From Candidatus Aldehydirespirator sp. (lineage in GTDB: Bacteria; Actinomycetota; Acidimicrobiia; Acidimicrobiales; Aldehydirespiratoraceae): DNA of 64,000 nt. A program made the translations under genes and the position numbers. This document shows, one piece after another, positions 1-64,000 of the stretch. The notes under the pieces were generated by a model that saw only the letters and a list, made by a program, of their open reading frames with translations, ran no database searches and had not been told where the DNA came from. Position 1 is the first letter of the stretch. The number at the start of each line of letters is the position of its first letter. The stretch lies in assembly GCA_965204875.1 (NCBI GenBank), contig OZ242020.1, forward strand, positions 104,992 through 168,991. Reading direction: 5' to 3'.

Positions 1-2
1 TA

Positions 3-491
3 CCTCGAGCCGAGTTGACACCTCTCGCATACCGGCACATAGAGAACTCAGACGATACACTTGCTGTGGCGCTGCGTTCTATCCCAACGAACTTCAAAAA
101 GGTTGAGCTAGTTGAGAGTCACCTACGTAAGGGCAATCGACTGGTTCTGACTAACAGCAGCGACCTAGCCGCTCAAAACCGCCTGTTAAATGTTATTCAT
201 GACCCAGCAACGGCTCTGAATCAAATCAAGATATACGTAACGGAGTCACTTCGAAGACTGTACAATCAACGTAACCTAGTTTCCCATTCTGGCTCACTTC
301 GGTCGAGATCGCTGAGCGTCACTGCAAGAACCGCCTTAAGCCTCGTGGGAGCCGGACTAGACCGTATTGTCCATGCTCAGCTAGAAACAGCTGGACAACT
401 CACACCTCTAAGTCTCGTTGCTCGGGCAGAGAACGAACTTGATCTTCTCGGAACTCCAGGCGGTCGATCACTCAGTTCGCTGCTTGAGTAG
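3..491 (+). CDS. C-terminal part of a hypothetical protein; the 5' end lies outside the window
   Basis: The reading frame is open back to the left window edge, upstream of the listed TTG at 15. GC is clearly lower (about 50% by eye) than in the rest of the window. I recognise no motif. Confidence 0.4.
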   Translation, partial: PRAELTPLAYRHIENSDDTLAVALRSIPTNFKKVELVESHLRKGNRLVLTNSSDLAAQNRLLNVIHDPATALNQIKIYVTESLRRLYNQRNLVSHSGSLRSRSLSVTARTALSLVGAGLDRIVHAQLETAGQLTPLSLVARAENELDLLGTPGGRSLSSLLE

Positions 492-705
492 ACAAGCAAT
501 ACCGAGAGACCTCCTACGCTGTGAACAGCACACGAACTTAGTCTCACGCGCCCCGAACGCGTACACGCGTACGCTCCCACTGCCGCTCACGCTCCCGATG
601 CAGATGCTCCACGCTGACACGGCTACCTCCTAGACGAGATGACCGGCCAACGGGTCAAGGCCGCCACCCACCCGCGTAGCGCTGCGGGGCCGATACGGTT
701 GCGCC

Positions 706-1476
706 ATGGTCTTCTGGGTAAGCGCCGTCGTGATCGCCGTGTTGATGCTGGCGGTGTGGGCCATCAGCGCGGCCATCCGCAATGCCGGCATCGTCGACAT
801 CTTCTGGGGCTTCGGATTCGTGGCCGTGGCCTGGGCGGGTTGGCTGGTCACTGGCGGCAACGCCGCGAGGGCGGGGCTGCTGGTCGCCATGGCGACGGTG
901 TGGGGATTGCGCCTGACCATCCACCTGGCGGTGCGCAACTTGGGCAAGGAGGAGGACTTCCGCTACCAGGCCATGCGCCAGCGGGGAGGTGACAGGTTCT
1001 GGATCACCAGCCTGGTGCGTGTCTTCGCTCTGCAGGGCGCGGTCATGTGGGTCGTGTCGCTGCCCCTCCAGCTCGGCATCAGCGAGACGGAGCGGGGCTG
1101 GGTCGTGCTGTGGGTCGTGGGAGCGGTGGTGTTCCTGGTGGGCTTCGGGTTCGAGGCCATCGGCGACTGGCAACTCACCCGTTTCAAGGCCGATCCCGCC
1201 AACGCCGGCAAGGTGATGGACCGGGGTTTGTGGCGCTACACCCGCCACCCCAACTACTTCGGCGACGCCACCGCCTGGTGGGGTATCGGCTTGGTGGCGG
1301 CCTCAACGCCGATCGGGATCGTGGGCCTGATCGCCCCGGTGATCATGACCTTGTTGTTGATGAGGGTGTCGGGGGTACCGCTGCTTGAGCGCAGCCTCAG
1401 AAAGAACCGCCCGGAATACAGAAAGTACATCGAGCGAACCAGCCCCTTCATACCCCGCCGCCCCAAACCGCTCTAG
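706..1476 (+). CDS. DUF1295 / steroid-5-alpha-reductase-like integral membrane protein
   Basis: The translation is multi-TM. The C-terminal RHPNYFGD...WWG motif is typical of the DUF1295/ICMT-fold family. Confidence 0.8.
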
Positions 1477-1581
1477 ACGCACAAAGGAGTGCGGGGCGAC
1501 GCGCCAAGGCCCCCGAATCGCTCTGGTCCTGGGAGGGCTTGGCAGCATTGCAGGGCGGCGCAGCGGGGGTGCGGCCATGCG

Positions 1582-2151
1582 TCAGTGAGGCGAGATGTCC
1601 AGCGGTGGGCTGGCGAGGTCGCCCGCCACCACCGCCGGAAGGAACTCGCGCAGGCGGGCCGGCACGGTCGGCTCGCCGTTGGCCAGCAGGTCGTCGAGCG
1701 CCCACCAGCCGGCCTCAAGAAACGCCGCTGCCTCCAAGGCCTCCAGCCCGCGCGGCCGGAAGTCGCCGCCGTCGCACCAAGCCACATGTATGCGCTCGTC
1801 GGACTCGAACCGGATGCCCGAGAACGTGTACTCCACATACTGGGTCCACACGCACGGGCCCATACGGACATCGGTGATGCCGGTCTCCTCGTACAGCTCC
1901 CGCAGGCAGGTCGCTGCCGAGTCCTCGCCATAGCCGATCCCACCGCCGGGAATCTCCAGCCACTCCGGCTTGTGCGGATCGATCGGATCCTCCGAGCGGA
2001 TCAGGAACACCCGCCCGGCACCGTCGAGCAGCACGCAACGCGCAGCAGGCCGCCGGATCACAAACGACACGGAACCACGACCGCCAATCGCCGCGAGGTC
2101 AGGTCGGCCAGCACCCCAAGAAGGTAGCGCCCCGACCCGCTCAGACCTCAC
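1582..2151 (-). CDS. NUDIX hydrolase
   Basis: Nudix box GGGIGYGEDSAATCLRELYEETGI matches GX5EX7REUXEEXGU. The start codon is uncertain. Confidence 0.85.
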   Translation of the reverse strand: MRSERVGALPSWGAGRPDLAAIGGRGSVSFVIRRPAARCVLLDGAGRVFLIRSEDPIDPHKPEWLEIPGGGIGYGEDSAATCLRELYEETGITDVRMGPCVWTQYVEYTFSGIRFESDERIHVAWCDGGDFRPRGLEALEAAAFLEAGWWALDDLLANGEPTVPARLREFLPAVVAGDLASPPLDISPH

Positions 2152-2189
2152 TTACCCATCTACTCTCAATCCACTCTGCTCGCGTGCAA

Positions 2190-2783
2190 TCAAATCGGTT
2201 CGACAGTTATCTGCCATTCCGTAGATGGGTCACTTTGGACCTCGAACCAAATCTCACCAGGAGCCAGCCCGAAAAGCCCAACCCCGACATCCAATATCGA
2301 TGTCCACGAACCCGAAGAATCAATCTCATTGACCAACAGTTCCACTACCCCGGCCGAGTCCGACGCAATAACCGCAATATTCGACTGACTGGAACCCTCG
2401 AACACCATCGCAACCCGCCAACGACCCTCACCAAGAACACCAGCACCAGCCACATCCTGACCACTACCCTCCAGGATCACAGGCTCAGGCGGAAGCGTAG
2501 TTGTGGTCGTAGTGGTCGTCGTCGTTGTTGTTGTCGTGGTTGTAGTAGCCATCGTGGTGGTGGTGGTGGTGGTAGTAGTAGTAGTAGGTGCGACTTGCGG
2601 TTCTGTCTCTGGATCCGTCGGCGTTTCTGGAGCTAGCGAAGGCTCCAAAGTTGCTGGCGCAGCGACGGTCGTAGTGGGAGCCGCGGAATCTGACGATTCA
2701 TCGTCGGACACGAGCGCACCGACTATTCCGATCACGACAAAGCAACCAATAGCGATGAGGATGATCTTGAGCGGGCGTGGCAT
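2190..2783 (-). CDS. Membrane-anchored or secreted protein with a long poly-Thr linker
   Basis: An N-terminal TM/signal segment (IILIAIGCFVVIGIVGALV) is followed by an acidic/Pro region, a run of about 35 Thr, and a C-terminal domain of about 100 aa with unknown function. Confidence 0.6.
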   Translation of the reverse strand: MPRPLKIILIAIGCFVVIGIVGALVSDDESSDSAAPTTTVAAPATLEPSLAPETPTDPETEPQVAPTTTTTTTTTTTMATTTTTTTTTTTTTTTTTLPPEPVILEGSGQDVAGAGVLGEGRWRVAMVFEGSSQSNIAVIASDSAGVVELLVNEIDSSGSWTSILDVGVGLFGLAPGEIWFEVQSDPSTEWQITVEPI

Positions 2784-3258
2784 GGTGGCTCCCTTCGGGG
2801 GTTATGGCGTCGTTTGCCGTTCAACACCGAAATCCAGCCACGAAGGGAGCCATGACGACCCAAAACCCCCGTAGGTGGTGGATGTGCAGGAGCCTCGGCA
2901 GATGCCCCCGGTGTTGAACGGCAACGAGCACCATAGCAGCGCGACGGAAACGCCGCGCGCTGAGAACCTCCGGTGATGCGGGGCACGATCAGTCCGGGCG
3001 CACCATTGACACGTCTTGGAAGCAGTGGCGCAGTGAGCACCTTCCCGAGCCAATGCGGCTCTCGCGTTCGGCGTCGGGGGGTGGGGGCGGGGACGGGTGG
3101 GTGGACTCCGCCGATGGTTGCAGTTGGCCGGTCGCGACGGTCGGGTGTTGAGCCGGCACCCAGGGGGACTCGTTGGCCCGCAACCACCATATTAGAGTTA
3201 TGGTGAAAATGTGCGGGAGGGGTTGTGAAATGTCACAAAGGTATGGCATACTACTATT

Positions 3259-4980
3259 GTGCTGATCAAGACCGCCCGCCGGGCTGAAGCCGAGGTCAAA
3301 GCCCTGGTCGCAATGACCAACCGCAACGGCTTCGACACTGCCGAACTGCGTGAGGCGCTGGCGGTGTCTAGAGCTATCAAGGCGGCGCTGTCAGCGTTCC
3401 AGACCAACGCCGCGTTGATCGTCTCTAGGACCGAGCGTCACGGTGACGGCGGCGCCGGGGTGCTCGCTGAGACCGCCGGGTTGTCGCGGCGTGACGCTCA
3501 CGAGCGGGTCCGGGCTGCTGAGACGATCGCGGCGACACCATCGATACGCGACGCGGTCGAGTCCGGTCGGGTGACCGAGGCCAACGCGCGGCGGTTGGCC
3601 GAAGCCGTGAACAGGACGAGCGCTGAGGCTGTGGAGGCCGATGGCGGGTTGCTGACTAAAGCGGAGACGCTGCGGCCTGAGGACTTCGCGAGAGAGTCCC
3701 GGCGTTGGACTGCGGACCGTCAAGATGATGGCGGTGAGCGCGAGTATCAGCGGCTGCGCGCCAAGCGCAGCCTGCACATCTGGGACGCCGACGACGGCAC
3801 GGTGCAGATGCACGGCGTGTTCGATCCGGTGACCGGCAAACGCATCGGCAAACGGCTGCGCGCCGAGGCAGGACGAATGTACGACGCCGACAAGAAGGCA
3901 GCCACCCGCGGCGGCGAGCTTGGCGAACTGCCCGACGCTGCGCGGCGCACCTTCAAACAGTGCATGGCCGACGCCCTCGACAACCACACCTCACACACCC
4001 TCTCGGCCACCGGCAGGGGCCGGGCCACTGACCAACCCGCAGGCACCGGACCGAGGGCAGGCCATCTGGGGGACTCGACCACAGGCACAGGTCCCGACCG
4101 CGGCGCGGACGCAACCACGAGCAGAGTCCCGCGCACAGGCGCAAACCCGGGCAAAACCTTGACACGGGACACCAGCACCGGACGTGACAGTGGCACCAGC
4201 GCAGGTCCGCTCACCAACCGGAACCCCAACACAAGCCCGGCTTCAGCCAGTGACACAGACACCAGCAAGTGCACGGGCGGGTGTGCCGTGCAACCTGGGG
4301 ACTCGGCCGCGGGCACGGGGTCCGGCGCAGGCCAACCTGGAGGCCCGAGTGTGAGCCGGTCGTTCGCGGACATCAGCGTCATCGCGCACGTCGACCGTGC
4401 CACCGGCAATCTGATCGCGGAACTCCCTGACGGTGCGCGGCTGCCCGCGGCGGTGCTTGAGGAACTGGCCTGCAACGCAAGGCTCACCGGCCTCGTCTAT
4501 GACACTGCGGGCACGCCCATCTGGCGGGCCAAATCCTCACGCACCGCCACCGAGGGTCAGCGGCAATCACTGCTCAACCGCTGGGGCGGCTGCTTCCACT
4601 GCGCCGCCGACCCCGACATGTGCCAGATACATCACATCGTGCCCGTCTCAGCGGGCGGAGCCACCAAGATCGACAACATGGTCCCCGTCTGCTGGGACTG
4701 CCACAACAACATCCACCACCACCACTGGCAGATCCGCAAACACCCCGACGGGCACCACAGCCTCCACCCGCCCAAGAGCACCCACCACGGGCCCGCGCGC
4801 GCCCCGGAACGACCACGGCTGTTCACGCAGGACGGCCCCGAAGCCCTCTCAGCGGAGACACAAAGAGCGGCTGCCCCGGCATCGGATCAGCGCCCCCGCG
4901 CCGGACCCAGCGGACCAGCAACCGCACGAGCCGCTCTCCACCCAAGGGCCGTGACAACAACATCGCGAACCGACAGCTAG
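3259..4980 (+). CDS. DUF222 / HNH endonuclease (13E12-repeat-like family)
   Basis: C-terminal HNH motif CFHCAADPDMCQIHHIVPVSAGGATKIDNMVPVCWDCHNNIHH. The long N-terminal region resembles actinobacterial DUF222-HNH proteins. The central segment is disordered and rich in Thr, Gly and Pro. Confidence 0.8.
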   Translation: MLIKTARRAEAEVKALVAMTNRNGFDTAELREALAVSRAIKAALSAFQTNAALIVSRTERHGDGGAGVLAETAGLSRRDAHERVRAAETIAATPSIRDAVESGRVTEANARRLAEAVNRTSAEAVEADGGLLTKAETLRPEDFARESRRWTADRQDDGGEREYQRLRAKRSLHIWDADDGTVQMHGVFDPVTGKRIGKRLRAEAGRMYDADKKAATRGGELGELPDAARRTFKQCMADALDNHTSHTLSATGRGRATDQPAGTGPRAGHLGDSTTGTGPDRGADATTSRVPRTGANPGKTLTRDTSTGRDSGTSAGPLTNRNPNTSPASASDTDTSKCTGGCAVQPGDSAAGTGSGAGQPGGPSVSRSFADISVIAHVDRATGNLIAELPDGARLPAAVLEELACNARLTGLVYDTAGTPIWRAKSSRTATEGQRQSLLNRWGGCFHCAADPDMCQIHHIVPVSAGGATKIDNMVPVCWDCHNNIHHHHWQIRKHPDGHHSLHPPKSTHHGPARAPERPRLFTQDGPEALSAETQRAAAPASDQRPRAGPSGPATARAALHPRAVTTTSRTDS

Positions 4981-5078
4981 AGAGTGGGCGGCGGCGGTCG
5001 ATCTCGCCGGTGCCCCCACACGACAACTGCTGCGGGCGAGCGGGTCCTGTGGGCTTGATCGGCCTCTAGGTTGATCCG

Positions 5079-6886
<1,808 letters not shown>

Positions 6887-6890
<4 letters not shown>

Positions 6891-8836
6891 TGTTCAACTC
6901 ACCGGCGGGAATGCGAACCGGGCCGACGTCGGTGCAGTCCGCCGCCCAGGCCGGCCTGCCCCATGCGGACGTGCCCGGCGAGCTGAGGGCGAGAGTGCAG
7001 CGGGTGCTGGCAGGGGAGCCCGAGCATCCCGATCCGGTCGTCGAGTGGAGCCACGAGACCGACGAGACCGCCGGCCCGTTCGGGCTGCGCAGCTACCTCT
7101 GGCCCCATCGCCGCAGGCTCGCCGCCGCCCTGATGCTGGTGATCATCGAGACGGTCGCCGTGCAGATGGGCCCGGTGCTCACCCAGATCGGGGTGGACGA
7201 CGGCATCGGCGCAGGCGACCGGGGAGTGCTGCTGACCGCGGCCCTCGCCTACGTGTGCCTGCAGGCGCTGGCGGCGGCGGTCGGCGCGGGCCGCATCGCC
7301 CTCACCGGCCGCCTGGGCGAGGAACTGCTGGAGCGCCTGCGCATCCGCACGTTCGGGCACATGCAGCGCCAGGGCATGGACTTCTACACCGGCGAGCGGG
7401 CCGGGGTGCTGCTGACACGCATGACCTCCGACATCGAGGCTCTGTCGGTGCTGTTCCAGGAGGGCGTCATCAACTTCGCGCTGCAGGCCGCGACCCTGGT
7501 CGTGATCACGGTGCTGCTGTTCAACTACGACCCGCTGCTCGCGGTCGTCACCCTCGCGGCCGCGGTGCCGGCGACCGTGGCGGCGTCGCTCTGGTTCAGG
7601 CGCCGCGCCGCGGCCGACTACCTCGACGTGCGCCACCGCATCGGCGAGCTGCTGAGCCATCTGCAGGAGTCGCTCGCTGGCATCAGGGTGATCACGGCCC
7701 ACGGCCGGCGAGCCGCCAGCGTCGCCGAGCACCGCTCCGCCGTGCTCGCCCACCGCGACGCCAACCTGCGGGCCTGGCGGGCCAACGCCCTGTACGGCCC
7801 CGGCAGCGAGGCCATAGGGATCGCTACCCAGGCCGTGCTGCTCGCGGTCGGCGGGGCCATGGCCGCGAGCGGCCGGATCACCGTCGGCGAGCTCGCCGCC
7901 TACCTGCTGTTCCTAACCGCCTTCTTCGCCCCGGTGCAGGCGCTCGTGCAGCTCTACAACTCCTACCAGCAGGCCGGCGCCGCCGTCGCCAAGCTGCGCG
8001 AGCTCTTCGAGACCGAGCCGAGCGTGAGGGAGCGGCCCGGCGCGGTCGAGCTGGGCGCCGTGCGCGGCGAGATCGTCTTCGACGACGTGTGCTTCGCCTA
8101 CCGCGGGGCGCCGCAGGTTCTTCACGGGGTGAGCCTGCGCGTCTCGCCGGGTGAGACGGTGGCGCTCGTGGGCGAGACCGGCGCCGGCAAGTCGACCGTG
8201 GCCCGGCTCATCGCCCGGCTCTACGACCCGACGGGGGGGTCGATCCGCCTCGACGGCCACGACCTGCGCGATGTGACGCTCACAAGCCTCAGATCCCAGA
8301 TAGGGGTCGTGCCCCAGGAGCCGTTCCTGTTCGCGGGCACGGTGCGCGACAACGTGGGCTTCGCCCGCCCGGGCGCCGGCGACGCCGAGCTGGCGGAGGC
8401 TCTGCATGCGGTCGGGATCCAAGACGTCGTGGAGAGGCTCGGCGGCCTCGACGGGATCGTTCACGAGCGGGGCTCGACGCTGTCGGCCGGCGAGCGGCAG
8501 CTGCTGGCGTTGGCGCGCACGTTCGTGTCCCGGCCGCGGGTGCTGGTGCTGGACGAGGCCACGAGCAACCTGGACCTTCGCTCGGAGGCACAGATCGAGG
8601 TGGCGCTGGATGCGCTTTTGAGCGGCCGCACCGCGGTGATCGTGGCGCACCGCCTGAGCACGGCGCGCCGCGCCGACCGCATAGTGGTGATGCGCGAAGG
8701 CCGGATCGTCGAAGTCGGCAGCCATGAGGATCTGCTGGCCGCCGGCGGGCGCTATGCGACGATGTTCGAGACCTGGGACAGCCACACTCAAGGCTCCAGA
8801 ACGGCCGACTCCACCACAGGCAGCGATCCGCAATGA
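6887..8836 (+). CDS. ABC exporter, fused permease and ATPase (half transporter 2)
   Basis: The start GTG/ATG at 6887/6890 overlaps the upstream stop (GTGATG). Walker A GETGAGKST, signature LSAGERQLLALART, Walker B VLVLDEATSNLD. The listed ORF 5993..8836 is an out-of-frame upstream extension. Confidence 0.9.
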
Positions 8837-9654
8837 GCACACCCGACCCGAACCGTGCGCCTGATGCGGGCGACGCCGTGATAGCCCTGCGCGGGGTGCG
8901 CCGCAGGATCGAGGGCACCGAGGTGCTGCGCGGCATCGACTGGGAGGTGCGCTCAGGTCAGCGCTGGGTCGTCCTCGGACCCAACGGCTCCGGCAAGACC
9001 ACCCTGGTGCGGATCGCGTCGATGTGGGAGCACCCCTCGCAGGGAGCGGTGGAGGTGCTGGGCGAGCGGCTGGGGCATACCGACGTGCGCCGCCTGCGAG
9101 CCCGGGTGGGCTTCAGCAGCGCCGCCATGGCCGATCTGCTCCGACCGGCGCTCACCGCCGTCGAGGTCGTGATGACCGCGAAGCACGCCGCGCTGGAGCC
9201 GTGGTGGCACAGCTACGAGGACATCGACCGCCGGCAGGCCCGGCAGGCCCTCGAGCGGGTCGGGTGCGCCCACCGGGCGGGCAACCGGTTCGGGACGCTC
9301 TCCTCGGGCGAGAGGCAGCGGGTGCTGCTGGCTCGGTCGCTGCTGACCGACCCTGGGGTGATCATCCTGGACGAGCCCAACGCCGGACTCGACCTCGCGG
9401 GCCGCGAGGAGCTGATCATCACGCTGCGAGACCTCGCGCTGGATGCGGCCACTCCCCCGCTGGTGCTCGTCACCCACCACGCTGACGAGATCCCCGACGG
9501 GTTCACGCACGCACTGCTGCTGCGGGCGGGCAAGGTGCTGGCCGCCGGGCCCATCGGCGACACCCTCACAAGCGCCAACCTCTCGGCCTGCTTCGGGCTG
9601 GACCTGGTGCTGGAACGCCGCCACGGACGCTGGTCAGCCCGAGCCACCGCCTAG
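8833..9654 (+). CDS. Stand-alone ABC transporter ATP-binding protein
   Basis: ATGA overlap with the upstream gene. Walker A GPNGSGKTT, signature LSSGERQRVLLARSL, Walker B IILDEPNAGLD. Confidence 0.85.
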   Translation: MSTPDPNRAPDAGDAVIALRGVRRRIEGTEVLRGIDWEVRSGQRWVVLGPNGSGKTTLVRIASMWEHPSQGAVEVLGERLGHTDVRRLRARVGFSSAAMADLLRPALTAVEVVMTAKHAALEPWWHSYEDIDRRQARQALERVGCAHRAGNRFGTLSSGERQRVLLARSLLTDPGVIILDEPNAGLDLAGREELIITLRDLALDAATPPLVLVTHHADEIPDGFTHALLLRAGKVLAAGPIGDTLTSANLSACFGLDLVLERRHGRWSARATA

Positions 9655-9786
9655 CACACTTCCGAAACACTGACCACACGGCGCTAACGCACCTGCAACT
9701 CGGAGGCTCCCGCCAGCGTTAATGCCCTCTTCAGTCGGACTGTGCCTCAAACTGCTCCGACGTCCAGCGCGGTGGTCTGGCTGGAG

Positions 9787-11454
9787 TCATGCTGCGGCCG
9801 CCTCGAGCATTGCGAGGTCCGGCACCGGGATTCGGGCCATCTCGGACGGCTCGAACTTGACGAGCCCGCCTGCGTAGGTGCGTCCGACCGCGTTCGGCGC
9901 CGCCGCGCGTAAGGCAGCAGCGAGAGCGTCAATAGCCGGTCCCGTCATCGGCTCCCGTGGATAGATGCCGTGAGCCACGTTCACGTGCCGCACGGCGGCC
10001 CGGTTGCGAACGAACGCCGGCGGGCGGCGGGCCATGTAGGTGGCAAGAATCGGCGCAGGCTCCCGCAGCCGCACCGACCACCAAGGGTTCCTTTTGCGGG
10101 CGACGTAGCCCACTGGAACGCCACGATGCGTCGCCAAACGCAGGAACCGGTCGATGCGGGCCCTGTCATCAGCGTCGAACACGTCAAGATCTGCGGGCAG
10201 GTCGATCACGGCTCGCAGACCCTGGACTCCTCCCACCAGTGCGTTGCCGGCGCCGAACAACTCGCGGGCGCGTGTGATCGCCGGGAACAGCACGCCGCAC
10301 GGCAGCGACGGGTCCCCAGCATCGGTTATCCAGGTCTTGTTGGCGCCGGTCACCGCCCCACGATGCACTCGGCAGAGCTCACCGAGTTCGACATGTCCCG
10401 CCGGCGGCCGGGGTGATCGCTGGAGCAGAGTCGACCATCGCGGGGCGGCACGCACCTCCTCGCGATCAAACCGACGACCGCCATCCAACGCACCCAGCGC
10501 GGCAGTCCCGGGAACGCGCCTCATGCGGATCGAGGTCGTAGATGTGCCTACCTCGAAGCAGGTCACCGCGGCGGTCGTGGCGGCATCGCTGAAGGGTGTC
10601 GCGGAGGGATCGACCACATGCACTGACACCCCGCCCAGCCTGGTGGACACGAGTTCGCGCAACAGGCGTCCGTAGTTCACGTCGAGCCATTCGGACGATG
10701 TCACCAGCGATCCGACATCGCCCGGACGCGCATGCAGTGCAGTGGCCACAAAGAAGTAGGCGTGCAGGCCGGCAAGGCCGTTGGCACGCAGACCGAGACG
10801 TGACGCGCTCGCAGCCAGCCACCGCTTGCCTGATTGTCCGATCTGATGGTGCCGGACATAGGGAGGATTACCAAGATAAGCAGTCATGCCTGCCATAGTG
10901 CCTAGATCGGCTTCAAGATAATCTTCGACGACGATGCGCGCTCGTCCGTCAAATCCGGCCGCTGTCAGGTTGGCCCGGGCCACCAGGGCTGCTAGAGGAT
11001 CGACCTCGACACCCACGAGCGACGCTGCCGGGAAGGCCCGGCCCGCGGCCAGCAAGAAGCGAGCAGAGCCGGTCCCCGGATCAACGACGCGCAAGGGCCG
11101 GCCGCGTCCGGTCGCCCAAGCCACCATCGAGGACACGATCTCTGGAGGCGTGTAGACCGCGCCCAGCAGGCGGCGACGTTCAGGCTGCCTGACCCGAACG
11201 AACGCCTCGCCGAGCGGGTCGCCACCCCGACGCACCAGGTCGATCAGTTCATCGACCGCAACACCGGGATCGATCCGCCCGATCCCGCTGACCAGCCCCG
11301 ACTCCGGTCCCGAGAGGTTGGCAAGGCGACCGGACGCGGCGACTGCCCATGCTGCTGCGGCGATGTGCGCTTCGGTGGACAGACAGCGCTCAACCGTCGA
11401 GTCGTCGAGCCGCGCCTCGGTGGTGGTCAGGGTCATCTGAGTGAAGTGTGGCAT
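9787..11454 (-). CDS. N6-adenine DNA methyltransferase (gamma-class, Eco57I/TaqI-like) with no adjacent nuclease
   Basis: Motif order AVYTPPEIV, then motif I VVDPGTGSARFL, then motif IV GNPPYV. A long C-terminal domain resembles a target-recognition domain. Confidence 0.8.
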   Translation of the reverse strand: MPHFTQMTLTTTEARLDDSTVERCLSTEAHIAAAAWAVAASGRLANLSGPESGLVSGIGRIDPGVAVDELIDLVRRGGDPLGEAFVRVRQPERRRLLGAVYTPPEIVSSMVAWATGRGRPLRVVDPGTGSARFLLAAGRAFPAASLVGVEVDPLAALVARANLTAAGFDGRARIVVEDYLEADLGTMAGMTAYLGNPPYVRHHQIGQSGKRWLAASASRLGLRANGLAGLHAYFFVATALHARPGDVGSLVTSSEWLDVNYGRLLRELVSTRLGGVSVHVVDPSATPFSDAATTAAVTCFEVGTSTTSIRMRRVPGTAALGALDGGRRFDREEVRAAPRWSTLLQRSPRPPAGHVELGELCRVHRGAVTGANKTWITDAGDPSLPCGVLFPAITRARELFGAGNALVGGVQGLRAVIDLPADLDVFDADDRARIDRFLRLATHRGVPVGYVARKRNPWWSVRLREPAPILATYMARRPPAFVRNRAAVRHVNVAHGIYPREPMTGPAIDALAAALRAAAPNAVGRTYAGGLVKFEPSEMARIPVPDLAMLEAAAA

Positions 11455-11672
11455 CGCCCCGATCCGTTCGCTGGGATGGTGTCCCCCGCCGCGGCCGATG
11501 GTGAATGCATCTGCGGGAACTGTGCCTGCGCGTGCCGCTCGGGGTTACCGCAGGCACACGAGAAGCATGGCTTGGGGTTGTGACAGCTGGCGGCGCCCTG
11601 CGCGGCCGGCTCAAGGCTGGTCTGGTAAGTGATCCTGCCTGCTGGGCGCGGTTGACAGTCCCGTGCGCCGGA

Positions 11673-12866
11673 TCAAACAGTGTGGGCGCGGATGACCTCG
11701 GCCAGGGTGGCGACGCCGGTGTTGATGGCTTCGGTGGACAGGTGGCCGAAGCACAGCCGCATGCGGCGGGCGCCGTGCCCGGGATCGGTGCACCAGCCCG
11801 CGCCAGGGTTGAACTCGACTCCGGCCGCCGCGGCGGGCGCGACCAGGTCGGCGGTGTCGTAGCCGTCCGGCAACGTCGCCCACACGAAGATCCCGCCACT
11901 CGGCGGCGTGAACGCGAGCACCGCAGAGAGGTGCTCGCTGAGGGCCGAGCACAGCGCCTCGCACTTGCCCCGCAGCACGCTCACAAGCTGCTCGACATGG
12001 TCGTCGAAATGCGCGGCCGCGTACTCGGCGACCGCGAGCTGCTCGAGCGCACCGGAGCCGCCGTCGGACTTGAGCGGCAGGACCCTGCCGAGCAGGGGCC
12101 AGTCGGCCACGATGTAGCCGAGCCGCAGCGCCGGCGCCAGGGTCTTGGAGAACGAGCCGCAGTAAACGACCTGACCGCCACCGGCGTCGAGCGACCGGAT
12201 CGTCGGCGGCCTCGCACCGTCGAATATCAGATCGGCGTAGCAGTCATCCTCGAAGACGGCCACACCGTGGCACCGGGCCGCCTCCAGCAACTGGAGTCTG
12301 CGCTCGACCCCCATGACGGTTCCCGTCGGGTTCTGAACGGTCGGGATCGTGTAGATGAGCTTGGGCCGCCGACCACGGGCCGCCAGCGACGCAAGGGTCT
12401 CCTCGAGATGGTCGATGCGGATGCCGCCGCCGTCCAGGGCCACGCCGTGGACCTCCGCGCCGAGGGCGGTCAGCCTGCTCAAGGCGCCCGCATACGTGGC
12501 CTCCTCCACCACCACGGCGTCGCCCGGCGCCACGAGCGCGCCGCACACCAGGTCGAGCGCCTGCAGCGAGCCCGAGGTGACCAGCACCTCGTCGGGGTCG
12601 GTGGGCATGTGCGCGCGCCGTTCCAGCGCCCCGGCCACGACCTCGCGCAGCGGCAGGTGTCCCTGGGGACTGCCGCCCAGGTTGTAGCGCGCCAGGTCGG
12701 TGCCGTGGCGGGACAGCGCCACCGCGGCCGCCTCCGACAGTCCCGCGAAGGGCACGCTGTGGGGGTCGTTGTGGCCGCCGACGAAGTTGAAGGGCGGATC
12801 GCCCGCCCACCGCTGTTGCCCGCCGGCCAGGCCGGGCCGCAGCAGGGCCGTCATGTCAAAGCTCAT
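11673..12866 (-). CDS. PLP-dependent aminotransferase (class I/II fold)
   Basis: SFSKTLAPALRLGY provides the PLP-lysine motif. The overall layout matches an aminotransferase of about 400 aa. Confidence 0.75.
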   Translation of the reverse strand: MSFDMTALLRPGLAGGQQRWAGDPPFNFVGGHNDPHSVPFAGLSEAAAVALSRHGTDLARYNLGGSPQGHLPLREVVAGALERRAHMPTDPDEVLVTSGSLQALDLVCGALVAPGDAVVVEEATYAGALSRLTALGAEVHGVALDGGGIRIDHLEETLASLAARGRRPKLIYTIPTVQNPTGTVMGVERRLQLLEAARCHGVAVFEDDCYADLIFDGARPPTIRSLDAGGGQVVYCGSFSKTLAPALRLGYIVADWPLLGRVLPLKSDGGSGALEQLAVAEYAAAHFDDHVEQLVSVLRGKCEALCSALSEHLSAVLAFTPPSGGIFVWATLPDGYDTADLVAPAAAAGVEFNPGAGWCTDPGHGARRMRLCFGHLSTEAINTGVATLAEVIRAHTV

Positions 12867-12975
12867 GGCACGAACCTACTGCGCGCTACCCCGCCCGCAG
12901 AACCCGCGGGTGGCGCAGGCGTCGGACATTCGAGCGCTGTCCAGCAACTTGCGCGCTACTGTGAACACTTGCGCG

Positions 12976-13758
12976 CTACTGTGAACAGCTGGCGGGGATG
13001 ACGGCGAGGAGCACCCCCTCGGCCACCTCCACACCGGCGGGCGAGGCGACGATGACGTTGGACACGCCGCGTGCCGCTGTGGGGTCGAGCACCTCGTCGC
13101 TGAGGGGATACTCCAGGCCCCAGGTTCTCACGACCCGGGCCGGGCCTCCGACGGCCAGCAGCGAGACCACCTCGCCCACATCGCCGACCAGGCGATGCGA
13201 GCCCCTGAGCACCTGCACGCGGGCCTCGTCGACGGTCGCGGAAAGCGCCACTGTGGCCCAGCGAGGCGATGCCAGCACCAGCAGGCCGGCGAGGGCGTGG
13301 TCGAGCCGGCCACCGGCCGAGGCCAGGACATGTACCTCGCAGGCGCGCCGGCAGGCGTATTCGAGCGCAAGCTCGAGGTCGGTCGAGTCCTTGCGCTCGG
13401 GATGGTCCACCACATCGACACCGAGCCGTCGAGCCTCGGCCAGCGCGCCGTCGCCGGCAGAATCCAGGTCACCCACCACGGCATCGACCCGCCAGCCGAG
13501 GCCGACAGCCACATCAAGCCCACCGTCAGCAGCCACAACCAAGTCGGCATCCACCGACACATCAGCGGCAACGGCCGCTCCGACACTCGCTGACACATCA
13601 GCGGCCGAGACCGGGTCGGCGGACGGAGGCGCGACCTCGCTCACAGCGATGGGCTTGTGAGCCTCGCTCACAGCGGCAACGGCCGCGCTGGCGGGCGATT
13701 GCGCGGCCGGTATCGAGGGTATGGCTCCGGCGATCACCAGGGCACGGCCGCGGCGCAT
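12976..13758 (-). CDS. Thiamine diphosphokinase with an expanded low-complexity N-terminal insert
   Basis: AADGG...VVGDLDS...KDSTDLELAL...GGRLDH motifs of the TPK family. An insert of about 60 aa rich in Ala, Val, Ser and Asp lies near the N-terminus. Confidence 0.7.
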   Translation of the reverse strand: MRRGRALVIAGAIPSIPAAQSPASAAVAAVSEAHKPIAVSEVAPPSADPVSAADVSASVGAAVAADVSVDADLVVAADGGLDVAVGLGWRVDAVVGDLDSAGDGALAEARRLGVDVVDHPERKDSTDLELALEYACRRACEVHVLASAGGRLDHALAGLLVLASPRWATVALSATVDEARVQVLRGSHRLVGDVGEVVSLLAVGGPARVVRTWGLEYPLSDEVLDPTAARGVSNVIVASPAGVEVAEGVLLAVIPASCSQ

Positions 13759-13829
13759 CTGCGGGACCCTACAGAGCGGCCCCGACTCGCTCGCTCAGCG
13801 CAGACACGCAAGCACGCCCCGACTCGCCG

Positions 13830-15131
13830 CTAGGGCAGGTACGGGGTGGGGTCCACCGCCCTGCCGTCGATGCGCAGCTCGAAATGCAGGTGAGGGCCCG
13901 TGGACAGGCCGGTGGATCCCACCGCACCCACCTTGTCGCCGCTCGACACCTGATCGCCGACGGAGACCGAGATCGAGCTGAGGTGGGAGTACAGCGTGCT
14001 GTAGCCGAGCCCGTGATAGACGACGACGGTGTTGCCGTAGCCCGAGCGCCACCCGGCGACGATGACCTCGCCCGAGCGGGCGGCGCCGACCCGGTCGCCG
14101 GTGTCGCCGTCGAGGTCGATGCCCTGGTGCTGGCGCACCGAACCGAGGATGGGATGGACTCGGGGCCCGAAACCCGACGTCTTCTCCCCGCCGACGGGCC
14201 AGACGACCAACTCGAAGGGGCCGTTGGCAGCCTCGTGAGCCTGGCGCTGCTCGGAGACGGCACGCCTGCGGGCCTGCTCCTCGAGCCGGCGCCTCTCGGC
14301 CTCGGCGCGCCGCAGCTCCTCCTCGATGGCGAAGATCTCCCGCTCCATCTCCTCGTCGATGCGCTCGATCTCCGCCGCCTCGCGCTCGTACTCGTCGATG
14401 CGGCGCTGGATCTCGGCCCGGTACTCCTCGGCGGCGAGCCGGGCGTCCTCCAGCTCGGCCAGGCGCTGCTGCTGCGCGGCCCGCTCTCGCTCGGCCTCCT
14501 CCAGCTTCTCGACGGCGCTGCGCCGCACCACTTCGAGCCGAGCCTCGACCGTGCGCAGCTCGTCGGTGATCTCCAGCTCGCTGCCCACGGCCCGCTCGAT
14601 CAGGAAGAGCCGCACCGCGCTCTCGTTGAGGTCGCCGCTCGCCAGCTGCTCGATCACGTCCGCCGGCGCCTGGACGAACACCTCGATGGCACGCTGGCGC
14701 AGGCGCTCGCGCACAGCGGTGATCTCCTCTTGGAGCCAGGCGACCTCGGCGCGGGCCGCAGCAGCCTCGGCGATGGCCGCGGCGATGGACTTCTCGGCCG
14801 CGTCGATCCGGGCCAGTTGCAACTCGATATAGGTCTCCAGCTCGGACAGCGCGGCGACCAGGGCGGCGTCGTCGGCTGCGAGCGCGTCCACCTGCTTGGC
14901 AACCTCGGCCGCGCTGCGGGCCAGTTCCTCTCGCTCAACCCGGATGTCTTGGATCTGCTGATCTGGCTGGGCGAGCGCCGCGGTTCCCGTCAGCGCGGCG
15001 ACCACCGCACCCGCCAGCACGACGCAGATCACGCCGCCTCGCCGCACGCCGGCCGCCCAGAGAGTCCTCGACCAGTGAGACTGACGGTAGCCGTCGGCCA
15101 ATCGTCCATGTGCGGCGGTTGCCCAGAACAT
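13830..15131 (-). CDS. M23 family peptidoglycan metalloendopeptidase with an N-terminal coiled coil
   Basis: C-terminal HQGIDL...GNTVVVYH...GSTGLSTGPHLHFE motifs. A long Glu/Ala/Arg-rich coiled coil precedes them. I prefer the ATG at 15131 (MFWAT..., followed by a TM/signal segment) over the listed start at 15281. Confidence 0.85.
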   Translation of the reverse strand: MFWATAAHGRLADGYRQSHWSRTLWAAGVRRGGVICVVLAGAVVAALTGTAALAQPDQQIQDIRVEREELARSAAEVAKQVDALAADDAALVAALSELETYIELQLARIDAAEKSIAAAIAEAAAARAEVAWLQEEITAVRERLRQRAIEVFVQAPADVIEQLASGDLNESAVRLFLIERAVGSELEITDELRTVEARLEVVRRSAVEKLEEAERERAAQQQRLAELEDARLAAEEYRAEIQRRIDEYEREAAEIERIDEEMEREIFAIEEELRRAEAERRRLEEQARRRAVSEQRQAHEAANGPFELVVWPVGGEKTSGFGPRVHPILGSVRQHQGIDLDGDTGDRVGAARSGEVIVAGWRSGYGNTVVVYHGLGYSTLYSHLSSISVSVGDQVSSGDKVGAVGSTGLSTGPHLHFELRIDGRAVDPTPYLP

Positions 15132-15163
15132 TGTCAACCTGCGAAGCCGGATCACGAGACGGG

Positions 15164-15192
15164 ATCGTAACAAAACCGCAACACGACCGCAA
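15164..15192 (-). promoter_or_regulatory. Candidate promoter of the M23 peptidase gene (TTGCGG-N17-TACGAT on the minus strand)
   Basis: The minus strand reads TTGCGG, then 17 nt, then TACGAT, about 30 nt upstream of the ATG at 15131. This is a sequence pattern only. Confidence 0.3.
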
Positions 15193-15253
15193 CCTATCCG
15201 AAATCTATGTCGCGTGCCGCCGGAACGGCACAGACCCCGACCCAGACCCGGGG

Positions 15254-16414
15254 CTAGGGCTTCGCAGAACCGACGATCCACATGGCGAAATACTGGGCGC
15301 CGCCGCCGTAGGCGTGGCCCAGGGCCCGGCGGGCGCCGTCGACCTGGTGCTCGCCGGCTGCGCCCATCACCTGCAGCGCGGCCTCCGCGAAGCGGATCAT
15401 GCCCGAGGCGCCGATGGGGTTGCTCGAGAGCACGCCGCCGGAGCAGTTGACGGGCAGGTCGCCGCCGTCGAGCTCGGTCGCGCCCGACTCGACCATGCGC
15501 CAGCCGTCACCGGCAGCGGCGAACCCCAGGCTCTCGAGCCACATCGGCTCGTACCACGAGAACGGCACGTAGATCTCCACCGCATCGATCTCGGCCCGGC
15601 GGTCTGAGATGCCGGCCTGGGCGAACACGTCGTCGGCGCACTGCTCGGACGCGGCCGGCGACACCATGTTGCGGCCGCCGTAGCTGTTGCTCTCGCTGCG
15701 CATGGCGGTGCCGTGGACCCACGCCACCGGACCCTCGTGGGCGTCGCCGGCGGCCTCGTCGGTGAGCACCATGGCGCAGGCGCCGTCCGAGGACGGGCAG
15801 GTCTCGGAGTAGCGGATCGGATCCCACAGCATGGGCGAGTCCACCACCTGCTCGAGCGTGAGGCCGTGCTGGTGGAGGTGTGCGTAGGGGTTGAGCAATG
15901 CGTTGCGGCGGTCCTTGTGGGCGACCATGCAGCCGATCAGCTCGGGCGCCCCCGTCATCATCATGTAGCGGCGGATGATCGGCGAGAAGTAGCCGCCAGC
16001 GCCGGCGTTGACGGAGGTGGCGAACGGCTGGGGCAGCGAGAGCGCCCACATGGCGTTGGACTCCGACTGCTTCTCCCAGCCGACGGTGAGCACGCGGCGG
16101 TGCACCCGGCTCTGCACCATCGACGCCGCCACGCAGGCGGTGGAGCCGCCCACCGAGCCTGCGGTGTGAACGCGCATGATGGGCTTGCCGACGGCGCCAA
16201 GTGCCTCGGCCAGGTAGATCTCGGGCATCATCACGCCCTCGAAGAAGTCCGGCGCCTTGCCGATGATCACCGCGTCGATGTCGTCCCAGGTGCACTGCGC
16301 CATCTCCAGGGCGCGGTAGGCGGCCTCCCGCAGCAGCCCGGGGATCGAGACGTCCCGGCGCGCCGAGGCGTACTTGGTCTGGCCCACGCCGGTGACCGCG
16401 GTGCGCTCAGCCAT
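15254..16414 (-). CDS. Thiolase-like protein (SCP-x / lipid-transfer type)
   Basis: Thiolase-fold length and layout. The C-terminal NxSGG-like segment (NCSGGVLSSNPIGASG) is typical of non-specific lipid-transfer thiolases. Confidence 0.8.
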   Translation of the reverse strand: MAERTAVTGVGQTKYASARRDVSIPGLLREAAYRALEMAQCTWDDIDAVIIGKAPDFFEGVMMPEIYLAEALGAVGKPIMRVHTAGSVGGSTACVAASMVQSRVHRRVLTVGWEKQSESNAMWALSLPQPFATSVNAGAGGYFSPIIRRYMMMTGAPELIGCMVAHKDRRNALLNPYAHLHQHGLTLEQVVDSPMLWDPIRYSETCPSSDGACAMVLTDEAAGDAHEGPVAWVHGTAMRSESNSYGGRNMVSPAASEQCADDVFAQAGISDRRAEIDAVEIYVPFSWYEPMWLESLGFAAAGDGWRMVESGATELDGGDLPVNCSGGVLSSNPIGASGMIRFAEAALQVMGAAGEHQVDGARRALGHAYGGGAQYFAMWIVGSAKP

Positions 16415-16498
16415 GCGCCGCCACCGCTAGTCGCCCCCCGACACGCCTGCGCAGATCAGACACGCGCGCCTGCCCCAACCCTCGTAGCGCCGCCACCG

Positions 16499-17554
16499 CT
16501 AGTCGCCCTCCAGCACGCACACCAGGTTCTGCTGCAGGCAGGGCCCCGAGGTGGCGTGCGCGACGGCGCGGTCGCCCTCCCCGCGGGAGATCCGCGACGC
16601 GGCCTCACCGATGCGGATCAGCCCGGAGGCCATCATCGTGTGCGCGGCGAGCGCCCCGCCGGAGGGGTTGACCGCGGTCGTCTCCTCGTCGATGCCCAGC
16701 GCCCGGGTGAGCAGATGCTCCGAGGTGGTGTAGGGCGCGTGCAGTTCGGCGATATCCAGCTTGTCGGCGTTGACGCCGGCGTGCTGCGCGGCCAGCCGTG
16801 CCGACATCGACGAGGTGAGATCGCGGGCGCCGAGAGTGTGGGCATCGCTGCGGTGGTCGAAACCGCGTATCCATGCCGGTCTCTCACAGAGTTCTGCGGC
16901 CCGGTCGCCGGCGGCCAGCACGATGGCGCAGCCGCCGTCGGCGGAGGCCGGCAGGTCCGAGGGGCGCAGCGGATCGACGGCAAACTCCTCGGCGAGGATC
17001 TCATCCACGGTCTTGGGCTCGGCCCGCACCGCCTGGGGGTTGGAGGCGGCATGGGCGCGGCTGCGCGAGGCGATCTCGGCCAGACGCCGCTGACTGACGT
17101 GCCCGCCCTCGAGCTGCAGGCGCGCCGCGAGGGCCTCCACGGCGTGGCTGTCCGGCCAGAGCGGGCACACGTAGTAGGGATCCATCTGGGTGGCGAGAAC
17201 GTCGCGCAGCGAGCCGGGCGACGTCTTGCCGTAGCCGTACACCAGGGCCGTGTCGATGCCGCCGCACTGGATCTTGACCCATGCCTCATACAGCGCCCAG
17301 GCGCCGTCCTGCTCGACATGGCTCTCGCTGATGGGGGGCACCGGACCCGTGCCGTCGATGGTCATGACGAAGGAGAACGCCTGCCCGGCCAGGAAGTCCG
17401 ACGAGCCCGAGCAGGTGAAACCGATGTCAGCCTGGGTGAGGCCGACGTCGGTCTTGGCCCGCTCCATGAGCGGCACCATGAACTCGACCTCGGACTCGCC
17501 GGGGATCGAGGCCTCCTGGCGCTGCGCGAACGAGACGACCGCCACGTCGATCAT
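16499..17554 (-). CDS. Thiolase-like protein, second subunit
   Basis: Thiolase-fold similarity (NPSGGALAAHTMMASGL). It is shorter than its partner and lacks an obvious N-terminal active-site Cys context. Confidence 0.7.
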   Translation of the reverse strand: MIDVAVVSFAQRQEASIPGESEVEFMVPLMERAKTDVGLTQADIGFTCSGSSDFLAGQAFSFVMTIDGTGPVPPISESHVEQDGAWALYEAWVKIQCGGIDTALVYGYGKTSPGSLRDVLATQMDPYYVCPLWPDSHAVEALAARLQLEGGHVSQRRLAEIASRSRAHAASNPQAVRAEPKTVDEILAEEFAVDPLRPSDLPASADGGCAIVLAAGDRAAELCERPAWIRGFDHRSDAHTLGARDLTSSMSARLAAQHAGVNADKLDIAELHAPYTTSEHLLTRALGIDEETTAVNPSGGALAAHTMMASGLIRIGEAASRISRGEGDRAVAHATSGPCLQQNLVCVLEGD

Positions 17555-17699
17555 CCCGGCCCGGACCTCCTCTCGGGCTCAAGTGTGCCGCTCATATCGA
17601 TCACGTCGGCCCGGCCCTCCAGTTCAAGTGCGCATCTCATATCGATCACGTCGGCCCGGCCCTCCCCTCGGACTCAAGCGTGCAGCTCACGTCGATCAC
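17547..17699 (-). repeat. Three tandem units of 45-50 bp at the DUF35/thiolase junction
   Basis: The core tcgatca(c/t) recurs at 17548, 17597, 17642 and 17692. Each unit starts with GTGATCGA and ends with GGCCGGGCCGxx on the coding strand. Confidence 0.9.
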
Positions 17700-18271
17700 G
17701 GCGCCGCGGCCCGGCCGATGCGCTCGTAGTCGTCGATCCGCTCGTCCGGCTCGCCCGTGGGCTCCCAGCCGCTTATGTTGGCCGCCGACGTCTCAAGCTC
17801 GTCGTCGGGCCTCCACACGGCCCTGACGCGCATGCCGATGCGCACCTGCTCGGGCGCGATGTTGACCACCAGGCCCATGAAGCCCACGGAGGCGCCGTCG
17901 AGCACGATCCAGGCGCTGCAGTAGGGCGGCTTGAGGTCGGGCCGGCGCTCGATGGGGACGCGGGTCACGTTGAACGACTCGACATAGCCGACGTCGGGCA
18001 GCTCCACCACCTCGTGCGTCGCCGTGCCAGCGAGCGGGCTCACGCCGCGGGGCGGGACGAACACCTGGCCGGTCACTGCGCAACGCTCGCCGAGGATCCG
18101 CTTTTGGGCCATAGCCCGCAGGTAGCGCGACAGCGCCCGGCCCGGTGTGTAGGTATAGGTGAGCCGCAGCGGGGTGCAGACGCTGGACACGAGATCCTCG
18201 GCGGCGAGGGACTCCGGCAGCGTGACCTTCGAGGACAGCGCGGCGGGAGGCGCCAGCGGATCCGGCGCCAT
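17696..18271 (-). CDS. DUF35 OB-fold / Zn-ribbon protein
   Basis: Its size and its position next to thiolase genes fit. The C-terminal OB-fold-like segment (MRVRAVWRPDD) is typical of DUF35 partners of SCP-x thiolases. Confidence 0.65.
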   Translation of the reverse strand: MAPDPLAPPAALSSKVTLPESLAAEDLVSSVCTPLRLTYTYTPGRALSRYLRAMAQKRILGERCAVTGQVFVPPRGVSPLAGTATHEVVELPDVGYVESFNVTRVPIERRPDLKPPYCSAWIVLDGASVGFMGLVVNIAPEQVRIGMRVRAVWRPDDELETSAANISGWEPTGEPDERIDDYERIGRAAAP

Positions 18272-18720
18272 CAGCAGCCGTCCTCGGGAACGGGCTCGAA
18301 GCCGGCGATGTCGGCTATGTGACCCTCACGCTCGTTGCGCCACACCGCCCGCACCCGCATGCCGGTGAACATCTCAGCACGGTCGGCGAGCACGGCGTGA
18401 AGCATCGGGGTGTCGGCGCCATCGAGTCGTATCAGTGCCCAGGCGAACGGGCGCTCGAACGGCTGCTGGGGCCGGGGATCGCCGTTCCAGGCCCAGGTGA
18501 GCACCTCCCCGCCCTGGCCGACCTCCACCATCTCGGTGAGCGGCTCGGCGTTGATCGGGTCGTACTCCAGCGGCGGGCACAGCACCGAGCCGTCGGCTCT
18601 GCGTATGCCGCAGATCACGCCAGCCCGCAGGCCGGCCAGGAACGCGCCGATCACAGGCCCCGTCGAGCGGGTGAACGGGTACTCCAGCACCAGCGGCGCC
18701 TTCAGCGCTTCGGTGGCCAT
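18271..18720 (-). CDS. DUF35 OB-fold protein (second copy)
   Basis: A paralogous pattern (GMRVRAVWRNE). It has a TGATG one-nucleotide overlap with the downstream DUF35 gene. Confidence 0.65.
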   Translation of the reverse strand: MATEALKAPLVLEYPFTRSTGPVIGAFLAGLRAGVICGIRRADGSVLCPPLEYDPINAEPLTEMVEVGQGGEVLTWAWNGDPRPQQPFERPFAWALIRLDGADTPMLHAVLADRAEMFTGMRVRAVWRNEREGHIADIAGFEPVPEDGC

Positions 18721-18814
18721 GCGCCCCCAATGCTAGAGCAACAACCACTCGCCAAGCGCGCTCGGGTCGGGGTGACAGGTTGCCTGCCAGGGTGACGGGT
18801 TGCCGGCACGCGCC

Positions 18815-18844
18815 GGGAGGCCCGGCCGTGCTGCCGGGCCTCCC
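18815..18844 (-). terminator. Perfect 12-bp stem hairpin downstream of SLH paralog 1
   Basis: GGGAGGCCCGGC, a 6-nt loop, then GCCGGGCCTCCC, about 30 nt after the stop. The same module follows all three SLH genes. Confidence 0.6.
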
Positions 18845-18873
18845 GGTCGGTATGCCGTCTTGTGCTGGTGGTG

Positions 18874-21513
18874 TTAGCCGGAGGGTTCGCTGAAGTTGAT
18901 GATGCCGACTGTGGCGGGTGTCTGGTCCCGGTCATCATCGGCGCCGGGGGCGTTGTCCCGCAAGCGGATCAGGAACAGGACACTGCTCTTGTCGCCCGTC
19001 TCAGTCTCGTCGGTGTCGTTCATCCAGGTTGAGAAGGTGAGACTGCCGTCCGCGCCGGTGTGGCGGGTGTGGCGGTACTGGTCCCAGTTGGGAGAAGACT
19101 GGACGGCTGAGGGCCAAACTTGGAAATCGTTTGACCCCCCCTCCCTCTTAACCCTGTTCGCGTGTTTCTTGCCGGGTTCGGGGAAGTAGATGCGTTGGAG
19201 CTCAAACGTGGCGCGGCTGGTGCCGTCGGCGCCGGCTGTGGTGTCAGAGTTGCCTGCTCTGAGTTGCACCGTGATGGCCACTTCGTCACCGTAATCGGCC
19301 TCAACGGGGGCGTTCTTGTTCTTTTTTGTGTCATCCCCCTTCTTGAACGACTTCTGCAGATCCGCGCCCTCCGACTTCACGGTGATGCTGTCAGCAGCCG
19401 TTCCAGAGGGAACGGTCACGGTCGGCGCGGACCCAGAAGTGATGCGGTCGCCCTCTGACACATGCACGTAGAACACATGCAACCGCTTGTTGTCCAGCAC
19501 CTTCCTGGTGTCCAGGTTGATGATCGCCGTAGAGGCCGGACCGTTGAACTCCTCGAGCACGCGGATCACGATCGTCTTCTTATCACCGGCAGTGCTCGGG
19601 TTCGGGTCCGCCGGCGCAGTGACAGGGAACGAGACCATGCCCGTACCGTCGGTCTTCAGCGTATATTCAGCATCGATATCATAATCACTAACGGTCTCGC
19701 ATTCAGCATCACCACATTGAGGATCGAGTCGGGTATAGCCGATGTACTCGGTGACCTCATGCATCTTATTCCGACGGGGACTATAACGCATCGCGGTAGC
19801 ATGTCCATCCACATCAAATTGCCAGGAATGCAGATTGACAGGGCTGGCACCGTCGACACCGAACGCGGCGCGCTTCAGCTTGTCACCGTCGTTCTCGTCG
19901 GTGTGCAACAACTGCACCGTGAACTGCGACCAATCACCGAACTTCATCTCAAAATAATGGGCACTCTCGCTGTCCGTAGCCTTCGTGTCCGCAACCTTGT
20001 CATCATCAGCCGTAATACGCAACGACTCCGCCGCCACCTGACTCAACGGCAAAGTCGTGGTCGTGGTAGTCGTAGTGGTCGTAGTCGTGGTAGTCGTAGT
20101 CGTCGTCGTGGTAGTCGTAGTCGTCGTGGTAGCCGGGGTGGTAGTCGTAGTCGTAGTAGTCGTGGTAGCCGGGGTGGTAGTCGTAGTAGTGGTAGCCGGG
20201 GTGGTAGTCGTGGCAGTCGTAGTAGTTGTCGCGACCGGGGCCGAACCACCACCGCCACCGCCTGCAGGGGCGGCGGGAACAACCGCGGCCGCGGCCGGCA
20301 CCGTGACAGCATCAGGATCACCGGCGATGCGCAACTCGAAACCATTCACCTCGCCGTTGTAACGGGTGCCGCGGTCGCCGGTCCAGACCCACACCGTCAC
20401 ACCCCGACCAATGGTCGACGCGCTCAACTCGTCCAGTTTGACATCGCCGTCGGCGCCGGTCACCGGGTCACGCGCATCGATCGCGCACGCCGTGGAGGTG
20501 CGGTTAACGCTGCGCACGAGAGCGTTGCACCCGCCCCGCAGATCAAACGCCCGATAGCGGCGCTGCGAACTCACATAGAACCCATCCACCGGCGCCCCCG
20601 ACACCGGCCTGAACGTCGCGTCGCGCACCGACACCACCACCACACCACCGTCGGCCTGCGCCGTCACACCCGCCGGACGCACCCCCGTGTGCGCCAGCGT
20701 GCGCTTGATGAACGACGCCATATTTTTGCGCGGCACCGGACCCTCAGGATCAAACCTCCTCGCATCCCCGGCGCTGCCCGTCGTGATACCAAGCTCATAG
20801 GCGTAACTCGCCGCAACACGCGCATCCCCCGCAGGCACATCTGCGAAATGATCCAGCGTCCCACCCGAACCCAGGATCAGCTCACCCGCCATCGCGCCGT
20901 CCTGATGGAACAGGCCGGGGCTGGCATGGCGCAGGAACCCGATCAGAGCCACCGCCATCTCGGCCCGCGTGATGCTCGCATCGGGCCTGAACGCCATCCC
21001 CGAGCCGGCCAAAATGTCGTTGCGAGCCAGCGCCAGGATCGCGTTGCGGCGCTCCTCGTCGAGATCGGCGACATCGTTGAAGTCGGCGGCGCCCGAGCCG
21101 CCTGTCAGATCCACCCCGGCGACCCCAGCAGCCCTGTGCAAGAACAACGCCATCTGCGAACGCGACACCTCAGACCCGGCATCGAACCGCTCGGCCGTCC
21201 TGCCCCTGGTGATCCCGTAATACGCGATGCAGTTGATCGCATCCTCAGCAACCAACCCCTCGACATCCACAAACCCAGCATCCTCCGACGCGTCACCAAA
21301 ACACGCAGAAAACACCGGCAACGCATCAGCCTCCGCGCGGTCGTCCCCCACAGGCGCAGCCCCGACCGGCGCAGCCACCACAACCCCACCAACCAGACCA
21401 GCCACCAACAACACACACCACAACAAACCACCACCACGACACCGGCGGCGGCGGCCGGCTACAACATCAGCAGCCCCCCCCCCCCGGGGCGAAGTACGAA
21501 CCATCAGAGACAT
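18874..21513 (-). CDS. SLH-domain surface (S-layer-like) protein with poly-Thr linker, paralog 1
   Basis: The conserved start MSLMV lies behind GGAGAGG. It is followed by an Arg-rich n-region and a hydrophobic signal, then three SLH-like repeats (FVDVEGLVAEDAINCIAYYGITRG..F.., FNDVADLDEERRNAILALARNDILAG..FRPDASITRAEMAV, and others). A poly-Thr/Pro/Ala linker of about 60 aa, a variable middle and a conserved C-terminus complete the protein. Confidence 0.8.
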   Translation of the reverse strand: MSLMVRTSPRGGGAADVVAGRRRRCRGGGLLWCVLLVAGLVGGVVVAAPVGAAPVGDDRAEADALPVFSACFGDASEDAGFVDVEGLVAEDAINCIAYYGITRGRTAERFDAGSEVSRSQMALFLHRAAGVAGVDLTGGSGAADFNDVADLDEERRNAILALARNDILAGSGMAFRPDASITRAEMAVALIGFLRHASPGLFHQDGAMAGELILGSGGTLDHFADVPAGDARVAASYAYELGITTGSAGDARRFDPEGPVPRKNMASFIKRTLAHTGVRPAGVTAQADGGVVVVSVRDATFRPVSGAPVDGFYVSSQRRYRAFDLRGGCNALVRSVNRTSTACAIDARDPVTGADGDVKLDELSASTIGRGVTVWVWTGDRGTRYNGEVNGFELRIAGDPDAVTVPAAAAVVPAAPAGGGGGGSAPVATTTTTATTTTPATTTTTTTPATTTTTTTTTTPATTTTTTTTTTTTTTTTTTTTTTTTTTLPLSQVAAESLRITADDDKVADTKATDSESAHYFEMKFGDWSQFTVQLLHTDENDGDKLKRAAFGVDGASPVNLHSWQFDVDGHATAMRYSPRRNKMHEVTEYIGYTRLDPQCGDAECETVSDYDIDAEYTLKTDGTGMVSFPVTAPADPNPSTAGDKKTIVIRVLEEFNGPASTAIINLDTRKVLDNKRLHVFYVHVSEGDRITSGSAPTVTVPSGTAADSITVKSEGADLQKSFKKGDDTKKNKNAPVEADYGDEVAITVQLRAGNSDTTAGADGTSRATFELQRIYFPEPGKKHANRVKREGGSNDFQVWPSAVQSSPNWDQYRHTRHTGADGSLTFSTWMNDTDETETGDKSSVLFLIRLRDNAPGADDDRDQTPATVGIINFSEPSG

Positions 21514-21700
21514 CAGCCTCTCCTCTCGAACACCGGCGGAACCCCGCCGACCCGAATCGACCGGCACGACCCTAACACCACCCGGCCGGCCACAAGCCAA
21601 CCCCGGCAGCACCAGCGCCGTGCCACCCACCAACATACCCCCCCCCCCCCCCCGCAACGCAACGCAACCACAACTCCTCAAGACCTTGAAGGGCCGGCAA
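21514..21700 (-). promoter_or_regulatory. Conserved leader/promoter module of SLH paralog 1, containing a poly-G tract
   Basis: About 170 nt are conserved upstream of all three SLH genes. The module includes a run of about 16 C on the plus strand (21638..21653) abutting aacata (TATGTT on the coding strand), and a GGCGG-GGTT-CCGCC hairpin just before the RBS. Confidence 0.5.
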
Positions 21701-21780
21701 GCGGAGCGGTGACCTCATCCAAGCGCCTAGCCGGAAGGGAGGGGAAGCAAGTCGGGCGAGCCTAGGCTGCCGGCACGCGC

Positions 21781-21810
21781 GGGAGGCCCGGCTGTGTTGC
21801 CGGGCCTCCC
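21781..21810 (-). terminator. Hairpin downstream of SLH paralog 2
   Basis: It has the same GGGAGGCCCGGC / GCCGGGCCTCCC stem as the hairpin at 18815. Confidence 0.6.
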
Positions 21811-21837
21811 GGTCGGTATGCCGTCTCGTGCTGGTGG

Positions 21838-24381
21838 TTAGCCGGAGGGTTCGCTGAGCCTCACGATGCCGCTCGTGACCGGAGTGTTGTTGAGGCTGTT
21901 GGCGGCGTTGGGAGCGTTGGTGCTTGAGCGGATCAGGAACACGACACTGCCTGTGTCACCGGCGGCGGTGTTGGGGTCGTCCATCCAAACCGAGAAGGTG
22001 AGACTGCCGTCAGCGCCAGTGTAACGGGTTCGCCGCCACTGATGCCAATCAGTGGACTGCTGGATAGACTCGGGTCTAACCTCCAAATTGCTTCCTCCAC
22101 TCCTTTTGATCCGATTCACGTGACCGGCCGACGGAAAGTAGCCGCGGTGAATATTGAACGCAGCGCGGCTCGTGCCATCCGCTCCAACGGTGGTGTCTGC
22201 ACCGTCAGCGTCCTTGAGTTGAACCGTGACAGTCACCTCATCACCATAATCGGCCTCCACGAACACCTTGCTGCTGTTACCGGACGTGAACGACTTGTCC
22301 GTCTTCGCACCCTTGGACGTCACAGTGATGCTCGCGGCCGCCTCGCCCGCGGGAACTGTCGTGGTCACCGCAGAGCCAGAAGTCGTACGAGCCCCCTCCG
22401 TCACAAGCACAACAACCACATGCAACCGCTTGTTCGGCAGACCCGTGAACGCGGGAGAAGCCGGACCGTTGACCTCCTCGACAATATGGAGCACCAGCGT
22501 AGCCCTGTCACCCGCAGCGCTTGGGTTCGGATCCGCCGGCGCTGTAACAGCGAACGAAGCCATCCCCGTGCCATCGGTCTTCAGAGTATGCTGAGCAACG
22601 TTATTCGGAGTTTCAGCGCAGGGGTCGCCGCCCCGAAAACCATCCACATAAGCATGGTCATTAGCGACAACTTTAGAAACAGCCTCAGAAATGCTGGTAC
22701 TACACGGAGAAAGGCCAACTCCACGACCCGTCCCGTTGACCTGCCGAACATCGACCAGCACCGGGTTCGTGCCGTCCACACCGAACGCGGCGCGCTTCAC
22801 CCTGTCACCATCGTTCTCATCGGTGTACAACAACTGCACCGTGAACTGCGACCAATCACCGAACTTCATCGCATAATAGGAAACCTTATTTTGATCAATG
22901 AGCCTGGAACCCGCAACAGTCTCATCATCAGGCGTGATGCTCAACGACTCCGCCGCCACCTGACCCAACGGCATAGTCGTAGTAGTCGTCGTCGTCGTCG
23001 TGGTGGTAGTGGTCGTAGTCGTCGTCGTCGTAGTCGTCGTCGTCGTAGTCGTCGTAGCAGTGGGCGTAGTCGTAGTCGTGGTGGTGGTGGTTGCCGGGGC
23101 GGAACCACCGCCGCCGCCTGCAGGAGCGGCGGGAACAACCGCGGTCGCGGCCGGCACCGTGACAGCCCCAGCCTCCCCAGCGATGCGCAACTCGAAACCG
23201 TCCACACTGCTGTCGTTGTAAGAATCGCCGCGGTCGCCGGACCACACCCACACCGTCACACCACGACCAATCGTCGCAGCGGTCAACTCGTCCAGCCTCA
23301 CATCACCGCCGGCACCGGTCACAGGATCACGCGCGTCGATCGCGCACACCGTCGAAGTGCGGTTCACGCTTCTGACGATCGCGTTGCACCCGCCCCGCAG
23401 ATCAAACGCCCGATAGCGGCGCTGCGAACTCACATAGAACCCATCAACCAACGCACCGGCCACCGGCGCGAACACCGCGTCACGCACCGACACAACCACC
23501 GTGTTGCCGTCAGACTGCGCCGTCACCCCCGCCGGGCGCACCTTCGTGTGCGCCAGCGTGCGCGTGATGAACGACGCCATATTCTTGCGCAGAACGGGAT
23601 CACCAGGCGAGAACAGGCTCGCGCCCGCCGCGCTGCCCCTGGTGATACCAAGCTCATACGCGTAGGAGACCGCCGTGTCCACACCCTCAGGCAGACCGCG
23701 ACGCGCGTCAGCGAAATGATCCAGCGTCGCACCCGAACCCAGGATCAGCTCACCGGCCATAGCGCCGCTCCGATGGAACAGTCCGGGGCTGGCATGGCGC
23801 AGGAACCCGACCAGTGCCACCGCCATCTCGGCCCGCGTGATGCTCGCATCGGGCCTGAACGCCATCCCCGACCCGGCCAAGATGTCATTGCGGGCCAACG
23901 CCATGATCGCGTTGCGGCGCTCCTCGTCCAAATCCGCGATGTCAGCGAAGTCGGCGGCACCCGAGCCGCCTGTCAAATCCAACCCCGCCATCCCAGCAGC
24001 CCTGTGCAAGAACAGCGCCATCTGCGAACGCGTCACCTCAGACCCGGCATCGAACCGCTCAACCGTCCTGCCCCTGGTGATCCCATAGTACGCCAGGCAG
24101 TTGATCGCAGCCTCAGCAACCAACCCCTCAGTGTCCACGAACCCCGCGTCACGCGTGGCATCACCCACACACGCCGAAAACACCGGCAACGCATCGGCCT
24201 CCGCGCCGCTGCTGCCCACAGGCGCAGCCCCAACCGGCGCAGCCACCACAACAGAACCCACCAAACCAACCACCAACAACGCAGACCACCATAAGCGAGG
24301 CTTACCCCCGCCACGGCGGCGGCCAGCTACAACATCAACCAGCCCCCCCCCCGCGGGTGAAGTACGAACCATCAGAGACAT
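21838..24381 (-). CDS. SLH-domain surface protein with poly-Thr linker, paralog 2
   Basis: The architecture and N-terminal half match paralog 1 (MSLMVRTSPAGGG...). The central region of about 200 aa has diverged. The C-terminus is conserved (...YTGADGSLTFS.WMDD...VVFLIRSSTNAP...SEPSG). Confidence 0.8.
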   Translation of the reverse strand: MSLMVRTSPAGGGLVDVVAGRRRGGGKPRLWWSALLVVGLVGSVVVAAPVGAAPVGSSGAEADALPVFSACVGDATRDAGFVDTEGLVAEAAINCLAYYGITRGRTVERFDAGSEVTRSQMALFLHRAAGMAGLDLTGGSGAADFADIADLDEERRNAIMALARNDILAGSGMAFRPDASITRAEMAVALVGFLRHASPGLFHRSGAMAGELILGSGATLDHFADARRGLPEGVDTAVSYAYELGITRGSAAGASLFSPGDPVLRKNMASFITRTLAHTKVRPAGVTAQSDGNTVVVSVRDAVFAPVAGALVDGFYVSSQRRYRAFDLRGGCNAIVRSVNRTSTVCAIDARDPVTGAGGDVRLDELTAATIGRGVTVWVWSGDRGDSYNDSSVDGFELRIAGEAGAVTVPAATAVVPAAPAGGGGGSAPATTTTTTTTTPTATTTTTTTTTTTTTTTTTTTTTTTTTTTMPLGQVAAESLSITPDDETVAGSRLIDQNKVSYYAMKFGDWSQFTVQLLYTDENDGDRVKRAAFGVDGTNPVLVDVRQVNGTGRGVGLSPCSTSISEAVSKVVANDHAYVDGFRGGDPCAETPNNVAQHTLKTDGTGMASFAVTAPADPNPSAAGDRATLVLHIVEEVNGPASPAFTGLPNKRLHVVVVLVTEGARTTSGSAVTTTVPAGEAAASITVTSKGAKTDKSFTSGNSSKVFVEADYGDEVTVTVQLKDADGADTTVGADGTSRAAFNIHRGYFPSAGHVNRIKRSGGSNLEVRPESIQQSTDWHQWRRTRYTGADGSLTFSVWMDDPNTAAGDTGSVVFLIRSSTNAPNAANSLNNTPVTSGIVRLSEPSG

Positions 24382-24560
24382 CTCAGCCTCCCCTTCTCTC
24401 GAACACCGGCAGAACCCCGCCGACCCGAATCGACCGGCACAACCCTAACACCACCCGGCCGGCCACAAGCCAACCCGGCAGCACCAGCGCTACACCAACC
24501 ACCAACATACCCCCCCCCGGGCAACGCAACCCACAACTCCACTGGGTTGGCGAAGCTCGC
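24382..24560 (-). promoter_or_regulatory. Conserved leader/promoter module of SLH paralog 2
   Basis: It is homologous to 21514..21700. Here the poly-C run is only about 9 nt (24510..24518). Confidence 0.5.
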
Positions 24561-24574
24561 CGCTGGTGCCGTGG

Positions 24575-26002
24575 TCAGGCGCCGAGCAGCAGGAGCAGGC
24601 CGATGACGGTGTAGAGGATCATCACCGCCAGCATCGGGTACTGCGAGCGTGTGGCCAGCCGCCGCGGCCAGCGCTCCACGGCCCGGTCGTGGGCGACGGC
24701 CACGCCCAGAACATGGCCTGTCGCGATCGCGGCGGTCTGCGTCCAAGCGATCGTGTCGGTGGAGACCAGCAGGTAGTCCACGCCGTAGGCGGCGGTGCCG
24801 AAGAGATTCCAGCCCCGACCGAAGGGATCCGAGGCCAGGGCGATGATCTGCTGTCCCTCCAGCAGCAGGTAGCTGAAATAGTGCGCGACCGTGTAGGCCG
24901 CCGCAATGGGAACGAGCGAACCGGCGAAGGCGCCGGCCAGTTCCCGCTCGCTGCCGCCGGTGATGGCGGCCATCACCGCGATCGCCGCCCGGTACAGCAC
25001 CAGGACCACCAACACCACGAAGGTCAGGCCCACCGTGTTGAAAGCGGTGAGCCCCCAACCCGTGCGAGTCTCGACCGCCGTCAGCCACAGCGAGCTGCGC
25101 GTGAGGCCGTCGAATGTCGTGGAGCCCAGCACGACGAGGATCAGCGCCGTCGAGCCCCGCTTGACCGGCAGCACGGCCAGGCCGGCCAGCGGCAGCCGCA
25201 TCCTCCAGGCGCCGCTCGGGTGGCGGTACAGCGGGGCGATGGCGGAGAGCTTGGTGAACAGCACGCCGAAGCCCTCGGCGTCGCGCACCCAGCCGCGCCC
25301 GAAGACCGCGGCGCCCACCATCAGCACAGCCGCATAGGCCGCCACGTAGGCGCCGAGAAACCTGGGCTCGGAAGGGTCGTGGTAGGCGAGTTCGATCCAG
25401 ACGAACACGGACAGCGCGGCGACGGCCCACCGCTGGTCGCCGGCGCCCCGGTCGGCCTCGGACACCGGGCGCCGTCTGAGGCGCGCCCAGAGCCGGGCCG
25501 ACGTGTCGGCGACCGTGGCGAAGGGGTCGAGCCCTCGCCAGACATCGCCTGCCGGCACCGACGCGACCTGCAGGCCGACCCAGAAGATGATGAAGATCGC
25601 CACCGGCGCGATGTTGACCGAAGGATTGATGTTGCCCCGGAGCCCGGCATACAGCAGCACGCCGAGGGCCAGCAGTCCCGCCGCGCGTGCGACCGGCACG
25701 AGCGCCCGGCCCGCCGTTTGCAGCGGCCCCGGAAGGTCGCGCCCGGCGGCCGCGGCCCGGAGCCTGGGACGCTCCCAGAACATGCCGAGCGCCACGAACG
25801 ACGCCACCACCACGAACGAGGCGGCCCAGGCCAGCTGCCAGGCAGGCACGGGCAGATCGAGCCGGCCGCCCACACCGTGGGCGGCAGCCCGGCCCGCGGA
25901 CGCCGGCACCATCACCGCGGCCAACGCCGGGACCGCTGCCACACGGGTCCACAGTCGCAGCCGTGGGCTACGGCGGCGAGGCTTCGACGGAGGCTGCGTC
26001 AT
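24575..26002 (-). CDS. Polytopic integral membrane protein of unknown function
   Basis: At least 10 hydrophobic segments and an N-terminal signal-like segment ending in AAAHG. I recognise no catalytic motif. Confidence 0.6.
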   Translation of the reverse strand: MTQPPSKPRRRSPRLRLWTRVAAVPALAAVMVPASAGRAAAHGVGGRLDLPVPAWQLAWAASFVVVASFVALGMFWERPRLRAAAAGRDLPGPLQTAGRALVPVARAAGLLALGVLLYAGLRGNINPSVNIAPVAIFIIFWVGLQVASVPAGDVWRGLDPFATVADTSARLWARLRRRPVSEADRGAGDQRWAVAALSVFVWIELAYHDPSEPRFLGAYVAAYAAVLMVGAAVFGRGWVRDAEGFGVLFTKLSAIAPLYRHPSGAWRMRLPLAGLAVLPVKRGSTALILVVLGSTTFDGLTRSSLWLTAVETRTGWGLTAFNTVGLTFVVLVVLVLYRAAIAVMAAITGGSERELAGAFAGSLVPIAAAYTVAHYFSYLLLEGQQIIALASDPFGRGWNLFGTAAYGVDYLLVSTDTIAWTQTAAIATGHVLGVAVAHDRAVERWPRRLATRSQYPMLAVMILYTVIGLLLLLGA

Positions 26003-26094
26003 CGCAGGGGGATGCTCGTGGAGCCCCGAACGGCAGGGACTTGCGGGGCGGCTCCGAGCCGAGGCGCGCGCTCACTGCGGACGCAGGCTAACGG

Positions 26095-26168
26095 TGGGCG
26101 ATACTGGACTTGAACCAGTGGCCTCTGCCGTGTGAAGGCAGCGCTCTAGCCGTCTGAGCTAATCGCCC
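26095..26168 (-). tRNA. tRNA-Val (anticodon CAC)
   Basis: The reverse complement GGGCGATTAGCTCAG...CTGCC-TTCACAC-GGCAG...GGTTCAAGTCC...ATCGCCCA folds as a cloverleaf. CCA is not encoded. Confidence 0.85.
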
Positions 26169-26197
26169 GCGACCGGTGAGACTACCACCGGCCCGAG

Positions 26198-27220
26198 TCA
26201 CATCGCTGCGACTCGAAGGGCCCGCTCCATCACATGGCGGCTGCCGAGCAGTCGGCGCAGCTCGTTCTCCAGGCCGGCTATCGGGTACAGGTTCTGCGGC
26301 GCGCGGGCGTCCTTGTGAGGCTGGCTGGCGTAGCGCGGCAGCAGTGCCGACACAGCGTCGGCGCGGCACACCGCGTCCGCGAGCGCACTCGGCGACGCCA
26401 TCTCGCAGCGCACGATGCCCGACCATGGATGCGCCGCGACAGCCGGCAGGCGCAGGTACCAAGACCAGCGAGCGAAGCCCGAGCCGCCGATGAAGAACAG
26501 CGGGGTCCGCTGGCCGGCCCGCAGCGTCGAGATCACGCGCTGCTCGCGGTCCGGCAGGTACTGGACGTGCTGGGTCTTCACGTACCCGACGCCGGCCGGT
26601 GCGCCGCGGCCCCGGATCGGCCCGTCGAAGACCACCAGTTCCGCTCCCTCCGGCGGGATGATCTGCGCAGCGGTTGGATCGAGCACCGCATCGCCTTCAT
26701 CCGTTCCCTCCGGCGGGACGATCCGCGTCTCCAGCGCGGTCATCTGGTCATGGATCGCCCGGTAGAGGTCGTCGGGCCCGTCGGCCGCGCAGGGAACCAG
26801 CTCGTAGGTGCCGTGGCGGGTGGCGATGGGGACGGTGGCATGGGACGCCCTGGCATAGAGCGCCCGGAACACCCTCGACCCCACCACCCGAGCCGCGTCC
26901 GGGTCACAGCGGACCGCACCGGCGGCGACCGACGCGCAGACGCCGGGGCGGACCCCGTCCCCGTCGGTGATCCAGATGCGGGCGTCTATGCGCCGCACGC
27001 CGTCCACGAACACGACGGACTCCACAGGCTCAGCGTGAGGCGCGGGGTCGACCGCCGACCACCGGCCCTCGGCGCGCTCGGAGTACAGGACGACATCGCC
27101 GGTCGCCTCCTCAAGGTGCTCCGAGTCGGCGGCCAAGCCGTACTCGGGCGCCCAGCTCTCAACCGTGAACCTCAACCGCGCCTCCGGATCACGCGTGCCA
27201 CCCTCTCGCAGCGCAGGCAC
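26198..27220 (-). CDS. nurA: NurA-like nuclease (putative)
   Basis: The protein is 340 aa and sits last in the herA-sbcD-sbcC operon, as nurA does in archaea. It has an N-terminal VFVDGVRRID segment that resembles the catalytic Asp motif of NurA. The assignment rests mainly on context. Confidence 0.5.
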   Translation of the reverse strand: MPALREGGTRDPEARLRFTVESWAPEYGLAADSEHLEEATGDVVLYSERAEGRWSAVDPAPHAEPVESVVFVDGVRRIDARIWITDGDGVRPGVCASVAAGAVRCDPDAARVVGSRVFRALYARASHATVPIATRHGTYELVPCAADGPDDLYRAIHDQMTALETRIVPPEGTDEGDAVLDPTAAQIIPPEGAELVVFDGPIRGRGAPAGVGYVKTQHVQYLPDREQRVISTLRAGQRTPLFFIGGSGFARWSWYLRLPAVAAHPWSGIVRCEMASPSALADAVCRADAVSALLPRYASQPHKDARAPQNLYPIAGLENELRRLLGSRHVMERALRVAAM

Positions 27221-27354
27221 CCCGGCCGTTCAACGGCGGCCGGCCCTCGTGCCGCCGCTTGCGCCACCCTCCCGCAGCGCAGGCGCCCCAGTCAACCGCT
27301 GTGAACCGCACCTCCCGGGCACGGCTCGGCCAAGACACAGCCCTCTTCCCCCCA

Positions 27355-30201
27355 CTATGCCTCCACGCGCTCGATCATCGAGGTGTCAGGCCCCTTGGAC
27401 ACCACGAAGCGCACGGGCATCTCGTCGCCCAGCTCGCTGATGTGGGTGACGATGCACACCATCCGGCCGGACTCGGCCAGGTCGCCGATGGCGCCGGCCA
27501 CGACGCCCAGGGCGTCGGGGTCGAGCGTGCCGAAGCCCTCGTCGAGGAACAGCGAACCGAGCGCCGGACTCCCCGCGGAGGCCGTCTCGCCCCCGCCGTC
27601 GCCGAGCGCCAGAGCCAGAGCGAGGCTCGCCAGGAACGTCTCGCCGCCCGAGAGGGTCTTGGCCCCGCGCACCTCGTCCGCGTTCTGGTGGTCGCAGATC
27701 CCGAAGTCGGGGTCGTCGGGCACAAAGGAGTACTTGCCGTCCGACAGCTCCAGCAGCCGCTCGTTGGCCCGCTCGATCAAGTCCCCGACCGCGCCCACAA
27801 GGAGCCACCGCTCGAACCCGTCGGCCCGCAGCAACCGGCCGAGCTCCGCGGCTACCTCTTCGTCGGCGCGCAACTTGCCGACGCGTGCTTCTAGCTGCTG
27901 ACGCCGACGTAGCTCCTCGGTAGCAGTCTTGTGAGACATCTCGGCATTTGTGACGGCCACCGCCATCTCGCTCACGAAGCGACTCGAGTCGTCGCCGGGC
28001 TCGAAGTGGGCCGAGCACAGGGTTCGTGCGGACGCGATCAGCTCACGCTCGCGGCCCTGCGCGTCGCGCGCCCGGCGCTCGGCCGCCTCTGACTGCCTGG
28101 CGACCGCGGCCAGCGTCTCGATGGCCCAGGCGGCCAGGTCCTCCCAGTCCTGCAGCAACGACGCCTCAGGTGCCGGTGGCGACAGTGGAGCCAACTCGTC
28201 GCGCCTGGCGCCGTAGTCGCGCCGCGCTCGCTGTTCGTCGGCCTCTAGAGCCTCTAGCGCCTTGACCGCTTGCTGCTTGCGCTCATGGGCAGTCTGTTCT
28301 GCGGCCTCGGCCTTCTGCCGGGCGGCGGCCAGAGCCCCGGCCCGCTCGATGTCCGCCTCAAGCTGGGCTACCTCGGGCTCTCCGGCCAAACGCTCTTCGA
28401 GTTCCTGGCACTGCCGCTGGCAGCTGTCCCGATCTGCCTCGACCTTCGCCTTCTCGACCTCGGCATCCTGCTCCGCCCTAAGGCAGTCCCGCGTCTCGGC
28501 AGCATCTCGCAGGTCGCGCTCGGCCTGCTCCGCGGCCTGCCGCGCAGCGCTGCACCGCTCCGCTTCGGCAGCAAGCTCGTCGGCCTGTGATTCGAGACGG
28601 TCCAGCTCGACCCCGTCCGGCTGGCCCTGAAGCTCGTGCTGCAGCGTCTTCTCTCGCGCCGATAGCTGCTGCAACTGTGACGAGAGGCGTGCCGAGGCGC
28701 TGCGCAACTCAACAAGGGCGTCGGCCGCGCGTTCAACTTCGGACTGGGCGCGGCGGTGGTCAACATCGAGCCTGGCAAGCTCAGCGTCCGGGTCGTGTTC
28801 GGGAAGTTCCACGACCGTCCGGCGGCACACGGGGCACGGTTCACCCTCTCGCAACTGCGTAACCAGTCCCTCGGCCTGCTTGAGCGCACGAGCGAGATCG
28901 AGCCGCTCCACTGCCTTCGACAAGACCCCCTTGGCCGCCGACTGCTCGGCCTGCGCCGACTGCTCGGCCGCAACAGCACGTTCATGCTCAACTGCACGAT
29001 CGGCCACCTGCGGTGCCAGCTCTTCCAGTTCGGCCCGCAACGCGCGCACCCGCTCGATCTGGCCCCGATCCGGACCGCCGGCTGCGGAGTCGAGCGCCTG
29101 CTCAGCCGCACGACGCGCCGCAGCCGCTGCGCCCTCAGCCTCAGCCAGTCGCTCACGCACGACTTCGGCGGCCGCGACCGCTTCCCCGGCGACACGCTCC
29201 GCCTCGCCGGCGCGCTCCTGCAGGGAATCCAGCCGGCCCCGCTCTGCGTCGAGACGCCCGTGATCATCGAGAAGCCTCCGACACTGCCCCACGCTGGGAC
29301 CCTCGTCTGCCTCACGGCGCGCCCCGGTCGCGGCATCGCGCGCCTCCTCGTATTTCGCCGCGGCGCCGTCGCTTGCCTCACGAGCCGCCTGAAGCTCGGC
29401 GTCGAGCCGTTGCACGGCGCCTGGCACCGCCTTGCTACGGGCGAGCACCTTCCCAGCGGCGGCGAGGCGCGACATCTCGCCCTCGGCCGCCTTGCGATCA
29501 GCAACAGCCACCTCGAGCTGCTCCATCCGGGCTTCGAGCTCTGCCTGGGCGGCGCGTGCGGCCTCGGCAAGCCCGGCAAGCTCGGTGACCCGTTCAGCGG
29601 TCGGCGCCTCACGCTCGAGTTCGGGCCGCAGCGCCGCGATCTGATCCCGGGCCGTGGCGGCCCGCCTGCGAGCCTCGGCACCCACGCGGTCGTAGATGCC
29701 CAGGCCGATGAGGTGTTTCAGCAGTTCCTGGCGGTCGGCGGCCTTGTCGTGCAGGAACTCCGCGAAACGGCCCTGCGGCAGCACCACGGTCTTGGTGAAG
29801 CGGTCGAAGTCGAGGCCCAGGAGCCCCTCAACGGCGGGGCCCATCTCGCGGGCGCTGCCGGCCAGGGTCTGCTCGCCTCGCTCCAGGCGGGCCTCCCTGG
29901 TGGAGGCGCCGGCGGCGGTCCGGCGAACCACGCGCGTCGCCGTGTACGCCTCGCCGCCCGCCTCGAAGTCGAGGGAGACCCGCGCCTCCGCCGCCAGCTG
30001 GTTGATGACCGGTGCCACGGCCCGGGCGTCGTCGTAGCGGGCCACGGTTCCGAACAGGGCGAAGGTGATGCCGTCGATGATCGTGGTCTTGCCGGATCCG
30101 GTAGGCCCCACGAGGGCTGCCTGCTCCACATCGCTGAAGTCCACCGCGGTGTCGGAGCGGAAGCTGCCGAAGCCCCTCAGGCTCAACTTCAAGGGCCTCA
30201 T
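27355..30201 (-). CDS. sbcC: SbcC / Rad50-like SMC ATPase
   Basis: Walker A GPTGSGKTT, long coiled coils, a central zinc hook CPVC, signature LSGGETFLASLALALAL, Walker B LFLDEGFGTLD. Confidence 0.9.
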   Translation of the reverse strand: MRPLKLSLRGFGSFRSDTAVDFSDVEQAALVGPTGSGKTTIIDGITFALFGTVARYDDARAVAPVINQLAAEARVSLDFEAGGEAYTATRVVRRTAAGASTREARLERGEQTLAGSAREMGPAVEGLLGLDFDRFTKTVVLPQGRFAEFLHDKAADRQELLKHLIGLGIYDRVGAEARRRAATARDQIAALRPELEREAPTAERVTELAGLAEAARAAQAELEARMEQLEVAVADRKAAEGEMSRLAAAGKVLARSKAVPGAVQRLDAELQAAREASDGAAAKYEEARDAATGARREADEGPSVGQCRRLLDDHGRLDAERGRLDSLQERAGEAERVAGEAVAAAEVVRERLAEAEGAAAAARRAAEQALDSAAGGPDRGQIERVRALRAELEELAPQVADRAVEHERAVAAEQSAQAEQSAAKGVLSKAVERLDLARALKQAEGLVTQLREGEPCPVCRRTVVELPEHDPDAELARLDVDHRRAQSEVERAADALVELRSASARLSSQLQQLSAREKTLQHELQGQPDGVELDRLESQADELAAEAERCSAARQAAEQAERDLRDAAETRDCLRAEQDAEVEKAKVEADRDSCQRQCQELEERLAGEPEVAQLEADIERAGALAAARQKAEAAEQTAHERKQQAVKALEALEADEQRARRDYGARRDELAPLSPPAPEASLLQDWEDLAAWAIETLAAVARQSEAAERRARDAQGRERELIASARTLCSAHFEPGDDSSRFVSEMAVAVTNAEMSHKTATEELRRRQQLEARVGKLRADEEVAAELGRLLRADGFERWLLVGAVGDLIERANERLLELSDGKYSFVPDDPDFGICDHQNADEVRGAKTLSGGETFLASLALALALGDGGGETASAGSPALGSLFLDEGFGTLDPDALGVVAGAIGDLAESGRMVCIVTHISELGDEMPVRFVVSKGPDTSMIERVEA

Positions 30202-30349
30202 CGCGGCGCCTCCGCGCCCCCGGCACGCCTGCGAGCGAGTGCCGCAGGAACGCTCCGAACCGGGTCAGGCCTCATCGCGGCGCCTCCGCGCCCCCGGCAC
30301 GCCTGCGAGCGAGTGCCGCAGGAACGCTCCGAACCGGGTCGGGCCTCAT
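30196..30349 (-). repeat. Two tandem 74-bp units between sbcD and sbcC
   Basis: cat (ATG) recurs at 30199, 30273 and 30347. The two units are nearly identical, differing only at about 30267/30341 (a/g). Confidence 0.9.
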
Positions 30350-31527
30350 CGCAGCGTCTCTGCCCGATCGGCCTCGTGCTGTTCCTCCAGCAGCGCGACG
30401 AACAGCGACCTCACCCGCCCGTCCGCGATGTTGCGCTCGGCCAGGTACTCGTCGAAGAGCTCGACGCTGCCGCGCCCGGATCGCGCGGACCGGCGGCGCC
30501 GAGGTTGCGAGTCGTCCTCGACGCGCACGTCCACCACGCTCTCACCGCGTGCGCCCAGCGCCTCGCGCACCTCTCCGGCAAGGCCGGCCCGCCGCGGCTC
30601 CCGCACGATCACCCTCAGCCACGGGTCTCCCTCAAGCTCCGCGGCGGCCCCGGCGACCTCCGCCAGCGTGCCCGACAGCGTGCGCAGCGACCGGCCGCCC
30701 CCCAGCCGCAGCGGCGTCACCGCCGGGGGCAGGCCGGCCTCAATCTCGACCAGGTTCACCTGCTTGTGGTGCTGCTCCTCGCCGAAGTCGAGCTGCAGGG
30801 GCGACCCGCAATAGTGGATCTGGCCAGGCCCGGCGATCCTCTGGGGCCGGTGCACGTGGCCGAGTGCCACATATCCCGCCGTGGCCGGAAAGACCTGGGC
30901 GCTCAGCGCGTACTCGTCGACGAAGTGCACGGCCCGCTCGCCGCCCCCGAGCCTGCCGCCGTGCACGAAGGCGTGCGCCATCAACACGTTGACCGTGCCG
31001 GGCTCGAAGCCCCCGGCCAGCACCTCGATCAGCAGCCGCATGCGCTCGGCATAGGCCTGCGCGTGCTCGTAGGCCTCGGAGTCCATCAGGTCCCTGGCGC
31101 GGACGATGCCGCGCCGTGACACGAACGGCAGCATGGCCACGCAGGCGTCCTCGCCCCGGCGCGTCCGCAAGCGCAGCACGCCGCCGTCGCCGGGCCTGCT
31201 CGGCTCGGCAACCACATGCACGCGCCCGGCGGCCTCGAACACGGGCGCCACGGCTGCGAGCTTGCGACCGCTGTCGTGGTTGCCGGCGATCACCGCCACC
31301 TGTGCGCCTGTGCCGGCCAGGTCCAGCAGCGCCCGGTACACGATCCTCTCCGCCTCGGCCGACGGCGCGGAGGTCTCGAACACGTCGCCCGCCACGAGCA
31401 CCAGGTCTACCGAGTGCTCACCGGCCAGGCGGGCGATCTCGGCCAGCACCGCCTGATGCTCGCCGGCGCGGCTTCGCCCCCGGATCGTCTTGCCGACGTG
31501 CCAGTCGCTGGTGTGCAGCAGTTTCAT
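30346..31527 (-). CDS. sbcD: SbcD / Mre11-like nuclease
   Basis: MKLLHTSDWHVGK...LVAGDVFE...IAGNHD phosphoesterase motifs. I prefer the start at 31527 (MKLLHTSDWH) over the listed 31608. Confidence 0.9.
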   Translation of the reverse strand: MKLLHTSDWHVGKTIRGRSRAGEHQAVLAEIARLAGEHSVDLVLVAGDVFETSAPSAEAERIVYRALLDLAGTGAQVAVIAGNHDSGRKLAAVAPVFEAAGRVHVVAEPSRPGDGGVLRLRTRRGEDACVAMLPFVSRRGIVRARDLMDSEAYEHAQAYAERMRLLIEVLAGGFEPGTVNVLMAHAFVHGGRLGGGERAVHFVDEYALSAQVFPATAGYVALGHVHRPQRIAGPGQIHYCGSPLQLDFGEEQHHKQVNLVEIEAGLPPAVTPLRLGGGRSLRTLSGTLAEVAGAAAELEGDPWLRVIVREPRRAGLAGEVREALGARGESVVDVRVEDDSQPRRRRSARSGRGSVELFDEYLAERNIADGRVRSLFVALLEEQHEADRAETLR

Positions 31528-31582
31528 CGCCGCACCCGCCGCAGCCGGGCAACCACGCCGGCGCGCCGCGCCTGTTGCAGCC

Positions 31583-33346
31583 TCACGCCAGGCCCTCGAA
31601 AGGGTCATCGGGCTGTGCGGGGCCGCCGGCGCCGGGAGGCAGGGAGGGATCGACCTCGGCTGAGCGGGTGGCCCAGGCCGGGAACGGGAACTCCACCAGC
31701 AGCGGCACCGGCAGGCGGGGCTGGGACACGTACATCGAGCCGGGCTTGAGGATCGTGGCCCGCTGGCGCTGCACGCCGGGCAGGAACCCGTACTGCTCGC
31801 GGCCCGCCTCGGCGCTGTCGAGGCGCCCGACCACGCGCACGGCGCTGTTGGCCACCACCCGCCGCTCCACCTCGCTGGCCGTCTGCTGGGCGCCGATCAG
31901 GATGATCCCGAGGCTGCGTCCCCGCTCGGCCACGTCCAGCAGGATCTCCTTGATGGGGCTGCTGCCGTCGCGGGGCGCGTACTTGTTGAGCTCGTCGAGC
32001 ACCACGAACTGCAGCGGCTTGGAGGTTCCGCTGCTCTCCTTGGCCTCGAAGGCCTGGCGCAGCACGACGCCGACCACGAAACGCTTGGCCCGGTCGTGGA
32101 GCTGATGTATGTCCACCACGGTGAGCTGGTTGGAGTCCAGGTCGATCGCGTGGGCCGGGGCGTCCGCCACGTCGGCGCGTATCAGATGGTGGAGGTGGCG
32201 CACCGAGGCGTGCAACCGGCGAACGAAGGCGTTGATCGTGCCGGGGCCGATGGCCCGCCCGCTCCAGCGCGGGTCCGGCGCCTGGTCGGGATCGTCGGGG
32301 ATCAGCTGCCGCTCGATGGCGTTCACAAGCTCGCCGAAGCGCCGGATCGTGCTCTTGCCGATGCGCACCGACCCGTCCGCCGCCGCGGTCCTATCGGCGC
32401 ACCGGGCCAGCTGCGCCGCCACCGACTGCACGACGATGGTGTACTGCTGGCGCTCGTCCTGGGCGTCCGCGAACAGGAAGGGCAGCAGCTGCTGCGAGCA
32501 GAAGTCGGCGATGCTCCAGAAGTAGGGGCGCACCCCGTAGTGCCGGGCGCCGGTGGCGGGGGTGGCGTTGGGGTCGTTGGGGCGGGGCGGCGCCAGGACG
32601 CCGACCGAGGTGAAGGGAGCGGGCTGGAGCCCCAGCGCCGCGTAGCGCTGTCGCTGGTCGGGTTCGAGGCGGGCGTTGGGGTGGTCCAGGAAGAGCAGGT
32701 CCTCGCCCTTGACGTTGAAGATCAGGCCCTTGGTGTGCATGGCCTCGCCCGCGAGCACACCCGAGTTGAACAGCGCGTACAGCAGGAACGTGGCGTAGCT
32801 GGTCTTGGTGGCGACGCCGGAGATGCCGCTGATGTTGATGTGGGCGCCCTTGGTGCCGTCGATGAAGTCGAGGTCGAGGTAGATGGGCTCGTCGTAGCGG
32901 CTCAGGCCCGCAGGAAGGCGGCGATCCGGCTCGACCTCATCGAAGTCCAGGGCCGCGTCGCGCTCCTCGCCGGCGGCGAGGCGCACCTCCGAACCGGGCA
33001 GCGGCGGCACGAACGTCTCCGGCACCACCCTGGTGAGCTGCACCTGCGCGGCCTCGCTCACCTCGGCCGGCAGCACGCCGTCGGCGATCAGGAAGACGTC
33101 GCTGTCGAAGCGGGCGCCCTCGTGGCGGGCCCGCACCTGGCTGACGACGCCGTAGAGGCAGATCCGGTCATCGTTGGGCAGCACCCGGTCTATCGCCACC
33201 ACGTCATCGAGCTGCAGGTGCGAGCCGGGTGCCACGGCCACCCAGAACTCGAGCGGCGTGGCGTCGTCGGTGCCGAGCACCCGGCCCACCACCTCGCTCA
33301 CGGCAACCTCTCCATCAATGTGCTCTTCATCAAGATGAAGGTACAA
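31583..33346 (-). CDS. herA: HerA-like (DUF87, FtsK/HerA superfamily) ATPase
   Basis: An N-terminal barrel-like region, a deviant Walker A GISGVATKTS, Walker B FVVLDELNKY, and a C-terminal LGIILIGAQQTASEV segment typical of HerA. Confidence 0.75.
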   Translation of the reverse strand: MYLHLDEEHIDGEVAVSEVVGRVLGTDDATPLEFWVAVAPGSHLQLDDVVAIDRVLPNDDRICLYGVVSQVRARHEGARFDSDVFLIADGVLPAEVSEAAQVQLTRVVPETFVPPLPGSEVRLAAGEERDAALDFDEVEPDRRLPAGLSRYDEPIYLDLDFIDGTKGAHINISGISGVATKTSYATFLLYALFNSGVLAGEAMHTKGLIFNVKGEDLLFLDHPNARLEPDQRQRYAALGLQPAPFTSVGVLAPPRPNDPNATPATGARHYGVRPYFWSIADFCSQQLLPFLFADAQDERQQYTIVVQSVAAQLARCADRTAAADGSVRIGKSTIRRFGELVNAIERQLIPDDPDQAPDPRWSGRAIGPGTINAFVRRLHASVRHLHHLIRADVADAPAHAIDLDSNQLTVVDIHQLHDRAKRFVVGVVLRQAFEAKESSGTSKPLQFVVLDELNKYAPRDGSSPIKEILLDVAERGRSLGIILIGAQQTASEVERRVVANSAVRVVGRLDSAEAGREQYGFLPGVQRQRATILKPGSMYVSQPRLPVPLLVEFPFPAWATRSAEVDPSLPPGAGGPAQPDDPFEGLA

Positions 33347-33426
33347 CAGGCGTGTGACAGCGGTTCTCGCACCGGCCCCGTGCGGCGCTGAGACCCTCAG
33401 GCGGGCTCGGGCAGGCTGCAGGGGCG

Positions 33427-34836
33427 CTACAGCGGCGCCACGGGATCGAGTGCCAGGAGGTCCTCGAGCACGGCAAGCGTCTCGAGCACGGCCAGGTCGT
33501 CGACCTGGTGGCCCATTGCCTGCAGGCCGATGGGCATCCCGTCGGCTGCGAAGCCGCAGCAGACCGTGCCCGCGGGCCGGCGTGTCAGGTTGGCCAGCGG
33601 AGTGAACCGCACCCAGTCCGGGGTGGGCTCGCCGTCGATGGTGCCCATCCCCTCGGCCACCGGGGTCTGACCCGCCACGGTCGGCAGCAGCAGCACGTCG
33701 TAGCCGGCCATCATCTCGGCCAGCTCCACCGACAGCTCACCGCAACGCTGCCGAGCCTCGAACATCGACGACACCGTGGTCGTGTCGAGGTTGTCCTCCA
33801 TCCAGCCGGCCAGCAGCGGCGTGACATGGTCCCAGTCGGCGGTACCGCGCAGCGGGCCATACAAAGGCGCGAGCCCGCCCCCGAAGAACAGCGCCAGGAA
33901 CGCCGGCATCCCCCTGTCGAGCACAGTCGACGCCTCGGTGACCTCCACACCCGCAGCGGCCAAGCGCTCGACGGCGCTCGCACAGCTGGCCGCGATCTCC
34001 GAGTCGACCGCGCCGCCGTCTATCGAAGGCGCCCACAGCACCCGGCGAGGCGGCTGCGGGGAGTCGAGCGCGTCACGCCAGGAGCGGTCCGGCGCGGGCA
34101 GGCTGCGAAGGTCGGCCGGATCGGGGCCGGTCACAGCGTCCAGGCACAGCGCCACGTCACGGATGCGCCGAGCCATCGGCCCCACGCACGACAAGTCCCC
34201 CAGGCCAAGGGGCGGCGGGCCGCTCGGGACCCTGCCCTGGCTGGTCTTGATGCCCGACAGGCCGCAGACCGACGAGGGGATGCGTATCGAGCCCCCGCCG
34301 TCGGAGCCGGTGCCGACCGGGATCATCCCGGCGGCCAGAGCCGCCGCGGTGCCGCCGGACGACCCGCCGGGCGAACGCCGGGTGTTCCACGGATTGAGAG
34401 CGGCCCCGAACAGGGGGCTGTAGGTGTCCATCATGCAGCCCTGCTCGGGTGTGTTGGTCTTGCCGATCACAACGCACCCGGCGGCGCGCAGGCGGGCCAC
34501 CTCGGTCGCGTCGCGCTCGGCCGCCGCGGCGTGCCTCAGGTGCATGGCGCCCCTGGTGGTGACGAAGCCGGCGGCGTCGGCCAGGTCCTTCACACCGATG
34601 GGGATGCCGGCCAGCGGGCCGGGGTCGCGGCCGGCGTCCAGCTGCTCGTCGAGCGCCGCGGCCTGCGCCCTGGCATTGTCCGCGTCCACCGCCACGAACG
34701 CGTTGACGGCACCGTTGAGCGCCTCGATGCGCTCGAGCGCATGCTCGGTCACGGCCGCCGCGCTGAGCGCGCGCTCGCGCACCAGAGCCGCCAAGGCCTC
34801 CACCGTCACACTGCGAAAATCCGGCACCTCTGTCAT
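33427..34836 (-). CDS. Amidase (amidase-signature family)
   Basis: GGSSGG signature (SPGGSSGGTAAALAAG) and a length of about 470 aa. Confidence 0.85.
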   Translation of the reverse strand: MTEVPDFRSVTVEALAALVRERALSAAAVTEHALERIEALNGAVNAFVAVDADNARAQAAALDEQLDAGRDPGPLAGIPIGVKDLADAAGFVTTRGAMHLRHAAAAERDATEVARLRAAGCVVIGKTNTPEQGCMMDTYSPLFGAALNPWNTRRSPGGSSGGTAAALAAGMIPVGTGSDGGGSIRIPSSVCGLSGIKTSQGRVPSGPPPLGLGDLSCVGPMARRIRDVALCLDAVTGPDPADLRSLPAPDRSWRDALDSPQPPRRVLWAPSIDGGAVDSEIAASCASAVERLAAAGVEVTEASTVLDRGMPAFLALFFGGGLAPLYGPLRGTADWDHVTPLLAGWMEDNLDTTTVSSMFEARQRCGELSVELAEMMAGYDVLLLPTVAGQTPVAEGMGTIDGEPTPDWVRFTPLANLTRRPAGTVCCGFAADGMPIGLQAMGHQVDDLAVLETLAVLEDLLALDPVAPL

Positions 34837-34858
34837 CGCATCGCCCTCCCGTCAGGCG

Positions 34859-34913
34859 TCCACCGAATGTGATCCACCGAATGTAATCCACCGAATGTAA
34901 TCCACCGAATGTA
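34859..34913. repeat. Four tandem copies of the 14-bp unit tccaccgaatgtNa between murF and the amidase gene
   Basis: Read directly from the sequence: gtccaccgaatgtga tccaccgaatgtaa tccaccgaatgtaa tccaccgaatgta. The array ends about 25 nt upstream of the amidase start. Confidence 0.9.
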
Positions 34914-34946
34914 TGCGGAGATCAGGGTGCGTCGAGCGCAGCGCGA

Positions 34947-36374
34947 TCAGCAGCTGATCAGGCGCTCCAGCAGGCGCTCCAGCCCCGCCACCCGCGATGC
35001 CTTGACCAGCAGGACGTCGCCGGATCGGGGCCAGCCCAGCCGGCGCAGCGCCCCGAAAGCGCCGTCGATGTCCGCCGTCTCGGCCATCACGCCGCCTCCC
35101 AGCGAGTACTCCGCAGCGTTGACCGTCACGATCCCGACGCCGAGGCCCGCAGCCGCCGCGCCGATCTCTGCATGCGCCTCCTCGGAGAAGTCGCCCAGCT
35201 CTGCCATCGTGCCCAGCACCGCAAGCCGGCGCCGGGCCGGAAGCGCCGCCAGAGCCTCGAGCGCGGCCCGCATGGAGGCGGGATTGGCGTTGTAGCAGTC
35301 ATCGATCAGGCGCGCGCCGCTGGCGCTGCGCAACAGTTCCATGCGATGCGGCGAGAGGGTCGGCTCGGCCAGTCCCGCCGCCACCTCGTCGGGCGCCACA
35401 CCGAGGTGCAGCGCGACCGCGGCCGCGGCGAGCGCGTTGTCCACCAGATGGGCGCCCCTGGCCCCGAGCACCACGGGCTGCTGCCCATATGGGCTGCACA
35501 GAGTGAACCGGGGCGTCAACTCGTCGTCGATAGTGACGTCCCGAGCCGACACCTCGCCACCGGCGCCGTATGTGACCACCTTCGCACGGGTGCCGGCGGC
35601 CATCGCCGCGACCCTGGGCGCGCCGGCGTTCAAGAAGGCCGCGCCGCCCTCCGCCGCGGGCGGCAGCGCCTCCACCAGCGCCCGCTTGGCCGCCGCCACC
35701 GACTCCAGGGTAAGGAACTCGCTGGTGTGGGCCAGGCCCACATTGGTCACCACGCCCATGTTCGGCCTGGCCAGATCGCACAGCGAGGCGATGTGGCCGG
35801 GGCCTCTCGCCCCCATCTCGACCACCAGCGCCTGGACACCCTCCGGTGCCGACAGGATCGTGATGGGGACGCCGATCTCGTTGTTGAACGACCGCCTGCT
35901 CGCCCACACAAGCCGCGAGCGGCCGAGCACGGCGGCCAAGAGGTCCTTGGTGGTGGTCTTGCCGACCGAGCCCGTGATCCCCACCACCGCAGGGTTCCCG
36001 AGCCTGCGGCGCGCCTCGGCGGCGAGGTCGCGCAGCGCCCGGGCCGTGTCGTCGACCCTCACCGCGGCCGCTCCCGCGACCGCGGGCTCCCGGGCCGTGA
36101 GGTAGCCGGCCGCGCCCCGTGACACGGCGTCAGCTATGAAGTCATGCCCGTCGCGCGCGGCGACCAGCGGCACGAACAGCATGCCGGGCCGCACGTCGCG
36201 GCTGTCGTGGGCAACCCCGTCCAGGGTCGCGTCAGCGGAGCCCGAGCACACACGGCCCCCGGTAGCGTCCGCGACCTGCTCAGCCGTCCAGCGCACGCCC
36301 GCGATTGTGCCATGAGCCGGACCTGTCACAGCCGAGCCGGCCCAGCCCAGGAGACCGCCTCGCGTGATCGCCAC
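34947..36374 (-). CDS. murF: UDP-N-acetylmuramoyl-tripeptide--D-alanyl-D-alanine ligase
   Basis: Mur ligase P-loop GITGSVGKTTTKDLL and a MurF-like length and domain order. The start is uncertain; an internal GTG near 36296 is possible. Confidence 0.85.
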   Translation of the reverse strand: MAITRGGLLGWAGSAVTGPAHGTIAGVRWTAEQVADATGGRVCSGSADATLDGVAHDSRDVRPGMLFVPLVAARDGHDFIADAVSRGAAGYLTAREPAVAGAAAVRVDDTARALRDLAAEARRRLGNPAVVGITGSVGKTTTKDLLAAVLGRSRLVWASRRSFNNEIGVPITILSAPEGVQALVVEMGARGPGHIASLCDLARPNMGVVTNVGLAHTSEFLTLESVAAAKRALVEALPPAAEGGAAFLNAGAPRVAAMAAGTRAKVVTYGAGGEVSARDVTIDDELTPRFTLCSPYGQQPVVLGARGAHLVDNALAAAAVALHLGVAPDEVAAGLAEPTLSPHRMELLRSASGARLIDDCYNANPASMRAALEALAALPARRRLAVLGTMAELGDFSEEAHAEIGAAAAGLGVGIVTVNAAEYSLGGGVMAETADIDGAFGALRRLGWPRSGDVLLVKASRVAGLERLLERLISC

Positions 36375-36495
36375 GAAGGCGGAGCAGGCGGATCAACGGC
36401 CCAGGACTGTCCGGCTAACGTCCCAGAACAGTCCGGCGGTTGCGCAGAACAGACCGATCAAGAGCCCGCAACCCGCCGGCGATAGCGTCGCTGAC

Positions 36496-37836
36496 ATGGT
36501 TGACCGGCGGGTGCGGCTGGTGGTGCTGTTCGGCGGTCGCTCCGCCGAGCATGCGGTCTCTTGCGTATCGGCCCGACACGTGATCGCCGCCGCCGACTCG
36601 GAGAAATACTTGGTCGAGCCGGTCGGCATCACCACCGACGGCACCTGGGTCCGGGCAGAGGCGGCGGCCGAGGCGCTGCAGGCGGGCACCTCCGAACTGC
36701 CTGAGCGACTGAGCGCGGCAGGCCCACCGGTCGATCCGCTCGCCGTGCTGGGCACCTCCGGAGCAACCGGCTCACCGGCCGTGCCGGGCGCCTCGGCAGC
36801 AGCCGATGTCGTCATCGGCGGGAAGCGGGCGCGTGCCCGGCACAGCGGCCCGACCGTCGTGGCGCCGATCCTGCACGGGCCCATGGGAGAGGACGGCACC
36901 GTCCAGGGCCTGCTCGATCTGGCCAGCGTCGCATATGTCGGCGCGGGCGTGCTGTCCTCGGCTCTGTGCATGGACAAGACGGCAGCCAAGACGATGCTCG
37001 CACAAGGCGGGATAGCACAGGTTCGCTGGCGCTCGCTCACCGTCGACGACCCCTCGGCAAGCAACGACGACCTCGCGAGCGACATCGAAGCCATCGTGGA
37101 GGATCTGGGACTGCCGGCCTTTGTGAAGCCCGCCCGCATGGGCTCCTCGGTCGGCGTGTCGCTGGCGCGCACCCGTGACGAGCTGGCCGACGGGCTGCGG
37201 GCTGCGGGCTGCTATGACCGTCTCGTCATCGTCGAGGAGCGCTCCCGCGGGCGCGAGATCGAGATCGCCGTGATCGGCAACGACGGCTACGAGGCGATCC
37301 TGCCGCCACCCAGCGACGCCACCGGCACCGACCGGATGCGGGACGACGACGGCTACGAGGCCAGCCTGCCGCCACCCAGCGACGCCACCGGCACCGATCA
37401 GGTCGAGGACGACGACGGCTACCAAGTGAGCCTGCCGGGCGAGATCGTCCCCGCTGCGGACTTCTACGACTATGACGACAAGTACGGCGACGGCGCCGAA
37501 CTCCATGTCCCCGCACCGCTCGCCAACACCGAGGTAGCCGAGGCGCAGCGCCTCGCCATGGCCGCCTGCCGGGCGCTGAGGGTGGAAGGCATGGCCCGCG
37601 TCGACTTCTTCTACGAGGACGGACGGAATGGCCGCGGCGACCGAGGCTGGCTGGTGAACGAGCTGAACACGATGCCGGGGTTCACCCCTATATCGATGTT
37701 CCCGAAGCTCTGGCATGCCGGCGGGCTCACCTATGGGGATCTGATCGACCGCCTGGTGGAACTGGCACTGCAGCGCCACGCCCGGCGGCAGCGCCACACC
37801 CGCACCGACCCCGGCACGACCCTTCCGGCGCTGTGA
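36496..37836 (+). CDS. ddl: D-alanine--D-alanine ligase carrying a 44-aa repeat insertion
   Basis: RLVVLFGGRSAEHAVS, the ATP-grasp core, FYDYDDKY and NELNTMPGFT motifs. The ATG at 36496 is preferred over the listed 36364. See the repeat at 37282..37413. Confidence 0.9.
   Translation: MVDRRVRLVVLFGGRSAEHAVSCVSARHVIAAADSEKYLVEPVGITTDGTWVRAEAAAEALQAGTSELPERLSAAGPPVDPLAVLGTSGATGSPAVPGASAAADVVIGGKRARARHSGPTVVAPILHGPMGEDGTVQGLLDLASVAYVGAGVLSSALCMDKTAAKTMLAQGGIAQVRWRSLTVDDPSASNDDLASDIEAIVEDLGLPAFVKPARMGSSVGVSLARTRDELADGLRAAGCYDRLVIVEERSRGREIEIAVIGNDGYEAILPPPSDATGTDRMRDDDGYEASLPPPSDATGTDQVEDDDGYQVSLPGEIVPAADFYDYDDKYGDGAELHVPAPLANTEVAEAQRLAMAACRALRVEGMARVDFFYEDGRNGRGDRGWLVNELNTMPGFTPISMFPKLWHAGGLTYGDLIDRLVELALQRHARRQRHTRTDPGTTLPAL
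37282..37413 (+). repeat. In-frame 2 x 66-bp tandem repeat inside ddl
   Basis: DGYEAILPPPSDATGTDRMRDD / DGYEASLPPPSDATGTDQVEDD precede the ancestral-looking DGYQVSLPGEIVPAADFYDY. Confidence 0.9.
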
Positions 37837-38030
37837 ACCACCGGTGGAGTTCGCCACCCCACAGAGCCCATGCGCCGGGTTGCGGCTCAAGCAGAGTGGA
37901 GGTCTCGATCTGTGAACCGCTCACAAGCCCGCGCTCGCCCGCGGTGACAGCGGCGCGCACACTTCTATACCCGCAGCGACAGGGTGCCCGTCAAACGTGC
38001 GATAGCGGCTGATCCGCTAGAACTAGCGGC

Positions 38031-40478
38031 GTGATCTCTGAGGCTCTGGCCGGCAAGCGCATCGCCATCACGGGCGCGACCGGCTTTCTGGGCACGGCGC
38101 TCACCGAGCGGCTGCTGCGCTGCGTGCCCGGCTGCGAGCTGGTGCTGATCGTGCGTCCAGGCCGCCGGGGCGCGGCCGAGCGGGTGCGCCGCGACGTGCT
38201 GCGCAACGACGCCTTCGGCCGCTTGCGCGCCGAGCTGTCGCAGCAGGGCGCTCAGGAGTCCTATGAGGAGATGACGGCACGGCGGGTCACGGCCGTCGCG
38301 GGCGATGTCAGCGTCGACGGGCTGGGGCTCGACGACGCCGGCCTGGCCGCGCTGGCCGCCTGCGACACGGTGATACACGCTGCGGCCACCGTCAACTTCG
38401 ACTCGGCCCTCGACGACGCGGTCGAGGTCAACCTGCTCGGCCCGACACGGGTGGCGGCGGCGCTCGCCGAGGCCGGCGCCAGAGCACACCTGATCTCGGT
38501 ATCGACCTGCTACGTGGCCGGCAGCCGCCGGGGCGCGGCCCCCGAGCAGCTCGTCGACGACTCGCCGTTCTTCACCGACGTGGACTGGCGCGACGAGGCG
38601 GCCGGCGCACGCCAGGCCCGCGCCGACGCCGAGCAGGCCAGCCGGAGCCCACAGCGCCTCGCCGCGCTGTCCGCTGAGGCCCGGCGAGAGCTCGGCGCGG
38701 CCGGCATCCCGGCGATTGCCCACAAGGTGGAGAGCCTGAGGCGGCGCTGGGTGGAGGAGCAGATGAGCAGCGCCGGCCGCGCCAGGGCCGCCAGCCTGGG
38801 CTTCCCCGACGCCTACGCCTTCACCAAGGCCCTCGGTGAGCGCGCCTTGGCCGAGACCCGCGGCGACACGCCGGTGAGCATCGTGCGGCCCTCCATCATC
38901 GAGTCCGCCCTGGCCGAGCCCTACCCGGGATGGATCCGCGGCTTCCGGATGGCCGAGCCGGTGATCGCCGCCTACGCCCGGGGCCTGCTCAAGGAGTTCC
39001 CCGGCGTGCCCGAGGGGATCATCGACGTGATCCCGGTGGACCTCGTCGTGGCCACCATCGCAGCGGTGGCGGCACGCGGCCCCGGCGGTCACCACTCCGG
39101 CAGTCACACCCCCCAGGGTCACGACTCCGGCAGTCACAGCCCCGGCGGCCACGACTCCGGCGGTCACGGCCCGGACGTCGTCCAGATCGCCAGCGGGGCC
39201 ATCAACCCGCTCAAGTACGGCCAACTCTTCGACCTCGTGAGCGGCTGGTTCACCGACCACCCCGTCTACGACGAGCACAACCAGCCGATCCGGGTGCCTC
39301 GCTGGTCGTTCCCCGGACGGGGGCGCGTGGCCCGGCAGCTCCAGCGGGCCCAGCGCTGCCTGGAGGCGGCCGACCGGGTGCTCTCGGTGCTGCCCCTGCG
39401 GGGCCGCCACGCGATGATGAGCGCCGGCCTCGACGAGCGCCGCCAGCAACTGGAGCGTGCCAGCGACTACGTGGAGCTGTACGGCGCCTACGCCGAGTGC
39501 GAGGCGATCTACGGGCTCGACCGCCTGATGGAGCTGTGGGAGTCCCTCGACGACATCGACCGGTCGACGTTCTGCTTCGACCCGCGCCGCGTGGACTGGG
39601 ACCGCTACGTGCACGAGATCCACCTGCCGTCGATGGTGGAGCAGGCCCGCCTGAAGATGGCGCCGGGCACGCGGCCCCCCGGGGGCGAGACCCGCTCGGG
39701 CAGGCTCCGGCGGCAGGTGCTCGCCCCCGAGCGCCACCTGGCCGTGTTCGACCTCGAGAACACGCTGATCGCGTCGAACGTGGTGGCCAGCTACGCCTGG
39801 CTCGCCACCCGCGAGCTGGACGACGCAGCCAGGGTGCGTTTCGCGGCCCGCACGCTGGCCGAGGCGCCCAGGCTGCTGGCGCTGGACCGCCGCGACCGCA
39901 GCGACTTCCTGCGCTACTTCTACCGCCGCTTCGCCGGCGCCGGAGTCGACCGCATGGACGCCGAGTGCGCCGAGATGCTCAGCGACCTGATCCTGGCCAG
40001 GTCCTTTCCCCAGGGCATCCGCCGGGTGCGCCGGCATCGAGCCGCCGGGCACACGACCCTGCTCATCACCGGCGCGCTGGACTTCGTGGTGGCGCCCCTG
40101 CGACCGCTCTTCGACCACATCGTGGCCGCGGAGATGGGAACCCGCGACGGCGCCTACGACGGCAGACTGCGCAGCGTGCCCCCCACCGGCGAGGCCCGCT
40201 ACCAGACTCTGGTCGATTTCGCCGCCGAGCGCGGCCTCGACCTCCGGGAGTCCGTCGCATACGCCGACAGCACGTCGGATCTGCCGATGCTCGAGGCCGT
40301 GGGCTTCCCGGTGGCGGTCAACCCCGAGACCAAGCTCGCAGCCCTGGCACGGCGGCGCGGCTGGCTCATCGAGCACTGGTCGACCAGCGCCGGAGCGCCG
40401 GCCAAGCTGCTGCCGATGGCGCCGCGGGACCGCCATCGCCACCGGCACGGGCGCGCCACGCTCACCAGGCTCGCCTGA
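38031..40478 (+). CDS. Fatty acyl-CoA/thioester reductase (NAD_binding_4-type) fused to a HAD-IB hydrolase domain
   Basis: N-terminal ITGATGFLGTALTERLL Rossmann motif and a FAR-like layout. The C-terminal part carries AVFDLENTLI (HAD motif I with Glu in place of the second Asp) and ADSTSDLPMLE (motif IV). Confidence 0.65.
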   Translation: MISEALAGKRIAITGATGFLGTALTERLLRCVPGCELVLIVRPGRRGAAERVRRDVLRNDAFGRLRAELSQQGAQESYEEMTARRVTAVAGDVSVDGLGLDDAGLAALAACDTVIHAAATVNFDSALDDAVEVNLLGPTRVAAALAEAGARAHLISVSTCYVAGSRRGAAPEQLVDDSPFFTDVDWRDEAAGARQARADAEQASRSPQRLAALSAEARRELGAAGIPAIAHKVESLRRRWVEEQMSSAGRARAASLGFPDAYAFTKALGERALAETRGDTPVSIVRPSIIESALAEPYPGWIRGFRMAEPVIAAYARGLLKEFPGVPEGIIDVIPVDLVVATIAAVAARGPGGHHSGSHTPQGHDSGSHSPGGHDSGGHGPDVVQIASGAINPLKYGQLFDLVSGWFTDHPVYDEHNQPIRVPRWSFPGRGRVARQLQRAQRCLEAADRVLSVLPLRGRHAMMSAGLDERRQQLERASDYVELYGAYAECEAIYGLDRLMELWESLDDIDRSTFCFDPRRVDWDRYVHEIHLPSMVEQARLKMAPGTRPPGGETRSGRLRRQVLAPERHLAVFDLENTLIASNVVASYAWLATRELDDAARVRFAARTLAEAPRLLALDRRDRSDFLRYFYRRFAGAGVDRMDAECAEMLSDLILARSFPQGIRRVRRHRAAGHTTLLITGALDFVVAPLRPLFDHIVAAEMGTRDGAYDGRLRSVPPTGEARYQTLVDFAAERGLDLRESVAYADSTSDLPMLEAVGFPVAVNPETKLAALARRRGWLIEHWSTSAGAPAKLLPMAPRDRHRHRHGRATLTRLA
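39087..39176 (+). repeat. In-frame 3 x 30-bp His/Gly/Ser-rich repeat inside the reductase gene
   Basis: GHHSGSHTPQ GHDSGSHSPG GHDSGGHGPD. Confidence 0.85.
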
Positions 40479-40533
40479 TGCACCGCAACCTCAACCATCG
40501 CGGGCGCGCCACGCTCGCCAGGCCCGCCTGATG
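40448..40533 (+). repeat. 53-bp tandem duplication of the reductase/LarA-like gene junction
   Basis: cgggcgcgccacgctc(a/g)ccaggc(t/c)cgcctgatg occurs twice, at 40448..40480 and 40501..40533. Confidence 0.9.
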
Positions 40534-42150
40534 GCGCCGGACCGCCGCCCGCACCGGGCGCCGCGACCCGGTCTCGTCGTCGAGGTGGACCGCTCCACGC
40601 CGCCGGTGCTGTTCCACCACGGCGAGGGGTTCCGCCTGGAGCGGCTGCCGCCGGGGCGCAGCCGCGTGATCTACCCCGCCGAGCCGCAGGCGGGCCTTTC
40701 CGACCCCGACGGGGCCATACGCGAGGCCCTGCTGAACCCGCTCGACGACGACCCGCTGCCTTCGCTGCTGCATCCGGGAATGCGCCTCACCATCGCCTTC
40801 GACGACGTGTCGCTGCCGCTGCCGCCCATGCGACGACCCGACATCCGCCAGCGCGTCGTCGAGCAGGTGCTCGACATGGCGGCCGCGGCCGGGGTCGACG
40901 ACGTGCACCTGATCGCGGCGCTGGCCCTGCACCGTCGCATGACCGAGGCCGAGCTGCGCCACGCCCTCGGCGACCGGGTCTATGAGGCGTTCGCCCCGCA
41001 CGGAGCCCTCTACAACCACGACGCCGAGGATCCCGACGGCATGGTGGAGCTGGGCCGCACCCCCCACGACGAGCTGGTCACCATGAACCGCCGGGCCGCG
41101 GAGAGCGACCTGCTGGTGTACGTGAACATCAACCTCGTCGCCATGGACGGCGGATGGAAGTCCACGGCCACGGGCCTGGCCGGATACAGCGCGCTGCGCC
41201 ACCATCACAACGTGGCGACCATGCAGCGGTCTCGCTCGTTCATGGACCGCCACCGCTCGGAGCTGCACCGCTCGAACTGGCGCCAGGGCGAGGTGATCAA
41301 GGCCCACGGCCCGCGCGTTTTCCAAATCGAGACCACCGTCAACAACAACACCTTCGGCCGCTCCGGCCCCCTGGCCGTGCTGCAGAAGCGGGAGTGGGAG
41401 TGGGGCGCGCGGGACCGGGCGTCGTTCATGGCGATGCAGGCCGGCCTGCGGGCCATGCCGGGCGCGGCCCGCCGCAGCCTCTTCGGCTCCTGGCTGGCCC
41501 CGTACGAGATGACCTCGGTGCAGGCCGGCGACGTCGAGGCCGTGCACGAGCGCACCACCTCACACGTGCTGTCACAGCATCTGGTGGCCGTCGAGGGCCA
41601 GACCGACGTGCTCACGATGGGGCTGCCCTACATCTGCCCCTACAACGTGAACTCGACCATGAACCCGATCCTGGTCATGTGCCTGGGCCTGGGGTACTTC
41701 TTCAACCTCTACCGGGGCCGGCCGCTGGTGCGCTCCGGCGGCGTGGTGATCATGAGCCATCCCACGCCCTGGGAGTTCCACCCGGTGCATCATCCGAGCT
41801 ACATCGACTTCTTCGAGCAGGTGCTGCCCGTCACCACCGACCCCGCCGAGATCGAGTCGAAGTTCGAGGAGCAGTTCGCCCGCGACGAGTGGTACATCCA
41901 CCTGTACCGCACCAGCTACGCCTATCACGGCGTCCACCCGTTCTACATGTGGTACTGGGGGGCGCACGCCCTGCAGTGGCTGGGCCGGGTGATCGTGGTG
42001 GGCGGCGACCCTGCGGCGGTGCGCAGGATGGGCTTCCAGCCCGCCTCCACCCTGCCGGACGCGCTGGAGATGGCCGGCGATGTGGTGGGACCGTCGCCCA
42101 CGATCACACACCTGCACAACCCGCCGATCCTCATGGCCGACGTAACGTGA
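40531..42150 (+). CDS. LarA-like (DUF2088, lactate-racemase N-terminal domain) protein
   Basis: The N-terminal region (LTIAFDDVSLPLP...VHLIAALALHRRMT...NINLVAMDGGWKS) resembles the DUF2088/LarA fold. This is judged by eye only. Confidence 0.5.
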   Translation: MAPDRRPHRAPRPGLVVEVDRSTPPVLFHHGEGFRLERLPPGRSRVIYPAEPQAGLSDPDGAIREALLNPLDDDPLPSLLHPGMRLTIAFDDVSLPLPPMRRPDIRQRVVEQVLDMAAAAGVDDVHLIAALALHRRMTEAELRHALGDRVYEAFAPHGALYNHDAEDPDGMVELGRTPHDELVTMNRRAAESDLLVYVNINLVAMDGGWKSTATGLAGYSALRHHHNVATMQRSRSFMDRHRSELHRSNWRQGEVIKAHGPRVFQIETTVNNNTFGRSGPLAVLQKREWEWGARDRASFMAMQAGLRAMPGAARRSLFGSWLAPYEMTSVQAGDVEAVHERTTSHVLSQHLVAVEGQTDVLTMGLPYICPYNVNSTMNPILVMCLGLGYFFNLYRGRPLVRSGGVVIMSHPTPWEFHPVHHPSYIDFFEQVLPVTTDPAEIESKFEEQFARDEWYIHLYRTSYAYHGVHPFYMWYWGAHALQWLGRVIVVGGDPAAVRRMGFQPASTLPDALEMAGDVVGPSPTITHLHNPPILMADVT

Positions 42151-42232
42151 CGCCGACTCGTCAGAACTCCGGCACCGAACCGGCACCGAGGTCGGAGCAT
42201 CGCTCCGGGACTCGCCCCGCCGACGTGAGCTG

Positions 42233-43186
42233 ATGGGCATCGCGCACGATCTGGGGCTGACCGGCCTGGGGCGGCGCCTGCCGTCGCCGGTTCGGGCATG
42301 GCGCGCCCGCTCGTTCCCGCTGCGGGCGCCGGCGCTGCCGCGCGGCGTCGAGTCCACCGAGGCGCCGCAGCGCACCGGCTCGGGCTTCGACACATCGTGG
42401 GCGCGCCGCTGGCCGGCTCGCATGTGCCGCGCCGCCATCGTGGAGGGGCCGATGCGGGCCATGGTCCAGGTGTTCGCCTCGCCTCGCCGCAACGGCATCG
42501 ACCGCCTCAGCGGCCTCGAGGGGCCGGTGATCTTCGTGTCCAACCACCACAGCCATATCGACACCCCCCTGCTGCTCACCTCGATCCCCGAGCCGTGGCG
42601 CCACCGCATGATGGTGGGCGCGGCGGCGGACTACTTCTTCGGCACGCGCACCGCAGGGGCGGCGGCCGCCCTCGTCATCGGCGCCATCCCCATCGAGCGC
42701 GCCCGCGTCGGGCGCCGCTCCGCCGACCTCGCGGCCGGCCTCATCGACGATGGCTGGAGCCTGCTGATCTACCCGGAGGGCGGCAGGAGCCCCGACGGCT
42801 GGGGGCAGCCGTTTCGGGGCGGCGCCGCCTACCTGGCGCTGCGCTGCGGCGTGCCGGTGGTGCCGATCTGCGTGCGCGGCACCGGCAACATCTTGAGCAA
42901 GGGCCGCCGGATGCCCAAGCCGGCGGAGGCGTCGGTGACCTTCGGCGTTCCCATGCGGCCCGAACCGGGTGAGCGGGCGCCCCGCTTCGCGGCCCGCATC
43001 GAGGCGGCAGTGGCGGCCCTGGCCGACGAGGCCGGCACCGACTGGTACTCGGCGCGCATGCGCGCCCACGCCGGCGCCGGCGGCACGCTGACCGGCCCCG
43101 CCGCCGGCGCCTGGCGCCGCCAGTGGGCCCTCGGCCAGCGCCCCCGCCGGCAGGCCCGCCCGCAACACCGCTGGCCCGCCCCCTAG
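42233..43186 (+). CDS. PlsC-type (lysophospholipid/glycerol-3-phosphate) acyltransferase
   Basis: HX4D motif NHHSHIDTPLL and the YPEGGRS motif. Confidence 0.8.
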   Translation: MGIAHDLGLTGLGRRLPSPVRAWRARSFPLRAPALPRGVESTEAPQRTGSGFDTSWARRWPARMCRAAIVEGPMRAMVQVFASPRRNGIDRLSGLEGPVIFVSNHHSHIDTPLLLTSIPEPWRHRMMVGAAADYFFGTRTAGAAAALVIGAIPIERARVGRRSADLAAGLIDDGWSLLIYPEGGRSPDGWGQPFRGGAAYLALRCGVPVVPICVRGTGNILSKGRRMPKPAEASVTFGVPMRPEPGERAPRFAARIEAAVAALADEAGTDWYSARMRAHAGAGGTLTGPAAGAWRRQWALGQRPRRQARPQHRWPAP

Positions 43187-43348
43187 CGCTCGCGGCGCTG
43201 CCCTCCTCCGCTTCACAGGCGATATCGGCACGGGCAGATCGCAGGCCATAACTGCGCCTGCCTGCCCGAAGCGCACCGGGCACTTCTGGCACGCACACGC
43301 CCCTTGAGCCCCCCTCTGAAGCGTCGGGATCGCTCGTAGGCTGAGTTC

Positions 43349-45637
43349 ATGGGCGCGTCATCCAGTACTCCGATAGGTGAGATCAGCCGCGTGTACGCCA
43401 CGCTGGACGAGCGGGTGGGACGGGCCCGCGAGAGCCTCGGGCGTCCCCTGACGCTGACCGAGAAGATCCTGGTCAACCACCTCGACGGCTCCGCCACCGG
43501 CGTGCCCGAGCGGAACGCCTACGTGGACCTGCGCCCCGACCGGGTGGCCATGCAGGACGCCACCGCGCAGATGGCCTGGCTGCAGTTCATGACCGCCGGG
43601 CTCGACGAGGTGCAGGCGCCCACCACCACCCACTGCGACCACCTGATCACCGCCCGCAGCGACGCCAGGCGCGACCTGCTCGCCGCGCTGTCGGGCAACG
43701 ACGAGGTGTACGAGTTCCTGCGCAGCGTGTGCGCCCGCTACGGCGCCGGGTTCTGGAAGCCCGGCTCGGGCATCATCCACCAGGTCGTGCTCGAGAACTA
43801 CGCCTACCCCGGCGGGATGATGATCGGCACCGACAGCCACACTCCCAACGCCGGCGGGCTGGCCATGATCGCGGTGGGCGTCGGCGGCGCGGACGCCGTG
43901 GACGTGATGACGGGATTCGGATGGAACGTGCGCTGGCCCAAGCTCATCGGCGTGCATCTCACGGGCCGCCTCAGCGGCTGGTCCGCCCCCAAGGACGTGA
44001 TCCTCAAGGTGGCCGACGTCCTCACCGTGGCGGGCGGCACGGGCGCCGTCGTCGAGTACTTCGGTGAGGGTGCCCGCTCGCTGAGCGCCACGGGCAAGGC
44101 CACCATCTGCAACATGGGCGCCGAGATCGGCGCCACCACCTCGATCTTCGACTACGACGAATCCATGGGCCGCTACCTGCGGGCGACGGGCCGCAGCGAG
44201 GCCGCCGACGCCGCCGACGCGGTGGGCCACCACCTGCGCGGCGATCCCGAGACCGAGCAAGACCCCGGACGCTTCTACGACCGGGTGGTGGAGATCGACC
44301 TCGACGCCCTCGGCCCCCACATCAACGGCCCGCACACGCCGGATCTGTCCCGGCCCGTCGCCGGCCTCGGCGGCGAGGCCCGCGAGCACGGCTGGCCGCT
44401 GGAGATCAGCGCCGCGCTCGTGGGCAGCTGCACCAACTCCTCCTACGAGGACATCACCAGGGCCGCCTCCATAGCACGCGACGCGGCCTCCAAGGGACTG
44501 CGGGCCCGCACCCGGCTGCTCGTGACACCCGGATCCGAGCAGATCCGCGCCACGATCACCCGGGACGGGCTGATGGCCGACCTCGAAGCGCTGGGCGCCA
44601 CCGTCCTGGCGAACGCCTGCGGGCCCTGCATCGGCCAGTGGGACCGCTCCGGCGAGGAGGGTCACGCCCCCGGCACGCCGAACGTGATCGTCACCTCATA
44701 CAACCGCAACTTCCCCAAGCGCAACGACGGCGACGCCGCCACCCTGGCCTTCGTCACCTCGCCCGAGACGGTGATCGCGCTGGCCCTCGCCGGGAGCCTC
44801 GACTTCGACCCGGCCCGCGGCACCCTGGCCAACGCCCGCGGCGAGGCGGTGACGCTGGCCGAGCCCGAGGGGATCGAGCTGCCCCCGGCTGGTTTCGATC
44901 CCGGCGCCGACCTGTTCGAGCCGCCGCCCGCGGACGGCACGGGCGTCGAGGTGTCGGTCTCGCCCGACTCGCAGCGCATCCAGCTGCTGCAGCCCTTCGC
45001 CCCCTGGGACGGGCGGGACTTCGAGGACCTGCCGGTGATCGCCAAGGCCCGCGGGAAGTGCACCACCGACCACATCTCCGCCGCCGGGCCGTGGCTGCGC
45101 TACCGGGGCCATCTCGAGAACATCTCCGGCAACCTCTACCTGGGCGTGGTCAACGCCTTCGACGGCTACGAGACGGGCCACGGACGCAACCAGCTCACCG
45201 GCCGGGTGCAGCCGCTGCCCGAGATCGCCCGCGACTATCACGCGGCAGGCCGGCGCTGGGTGTTCATCGGCGACTCCAACACCGGCGAGGGGTCCAGCCG
45301 CGAGCACGCCGCCATGGAGCCGCGCTACCGGGGCTGCGCGATGGCGCTGGCACGCAGCTTCGCGCGCATCCACGAGACCAACCTCAAGAAGCAGGGGGTC
45401 CTGGCGCTCACGTTCGCGGACCCCGCCGACTACGAGCGGATCGGCGAGAGCGACCGGATCGCCGTGCGGGGCCTGGCGGACCTGGCGCCCGGCCGACCTG
45501 TGAGGGTGGAGGTCACGCCGCCGGGCGCGGCGATGTGGTCCTTCGAGGGCCTGCACACGCTGAGCGGCGAGCAGATCGAGTGGTTCCACGCCGGCAGCGC
45601 CCTGAACATCATCTCGAACCGCGGCGCAGCCCGCTGA
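43349..45637 (+). CDS. acn: Aconitate hydratase (about 760 aa, mitochondrial-type architecture)
   Basis: LTLTEKILVNHL, DRVAMQDATAQMA, IGTDSHTPNAGG, SCTNSSYED and NACGPCIGQW cluster-ligand motifs. Confidence 0.9.
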   Translation: MGASSSTPIGEISRVYATLDERVGRARESLGRPLTLTEKILVNHLDGSATGVPERNAYVDLRPDRVAMQDATAQMAWLQFMTAGLDEVQAPTTTHCDHLITARSDARRDLLAALSGNDEVYEFLRSVCARYGAGFWKPGSGIIHQVVLENYAYPGGMMIGTDSHTPNAGGLAMIAVGVGGADAVDVMTGFGWNVRWPKLIGVHLTGRLSGWSAPKDVILKVADVLTVAGGTGAVVEYFGEGARSLSATGKATICNMGAEIGATTSIFDYDESMGRYLRATGRSEAADAADAVGHHLRGDPETEQDPGRFYDRVVEIDLDALGPHINGPHTPDLSRPVAGLGGEAREHGWPLEISAALVGSCTNSSYEDITRAASIARDAASKGLRARTRLLVTPGSEQIRATITRDGLMADLEALGATVLANACGPCIGQWDRSGEEGHAPGTPNVIVTSYNRNFPKRNDGDAATLAFVTSPETVIALALAGSLDFDPARGTLANARGEAVTLAEPEGIELPPAGFDPGADLFEPPPADGTGVEVSVSPDSQRIQLLQPFAPWDGRDFEDLPVIAKARGKCTTDHISAAGPWLRYRGHLENISGNLYLGVVNAFDGYETGHGRNQLTGRVQPLPEIARDYHAAGRRWVFIGDSNTGEGSSREHAAMEPRYRGCAMALARSFARIHETNLKKQGVLALTFADPADYERIGESDRIAVRGLADLAPGRPVRVEVTPPGAAMWSFEGLHTLSGEQIEWFHAGSALNIISNRGAAR

Positions 45638-45665
45638 ACGGCCTGCGAGCCGCCGCCAGAAAGGC

Positions 45666-45700
45666 TGAAGCGGCTGACCTGGGGGAGATCAGCCGCTTCA
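45666..45700 (+). terminator. 12-bp perfect hairpin after the aconitase gene
   Basis: TGAAGCGGCTGA, an 11-nt loop, then TCAGCCGCTTCA, 29 nt after the stop. There is no U-tract. Confidence 0.5.
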
Positions 45701-45907
45701 TCTGGCACTCGAGCCTCATTTTGAGAGGGGGGTTTGCCCGAGTGCGTTCGGTGCATCCTGCGCTGGAGGGAGCGCTCCGCAGTCCGAACACCGGTCAAGC
45801 TAACAGCCTCCGGAGCCGGAGCAAGCATCATCGCGACAGTTTGTATCGATACTTGCTATCGCTAGCTGCGATTGTGTCGGACCGCTGCGGCGATACCGTT
45901 GCCTGCG

Positions 45908-46864
45908 ATGGAACTCCGGCAGCTCAACGCCCTGCTCGCCGTAGCAGAGCACGAGAGCTTCTCGGCCGCGGCCAGGGCCCTGCACACCGTTCAGTCCAAC
46001 GTCTCGGCGCATGTCGCCCGACTCGAGGCCGAGGCGGGGGCGACGCTGATCGACAGAGCGCGCCGCACCCTCACCCCCGAGGGCCAGGTGGTCGCCGGGC
46101 GGGCACGGCGCATCCAGCTCGAGCTGCAGGCCATCTCCGACGATCTCGCCTCCCTGCGCTCCAACCTGACCGGCACCGTGCGCCTCGGCGTCATCGGCAC
46201 GACGGCACGCTGGATCGTCCCGCTGCTCCTCGACGATTCCAAGCGCCGGCACCCGGGCCTGGAGCTGATCGTGGTGGCCGCCACCACCTTGACGCTGGTG
46301 CCCCTGCTGGTCCAGGACCGCATCGACCTGGCCGTCGTGAACCTGCCCGTGGACGACCCCGACGTGCAGACCGAGTACCTCTTCAGCGAGGATCTCACGG
46401 TGATCGCGCCCGAGCACCACGAGCTGGCCGCCCTCGAGCGGGTCAGCCTCGGCGATCTGGCACACCATGAGATACTGCTGCCACCGAGGGGGACCGCCTT
46501 CCGCGACGAGATCGACGCGGACGCGCGGCGCGCCCGGGTGAAGCTGGTGACACGAGCCGAGATCGACGGTCTGCGGCTGCTGGCCGCGCTGGCGCTCGCG
46601 GGGCTGGCACCGGCGCTGCTGCCCGCCAGCGCCACGCACGGGGTCTCTGCGGGCGGCTGGCGCAGGGTTGCCGTGGACGGCGTCGGGGCGCGCATCGTCG
46701 GGTTCGCACGGAACCGTCGCGCCGCGCCGTCGGCGCCCCCGCGCGCGGTCGCCGAGATGATCCACGAGATCGTGCGAGCCGAGGCCGAGCGCGAGCCGCA
46801 CATACGCCACGGCCGGCCTCCCGCCGGCGCGGGCGCGGCGAGCCGGGCACCCGCACTGACATGA
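45908..46864 (+). CDS. LysR-family transcriptional regulator
   Basis: N-terminal HTH MELRQLNALLAVAEHESFSAAARALHTVQSNVSAHVARLE. The ATG at 45908 is preferred as the start. Confidence 0.9.
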   Translation: MELRQLNALLAVAEHESFSAAARALHTVQSNVSAHVARLEAEAGATLIDRARRTLTPEGQVVAGRARRIQLELQAISDDLASLRSNLTGTVRLGVIGTTARWIVPLLLDDSKRRHPGLELIVVAATTLTLVPLLVQDRIDLAVVNLPVDDPDVQTEYLFSEDLTVIAPEHHELAALERVSLGDLAHHEILLPPRGTAFRDEIDADARRARVKLVTRAEIDGLRLLAALALAGLAPALLPASATHGVSAGGWRRVAVDGVGARIVGFARNRRAAPSAPPRAVAEMIHEIVRAEAEREPHIRHGRPPAGAGAASRAPALT

Positions 46865-48261
46865 CCGCCGAGTCGCCCCGGCCGGCAGACCACGGTGCCG
46901 GCCCAGCGGGCGCTGCTCGCCTGGCCGTCAGGGCGGGATCCGCGGCGTTCGTTCGCGCCAGCGTCACCACCCTCGGCGGGCGAACGGTCGTCGACGTCGA
47001 TGCTCGCGGGCCGGACACCGACGACCACGGCGCCCTCGCCTGGGCCGACGGCCGCGACATGGCCGCCGCGGCCCGCCTGGCGCGCGCCCAGCGCCTGCCG
47101 ATCGTGTTGCGGCTGGCCTCCTCGGGCGCGGACCTCACCGAGGGCATCGACGCTCTGGCCGGCTGGGCCGCCGCGGCCGCCGAACTCGCCCGCTGCTCGG
47201 GCGTGGTGCCCGTCATCGTGATCGCGGAGGGCCCCAACGTGTCGGGCCCGGCCCTGCTGCTGGGGCTGGCCGACTTCGTGGTGATGACCACCGACGCCTA
47301 CGCGTTCGTCGTCGGCCCGCAGATGGTGGAGGAGTTCACCGGCATGCCCGTCGACCGTGCCGCGCTGGGCGGCGCCGAGACGCACGCGGCGCGCACGGGC
47401 GTGGCCGGCTTCCTGGCAGCCGACGCCGCCGAGGCCGAGGAGACCGTCGCCGAGCTTCTCGGATACCTGCCCGACCACAACGGCGCCGACCCCCCGCCGC
47501 GGCGCTGCGACGACCCGGTCGACCGGGCCGTCAGCGAGCTGTACGAGGTGCTGCCCGCCGAGTCCGGCGGCACCTACAACGTCACCGACGTGCTGGCAGC
47601 GGTGGTCGACGGCGGCGTGCTGCTGGAGCCGCAGGCCTACTGGGGCCCCAACCTGGTCACCGCCTTCGCCACGCTCGGCGGGCGGCCCGTGGGGCTCGTC
47701 GCCAACCAGCCACAGTCCCTGGCCGGCACGCTGGACATCACCGCGTCGCGCAAGGGCGCCCGCTTCGTCGCCTTCTGCGACGCCTTCAACCTTCCGGTGA
47801 TCACCTTCGTGGACACCTCCGGCTTCTATCCCGGCAAGGATCTGGAGTGGCGGGGCATGATCCGCTACGGCGCCCAGATGGCCTTCGCCTACGCCCGCGC
47901 CACCGTGCCGCGGGTCAACGTGACGCTGCGCAAGTCCTACGGCGGCGCCTACATCGTCATGGACTCCAAGACGATGGGCAACGACGTGGCGCTGGCCTGG
48001 CCCACCGCGGAGATCGCGGTCATGGGCGCGCGGGGCGCCGTGGAGATCCTGCATCGCAGAGCCGGCGCCGCCGAGCGGGCCGAGCTGGAGGCGGCCTACG
48101 AGCAGCGCCTGCTCAACCCCTACATCGCCGCCGACCGCGGCGCCATCGACGCGGTGATCGACCCGGCCGACACCCGGCGCGAGCTGTGCGCGGCCCTGGA
48201 GATGCTGATCGCGAAGCGTGAGCGGCTGCCGCGGCGACGCCACGACAACACGCCCCTGTAA
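46861..48261 (+). CDS. Acyl-CoA carboxylase carboxyltransferase (beta) subunit-like protein
   Basis: The C-terminal half carries GGAYIVMDSK and AWPTAEIAVMGARGAVEIL carboxyltransferase motifs. It has an ATGA overlap with the LysR gene. Confidence 0.75.
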   Translation: MTAESPRPADHGAGPAGAARLAVRAGSAAFVRASVTTLGGRTVVDVDARGPDTDDHGALAWADGRDMAAAARLARAQRLPIVLRLASSGADLTEGIDALAGWAAAAAELARCSGVVPVIVIAEGPNVSGPALLLGLADFVVMTTDAYAFVVGPQMVEEFTGMPVDRAALGGAETHAARTGVAGFLAADAAEAEETVAELLGYLPDHNGADPPPRRCDDPVDRAVSELYEVLPAESGGTYNVTDVLAAVVDGGVLLEPQAYWGPNLVTAFATLGGRPVGLVANQPQSLAGTLDITASRKGARFVAFCDAFNLPVITFVDTSGFYPGKDLEWRGMIRYGAQMAFAYARATVPRVNVTLRKSYGGAYIVMDSKTMGNDVALAWPTAEIAVMGARGAVEILHRRAGAAERAELEAAYEQRLLNPYIAADRGAIDAVIDPADTRRELCAALEMLIAKRERLPRRRHDNTPL

Positions 48262-48296
48262 CCCCCGGCGACGCCACGGCGGCGCGCCGGGGTATT

Positions 48297-49571
48297 GTGA
48301 ACACGATGACGCATAGCATCACGATCACCGACAACCGCTCGGGGGACAGCATCGAGATCCCCATCGCCGGCGGCGGGATCGACTCCTCGCAGTGGCGCAA
48401 GCTGCTTCCGGGGATCTGGTTCTATGATCCCGGCCTCGCCACCACCGCCGGCACGGCCAGCGCCATAGCCGAGATCGACGGCGACGCGGGCGTCCTGCGA
48501 TACCGCGGCTACCCGATCGAGCAGCTCGCCGAGCACAGCACCTTCCCGGAGGTGGCCTACCTGCTGATCCACGGCGAGCTGCCTGCGCCCGGCGAGCTGG
48601 ACGTCTGGGTGGATGAGATAACCCGCCACACCTTCGTCCACGAGAACTTCCGCAAGCGCATCTTCGACGCCTTCCACTACGACGCCCACCCGATGGGCCT
48701 GCTGACCTCGGGCGTGGCCGGCCTGTCGACCTTCTATCCCGACGCCAAGGACATCTTCGACCGCGGCAACCGCATGGCGCAGATCATCCGCCTGATCGCC
48801 AAGATGCCGACGCTCGCGGCGGCGGCCTACCGCTTCTCGAGGGGCCTGCCCTTCAACTTCCCCGACAACGCCGACGACTTCCCGACGCGCTTCCTCAAGA
48901 TGATGTTCGACATCGACGGCAGCTACGAGCCCCCCGCCGCGCTGGTGCGGGCCATGCGGGTGCTGTTCATCCTGCACGCCGACCACGGGCAGAACTGCTC
49001 CACCACCGCGGCGCGGGTGGTGGGTTCGAGCCACGCCGACCCGTACTCGGCCATCGCCGCGGCCTGCGCCGCCCTGTACGGCCCCCTGCACGGCGGCGCC
49101 AACGAGGCCGTGATCAACATGCTGGGCGAGATCGGCTCATACGACAACGTGGACAGCTTCGTGGCGTCGGCCAAGCGTGAGGGGCGCCGGCTGATGGGCT
49201 TCGGGCACCGCATCTACAAGAACTACGACCCGCGGGCGATGATCATCAAGGCCGCGGCACACGACGTGTTCGAGGTGATCGGCAAGAACCCGCTGCTCGA
49301 CATCGCCCTCAAGCTCGAGGAGGTGGCGCTGGCCGACGAGTATTTCCTGAGCCGGCGCCTCTACCCGAACGTCGACTTCTACTCGGGACTCATCTACCAG
49401 TCGCTGGGGTTCCCCACCAACATGTTCACCGTGCTCTTCGCCATCGGCCGCACCCCGGGATGGCTGGCACACTGGAACGAGATGCTCGAGCAGAACTCAC
49501 GCATCTACCGCCCCCGCCAGCTCTACACAGGCGCAGACCGCCGCGACTACAAGCCACTAGAAGCCCGCTAG
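48297..49571 (+). CDS. gltA: Citrate synthase
   Basis: ILHADHGQNCST, GPLHGGANE and GFGHRIYKNYDPR motifs. Confidence 0.9.
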   Translation: MNTMTHSITITDNRSGDSIEIPIAGGGIDSSQWRKLLPGIWFYDPGLATTAGTASAIAEIDGDAGVLRYRGYPIEQLAEHSTFPEVAYLLIHGELPAPGELDVWVDEITRHTFVHENFRKRIFDAFHYDAHPMGLLTSGVAGLSTFYPDAKDIFDRGNRMAQIIRLIAKMPTLAAAAYRFSRGLPFNFPDNADDFPTRFLKMMFDIDGSYEPPAALVRAMRVLFILHADHGQNCSTTAARVVGSSHADPYSAIAAACAALYGPLHGGANEAVINMLGEIGSYDNVDSFVASAKREGRRLMGFGHRIYKNYDPRAMIIKAAAHDVFEVIGKNPLLDIALKLEEVALADEYFLSRRLYPNVDFYSGLIYQSLGFPTNMFTVLFAIGRTPGWLAHWNEMLEQNSRIYRPRQLYTGADRRDYKPLEAR

Positions 49572-49616
49572 CGCACCAGTCGAACCAGCCCGGCCCGCCT
49601 GTTTTCGCCCTGGGAG

Positions 49617-50600
49617 CTAGGGCTGGGCCGTGTGGAGCACGATCTTGCCGGCGTTTAGGTTGGCCTCCATGCGGTGGTGGGCTGCGGGGGCGTCGTCGAG
49701 GGCGAAGCGGCTGTCGATGACCGGGCGCATCGTCCCCGCGGCCACGTGCGGCAGGATCTCAGCCGCGAACCGGCGGGTGACGGCGATCTTCTCCTCGATG
49801 GGCCGGGCGCGCAGGGTGGTGCCGATCAGGGTCGCTCGCCGGGCCAGCAGCGTCATGGGGTCGAACGGCACCGGCTTGCCCGCCATCACGCCCACCTGCA
49901 CGATCCGGCCGCCGGTTCGCACGCACGACACGTTGCGCGGCAGGTAGTCGCCGCCGACGACGTCGAGCACCACGTCCACGCCGCCGCCGCCGGTCGCGGC
50001 GCTGACCGCGGCCACGAAGTCGTCGCTGGCGTAGTCGATCACGATGTCGGCGCCGAGGGCCTCACAGACATGTTGCTTGCCGGCGGAGGCGGTGACCGCG
50101 ATGCGCGCCCCGATGGCCTTGGCTATCTGGATGGACGCCGTGCCGACCCCCGACGCGCCCGCGTGTACGAGCGCCCAGCGGCCCGAGGTGAGCCCGCCCT
50201 GGCGCACCAGCGCGTCCCAGGCCGTGATGAACACCTCCGGGAGAGCGCCCGCATCCTCAAGCCCGAGGGCGGCGGGCACCGCCATCGCCTGGCGCTCGTG
50301 AACGGTGAGCCGCTCTGCGTAGCCGCCGCCGGCGACGATGCCCATCACCGCGTCGCCCACAGCGTGCTCGGTGACCCGCTCGCCGGTTGCGGCGACACGC
50401 CCCGCGAACTCCAGGCCGGGGATCTCATGCTCCGCCGGCGGCCCCGGATACCGGCCGCGCCGCTGCATCAGATCGGCACGGTTGACCGACGTGGTCGCCA
50501 CGTCCACCAGGATCTCCTCGGGGCCGGGCACCGGATCCGGCACGTCGCGAACCACCAGCACCTCGGGCGGCCCCTTCTGCTCGATAACGACAGCTCTCAC
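49617..50600 (-). CDS. qor: NAD(P)H:quinone oxidoreductase (zeta-crystallin / MDR family)
   Basis: MDR layout with HAGASGVGTASIQIAK as the nucleotide-binding motif. Confidence 0.8.
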   Translation of the reverse strand: MRAVVIEQKGPPEVLVVRDVPDPVPGPEEILVDVATTSVNRADLMQRRGRYPGPPAEHEIPGLEFAGRVAATGERVTEHAVGDAVMGIVAGGGYAERLTVHERQAMAVPAALGLEDAGALPEVFITAWDALVRQGGLTSGRWALVHAGASGVGTASIQIAKAIGARIAVTASAGKQHVCEALGADIVIDYASDDFVAAVSAATGGGGVDVVLDVVGGDYLPRNVSCVRTGGRIVQVGVMAGKPVPFDPMTLLARRATLIGTTLRARPIEEKIAVTRRFAAEILPHVAAGTMRPVIDSRFALDDAPAAHHRMEANLNAGKIVLHTAQP

Positions 50601-50646
50601 AGTGATCCTCCCAATCCAGCGATCTGATGCCGCGGGTAAACAAGCG

Positions 50647-51078
50647 TCAGAAATACCCGAAATCGGAGGGGCCGTCCGGGAGGTAAGCCGACCCCGGATC
50701 TGATCCTTCCGGCACTATAGGAGCATCGGAATCCGGACGATCCAGCATCGCCCAACTCGCTTCCACGCTCCGACCATCGGCCAACACCGCCTGCCCGGAC
50801 ATGCCAGACCCAGCGCCAGCGCCACCCGCCACGAAGCCTGAAGCCTCCAAAAGGCGCACTTTGCGACGCAACCGCGCCTTCGCCATTAGTAGCGTCATCA
50901 ACATAACCGCGAGACCAACGAAGAAAATCCATGAACCCACCATCACTCCCCAGGTCATCACGAAATAGCATGCGGAGCTAGTCCAATACAAGATAAGCGC
51001 CAGCAAGTCGGTGCGGAATGCAACGGGACTGCCATCAGCCCAAACCGCTGACTTGAACGCTGACCTGATCACTTCCAC
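50647..51078 (-). CDS. Hypothetical small membrane protein (lower-GC patch)
   Basis: Two clear TM segments and no recognisable motif. Local GC is markedly lower. Confidence 0.45.
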   Translation of the reverse strand: MEVIRSAFKSAVWADGSPVAFRTDLLALILYWTSSACYFVMTWGVMVGSWIFFVGLAVMLMTLLMAKARLRRKVRLLEASGFVAGGAGAGSGMSGQAVLADGRSVEASWAMLDRPDSDAPIVPEGSDPGSAYLPDGPSDFGYF

Positions 51079-51095
51079 GAGCCAACCTACTATTG

Positions 51096-52028
51096 CTAGC
51101 AGCCAGGTCTATTGCTTCGGTGGCGCAAATTGCATTTGTTGGCCGGAGGAATCGGACCTCCAGTATACGGTTTCCGATCAGCGTTCAGCTTATCTCTGTG
51201 CCTCCATGCCTCCCGCACGTAGTGCGGACCCGCGGTGACTGCCGTGGTTACCGCTGCAGTACAAGGGATGCTGGAGGCACATCGAAGCGCGGCATATTTC
51301 ACCACGACAAACACTGCAACCCAGAAGGGGTCAGCCACCACAGGGTAACTCGCACCGCGATGATCCACCGTTTGAACAATCACCCGGCCGTTAATTTCAA
51401 AATGAGTCAGCACATCTTTGCCGTCCGCGTCTACAGCCCAGGGTGCCATAATCCCGCCGGCTTCCTTGCCGAAGTCGTCATAGAACCTCACCGAGCCGTC
51501 GTTTTGAATCTTGGCGCTATACCCTGCAGGCACGGCACGTTCAAACCGATACTTCGTTGAGGCATCGGAATTGTCGATGATCAACGCGGCCATGAACACT
51601 GAAGCGTCATCGGCCGCGTGAGTCCACAATTCAACGTTCTCGTCGTCTTCGAGGGCTACAACGGCATCAGGAACACCCCGATCCGTCCACACCGTGTCGA
51701 ACTCGGCCGCGCCTGTGTTAGCAACCGGTCCCGGAGCTGTGGTCTCGACATCGCGATTGATGTCTGAGGCGCTGCCGCCACCCACACCGGCATTCGCGGC
51801 TGGGACTGAATCGTCGTCGCTAGCGTCGGCGACACCCGCAGGAGCTTCGAGCGGCGTCTGCGCCTGAGCGGGCAGCGCAACTGTCAGCGCTAGGACAGCA
51901 ACCGCGCACACCGCGGCACACGAAAGTCGGACTCTGCGCCTCACGGCAGTACCTCCTGATTGACCTGTGCGACCTCGGCTGCGGGGCTGCACGCTGGTAG
52001 CTATACCCGAGATCAAGCGCTGTGTCAA
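51096..52028 (-). CDS. Hypothetical secreted protein (lower-GC patch)
   Basis: Signal peptide (LSCAAVCAVAVLALTVALPAQAQ) followed by an acidic linker. No recognisable domain. Confidence 0.5.
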   Translation of the reverse strand: MTQRLISGIATSVQPRSRGRTGQSGGTAVRRRVRLSCAAVCAVAVLALTVALPAQAQTPLEAPAGVADASDDDSVPAANAGVGGGSASDINRDVETTAPGPVANTGAAEFDTVWTDRGVPDAVVALEDDENVELWTHAADDASVFMAALIIDNSDASTKYRFERAVPAGYSAKIQNDGSVRFYDDFGKEAGGIMAPWAVDADGKDVLTHFEINGRVIVQTVDHRGASYPVVADPFWVAVFVVVKYAALRCASSIPCTAAVTTAVTAGPHYVREAWRHRDKLNADRKPYTGGPIPPANKCNLRHRSNRPGC

Positions 52029-52053
52029 GTGTCCTGGGACTCAGCCCTGGAAC

Positions 52054-53796
52054 TCAGAAGCGCAGCTTGGACGGGTAGGGGTAGAGGTCGGGGAAGTCTC
52101 CGCTGCGGTTGCGCTGCTGCATCGACTGCCAGAACCCGACCGTGGCGATCTCGGGGTATTGCTCTGCGAACACCTCTCCGAGCACCGCAGGCGAGCGCAG
52201 GAAGGTGGCGAACTCCTCGGGGAACACGTCGTCGGCGCCCACCGGGAACCACGGCTGATCGAGCATCTCGTCGGCGTCGGCACCGGGGGCGGGCAGCCCG
52301 CGGAAGTTCACCTCCGACAGCAGGGCCAGCTCGTCATAGTCATAGAACACGACCGCGCCGAGCCGGGTCACGCCGAAGTTCTTGGCGAACAGGTCGCCGG
52401 GGAAGATGTTGGCCGCGGCCAGGTCCTTGATGGCGTTGCCGTAGTCGACGGCGGCCGCCCGCACCCGGTCGGGCGCCATCTCCCGCAAGTACAGGTCCAG
52501 CGGGTAGACGCGCCGCTCGGTGTACACATGGCCGAGCACCACCTCGTCGCCGCTGACGGTCACCGTGCGCGAGCAGTCCCGCTGCAGTTCCTCGAGGAGG
52601 TCGTGGTCGAAGCGGTCGCGGGAGAAGGTCAGGTTCTCGAACTCCTGCGCGTCCACCAGCCTGCCCATCCGGTCGTAGCCGAACACCAGCTGGTAGCGCC
52701 TCTTGACCTCCTCGGGGGTGATCCTCTTGCTGGGCGGGAAGCGGTCCTTGATGACCTTGAACACCACGTCGAACGAGGGCAGCGCGAACACCGCCATGAC
52801 GGTGCCGGCGGCGCCGCGCGAGTGCTCGAAGCGGGTGTTGGAGTGCTCCATGTGCCGGTACAGGGCCCGGAAAAGGTTGGTCTTGCCGTGCTGGGAGTAC
52901 CCGAGGGCGGTGTAGAGCTCGGCGACCGGCTTCACCGGCAGCATCGACTTGAGGAAGGCCACGACGGCGGCGGGGCGCGTCGTGAGGGCGTGCATGTAGG
53001 AGCGGGCGTAGCTGAACAGGCGGCTGGCGGCGGACTCGGTCAGCAGCGCCGCATCGACGCGCACGCCCGTGCCGTCGTGCACGACGGGCAGGATGCACGG
53101 CGACACCCGGTTGAGCCAGCGCAGCCGGCCGACCAGGTAGGCACCCTTCTGTCGGTAGAAGACGGGTTCGAGCACGTCGATGGCGTCGAGTCCCCGCCAA
53201 GTGCCCGCAAGCTGCGCGTCGATCCGCTCGGCCACCAGGCGGGCGTCTCGGTCCAGGTCGGCGAAGTGCGGCCCCAGCGGGCTGCGTCGCAGGACAGCCC
53301 GCACCGCAGCCTCCGTAGAGCTCGCAGCCCCCGCGGGCGCGGCGACAGCGGCGGTGCGGTAGTCGCCCGCGGCGGGGTCGTCGGCAGGCAGCGCCGTGGG
53401 GCCGAGCCAGATGAACTCCAGATCCCGGTCGAGGCCGACTACATCGAAGAGGCGCCGGGTGACGGAGTTGTAGAACGTCTCGGCCAGCTCCGTGTCGCCG
53501 CGCGGCGCCACGAGTTCCACGTAGCGCCGCTGGGCCTCGATCCAGCTGCCCCGCGGATCGCAGGCTGGAACCCGGTCGCGGCAGGTCTCGACGGTCTCGA
53601 GCACGGCGGCGGTGTGCAGCTCGAGACGCTCGGCCGCGTCCTGGCGGTGGCCGTGCCAGTCCCGTGCGAGGAAGCGCTCCCCGGCACGGCCGGTGATGGC
53701 GATGAAGCGGCGGTGGAAGTCCTCGAAGCGCCGGTAGAGGATGTTCGCCAGCTCCTCCGGCGTGCCCGGGCGGCCCGGTCGGCTTCGCGGGCCCAC
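52054..53796 (-). CDS. aceK: Isocitrate dehydrogenase kinase/phosphatase
   Basis: Strong collinear similarity to E. coli AceK as I recall it: FDVVFKVIKDRF, AQEFENL, AAANIFPGDLFAKNFGVTR, VVFYDYDE and VNFR segments. Confidence 0.85.
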   Translation of the reverse strand: MGPRSRPGRPGTPEELANILYRRFEDFHRRFIAITGRAGERFLARDWHGHRQDAAERLELHTAAVLETVETCRDRVPACDPRGSWIEAQRRYVELVAPRGDTELAETFYNSVTRRLFDVVGLDRDLEFIWLGPTALPADDPAAGDYRTAAVAAPAGAASSTEAAVRAVLRRSPLGPHFADLDRDARLVAERIDAQLAGTWRGLDAIDVLEPVFYRQKGAYLVGRLRWLNRVSPCILPVVHDGTGVRVDAALLTESAASRLFSYARSYMHALTTRPAAVVAFLKSMLPVKPVAELYTALGYSQHGKTNLFRALYRHMEHSNTRFEHSRGAAGTVMAVFALPSFDVVFKVIKDRFPPSKRITPEEVKRRYQLVFGYDRMGRLVDAQEFENLTFSRDRFDHDLLEELQRDCSRTVTVSGDEVVLGHVYTERRVYPLDLYLREMAPDRVRAAAVDYGNAIKDLAAANIFPGDLFAKNFGVTRLGAVVFYDYDELALLSEVNFRGLPAPGADADEMLDQPWFPVGADDVFPEEFATFLRSPAVLGEVFAEQYPEIATVGFWQSMQQRNRSGDFPDLYPYPSKLRF

Positions 53797-53808
53797 GGCG
53801 GGAAGGCC

Positions 53809-54120
53809 TCAGTCCTCGGCAGCGCCTGCGTCGTTGCGAGCGAGGTCGTGGTGGCGGATCACCTCGTCGATCACGAACCGCAGGAACTTCTCGCTGAAGG
53901 CGGGGTCGAGGTTGGCCGCTGCGGCCAGTTCCCGCATCCTGGCGACCTGCTGCGACTCGCGCTCGGGATCAGCGGGCGGCAGCCCGGCGCTTGCCTTGTA
54001 CGCGCCGATCTGCTTGGTGACCTTGAAGCGCTCGGCAAGCAGCAGTACCAGAGCAGCGTCAATGTTGTCGATGCTCGACCGGTAACCGGCCAACAATTCG
54101 TCACCCGGTCCCGAGTCCAC
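53809..54120 (-). CDS. Chorismate mutase (AroQ class)
   Basis: RSSIDNIDAALVLLLAERFKVTKQIGAYK...PEREQ-like pattern of small AroQ mutases. The start codon is GTG. Confidence 0.8.
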   Translation of the reverse strand: MDSGPGDELLAGYRSSIDNIDAALVLLLAERFKVTKQIGAYKASAGLPPADPERESQQVARMRELAAAANLDPAFSEKFLRFVIDEVIRHHDLARNDAGAAED

Positions 54121-54131
54121 GACCCGAAACG

Positions 54132-55655
54132 CTACCGCCGTCGAGTTCTTTCGGCAATGAGGTGCTCGATGGCCTCGTCTCGGGCCCAGGCAAGATCTAC
54201 GAGATCGTCAATCGAGGCAACCAATAGCTCGCCTCGACCCTCGATTTCTGTGCGAAGAACATCGAGCGGAACCCGCCTATCGCTCTTTGTGCCATTATGA
54301 TACGGGCAGAGCGGTGCACGATTGTCTATTTCGTGTCGTCCCTGCTTCGACCTGGGATCGATATGATCTAGCACGAAATTATTGATAGTGTGTTGGATCA
54401 ACATCTCGCCGTTCACGTCCTGTTTCCAGTTGGCAAATCCACAGCACCAGGCACGCCAATCCGAAAGACCCAACAGAAACTCAAGCATCTCCGAGCGTGA
54501 GAATATGCTAGCACGGGTCTTGTACTTGCGAGGTGGCAATGGCTTTACCGACTTCACATCGTCTTCCAATGTCGAGCGAACAGGTAGTTCGTGCGGTCCA
54601 CGCATAGTGACATCCGCGCGCGCCAGTGAGGCCCCCGCGTGAGCCAACACGCCCTCAGGTGCTTCACCATCAACGGCGTAACCGAACTTCTTGAACTGCC
54701 GCCTAAGCACAGTCATCGCACGCGGAGATATGTCACAAGCCACCCACTGACGGCCTAACCTTTCCGCAGCTACCGGAACATAGGCACATCCAGCGAAAGG
54801 GTCCATCACCAGATCGCCGGGCATGCTAGATGCTCGGACGATAAGTTCGGCCAAGGCTACCGGCTTCTGGGTCGGATATCCAGTGCGCTCTTTCGCCTGA
54901 TTGTTGAGTGATGGTATGTTCCACACATCGGTCATGCCCTTCTGTTTTCCACTAAGCCTACGTGACGAGGCCGGTTGCGTCGGCTTGGAGAAGGGGAAGA
55001 CATCGGACTTTGTGTAAAATAGTAAGGTATCATGCTTGCGTGACCATCGCTTCGGAGATGATCCACCCAATCCGTATGACCAAACGATCTCGTTCTGAAA
55101 ATTCTCCTCGCCAAATGTCGCATCTAGCAACATTCTCAGATAACTGTTGGCGGCATGATCACAATGCAAGTAGATTGACCCTGAAGGCTTCAGAATACGA
55201 TGGCATTCGATGAGTCGTACAGCCATGTATGCTAGATAAGCAGCGGCACTCTCAGAATGTGTCTTTCGAGTAGCTTGTATCGCACTGTTCACTGCTGAAT
55301 GCCGATCTTCAATATCGTTCATCCATTCCTCGTGGATGTCAGCTGACCACGACCATATATCCTGAAACCTCGCTGTCGTGTCACCCGACGGCCACACGAT
55401 GCTCGCCTTATCCGCATCATTCACACCGTGAATGCCCCATGATGCAAGAACATCTGACTCCATCTGAGTCTCCTCGGCAGTCAGTGGAGGCCTGAGCTTG
55501 CCGACGAACGTGTCGTTCTTCGCGAATGGAGGATCGGTGCAGATGAGGTCGACGCAAGCCGTATCCAGCGACTTGAGCAAATGGCAGTTGTCAACAATGA
55601 ACAGATGCCGGTTGAGAGAGTGTGCCTGTGTCGTGCTGCTCACGTCGCTGGCCAT
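54132..55655 (-). CDS. Beta-class N4/N6 DNA methyltransferase fused to a C-terminal HNH nuclease domain
   Basis: Motif IV TDPPF comes before motif I DPFAGCAY...AAERLGR, which is the beta-class order. The C-terminal DHIDPRSKQGRHEIDNRAPLCPYHNGTKSD forms the HNH domain. GC is about 50% by eye. Confidence 0.75.
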   Translation of the reverse strand: MASDVSSTTQAHSLNRHLFIVDNCHLLKSLDTACVDLICTDPPFAKNDTFVGKLRPPLTAEETQMESDVLASWGIHGVNDADKASIVWPSGDTTARFQDIWSWSADIHEEWMNDIEDRHSAVNSAIQATRKTHSESAAAYLAYMAVRLIECHRILKPSGSIYLHCDHAANSYLRMLLDATFGEENFQNEIVWSYGLGGSSPKRWSRKHDTLLFYTKSDVFPFSKPTQPASSRRLSGKQKGMTDVWNIPSLNNQAKERTGYPTQKPVALAELIVRASSMPGDLVMDPFAGCAYVPVAAERLGRQWVACDISPRAMTVLRRQFKKFGYAVDGEAPEGVLAHAGASLARADVTMRGPHELPVRSTLEDDVKSVKPLPPRKYKTRASIFSRSEMLEFLLGLSDWRAWCCGFANWKQDVNGEMLIQHTINNFVLDHIDPRSKQGRHEIDNRAPLCPYHNGTKSDRRVPLDVLRTEIEGRGELLVASIDDLVDLAWARDEAIEHLIAERTRRR

Positions 55656-55751
55656 CTTCTCAGTACCTTCCTTTCGGAGGGATCGCGTAGGCTACAAGCG
55701 AGCACAGGCGCCGCAGCGCGCACCACAAGTTGAGGGGCGCTTGTCCAGTGG

Positions 55752-55826
55752 TGGGCCGTAGGGGATTTGAACCTCTGACCTCCTGCGTGTCGAGCAGGCG
55801 CTCTAACCAGGCTGAGCTAACGGCCC
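55752..55826 (-). tRNA. tRNA-Val (anticodon GAC) with non-canonical features
   Basis: The reverse complement GGGCCGTTAGCTCAGCCTGGTTAGAGCG-CCTGC-TCGACAC-GCAGG-AGGTC-AGAGGTTCAAATCCCCT-ACGGCCCA folds as a cloverleaf. Position 33 reads C and the T-stem has one A.C mismatch. Confidence 0.7.
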
Positions 55827-56015
55827 CGAGGCTTCGCAGGCTAGCAGGCGCGGCCGGCACGCGTGCCGATCAAGGACGTAGATGAGCGCTCATTCCAGAT
55901 CGAGGAGCAGCCAACCGCCGCTCCGCCGAGGCCCGGCACGGAGCCGACCTCCCCATAGCGCCGACAACGGGACATCTAGACAGCCCCGAGTAGCACATGC
56001 GCCCTGTTAGCATGG

Positions 56016-57398
56016 GTGCCGGTGGGCGAGATGGTGGCGAGTGAGGCGTGGCTGCCCTCAGCGGGCGGGCTGCAACGGCGGCGCTATCACGGCTACCTGC
56101 CCGACCCGCTGAGCGACTGGGCCCCCGAGCCGGACGCCGCGTTGCAGGCTGCGATCGATGCCGCCGATCAGCACTGCGCCCGGATCGGCCGCATGGGAGG
56201 CGCACCGCTGGGGGTTGCCGTGGCGTCCTGGGTGGTCGCACGCGACGAGAGCATCCAGTCGAGCATCATCGAAGGCATCCGCACATCGAGGGATGCCCTC
56301 GCCTGGGCGCAGTACCGAGAGCGCACCGGTCAGCCGATATTCGACGCGAACAGCGCGCTGACGCTGGGCGCGGGGCGGCAACTCGAGGCCGCCCGCGAGT
56401 TGGGCGAGCGCATGAGAGAGGGCGAGGCCTGCCGCGTGGAGGACTTGCGTGCGCTGCACGCGGCCCTCTGCGAGAACACCCCTGATCGCCACATTGCCGG
56501 AGTCGTGCGGCATGAGCCCATCTGGATAGGCCCTCCCAACTGCCGGATCGAAGATGCTGCCTTCGTGGCGCCGCCGCCCTCGTATGTGCCCGATCTGCTG
56601 GAGGACTTGACGCATTACATCAACTCGGCACGTCACTCTCCGGCGTTTCAAGCCGCCGCCGCTCACGCACAGTTCGAGGCGATCCACCCGTTCGAGGACG
56701 GCAACGGCAGAACCGGCAGGGCACTCATCCACGCGGTGCTCATAGCCCGAGGAGTGGTGAACGGCGCAGTGCCCATCAGTTCCACGCTCGAACGCGAGCG
56801 CCGTGAATATTATGCGGCGCTCAACGAGTCGCATGTGCTGTGCGCGCCCGGCGACTCGCGGGCACGCCTGTCCGGATTGAGCAGATGGCTGCTGCTGTTC
56901 CGGGACGCCGCCGCCGAAGCCGAGGAGCACGTTCGGCATGCTCTCGAATCTGCCGAGGCGTTAATCTCCCAATGGCGCAATAGGGCGCGTCTGAGAGCGG
57001 GGAGCGGCGCGACCGCGCTCCTAGAGGCGCTGCCGTCAATGCCGATCTTGACGGCTGACATGGCTGCCCGAAGATTGGGCATGAGTCCCAAGTCCGCACG
57101 CACCGCGATACGCACGCTGACACGGGCAGGCATTCTCAAGCCGATCGGCGGCAAGCGCAACGGGCGCTACACGGTGCCCGACGTCATCGAGTTGATCCCG
57201 ACCACTACGCCGGAAGGGGGCGCGGTGGCGGCCAACTACAGCACCGCGGCAGCCGCAGCGTCATCGCTGTTGGACGCCTTGCCACCCAACGCCGCCGCCA
57301 GGCAGCATATCGTGTGCGCGTACCTGGGCCCGCGCTCCAAGAAGCCCTGCCTGCTGCCCAAAGGCCACGGCGGTCAGCACCGCTACACAACCCGGTGA
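56016..57398 (+). CDS. Fic family protein
   Basis: Fic motif HPFEDGNGRTGRAL and a C-terminal wHTH-like region. The start is uncertain. Confidence 0.85.
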   Translation: MPVGEMVASEAWLPSAGGLQRRRYHGYLPDPLSDWAPEPDAALQAAIDAADQHCARIGRMGGAPLGVAVASWVVARDESIQSSIIEGIRTSRDALAWAQYRERTGQPIFDANSALTLGAGRQLEAARELGERMREGEACRVEDLRALHAALCENTPDRHIAGVVRHEPIWIGPPNCRIEDAAFVAPPPSYVPDLLEDLTHYINSARHSPAFQAAAAHAQFEAIHPFEDGNGRTGRALIHAVLIARGVVNGAVPISSTLERERREYYAALNESHVLCAPGDSRARLSGLSRWLLLFRDAAAEAEEHVRHALESAEALISQWRNRARLRAGSGATALLEALPSMPILTADMAARRLGMSPKSARTAIRTLTRAGILKPIGGKRNGRYTVPDVIELIPTTTPEGGAVAANYSTAAAAASSLLDALPPNAAARQHIVCAYLGPRSKKPCLLPKGHGGQHRYTTR

Positions 57399-57733
57399 GA
57401 TCGGATTGGGCCTGCCCGGCCGGCACGGCCGGATCGCTCCACTCATTGAAGGCCCCAAGCCAGGCTGCTGCCCGGAAGCCGTTGTCCCACTGTTCGCGCT
57501 CCGTCATCCGCAGGGGCACCACACAGGCTGATTGAAGACCGCGGCCTGCCCTCAACCGTCACGCTGAGGCAGAGCAAGCGCAACGCCGCATCACCCTTCC
57601 CTCCAGTAAGTGCCCAGTAGCGCTGCTGTGCGCCTGTGGATTGGCCCACCAATGCCGGATGCGCTCGTAGGCGCCCAGCGGCGCGGGGCGCGCCCCCCAC
57701 GACCTCCCGGAGGTCGGGGCGGCTGCGCGATCG

Positions 57734-57808
57734 AGCGCCGGGCGGGATTTGAACCCGCGGCTTCACGGCTTTGCAGGCCGTTCCCTTCGGCCACTCGGGC
57801 ACCGGCGC
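57734..57808 (-). tRNA. tRNA-Cys (anticodon GCA)
   Basis: The reverse complement GCGCCGGTGCCCGAGTGGCCGAAGGGA-ACGGC-CTGCAAA-GCCGT...GCGGGTTCAAATCCCGC-CCGGCGCT closely resembles actinobacterial tRNA-Cys. Confidence 0.85.
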
Positions 57809-57944
57809 GGGGTTCCAAGCGTACCGGCGACACCGGCGCCTGCCGCGGCCTCCGGCGGTCGCAGCGGACTCCTTCAGTTCGCAGCAATGACGGTGTACGT
57901 TGTTGGGTTATCGCCGCGGCCTCCGGCGGTCGCAGCGGACTCCG

Positions 57945-58577
57945 TCAGCGCCGGCGGGAGCGGGCGGCCACCGCTGCGGTCACCGACGCCGCCCCCGCCG
58001 AGTGCAGGCACCTCGCGACCGCACGCAACGTTGCGCCGGTGAGCATCACGTCGTCCACAAGCACTATGTGGCGGTCCGCAACCGGCTCCAGCGCCATGTA
58101 ACCCAACCCTGCGGCAACCTCGTCGTGCGCCTCGGGCTCGACGTCTTGCATCTTGGGCGAATCGCGCCGGCGGCCGAGGAGGCCGGGGCGCCACTCCCCC
58201 GCCCCGGCTGCCGCCAACGCTCGCGCCAGATGCGAAGCCACGGTCGCAGCGCGCCCCCTCGTTGCCGCGTGATCGACCTGGGTGAGTGGCGCATAGGCGT
58301 CATCGGATGCCCGACCGGGCCGCGACACCAGGGTCGGATCGCCCTGCCCCGTGGCCGATGGCGGCCCCGAGGGCACGCCCGTGACCAGGTTCGGCGGGCC
58401 GCCCGATGGCACGGGGATCCGGGCCGCCAGGCCCGCGAAGCGAACGGCGAGCCGGGCCGCCGCCGCCGGGTCGTCCAAGTCCCGGGCCCTGTGCACCAGC
58501 AGGCCGACCTCGGTGCGGACATTGCCGGCGGGTCTCCAGTAGTCGTCGAGCACATGCAGGCTCTCGACGCCTCGCAT
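57945..58577 (-). CDS. ComF-family phosphoribosyltransferase-like protein
   Basis: C-terminal PRTase motif HIVLVDDVMLTGATL. The listed start at 58622 overlaps tRNA-Gly, so an internal start (ATG at 58577 or later) is more likely. Confidence 0.6.
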   Translation of the reverse strand: MRGVESLHVLDDYWRPAGNVRTEVGLLVHRARDLDDPAAAARLAVRFAGLAARIPVPSGGPPNLVTGVPSGPPSATGQGDPTLVSRPGRASDDAYAPLTQVDHAATRGRAATVASHLARALAAAGAGEWRPGLLGRRRDSPKMQDVEPEAHDEVAAGLGYMALEPVADRHIVLVDDVMLTGATLRAVARCLHSAGAASVTAAVAARSRRR

Positions 58578-58580
58578 CGG

Positions 58581-58653
58581 AGCGGACGACCGGCCTCGAA
58601 CCGGCGACCTCAACCTTGGCAAGGTTGCGCTCTACCAACTGAGCTACGTCCGC
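58581..58653 (-). tRNA. tRNA-Gly (anticodon GCC)
   Basis: The reverse complement GCGGACGTAGCTCAGTTGGTAGAGCG-CAACC-TTGCCAA-GGTTG-AGGTC-GCCGGTTCGAGGCCGGT-CGTCCGCT. Confidence 0.9.
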
Positions 58654-58759
58654 GAAGAAGCGACGATGCTAGCGCCGCACTCCAGCACCGACACCGGCAC
58701 CCAGACATCAGACACCGCTGAGCCGGTCGTTGCCGAAGGGAGAGGAAACAGTTTCGGCT

Positions 58760-59770
58760 CTAGTGGCGGTCGCCGGGCGCGGCGGGCGACCCGGGCGCAT
58801 CGCGCACGCTGACCGCCGCGGCGCGCAAGGACCCGGCCACTGCATCGGCATCAGCGAGCTCCGCCTCCTGATCGGCACTGATCGGCAGCAGCCTCTCCAG
58901 CGGGGAGCGCGCCTCCGCGGACGCGTGCGCCAGCAGTTCGGCGGCGGCTGCTAGGTGGTCTGCGGCATTCTGATCGTTGGTCTGTTCCGTCATCTCCTGA
59001 GTGGAAGACGCATATCCGGCAAAGCGCCAGTTTGTGAACGCCCCCTTGGAATCGCGCGGCAGGGCACCGAGGGCAGCAGACACCGCCGCGTGAACATCCT
59101 GCTCGTCAACGAGCGCATCAAGCATCTTCTCTATCTTGTGATCGCGGTCGAGGACGCGCCCCTTGCGCAGGCGTCCTATCGCGTTCAGCGATGACTCGAG
59201 GCAAAAGTGGGAGTCTTCCAACATGTTCAGCAGCGCCCACGACCCGGGACGATCTTCGCTAGTCGAACTATGGCTGAAGGCAGCGTCACAGGCCGAAGAT
59301 CCTTTGCGCGCGCCCTGCATAATTTCGTTGATGGCGAGCTGCCTATCGTTGCGTGCCATAGTCCACGCCGCTCCTTCCCGCTCCGCGATATCGCCGTCAA
59401 TCTCTGAATGTCCGCTCAGGGTGCGCCCGTGGCGGACGGCCTCGCTGTAAACGGACGAGCGTGCATATCGGGTGCTCCAGGCAAGCTGCCGCGGCGTCAC
59501 CGGCATAGCGTCACAGTCGAAACCGGTGACGCCATGCGCCCGGTCTTGCAACTCGCCCTGCAGCGCCTCGAACTCCGACTCCGAGCAGTCCGGCGTGTCC
59601 ACGACCACCAGCAGGTCGATGTCGGAGCGCTCCGTCGCCGCGTTCTTGGCGACCGAACCGAACAGCACAACCGCCTCGATCTCAGGATGCGCATCCCGAA
59701 GAGCCTCCGCGGCGCGCTGAGCATCAGCAGCAGTAGGAATGGAGGCAGCCGAGTTGCCGGGAGTGCCCAT
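58760..59770 (-). CDS. Fused nucleotidyltransferase (MNT-type) and HEPN-like protein, paralog A
   Basis: N-terminal LFGSVAKNAATERSDIDLLVVV (the GS...DxD NTase motif). The C-terminal half carries GRLRKGRVLDRDHK, which fits the HEPN Rx4-6H motif. Confidence 0.6.
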   Translation of the reverse strand: MGTPGNSAASIPTAADAQRAAEALRDAHPEIEAVVLFGSVAKNAATERSDIDLLVVVDTPDCSESEFEALQGELQDRAHGVTGFDCDAMPVTPRQLAWSTRYARSSVYSEAVRHGRTLSGHSEIDGDIAEREGAAWTMARNDRQLAINEIMQGARKGSSACDAAFSHSSTSEDRPGSWALLNMLEDSHFCLESSLNAIGRLRKGRVLDRDHKIEKMLDALVDEQDVHAAVSAALGALPRDSKGAFTNWRFAGYASSTQEMTEQTNDQNAADHLAAAAELLAHASAEARSPLERLLPISADQEAELADADAVAGSLRAAAVSVRDAPGSPAAPGDRH

Positions 59771-59889
59771 AACGCGAGACGCCTCCTGCGGAGCGGGGTC
59801 ATCGGCAGCCTAATCGAAACGCCCCTTGACGCCCCTGTGGGCCGTGGGTAGGGAAACGGGTCGGGCGTGCCGGGGCTTCCGGGACGCGC

Positions 59890-59919
59890 GGGAGGCCCGG
59901 CGGCGTTGCCGGGCCTCCC
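59890..59919 (-). terminator. Hairpin downstream of SLH paralog 3
   Basis: It has the same GGGAGGCCCGGC / GCCGGGCCTCCC stem as the hairpins at 18815 and 21781. Confidence 0.6.
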
Positions 59920-59952
59920 GGTCGGTGTGCCGTCTCGGGTGTTTGATGGCGT

Positions 59953-62355
59953 TTAGCCGGTGGGTTCGCTGAGTCTCACGATGCCGCTTGTGACCGGGGT
60001 GGTGCCGAGGTCGTTGGTGGCGTCGGGGGCGTTGGTGCTCGAGCGGATCAGGAACACAACGCTGCCCGAGTGGCCCGAGGTGCCGGTGTCGGGGTCGTCC
60101 ATCCAGGTTGAGAAGGTGAGGCTGCCGTCAGCGCCGGTGTAACGGGTCCGCCGGTACTGGTCCCAACCGCTGGACGCCTCGGCAGACCGCGGCATAATCA
60201 CAATATCGCGCGCTCCCGCCCTTTCAATCGAGTTCGCGTGACCGCCTGTCGGGAAGTAGAGACGTTGGATATTGAACGCAGCGCGGCTCGTGCCATCCAC
60301 ACCGACGGTGGTGTCACCGTCAGCGTCCTGGAGTTGCACCGTGATCGACACCTCATCACCATAATCGGCCGCCACGAACGTCGAGCTTGTGGTCCCGGAC
60401 GTGAACGACTTGTCAGTCTTGGCACCGTTGGACATCACGGTAATCTTGGTAGCCGCGTCGCCGGCGGGCACGGTCGTGGTCACCGCGGACCCAGAAGTCG
60501 TGCGCGCACCCTCCGACACATGCACAATGACCACATGCATCCGCTTGTTCGGAACAGCAGTGATCGCAGACGATGCCGGACCGTTGATCTCCTCCACAAG
60601 ATGAACTACCAGCGTGCGCCTGTCACCCGCAGTGCCCGGGGTCGGATCCGCCGGCGCCATAACAGCGAACGAAGCCATACCCGTGCTATCGGTCTTCAGA
60701 GTATGCTGAGCAACGGTAGCATCGTTTCGAGTGGAATTGAGATAGTCGTTAGCAACAACCTTCGGCGTAGCACTACTGAACTGAGAAGGGTTCTTTAGGT
60801 GAGTATCGATGTCGACCTGCCGAACATCAATCAACACAGGGTTCGTGCCGTCCACACCGAACGCGGCGCGCTTCACCTTGTCACCATCATTCTCGTCGGT
60901 GTACAACAACTGCACCGTGAACTGCGACCAGTCACCGAACTTCATCTGGTAATAGTCACCGCCACCACTAAAGGTGGCCTTGGTAGCCGCAACCTTCTCA
61001 TCATCAGGCGTGATACTCAACGACTCGGCCGCCACCTGACCCAACGGCATAGTAGTCGTAGTCGTCGTAGTGGTCGTAGTAGGCGTAGTCGTCGTCGTCG
61101 TCGTGGTCGTCGTGGCGGAACCGCCGCCGCCGCCTGCTGGGGCGGCGGGAACGACCGCGGTCGCGGCCGGCACCGTGACAGCGTCAGGATCACCGGCGAT
61201 GCGCAACTCGAACCCGTCCACACTGCTGTCGTTGTAAGAATCGCCCCGGTCGCCGGACCAGACCCACACCGTCACACCACGACCGATGGTCGCGGCGGCC
61301 AGCTCGTCCAGCTTCACATCACCATCGGCGCCGGTGACCGGATCACGCGCGTCGACCGCGCACGCCGTCGAGGTGCGATTCACGCTCCGCACGAGCGCGT
61401 TGCACCCGCCCCGCAGATCAAACGCCCGATAGCGGCGCTGCGTGCTCACATAGAACCCGTCAACCGGCGCACCAGCCACCGGCATGAACATTGCGTCGCG
61501 CACCGACACCACCACCGTGTTGCCATCGGCCTGCGCGGTCACGCCAGCGGGGCGCACACCCGTGTGCGCCAACCAGCGCGACACGAACGATGCCAGGTTC
61601 TTGCGCAGCACACGACCCTCAGGATCAAACTTGCTCCCATCGCTGGCGCTGCCCGTCGTCAACCCCAACTCGAACCCATAACTCGCCGCCGTGCCCACAC
61701 GTCCCGAACGCGCGTCGCTGAAATGATCCAGGCTGCCCTCGCCGAGCTTCAACGCGCCCGACGCGTCGAACAGGCCCGGGCTCGCCAACCGCAACAACCC
61801 CACAAGCGCCGCCACCGTCTCAGCACGCGTCACCGGCACACCGGACATGGCACCGTCACCCGAGAGCACACCGGCGGCGGCCAACGCCGCCACAGCACGC
61901 CGGGTCTCATTGTCCATCGCGGCGTCGCCATCCATCCCGGCGTCATCTTCGGCGTCACCGAACTCAACCCCCGCGAGCACCGCCGCCCGATACAACACCA
62001 ACGCCAACTCCGCACGCGACACCACCGCACCGGCACCGAACCGGTCCTCAGACGCGCTCACGGCGACCCCGTAATACGCCAGACAGTTCACCGCGTCCTC
62101 AGCGCCGATACCCGCAACATCCACAAACCCCGCATCCCCCAACGCGTCACCAAAACACGCAGAAAACACCGGCAACACATCAGCCTCCGCGCCGCTGCCG
62201 CCCACAGGCGCGGCCCCAGCAGGAGCCGCTGCCACAACCCCACCAACCAAACCAACCACCAACAACACACACCACAACAAACCACCACCACCACCACGGC
62301 GGCGGCCGGCTACAACATCAGCCAGCCCCCCCCCCGCGGCGAGAACCACTACCAA
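59953..62355 (-). CDS. SLH-domain surface protein with a shorter poly-Thr linker, paralog 3; the conserved start is apparently out of frame
   Basis: The architecture matches paralogs 1 and 2. The ORF track starts this ORF at a TTG (MVVVLAAGGG...). The conserved RBS and ATG-TCT-CTG-ATG lie a few nt upstream in a different frame. Confidence 0.7.
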   Translation of the reverse strand: MVVVLAAGGGLADVVAGRRRGGGGGLLWCVLLVVGLVGGVVAAAPAGAAPVGGSGAEADVLPVFSACFGDALGDAGFVDVAGIGAEDAVNCLAYYGVAVSASEDRFGAGAVVSRAELALVLYRAAVLAGVEFGDAEDDAGMDGDAAMDNETRRAVAALAAAGVLSGDGAMSGVPVTRAETVAALVGLLRLASPGLFDASGALKLGEGSLDHFSDARSGRVGTAASYGFELGLTTGSASDGSKFDPEGRVLRKNLASFVSRWLAHTGVRPAGVTAQADGNTVVVSVRDAMFMPVAGAPVDGFYVSTQRRYRAFDLRGGCNALVRSVNRTSTACAVDARDPVTGADGDVKLDELAAATIGRGVTVWVWSGDRGDSYNDSSVDGFELRIAGDPDAVTVPAATAVVPAAPAGGGGGSATTTTTTTTTTPTTTTTTTTTTMPLGQVAAESLSITPDDEKVAATKATFSGGGDYYQMKFGDWSQFTVQLLYTDENDGDKVKRAAFGVDGTNPVLIDVRQVDIDTHLKNPSQFSSATPKVVANDYLNSTRNDATVAQHTLKTDSTGMASFAVMAPADPTPGTAGDRRTLVVHLVEEINGPASSAITAVPNKRMHVVIVHVSEGARTTSGSAVTTTVPAGDAATKITVMSNGAKTDKSFTSGTTSSTFVAADYGDEVSITVQLQDADGDTTVGVDGTSRAAFNIQRLYFPTGGHANSIERAGARDIVIMPRSAEASSGWDQYRRTRYTGADGSLTFSTWMDDPDTGTSGHSGSVVFLIRSSTNAPDATNDLGTTPVTSGIVRLSEPTG

Positions 62356-62540
62356 CCATCAGAGACATCTGAGCCTCCCCTTTCTCTCGAACGCCGGCAG
62401 AACCCCGCCGACCCGGCTAGACGGCACAACCCTAACACCACCGGCCGGCAACACGCCAACCCCGGCAGCACCAGAGCCACACCACCCACCAACATACCCA
62501 AGCCGCCCCCCGGCACGCAACAACCACAAACCCTCAAGGC
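62356..62540 (-). promoter_or_regulatory. Conserved leader/promoter module of SLH paralog 3
   Basis: It is homologous to the other two leaders. Here the poly-C run next to aacata is interrupted (ccc aag ccg cccccc). Confidence 0.45.
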
Positions 62541-62790
62541 CGAGAACGGCCGGCTAGCAGCGCATGGACATCATCCAAGCGCCTGCACGAACTGCGACGC
62601 CCCAGCCGGCTCGCCCCCCTGCTGCCGACGACGGCCCCCCGACGGCACGTCCGTGACCAGATCCGGCAGGCCGACCGACGAACCGGGGACCTGAGCTGCA
62701 AGGCACCGGTCGCTTGACACGACGCATCGCACAAGCACGTTGCCGCACTGGCGCGGACGCGGCACGCCGCCGGCAGGAACAGCTTCGGCT

Positions 62791-63801
62791 CTAGTGGCGG
62801 TCGCCGGGCGCTGCGGGCGAACCGGGCGCATCGCGCACGCTGACCGCCGCAGCGCGCAAGGACTCGGCCACTGCATCGGCATCAGCGAGCTCCTCCTCCT
62901 GATCGGCGCTGATCGGCGGCAGCCTCTCCAGCGAGCCGCGCGCCTCTGCTGCCGCGTATCTCAAGAGTGCCGCCGCAGCTTCCAGATGAGCCGCAGCGTT
63001 CTCCTCGGTTGTCTCAGCCATCAGCTTCGGGGTTGCCCCAGCGTAGAGCGCGAGCCGCCACCTCGTGAACTCGCCCTTGTCGTCGCGCGGCAGGTCGCTG
63101 AGCGCCACGGAGGCTGCCGCATACGCATCGACTTCTTCGGCTAGCTCCTCCAGCATGATCTCAATCCGATGATCGCGGTCAAGGATGCGCCCCATACGCA
63201 GGCGTCCTACCGCGTTCAGGCAGGCTTCGGCACAAGCATGGGAGCTTTCCAACGCGTCCTGCAGTGTCCGCAGTCGCTTGCCGGCACCGCTAGAAATCAG
63301 CAACTCTCGCGCTGCTCGGTCCGCCGACTCCGCCTTCCTTGCAGCCTGCATAATTTCGTTGATGGCGAGCTGCCTATCGTTGCGTGCCATAGCCCATGCT
63401 GCCCCTTCCCGCTCAGCGATATCGCTGTCAATCTCTGAATGTCCGCTCAGGGTGCGCCCGTGGCGGACGGCCTCGCTGTAAACCGACGAGCGCGCATATC
63501 GGGTACTCCAGGCAAGCTGCCGCGGCGTCACCGGCATAGCGTCACAGTCGAAACCGGTGACGCTATGCACCCGGTCTTGCAACTCGCCCTGCAGCGCCTC
63601 GAACTCCGACTCCGAGCAGTCCGGCGTGTCCACGACCACCAGCAGGTCGATGTCGGAGCGCTCCGTCGCCGCGTTCTTGGCGACCGAGCCGAACAGCACA
63701 ACCGCCTCGATCTCAGGATGCGCATCCCGAAGAGCCTCCGCAGCACGTTGAGCATCAGCAGCAGTAGGAATGGAGGCAGTGGAGTTGCTAGGAGTGCTCA
63801 T
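62791..63801 (-). CDS. Fused nucleotidyltransferase (MNT-type) and HEPN-like protein, paralog B
   Basis: It has the same length (336 aa) as paralog A. The first ~135 and last ~45 residues are nearly identical to paralog A, the middle has diverged, and RMGRILDRDHR is conserved. Confidence 0.6.
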   Translation of the reverse strand: MSTPSNSTASIPTAADAQRAAEALRDAHPEIEAVVLFGSVAKNAATERSDIDLLVVVDTPDCSESEFEALQGELQDRVHSVTGFDCDAMPVTPRQLAWSTRYARSSVYSEAVRHGRTLSGHSEIDSDIAEREGAAWAMARNDRQLAINEIMQAARKAESADRAARELLISSGAGKRLRTLQDALESSHACAEACLNAVGRLRMGRILDRDHRIEIMLEELAEEVDAYAAASVALSDLPRDDKGEFTRWRLALYAGATPKLMAETTEENAAAHLEAAAALLRYAAAEARGSLERLPPISADQEEELADADAVAESLRAAAVSVRDAPGSPAAPGDRH

Positions 63802-64000
63802 AACGCGGGACGCCTCCTACGGAACGGGGTCATCGGCAGTCTAATCGAGACATCCCCGTGCGCACGCGCCGCCCCAGCGGTACGACCTCGCCGCCAACCA
63901 CGAAACTGAGCGTCCCAGCGCGCACGCGCCGCTCCAGAACCCAGAGCCACAACGCCACCGCCGGACACAGCTGCTCAGAGCCCTGCCCACGATCGGGACT

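What the first reader, a model, noticed from the sequence alone, without database searches (positions are those of the whole stretch)
62318..62370. Third SLH paralog: the conserved RBS and ATG are out of frame with the long ORF across the G tract (candidate OFF state)
The coding strand reads AGGGGAGGCTCAG ATG TCT CTG ATG GTT GGT AGT GGT TCT CGC CGC, followed by the G run. The ORF track starts the 800-aa ORF at a TTG (MVVVLAAGGGLADVV) in a different frame. That frame requires a 10-nt G run. With 10 G, the conserved ATG frame terminates after about 16 codons (...GGG GCT GGC TGA). Loss of a single G would restore MSLMVGSGSRRGGGLADVV..., collinear with paralogs 1 and 2. My own manual count of the printed run gives 9-10, so the frame call relies on the ORF track. 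The TTG has no RBS at a suitable distance.
Basis: partly seen in the sequence, partly recalled or inferred. Interest (0 to 1): 0.75.

Follow-up and report, generated by a model that had tools for sequence, protein, structure and literature searches.

The report
Poly-G frameshift switch, surface-protein gene OFF
A run of ten G's just after the start codon puts the third copy of a cell-surface (SLH-anchored) protein gene out of frame, and with matching G runs in its two sister genes and in a related genome this looks like a classic slipped-strand on/off switch, here in an uncultured Acidimicrobiaceae-like bacterium, though a homopolymer assembly error cannot be excluded without the reads.

Summary
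On the minus strand, a GGGGAGG ribosome-binding site (62380-62374) and ATG (62368-62366) are followed 33 nt later by exactly 10 G (62335-62326). That frame stops at TGA 62320-62318 after 16 codons. The 800-codon SLH-protein ORF (59953-62355) lies in the +1 frame and only has a TTG without an RBS. G9 or G12 would restore MSLMVGSGSRRGGGLADVV..., collinear with paralog 1 (G12, in frame) and paralog 2 (G10, in frame).

All five G/C runs longer than 7 nt in the 64 kb lie in the 5' ends of these three genes: one coding tract each, plus a tract abutting a TATGTT -10-like box in paralogs 1 and 2. In paralog 3 the promoter tract is interrupted.

An independent metagenome contig matches 13.3 kb with no substitutions. 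It differs only by +1 G in both paralog-1 tracts, which puts paralog 1 out of frame there. A homolog from a related genome (aconitase 85% identical) has the same layout with G15 and G15, also out of frame.

Paralog 3 is otherwise intact (dN/dS about 0.43). Best reading: a slipped-strand contingency locus captured translationally OFF. This is a new member of a known kind. No second assembly covers paralog 3, so a homopolymer miscall remains possible.

The parts
62326..62335 (-). Coding-region poly-G tract (G10) of paralog 3. This is the frameshifting simple-sequence repeat.
   Evidence: It starts 33 nt after the ATG. G9 or G12 would be in frame; G10 puts the gene body in the +1 frame.
62366..62380 (-). 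Conserved ribosome-binding site GGGGAGG (62380-62374), a 5-nt spacer, and the ATG start codon (62368-62366).
   Evidence: It is conserved in all three paralogs (alignment). It is homologous to the start of more distant family members.
62318..62368 (-). The 16-codon dead-end reading frame from the conserved ATG to TGA (62320-62318) in the G10 state.
59953..62355 (-). Body of SLH paralog 3. The 800-codon ORF runs from an RBS-less TTG. It encodes a signal peptide, an SLH region, a central domain, a poly-Thr linker and a C-terminal tandem beta-sandwich region.
   Evidence: 65-72% aa identity to paralogs 1 and 2; dN/dS 0.42-0.44; all-beta C-terminus.
62311..62325 (-). CTGGCTGATGTTGTA(G). This segment carries out-of-frame stops: TGA in one wrong frame and TAG in the other, immediately after the tract.
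   Evidence: GATGTTGTAGC is invariant in the three paralogs. Both wrong frames stop within 5 codons or fewer, against a background probability of 0.8%.
62279..62311 (-). Stable RNA hairpin followed by a U-rich stretch, just downstream of the out-of-frame stops. Possibly a polarity or terminator element; its function is unproven.
   Evidence: terminator-like hits at 62306-62281. (-20 kcal/mol, z = -3.2; paralogs 1 and 2 also fold, at -22.7 and -24.1 kcal/mol).
62491..62520 (-). Putative promoter of paralog 3: TTGCGT (62520-62515), an 18-nt spacer GCCGGGGGGCGGCTTGGG holding an interrupted G tract (G6 at 62511-62506), and the -10-like TATGTT (62496-62491).
   Evidence: Sequence. It aligns with the uninterrupted G16 and G9 tracts of paralogs 1 and 2, which abut the same TATGTT. 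Promoter function is inferred. The simple sigma-70 scan did not call it.
62369..62490 (-). Conserved G+U-rich 5' leader between the -10-like box and the start codon.
   Evidence: Near-identical in the three paralogs. A consensus fold is possible, but the pairs are mostly G-U and covariation support is weak. No Rfam family matched.
59890..59919 (-). GC-rich hairpin (GGGAGGCCCGG...CCGGGCCTCCC) about 35 nt after the stop codon of paralog 3. Likely a terminator.
   Evidence: The same hairpin follows paralog 2.
18874..21513 (-). SLH paralog 1 (879 aa from the ATG at 21513). The coding tract is G12 (21474-21485) and the ATG is in frame.
   Evidence: In the independent contig L001/L012 this tract is G13, which is out of frame.
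21638..21653 (-). Promoter-proximal G16 tract of paralog 1, directly 5' of TATGTT.
   Evidence: It is G17 in L001.
21838..24381 (-). SLH paralog 2 (847 aa). The coding tract is G10 (24343-24352) and the ATG is in frame, because only 29 nt precede the tract.
   Evidence: An identical product is called on ENA contig L001.
24510..24518 (-). Promoter-proximal G9 tract of paralog 2, directly 5' of TATGTT.

Best explanation
Paralog 3 belongs to a lineage-specific family of SLH-anchored surface proteins. Expression of these genes appears to be gated by hypermutable poly-G tracts, a slipped-strand-mispairing 'contingency locus'.

Each gene is a self-contained unit with this layout:
- a G tract abutting a TATGTT -10-like box;
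- a conserved leader of about 120 nt;
- a GGAGG ribosome-binding site and an ATG;
- 28-33 nt of coding sequence;
- a second G tract;
- stop codons in both wrong frames;
- the signal peptide and the rest of the protein;
- a terminator hairpin.

Gain or loss of a G during replication changes the reading frame. As sequenced, paralog 3 has G10. Ribosomes that start at the only RBS-served start codon terminate after 16 codons, so the 800-codon body is not translated: the gene is phase OFF. One deletion (G9) or two insertions (G12) would switch it ON. Its promoter tract has decayed to GGGGGGCGGCTTGGG, so for this copy the coding tract is the only remaining switch.

Shown: the anatomy; the frame arithmetic; the conservation across paralogs and in a related genome; the confinement of long G runs to these sites; and the tract-only differences between two assemblies.

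Inferred: actual switching in cells and its rate; promoter function; the absence of protein; and the biological pay-off. The likely pay-off is stochastic variation of the exposed surface coat, for example against phages or grazers.
For: 1. Frame arithmetic. The distance from the ATG to the conserved GAT GTT GTA codons is 45 nt in paralog 1 (28 + G12 + 5) and 45 nt in paralog 2 (29 + G10 + 6). It is 49 nt in paralog 3 (33 + G10 + 6).
2. The ATG is the authentic start. The SD and ATGTCTCTGATGGTT are invariant in the three paralogs. More distant homologs start at the equivalent M-P-Q-L....
3. Long G runs occur only at these loci. The five runs of 9-16 nt are all here, and no other run longer than 7 nt exists in the 64 kb. 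About 4.9 runs of 8 or more are expected, and three runs of 10 or more appeared in 0 of 300 simulations. GGG makes up only 19% of Gly codons in housekeeping genes.
4. An independent ENA contig (L001/L012) matches 13,266 bp with 0 mismatches and exactly two 1-nt gaps. Both gaps lie in paralog-1 tracts (G17 vs G16 and G13 vs G12), which puts paralog 1 out of frame there. The gene caller accordingly returned a truncated 798-aa product.
5. A homolog in a different genome (aconitase 85% identical) has a G15 tract upstream of a TATGGT box. It also has SD-ATG-28 nt-G15, with the ATG out of frame (TAG after 15 codons).
6. Both wrong frames stop within 5 codons of the tract in all four genes, using two different sequences. 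The background probability is 0.8%.
7. Paralog 3 is not decaying. It has 800 open codons and dN/dS of 0.42-0.44, against 0.34 between paralogs 1 and 2.
8. Gene class. A signal peptide plus SLH domain (weak match to the Sap SLH structure) and a beta-sandwich C-terminus indicate a surface protein, the usual cargo of contingency loci.
9. Taxon. The nearest named relatives are Acidimicrobiaceae MAGs. In mycobacteria, the actinobacterial NucS mismatch repair does not correct frameshifts, so homopolymers are unstable there (PMC10159617). Extending this to the present organism is inference.
Against: - No reads and no second assembly cover paralog 3, so G10 could be a consensus error.
- The contig names (ctg..._3x_l, ctg6939c) suggest long-read metagenome assemblies. 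Homopolymers of 10 or more are the weakest point of such data, and the comparison contig has only about 3x coverage. The paralog-1 tract differences could therefore also be errors.
- Only six tract-and-frame observations exist (three in frame, three out of frame). That is too few to show a distribution.
- Promoter elements are inferred. TTGCGT matches TTGACA at only 3 of 6 positions, and the consensus scan did not call it.
- Low-level expression in the G10 state cannot be excluded. It could arise from the TTG or GTG starts, or from slippage of RNA polymerase or the ribosome on the G run.
Confidence: 0.65

Rival explanations
1. Assembly artefact. The true tract in the organism is G9 or G12, and paralog 3 is simply ON. 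The extra G is a homopolymer-length miscall in a long-read metagenome consensus. This would remove the 'OFF state' but not necessarily the phase-variable nature of the tract.
For: - Contig names of the related records (ctg116199_3x_l, ctg6939c, ctg160043_19x_l) suggest long-read metagenome assemblies.
- The only differences between two assemblies of the same 13.3 kb are single-G changes in the two longest tracts. This is also the signature of homopolymer error, and that contig has about 3x coverage.
- No independent sequence of paralog 3 was obtainable.
Against: - The G9 and G10 tracts of paralog 2 are identical in both assemblies, and there is no other discrepancy in 13,266 bp, including G6-G7 runs.
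- No tested housekeeping gene in the window shows a frameshift.
- If the window is part of the 3.05-Mb single contig (aconitase 100% identical), coverage was probably adequate for a correct majority call. This is inference.
- A third genome also shows an out-of-frame tract at the homologous site.
Confidence: 0.2
2. The gene is expressed despite the frameshift. Possible routes are: initiation at the in-frame TTG (62355) or GTG (62349); re-initiation after the 16-codon upstream frame; transcriptional slippage of RNA polymerase on G10; or +1 ribosomal slippage. Any of these would make the G10 state 'low' rather than OFF, or constitute recoding.
For: - The TTG/GTG-initiated product would keep the whole signal peptide (MVVVLAAGGGLADVVAGRRRGGGGGLLWCV...).
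- The L003 homolog likewise has a GTG in the +1 frame just before its tract, within the shared AGTGGTTC motif.
- Start-site switching by repeats near the 5' end is described for Neisseria (PMC5084427).
- A stable hairpin follows the tract.
Against: - The TTG and GTG lie 18 and 24 nt beyond the SD and have no SD of their own. Ribosomes translating from the ATG would also occlude them.
- Paralogs 1 and 2 need no frameshift and have no start codon in the +1 frame before their tracts (sequence). A required, conserved recoding event is therefore not a family feature.
- The hairpin begins about 14 nt after the tract, which is further than the 5-9 nt typical of frameshift stimulators (established knowledge).
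- Slippage on G/C runs is generally less efficient than on A/T runs (established knowledge, not tested here).
Confidence: 0.1
3. Paralog 3 is a pseudogene, a redundant copy permanently inactivated by a 1-nt insertion and on its way to decay.
For: - It is the most divergent of the three copies, and its SLH match is the weakest (22.8 bits against a 20.8-bit cut-off).
- Its promoter G tract is already degenerate.
- It sits in an island-like region with a low-GC methylase, a Fic gene, tRNAs and duplicated nucleotidyltransferase genes.
Against: - The only lesion lies in the hypermutable tract itself. The 800 downstream codons are open.
- dN/dS against the in-frame paralogs is 0.42-0.44, close to the 0.34 between paralogs 1 and 2.
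- The SD, ATG, leader, out-of-frame stops and terminator hairpin are all retained.
- The interrupted promoter tract leaves an 18-nt spacing between TTGCGT and TATGTT, which is compatible with a fixed, functional promoter (inference).
Confidence: 0.05

Closest known systems
Neisseria meningitidis / N. gonorrhoeae simple-sequence contingency loci (e.g. porA and opc promoter homopolymers; hmbR, nalP and pilC coding poly-G)
   Same: - Homopolymeric tracts sit either between promoter elements or just after the start codon of surface-protein genes.
- Changes in length alter promoter spacing or the reading frame.
- Several independently switching paralogs give combinatorial surface variation (mechanisms summarised in PMC5084427; the porA dual control is my own knowledge).
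   Different: - The organism is a different phylum: a high-GC, Acidimicrobiaceae-like, apparently free-living or uncultured bacterium, not a host-restricted pathogen.
- The cargo is an SLH-anchored wall protein rather than an outer-membrane protein.
- Both tracts are poly-G and lie in the same gene unit.
- Switching has not been demonstrated here.
Cutibacterium (Propionibacterium) acnes G/C homopolymeric tracts at dermatan-sulphate adhesin and other surface-protein genes
   Same: - An actinobacterium.
- The tracts are almost exclusively G/C.
- They lie in the 5' UTR or promoter region or within the coding sequence of putative surface proteins, and they affect the reading frame (PMC4746626).
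   Different: - In P. acnes the variation tracked clades and was judged to be slow. Here two otherwise identical 13-kb sequences differ only at tracts.
- The protein family is different (no SLH domain).
- The tracts here are longer (up to 16-17 nt).
Mycobacterium tuberculosis glpK C-tract frameshift phase variation
   Same: An actinobacterial coding-region G/C homopolymer (7-10 C) whose reversible frameshifts silence the gene. It is attributed to NucS-type repair that does not correct frameshifts (PMC10159617).
   Different: - glpK is a metabolic gene with a mid-gene tract.
- It has no paired promoter tract and no multigene family.
- It lacks the conserved out-of-frame stop design immediately after the tract.
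S-layer / surface-coat variation systems (Campylobacter fetus sap inversion, Clostridioides difficile cwpV invertible switch)
   Same: The functional outcome is the same: stochastic ON/OFF control or exchange of wall-anchored surface-layer proteins drawn from a paralogous family (own knowledge).
   Different: Those systems use site-specific or RecA-dependent DNA inversion, not homopolymer slippage. No inverted repeats or recombinase are associated with the loci here.

Membership tests
Simple-sequence-repeat (slipped-strand) phase-variable contingency locus | A hypermutable repeat (a homopolymer of about 8 nt or more) lies within the 5' coding region or the promoter. | tested here: met
   G10 at 62326-62335, 33 nt after the ATG. 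Sister genes carry G12 and G10, plus promoter G16 and G9.
Simple-sequence-repeat (slipped-strand) phase-variable contingency locus | A change in repeat number switches the gene between an intact product and a truncated one. | tested here: met
   In silico, G9 or G12 gives an 804- or 805-aa secreted protein, and G10 gives a 16-codon peptide. Both wrong frames stop within 5 codons.
Simple-sequence-repeat (slipped-strand) phase-variable contingency locus | Tract length is polymorphic among otherwise identical or clonal sequences. | tested here: inconclusive
   For paralog 1, G12/G16 in the window compares with G13/G17 in an ENA contig that has 0 substitutions over 13,266 bp. That contig has about 3x coverage, so sequencing error is not excluded. 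No second sequence of paralog 3 was found.
Simple-sequence-repeat (slipped-strand) phase-variable contingency locus | Switching is reversible and high-frequency, as measured in a population. | not testable with these tools
   This needs reads, amplicons or reporter assays.
Simple-sequence-repeat (slipped-strand) phase-variable contingency locus | The repeat is maintained by selection, being conserved in position across diverged homologs despite its mutability. | tested here: met
   The position is the same in three paralogs with dS of 0.5-0.6 and in a homolog from a genome whose aconitase is only 85% identical. The tract uses the minority GGG codon.
SLH-domain cell-wall-anchored surface protein | SLH repeats are detectable by profile. 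| tested here: met
   Pfam PF00395 scores: paralog 1, 38.9 bits; paralog 2, 42 bits; paralog 3, 22.8 bits (cut-off 20.8). There is a weak match to the B. anthracis Sap SLH structure.
SLH-domain cell-wall-anchored surface protein | An N-terminal secretion signal is present. | tested here: inconclusive
   An RRR n-region, the hydrophobic LLWCVLLVVGLVGGVVAAA segment and an AxA-like PAGA motif are visible in the translation. No signal-peptide predictor was available.
SLH-domain cell-wall-anchored surface protein | The genome has a pyruvylated secondary cell-wall polymer pathway (CsaB). | not tested
   It was not seen among the window genes scanned.
Programmed recoding (ribosomal frameshift / transcriptional slippage gene) | The frameshift is required and conserved in all functional homologs. 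| tested here: not met
   Paralogs 1 and 2 read straight through from the ATG without any shift.
Pseudogene | Multiple disabling lesions and/or relaxed constraint are present. | tested here: not met
   There is a single lesion, inside the tract. The 800 downstream codons are open and dN/dS is 0.42-0.44.

The most novel reading that the evidence does not exclude
A free-living or uncultured Acidimicrobiaceae lineage runs a two-layer poly-G 'switchboard' over a large family of SLH-anchored surface proteins, with a promoter-spacer tract plus a 5'-coding tract on each gene. The family has three copies in this window and at least four more with the same N-terminal module elsewhere in what appears to be the same 3.05-Mb genome (P0001, P0002, P0003, P0006). 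The layout includes built-in out-of-frame stops and a post-tract hairpin, and it is conserved in a relative whose aconitase is only 85% identical. This would give combinatorial, heritable but reversible variation of the cell coat, plausibly as a defence against phages or grazers. It would occur in an environmental actinobacterium rather than in a host-adapted pathogen.
Probability: 0.45. Interest if true: 0.6.

Novelty: new member of a known kind. Interest (0 to 1): 0.45.

Why it matters
Homopolymer-driven phase variation is textbook biology for host-adapted pathogens such as Neisseria, Haemophilus, Campylobacter and Bordetella. It is known from a few actinobacteria (C. acnes, M. tuberculosis). 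I found no report of it for SLH/S-layer-type proteins or for Acidimicrobiia.

If the switching is real, three things follow:
- Uncultured environmental actinobacteria would be shown to diversify their exposed surface stochastically, which bears on phage-host dynamics and on strain heterogeneity in metagenomes.
- Apparent frameshifts at long G runs in long-read MAGs would need handling as possible biology, not silently 'polished' away or annotated as pseudogenes or as N-terminally truncated genes. The gene calls for this family start at M(L)PVFSAC, downstream of the signal peptide.
- The compact 5' module (promoter tract, leader, SD-ATG, tract, dual stops, hairpin) would be directly testable with reporters.

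If it is not real, this is an instructive case of homopolymer error in a metagenome assembly.

Tried and rejected
**Searches for independent or related DNA**
- Genome contigs with the paralog alignment found no confirmed relative.
- Genome contigs with a leader DNA pattern gave 0 hits.
- Metagenome contigs with the leader pattern gave 0 hits.
- Metagenome contigs with a conserved coding pattern gave 8 hits, all chance matches in unrelated sequence.
- Viral contigs found none.

**The look-up of encoding contigs**
- Nothing was on record for P0001, P0003, P0004 or P0006.
- Nothing was on record for paralog 3 as an 800-aa or a 741-aa product.
- Nothing was on record for either flanking nucleotidyltransferase.
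- Only paralog 2 and its upstream neighbour were found, both on the same ENA contig.

**Exact look-ups**
- Ten start-codon and tract-length variants of paralogs 1-3 were looked up. None is in the collection.

**Leader-only protein searches**
- The word-indexed search gave no hits.
- The exhaustive profile search gave only 2 hits: a fragment starting after the tract, and a distant 939-aa homolog.

**Other checks**
- Rfam found only four tRNAs and nothing in the leader.
- The consensus promoter scan did not call the TTGCGT/TATGTT pair.
- A consensus fold of the leader has weak covariation, so I make no claim for it.
- The antisense ORF 60799-62694(+) and small neighbouring ORFs have no Pfam match, and I rejected them as genes.
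- The in-frame ATG-like triplet in TGATG right at the stop (62318-62316) is in the third frame and stops after 2 codons. I rejected it as a coupled restart (sequence).
- Structure search of the C-terminal region returned only generic Ig-like, adhesin or pilin beta-sandwich matches with TM about 0.2. No specific function can be assigned.


Full report
**1. The observation**

I read 62100-62600 on the minus strand. The sequence is ...GAGAAAGGGGAGGCTCAG ATG TCT CTG ATG GTT GGT AGT GGT TCT CGC CGC, then GGGGGGGGGG, then CTGGCTGATGTTGTAGCC...
- The ribosome-binding site GGGGAGG occupies 62380-62374.
- The ATG is at 62368-62366.
- The G run is exactly ten bases, 62335-62326, confirmed by pattern search and by a run-length scan.
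- From the ATG the frame reads GGG GGG GGG GCT GGC TGA, so it stops at 62320-62318 after 16 sense codons.

The mechanical ORF list places the long ORF at 59953..62355(-), 800 aa, starting at a TTG. That TTG is 13 nt downstream of the ATG and therefore in the +1 frame. Deleting one G in silico gives an uninterrupted 804-aa protein beginning MSLMVGSGSRRGGGLADVVAGRRR... Left as sequenced, the ATG frame contains 39 stops. The TTG lies 18 nt beyond the 3' end of the SD and has no SD of its own.

**2. The gene and its family**

The window holds three paralogs on the minus strand:

| Paralog | Gene coordinates | Length from ATG | Coding tract | Frame of ATG |
|---|---|---|---|---|
| 1 | 18874-21513 | 879 aa | G12 (21474-21485) | in frame |
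| 2 | 21838-24381 | 847 aa | G10 (24343-24352) | in frame |
| 3 | 59953-62368 | 804 aa if G9 | G10 (62326-62335) | +1 out of frame |

- All three hit Pfam SLH near the N-terminus, at 38.9, 42 and 22.8 bits against a 20.8-bit cut-off. They also match the SLH domain of B. anthracis Sap weakly.
- They are 65-72% identical in protein sequence.
- They share the same order of parts: signal-peptide-like N-terminus, SLH region, a highly conserved central domain, a poly-Thr linker of very different length (about 70, 45 and 24 residues), and a variable C-terminal region.
- An AlphaFold model built with 12 homologs (pLDDT 75) folds the C-terminal region as tandem beta-sandwiches. Only generic matches to adhesins, pilins and Ig-like folds were found.
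- The antisense ORF 60799-62694(+) has no family match.

The frame arithmetic is simple. From the ATG to the conserved codons GAT GTT GTA the distance is 28 + 12 + 5 = 45 nt in paralog 1, 29 + 10 + 6 = 45 nt in paralog 2, and 33 + 10 + 6 = 49 nt in paralog 3.

**3. The ATG is the real start**

The SD and ATGTCTCTGATGGTT are invariant in the three paralogs. More distant family members from other assemblies begin MPQLVKKRRSGWAVLA... with an ordinary signal peptide. A closer homolog, P0009 on locus L003, begins at the DNA level ATG CCT CAG TTG TTT AGT GGT TCC CGC C-G15. That would read MPQLFSGSRRGGGG..., the same N-terminal pattern as MSLMVGSGSRRGGG in paralog 3.

**4. Long G runs are confined to these genes, and there are two per gene**

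The only G/C runs longer than 7 nt in the 64 kb are these:
- G12 (21474-21485, coding) and G16 (21638-21653, promoter-proximal) in paralog 1;
- G10 (24343-24352, coding) and G9 (24510-24518, promoter-proximal) in paralog 2;
- G10 (62326-62335, coding) in paralog 3.

A first-order Markov model of the window expects about 4.9 runs of 8 or more, scattered anywhere. Three or more runs of 10 or more occurred in 0 of 300 simulations, and none reached 16. GGG is a minority Gly codon in housekeeping genes of the window, at 19% against 69% for GGC.

The upstream tracts abut a conserved TATGTT, and sequence conservation among the paralogs begins there. I read this as a -10-like box with the tract in the promoter spacer. 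This is inference: there are no TSS data and the sigma-70 consensus scan did not call it.

In paralog 3 the corresponding segment is GCCGGGGGGCGGCTTGGG. That is an interrupted tract which leaves a fixed 18-nt spacing between TTGCGT (62520-62515) and TATGTT (62496-62491). With the same TTGCGT as reference, paralog 1 has a 19-nt spacer and paralog 2 a 14-nt spacer. The three copies may therefore sit in different transcriptional states as well, but this is speculative.

**5. Evidence from other sequences**

*An independent contig of the same sequence.* The exact paralog-2 protein is encoded on an ENA metagenome contig, ERZ26693861 ctg116199_3x_l, 17.5 kb (loci L001/L012). Over 13,266 bp it is identical to window 18577-31840, with 0 mismatches and exactly two one-base gaps. 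Both gaps lie in paralog-1 tracts: G17 vs G16 at the promoter and G13 vs G12 in the coding region. With G13, paralog 1 is out of frame there, and the gene caller returned a truncated 798-aa product. The paralog-2 tracts (G9, G10) are unchanged. The first 162 nt of L012 do not match the window at all, so the contig is from a structurally different strain or assembly, not a copy of the same record.

*A homolog in a related genome.* L003 comes from a 3.45-Mb contig whose aconitase is 85% identical to the window's. It carries G15 upstream of a TATGGT box. It also has SD AAAGGAGAGG, an ATG, 28 nt, and then G15. Its ATG frame ends at TAG after 15 codons, and the caller used an RBS-less GTG in the +1 frame. 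This is the same configuration as paralog 3.

*Identity of the organism.* The window's aconitase is 100% identical to a protein from a 3,054,164-bp contig. The nearest named relatives are 'Acidimicrobiaceae bacterium' MAGs at 85-86% identity.

*Further family members.* That same 3.05-Mb contig encodes at least four more members with this N-terminal module (P0001, P0002, P0003, P0006). All are called from M(L)PVFSAC, downstream of the signal peptide. Their DNA was not retrievable, so their tract states are unknown.

*Breadth of the leader.* An exhaustive profile search with the leader of paralogs 1 and 2 found only two representatives among 1.84 billion proteins. The poly-G leader subfamily is therefore narrow.

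**6. Features consistent with a switch rather than a broken gene**

- In all four genes both wrong frames hit a stop within 5 codons of the tract. The window paralogs use CTG(A/G)..GATGTTGTAG and L003 uses CTTAGTGCTCTAG. The background probability of this at a random codon position in this genome's genes is 0.8%.
- A stable hairpin follows in each paralog (-20, -22.7 and -24.1 kcal/mol; z = -3.2, -3.1, -2.0). In paralogs 1 and 3 it is followed by a U-rich stretch. It might reinforce polarity when ribosomes stop early, but its role is unproven.
- Paralog 3 has no other lesion in 800 codons. Its dN/dS against paralogs 1 and 2 is 0.42-0.44, comparable to 0.34 between paralogs 1 and 2.
- Each gene ends in a conserved GC-rich hairpin, so each is a self-contained unit.

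**7. Mechanism**

The best-supported explanation is slipped-strand mispairing at the G tracts during replication. This produces heritable, reversible ±1 changes that gate translation through the coding tract and probably transcription through the promoter tract. In the sequenced state paralog 3 is translationally OFF, and G9 or G12 would turn it ON.

- Shown: the anatomy, the frames, the conservation, the confinement of long runs, and the tract-only differences between two assemblies.
- Inferred: the switching itself, its rate, promoter function, and absence of the protein.
- Background: in mycobacteria the NucS mismatch-repair system corrects substitutions but not frameshifts, and homopolymer frameshifts such as the glpK C-tract act as reversible switches (PMC10159617). 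Applying this to an Acidimicrobiaceae-like organism is inference, because its repair genes were not examined.

**8. Rivals**

- *Homopolymer miscall.* Contig names suggest long-read metagenome assemblies, and the comparison contig is at about 3x coverage. Both the G10 call and the paralog-1 differences could therefore be errors. Against this, the shorter tracts and 13 kb of flanking sequence agree perfectly, no tested housekeeping gene is frameshifted, and a third genome is also out of frame at the same site. I put this at about 0.2. It would cancel the 'OFF' call but not the contingency-locus design.
- *Expression despite the frameshift* through TTG/GTG initiation, re-initiation or slippage: about 0.1. 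The starts lack an SD, and the in-frame sisters show that no recoding is required.
- *Pseudogene:* about 0.05, given the intact and constrained ORF.

**9. Comparison with known systems**

The mechanism is that of classical SSR contingency loci: Neisseria promoter-spacer and 5'-coding homopolymers (PMC5084427) and Campylobacter poly-G tracts (PMC8355987, listed). Within actinobacteria the comparable cases are the G/C tracts at C. acnes adhesin genes (PMC4746626) and the M. tuberculosis glpK tract.

It differs in three ways:
- the host is an uncultured Acidimicrobiaceae-like lineage;
- the cargo is a family of SLH-anchored wall proteins;
- both tract types are paired consistently on each gene, together with dual out-of-frame stops.

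S-layer variation systems known to me (C. fetus sap, C. difficile cwpV) use DNA inversion instead. Full-text searches found no paper that combines SLH proteins or Acidimicrobiia with homopolymer phase variation.

**10. Verdict**

This is a new member of a known kind, of moderate interest (0.45). The decisive test is read-level tract-length distributions at the three 5' modules.

Noticed in passing
window 21638-21653, 24510-24518, 62497-62514 (minus strand): A second poly-G tract sits directly 5' of a conserved TATGTT box upstream of each paralog: G16 in paralog 1, G9 in paralog 2, and a degenerate GCCGGGGGGCGGCTTGGG in paralog 3. This suggests promoter-spacer phase variation in addition to the coding switch. 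Paralog 3 appears to have lost it.
   Followed up: partly
L001/L012 (ENA ERZ26693861 ctg116199_3x_l) vs window 18577-31840: An independent contig is identical over 13,266 bp except for +1 G in both paralog-1 tracts (G17/G13), which puts paralog 1 out of frame there. The first 162 nt of L012 match nothing in the window, so there is a structural breakpoint near window 31840, inside the ORF 31583-33346.
   Followed up: partly
window 58760-59770 and 62791-63801 (minus strand): Two paralogous 336-aa Polbeta/MntA-like nucleotidyltransferase genes bracket paralog 3. They are 83% identical at the nucleotide level over about 1.09 kb. This is a possible duplication or recombination scaffold around the SLH gene.
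   Followed up: partly
window 54000-58700: The neighbourhood downstream of paralog 3 looks island-like. It has a low-GC stretch (0.56) carrying an N6/N4 DNA methylase (54132-55655, minus strand), a Fic-domain gene (56016-57398, plus strand), and tRNA-Val (55749-55826), tRNA-Cys (57733-57808) and tRNA-Gly (58579-58653).
   Followed up: partly
window 62279-62311, 21420-21464, 24285-24329 (minus strand): Stable RNA hairpins (-20 to -24 kcal/mol, z -2 to -3.2) lie immediately after the out-of-frame stops in all three paralogs. In paralogs 1 and 3 a U-rich run follows. In paralog 2 the 3' arm has a different sequence but still pairs. These may be polarity or attenuation elements, or a by-product of Arg and Gly codon repeats.
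   Followed up: partly
window 62369-62490 and homologous leaders 21514-21631, 24382-24503: The G+U-rich 5' leader of about 120 nt is more conserved among the paralogs than the coding sequence. Synonymous divergence in the first 70 codons (dS 0.23-0.31) is also lower than in the C-terminal half (0.4-1.0). This suggests gene conversion or nucleotide-level constraint on the 5' module. No Rfam match was found.
   Followed up: partly
window ~20053-20260, ~22975-23110, ~61051-61125 (minus strand): The poly-threonine linkers differ greatly in length between paralogs (about 70, 45 and 24 residues). They are encoded by ACN repeats, which gives a second, in-frame source of length variation. A (GGT)5 repeat lies at about 62283-62297.
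   Followed up: no
window 30194-30360 and 37280-37437: There are two short tandem direct repeats: a 74-nt period at 97% identity between the SbcC-like and SbcD-like genes, and a 66-nt period at 88% identity.
   Followed up: no
L003 2820-3075: In the related genome, an array of about 11 perfect 22-nt tandem repeats (GCTGAGGTGTTGTTGGGCTGAG) lies between asd and the SLH homolog. Duplicated promoter-like motifs (GGTGGGTGGCGTG) lie upstream of its G15 tract.
   Followed up: no
proteins P0001, P0002, P0003, P0004, P0006 (not in the window): Public gene calls for this subfamily all begin at M(L)PVFSAC or MADALPVFSAC, downstream of the signal peptide and right after an internal GGAGG. Automated annotation therefore seems to truncate these genes systematically, either because their tracts are out of frame or because of the internal SD.
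   Followed up: partly
window 3259-4980, 9787-11454: An HNH endonuclease-domain protein and an N6 DNA methylase-domain protein lie at the left end of the window, in a lower-GC stretch (0.63 over positions 1-4000).
   Followed up: no
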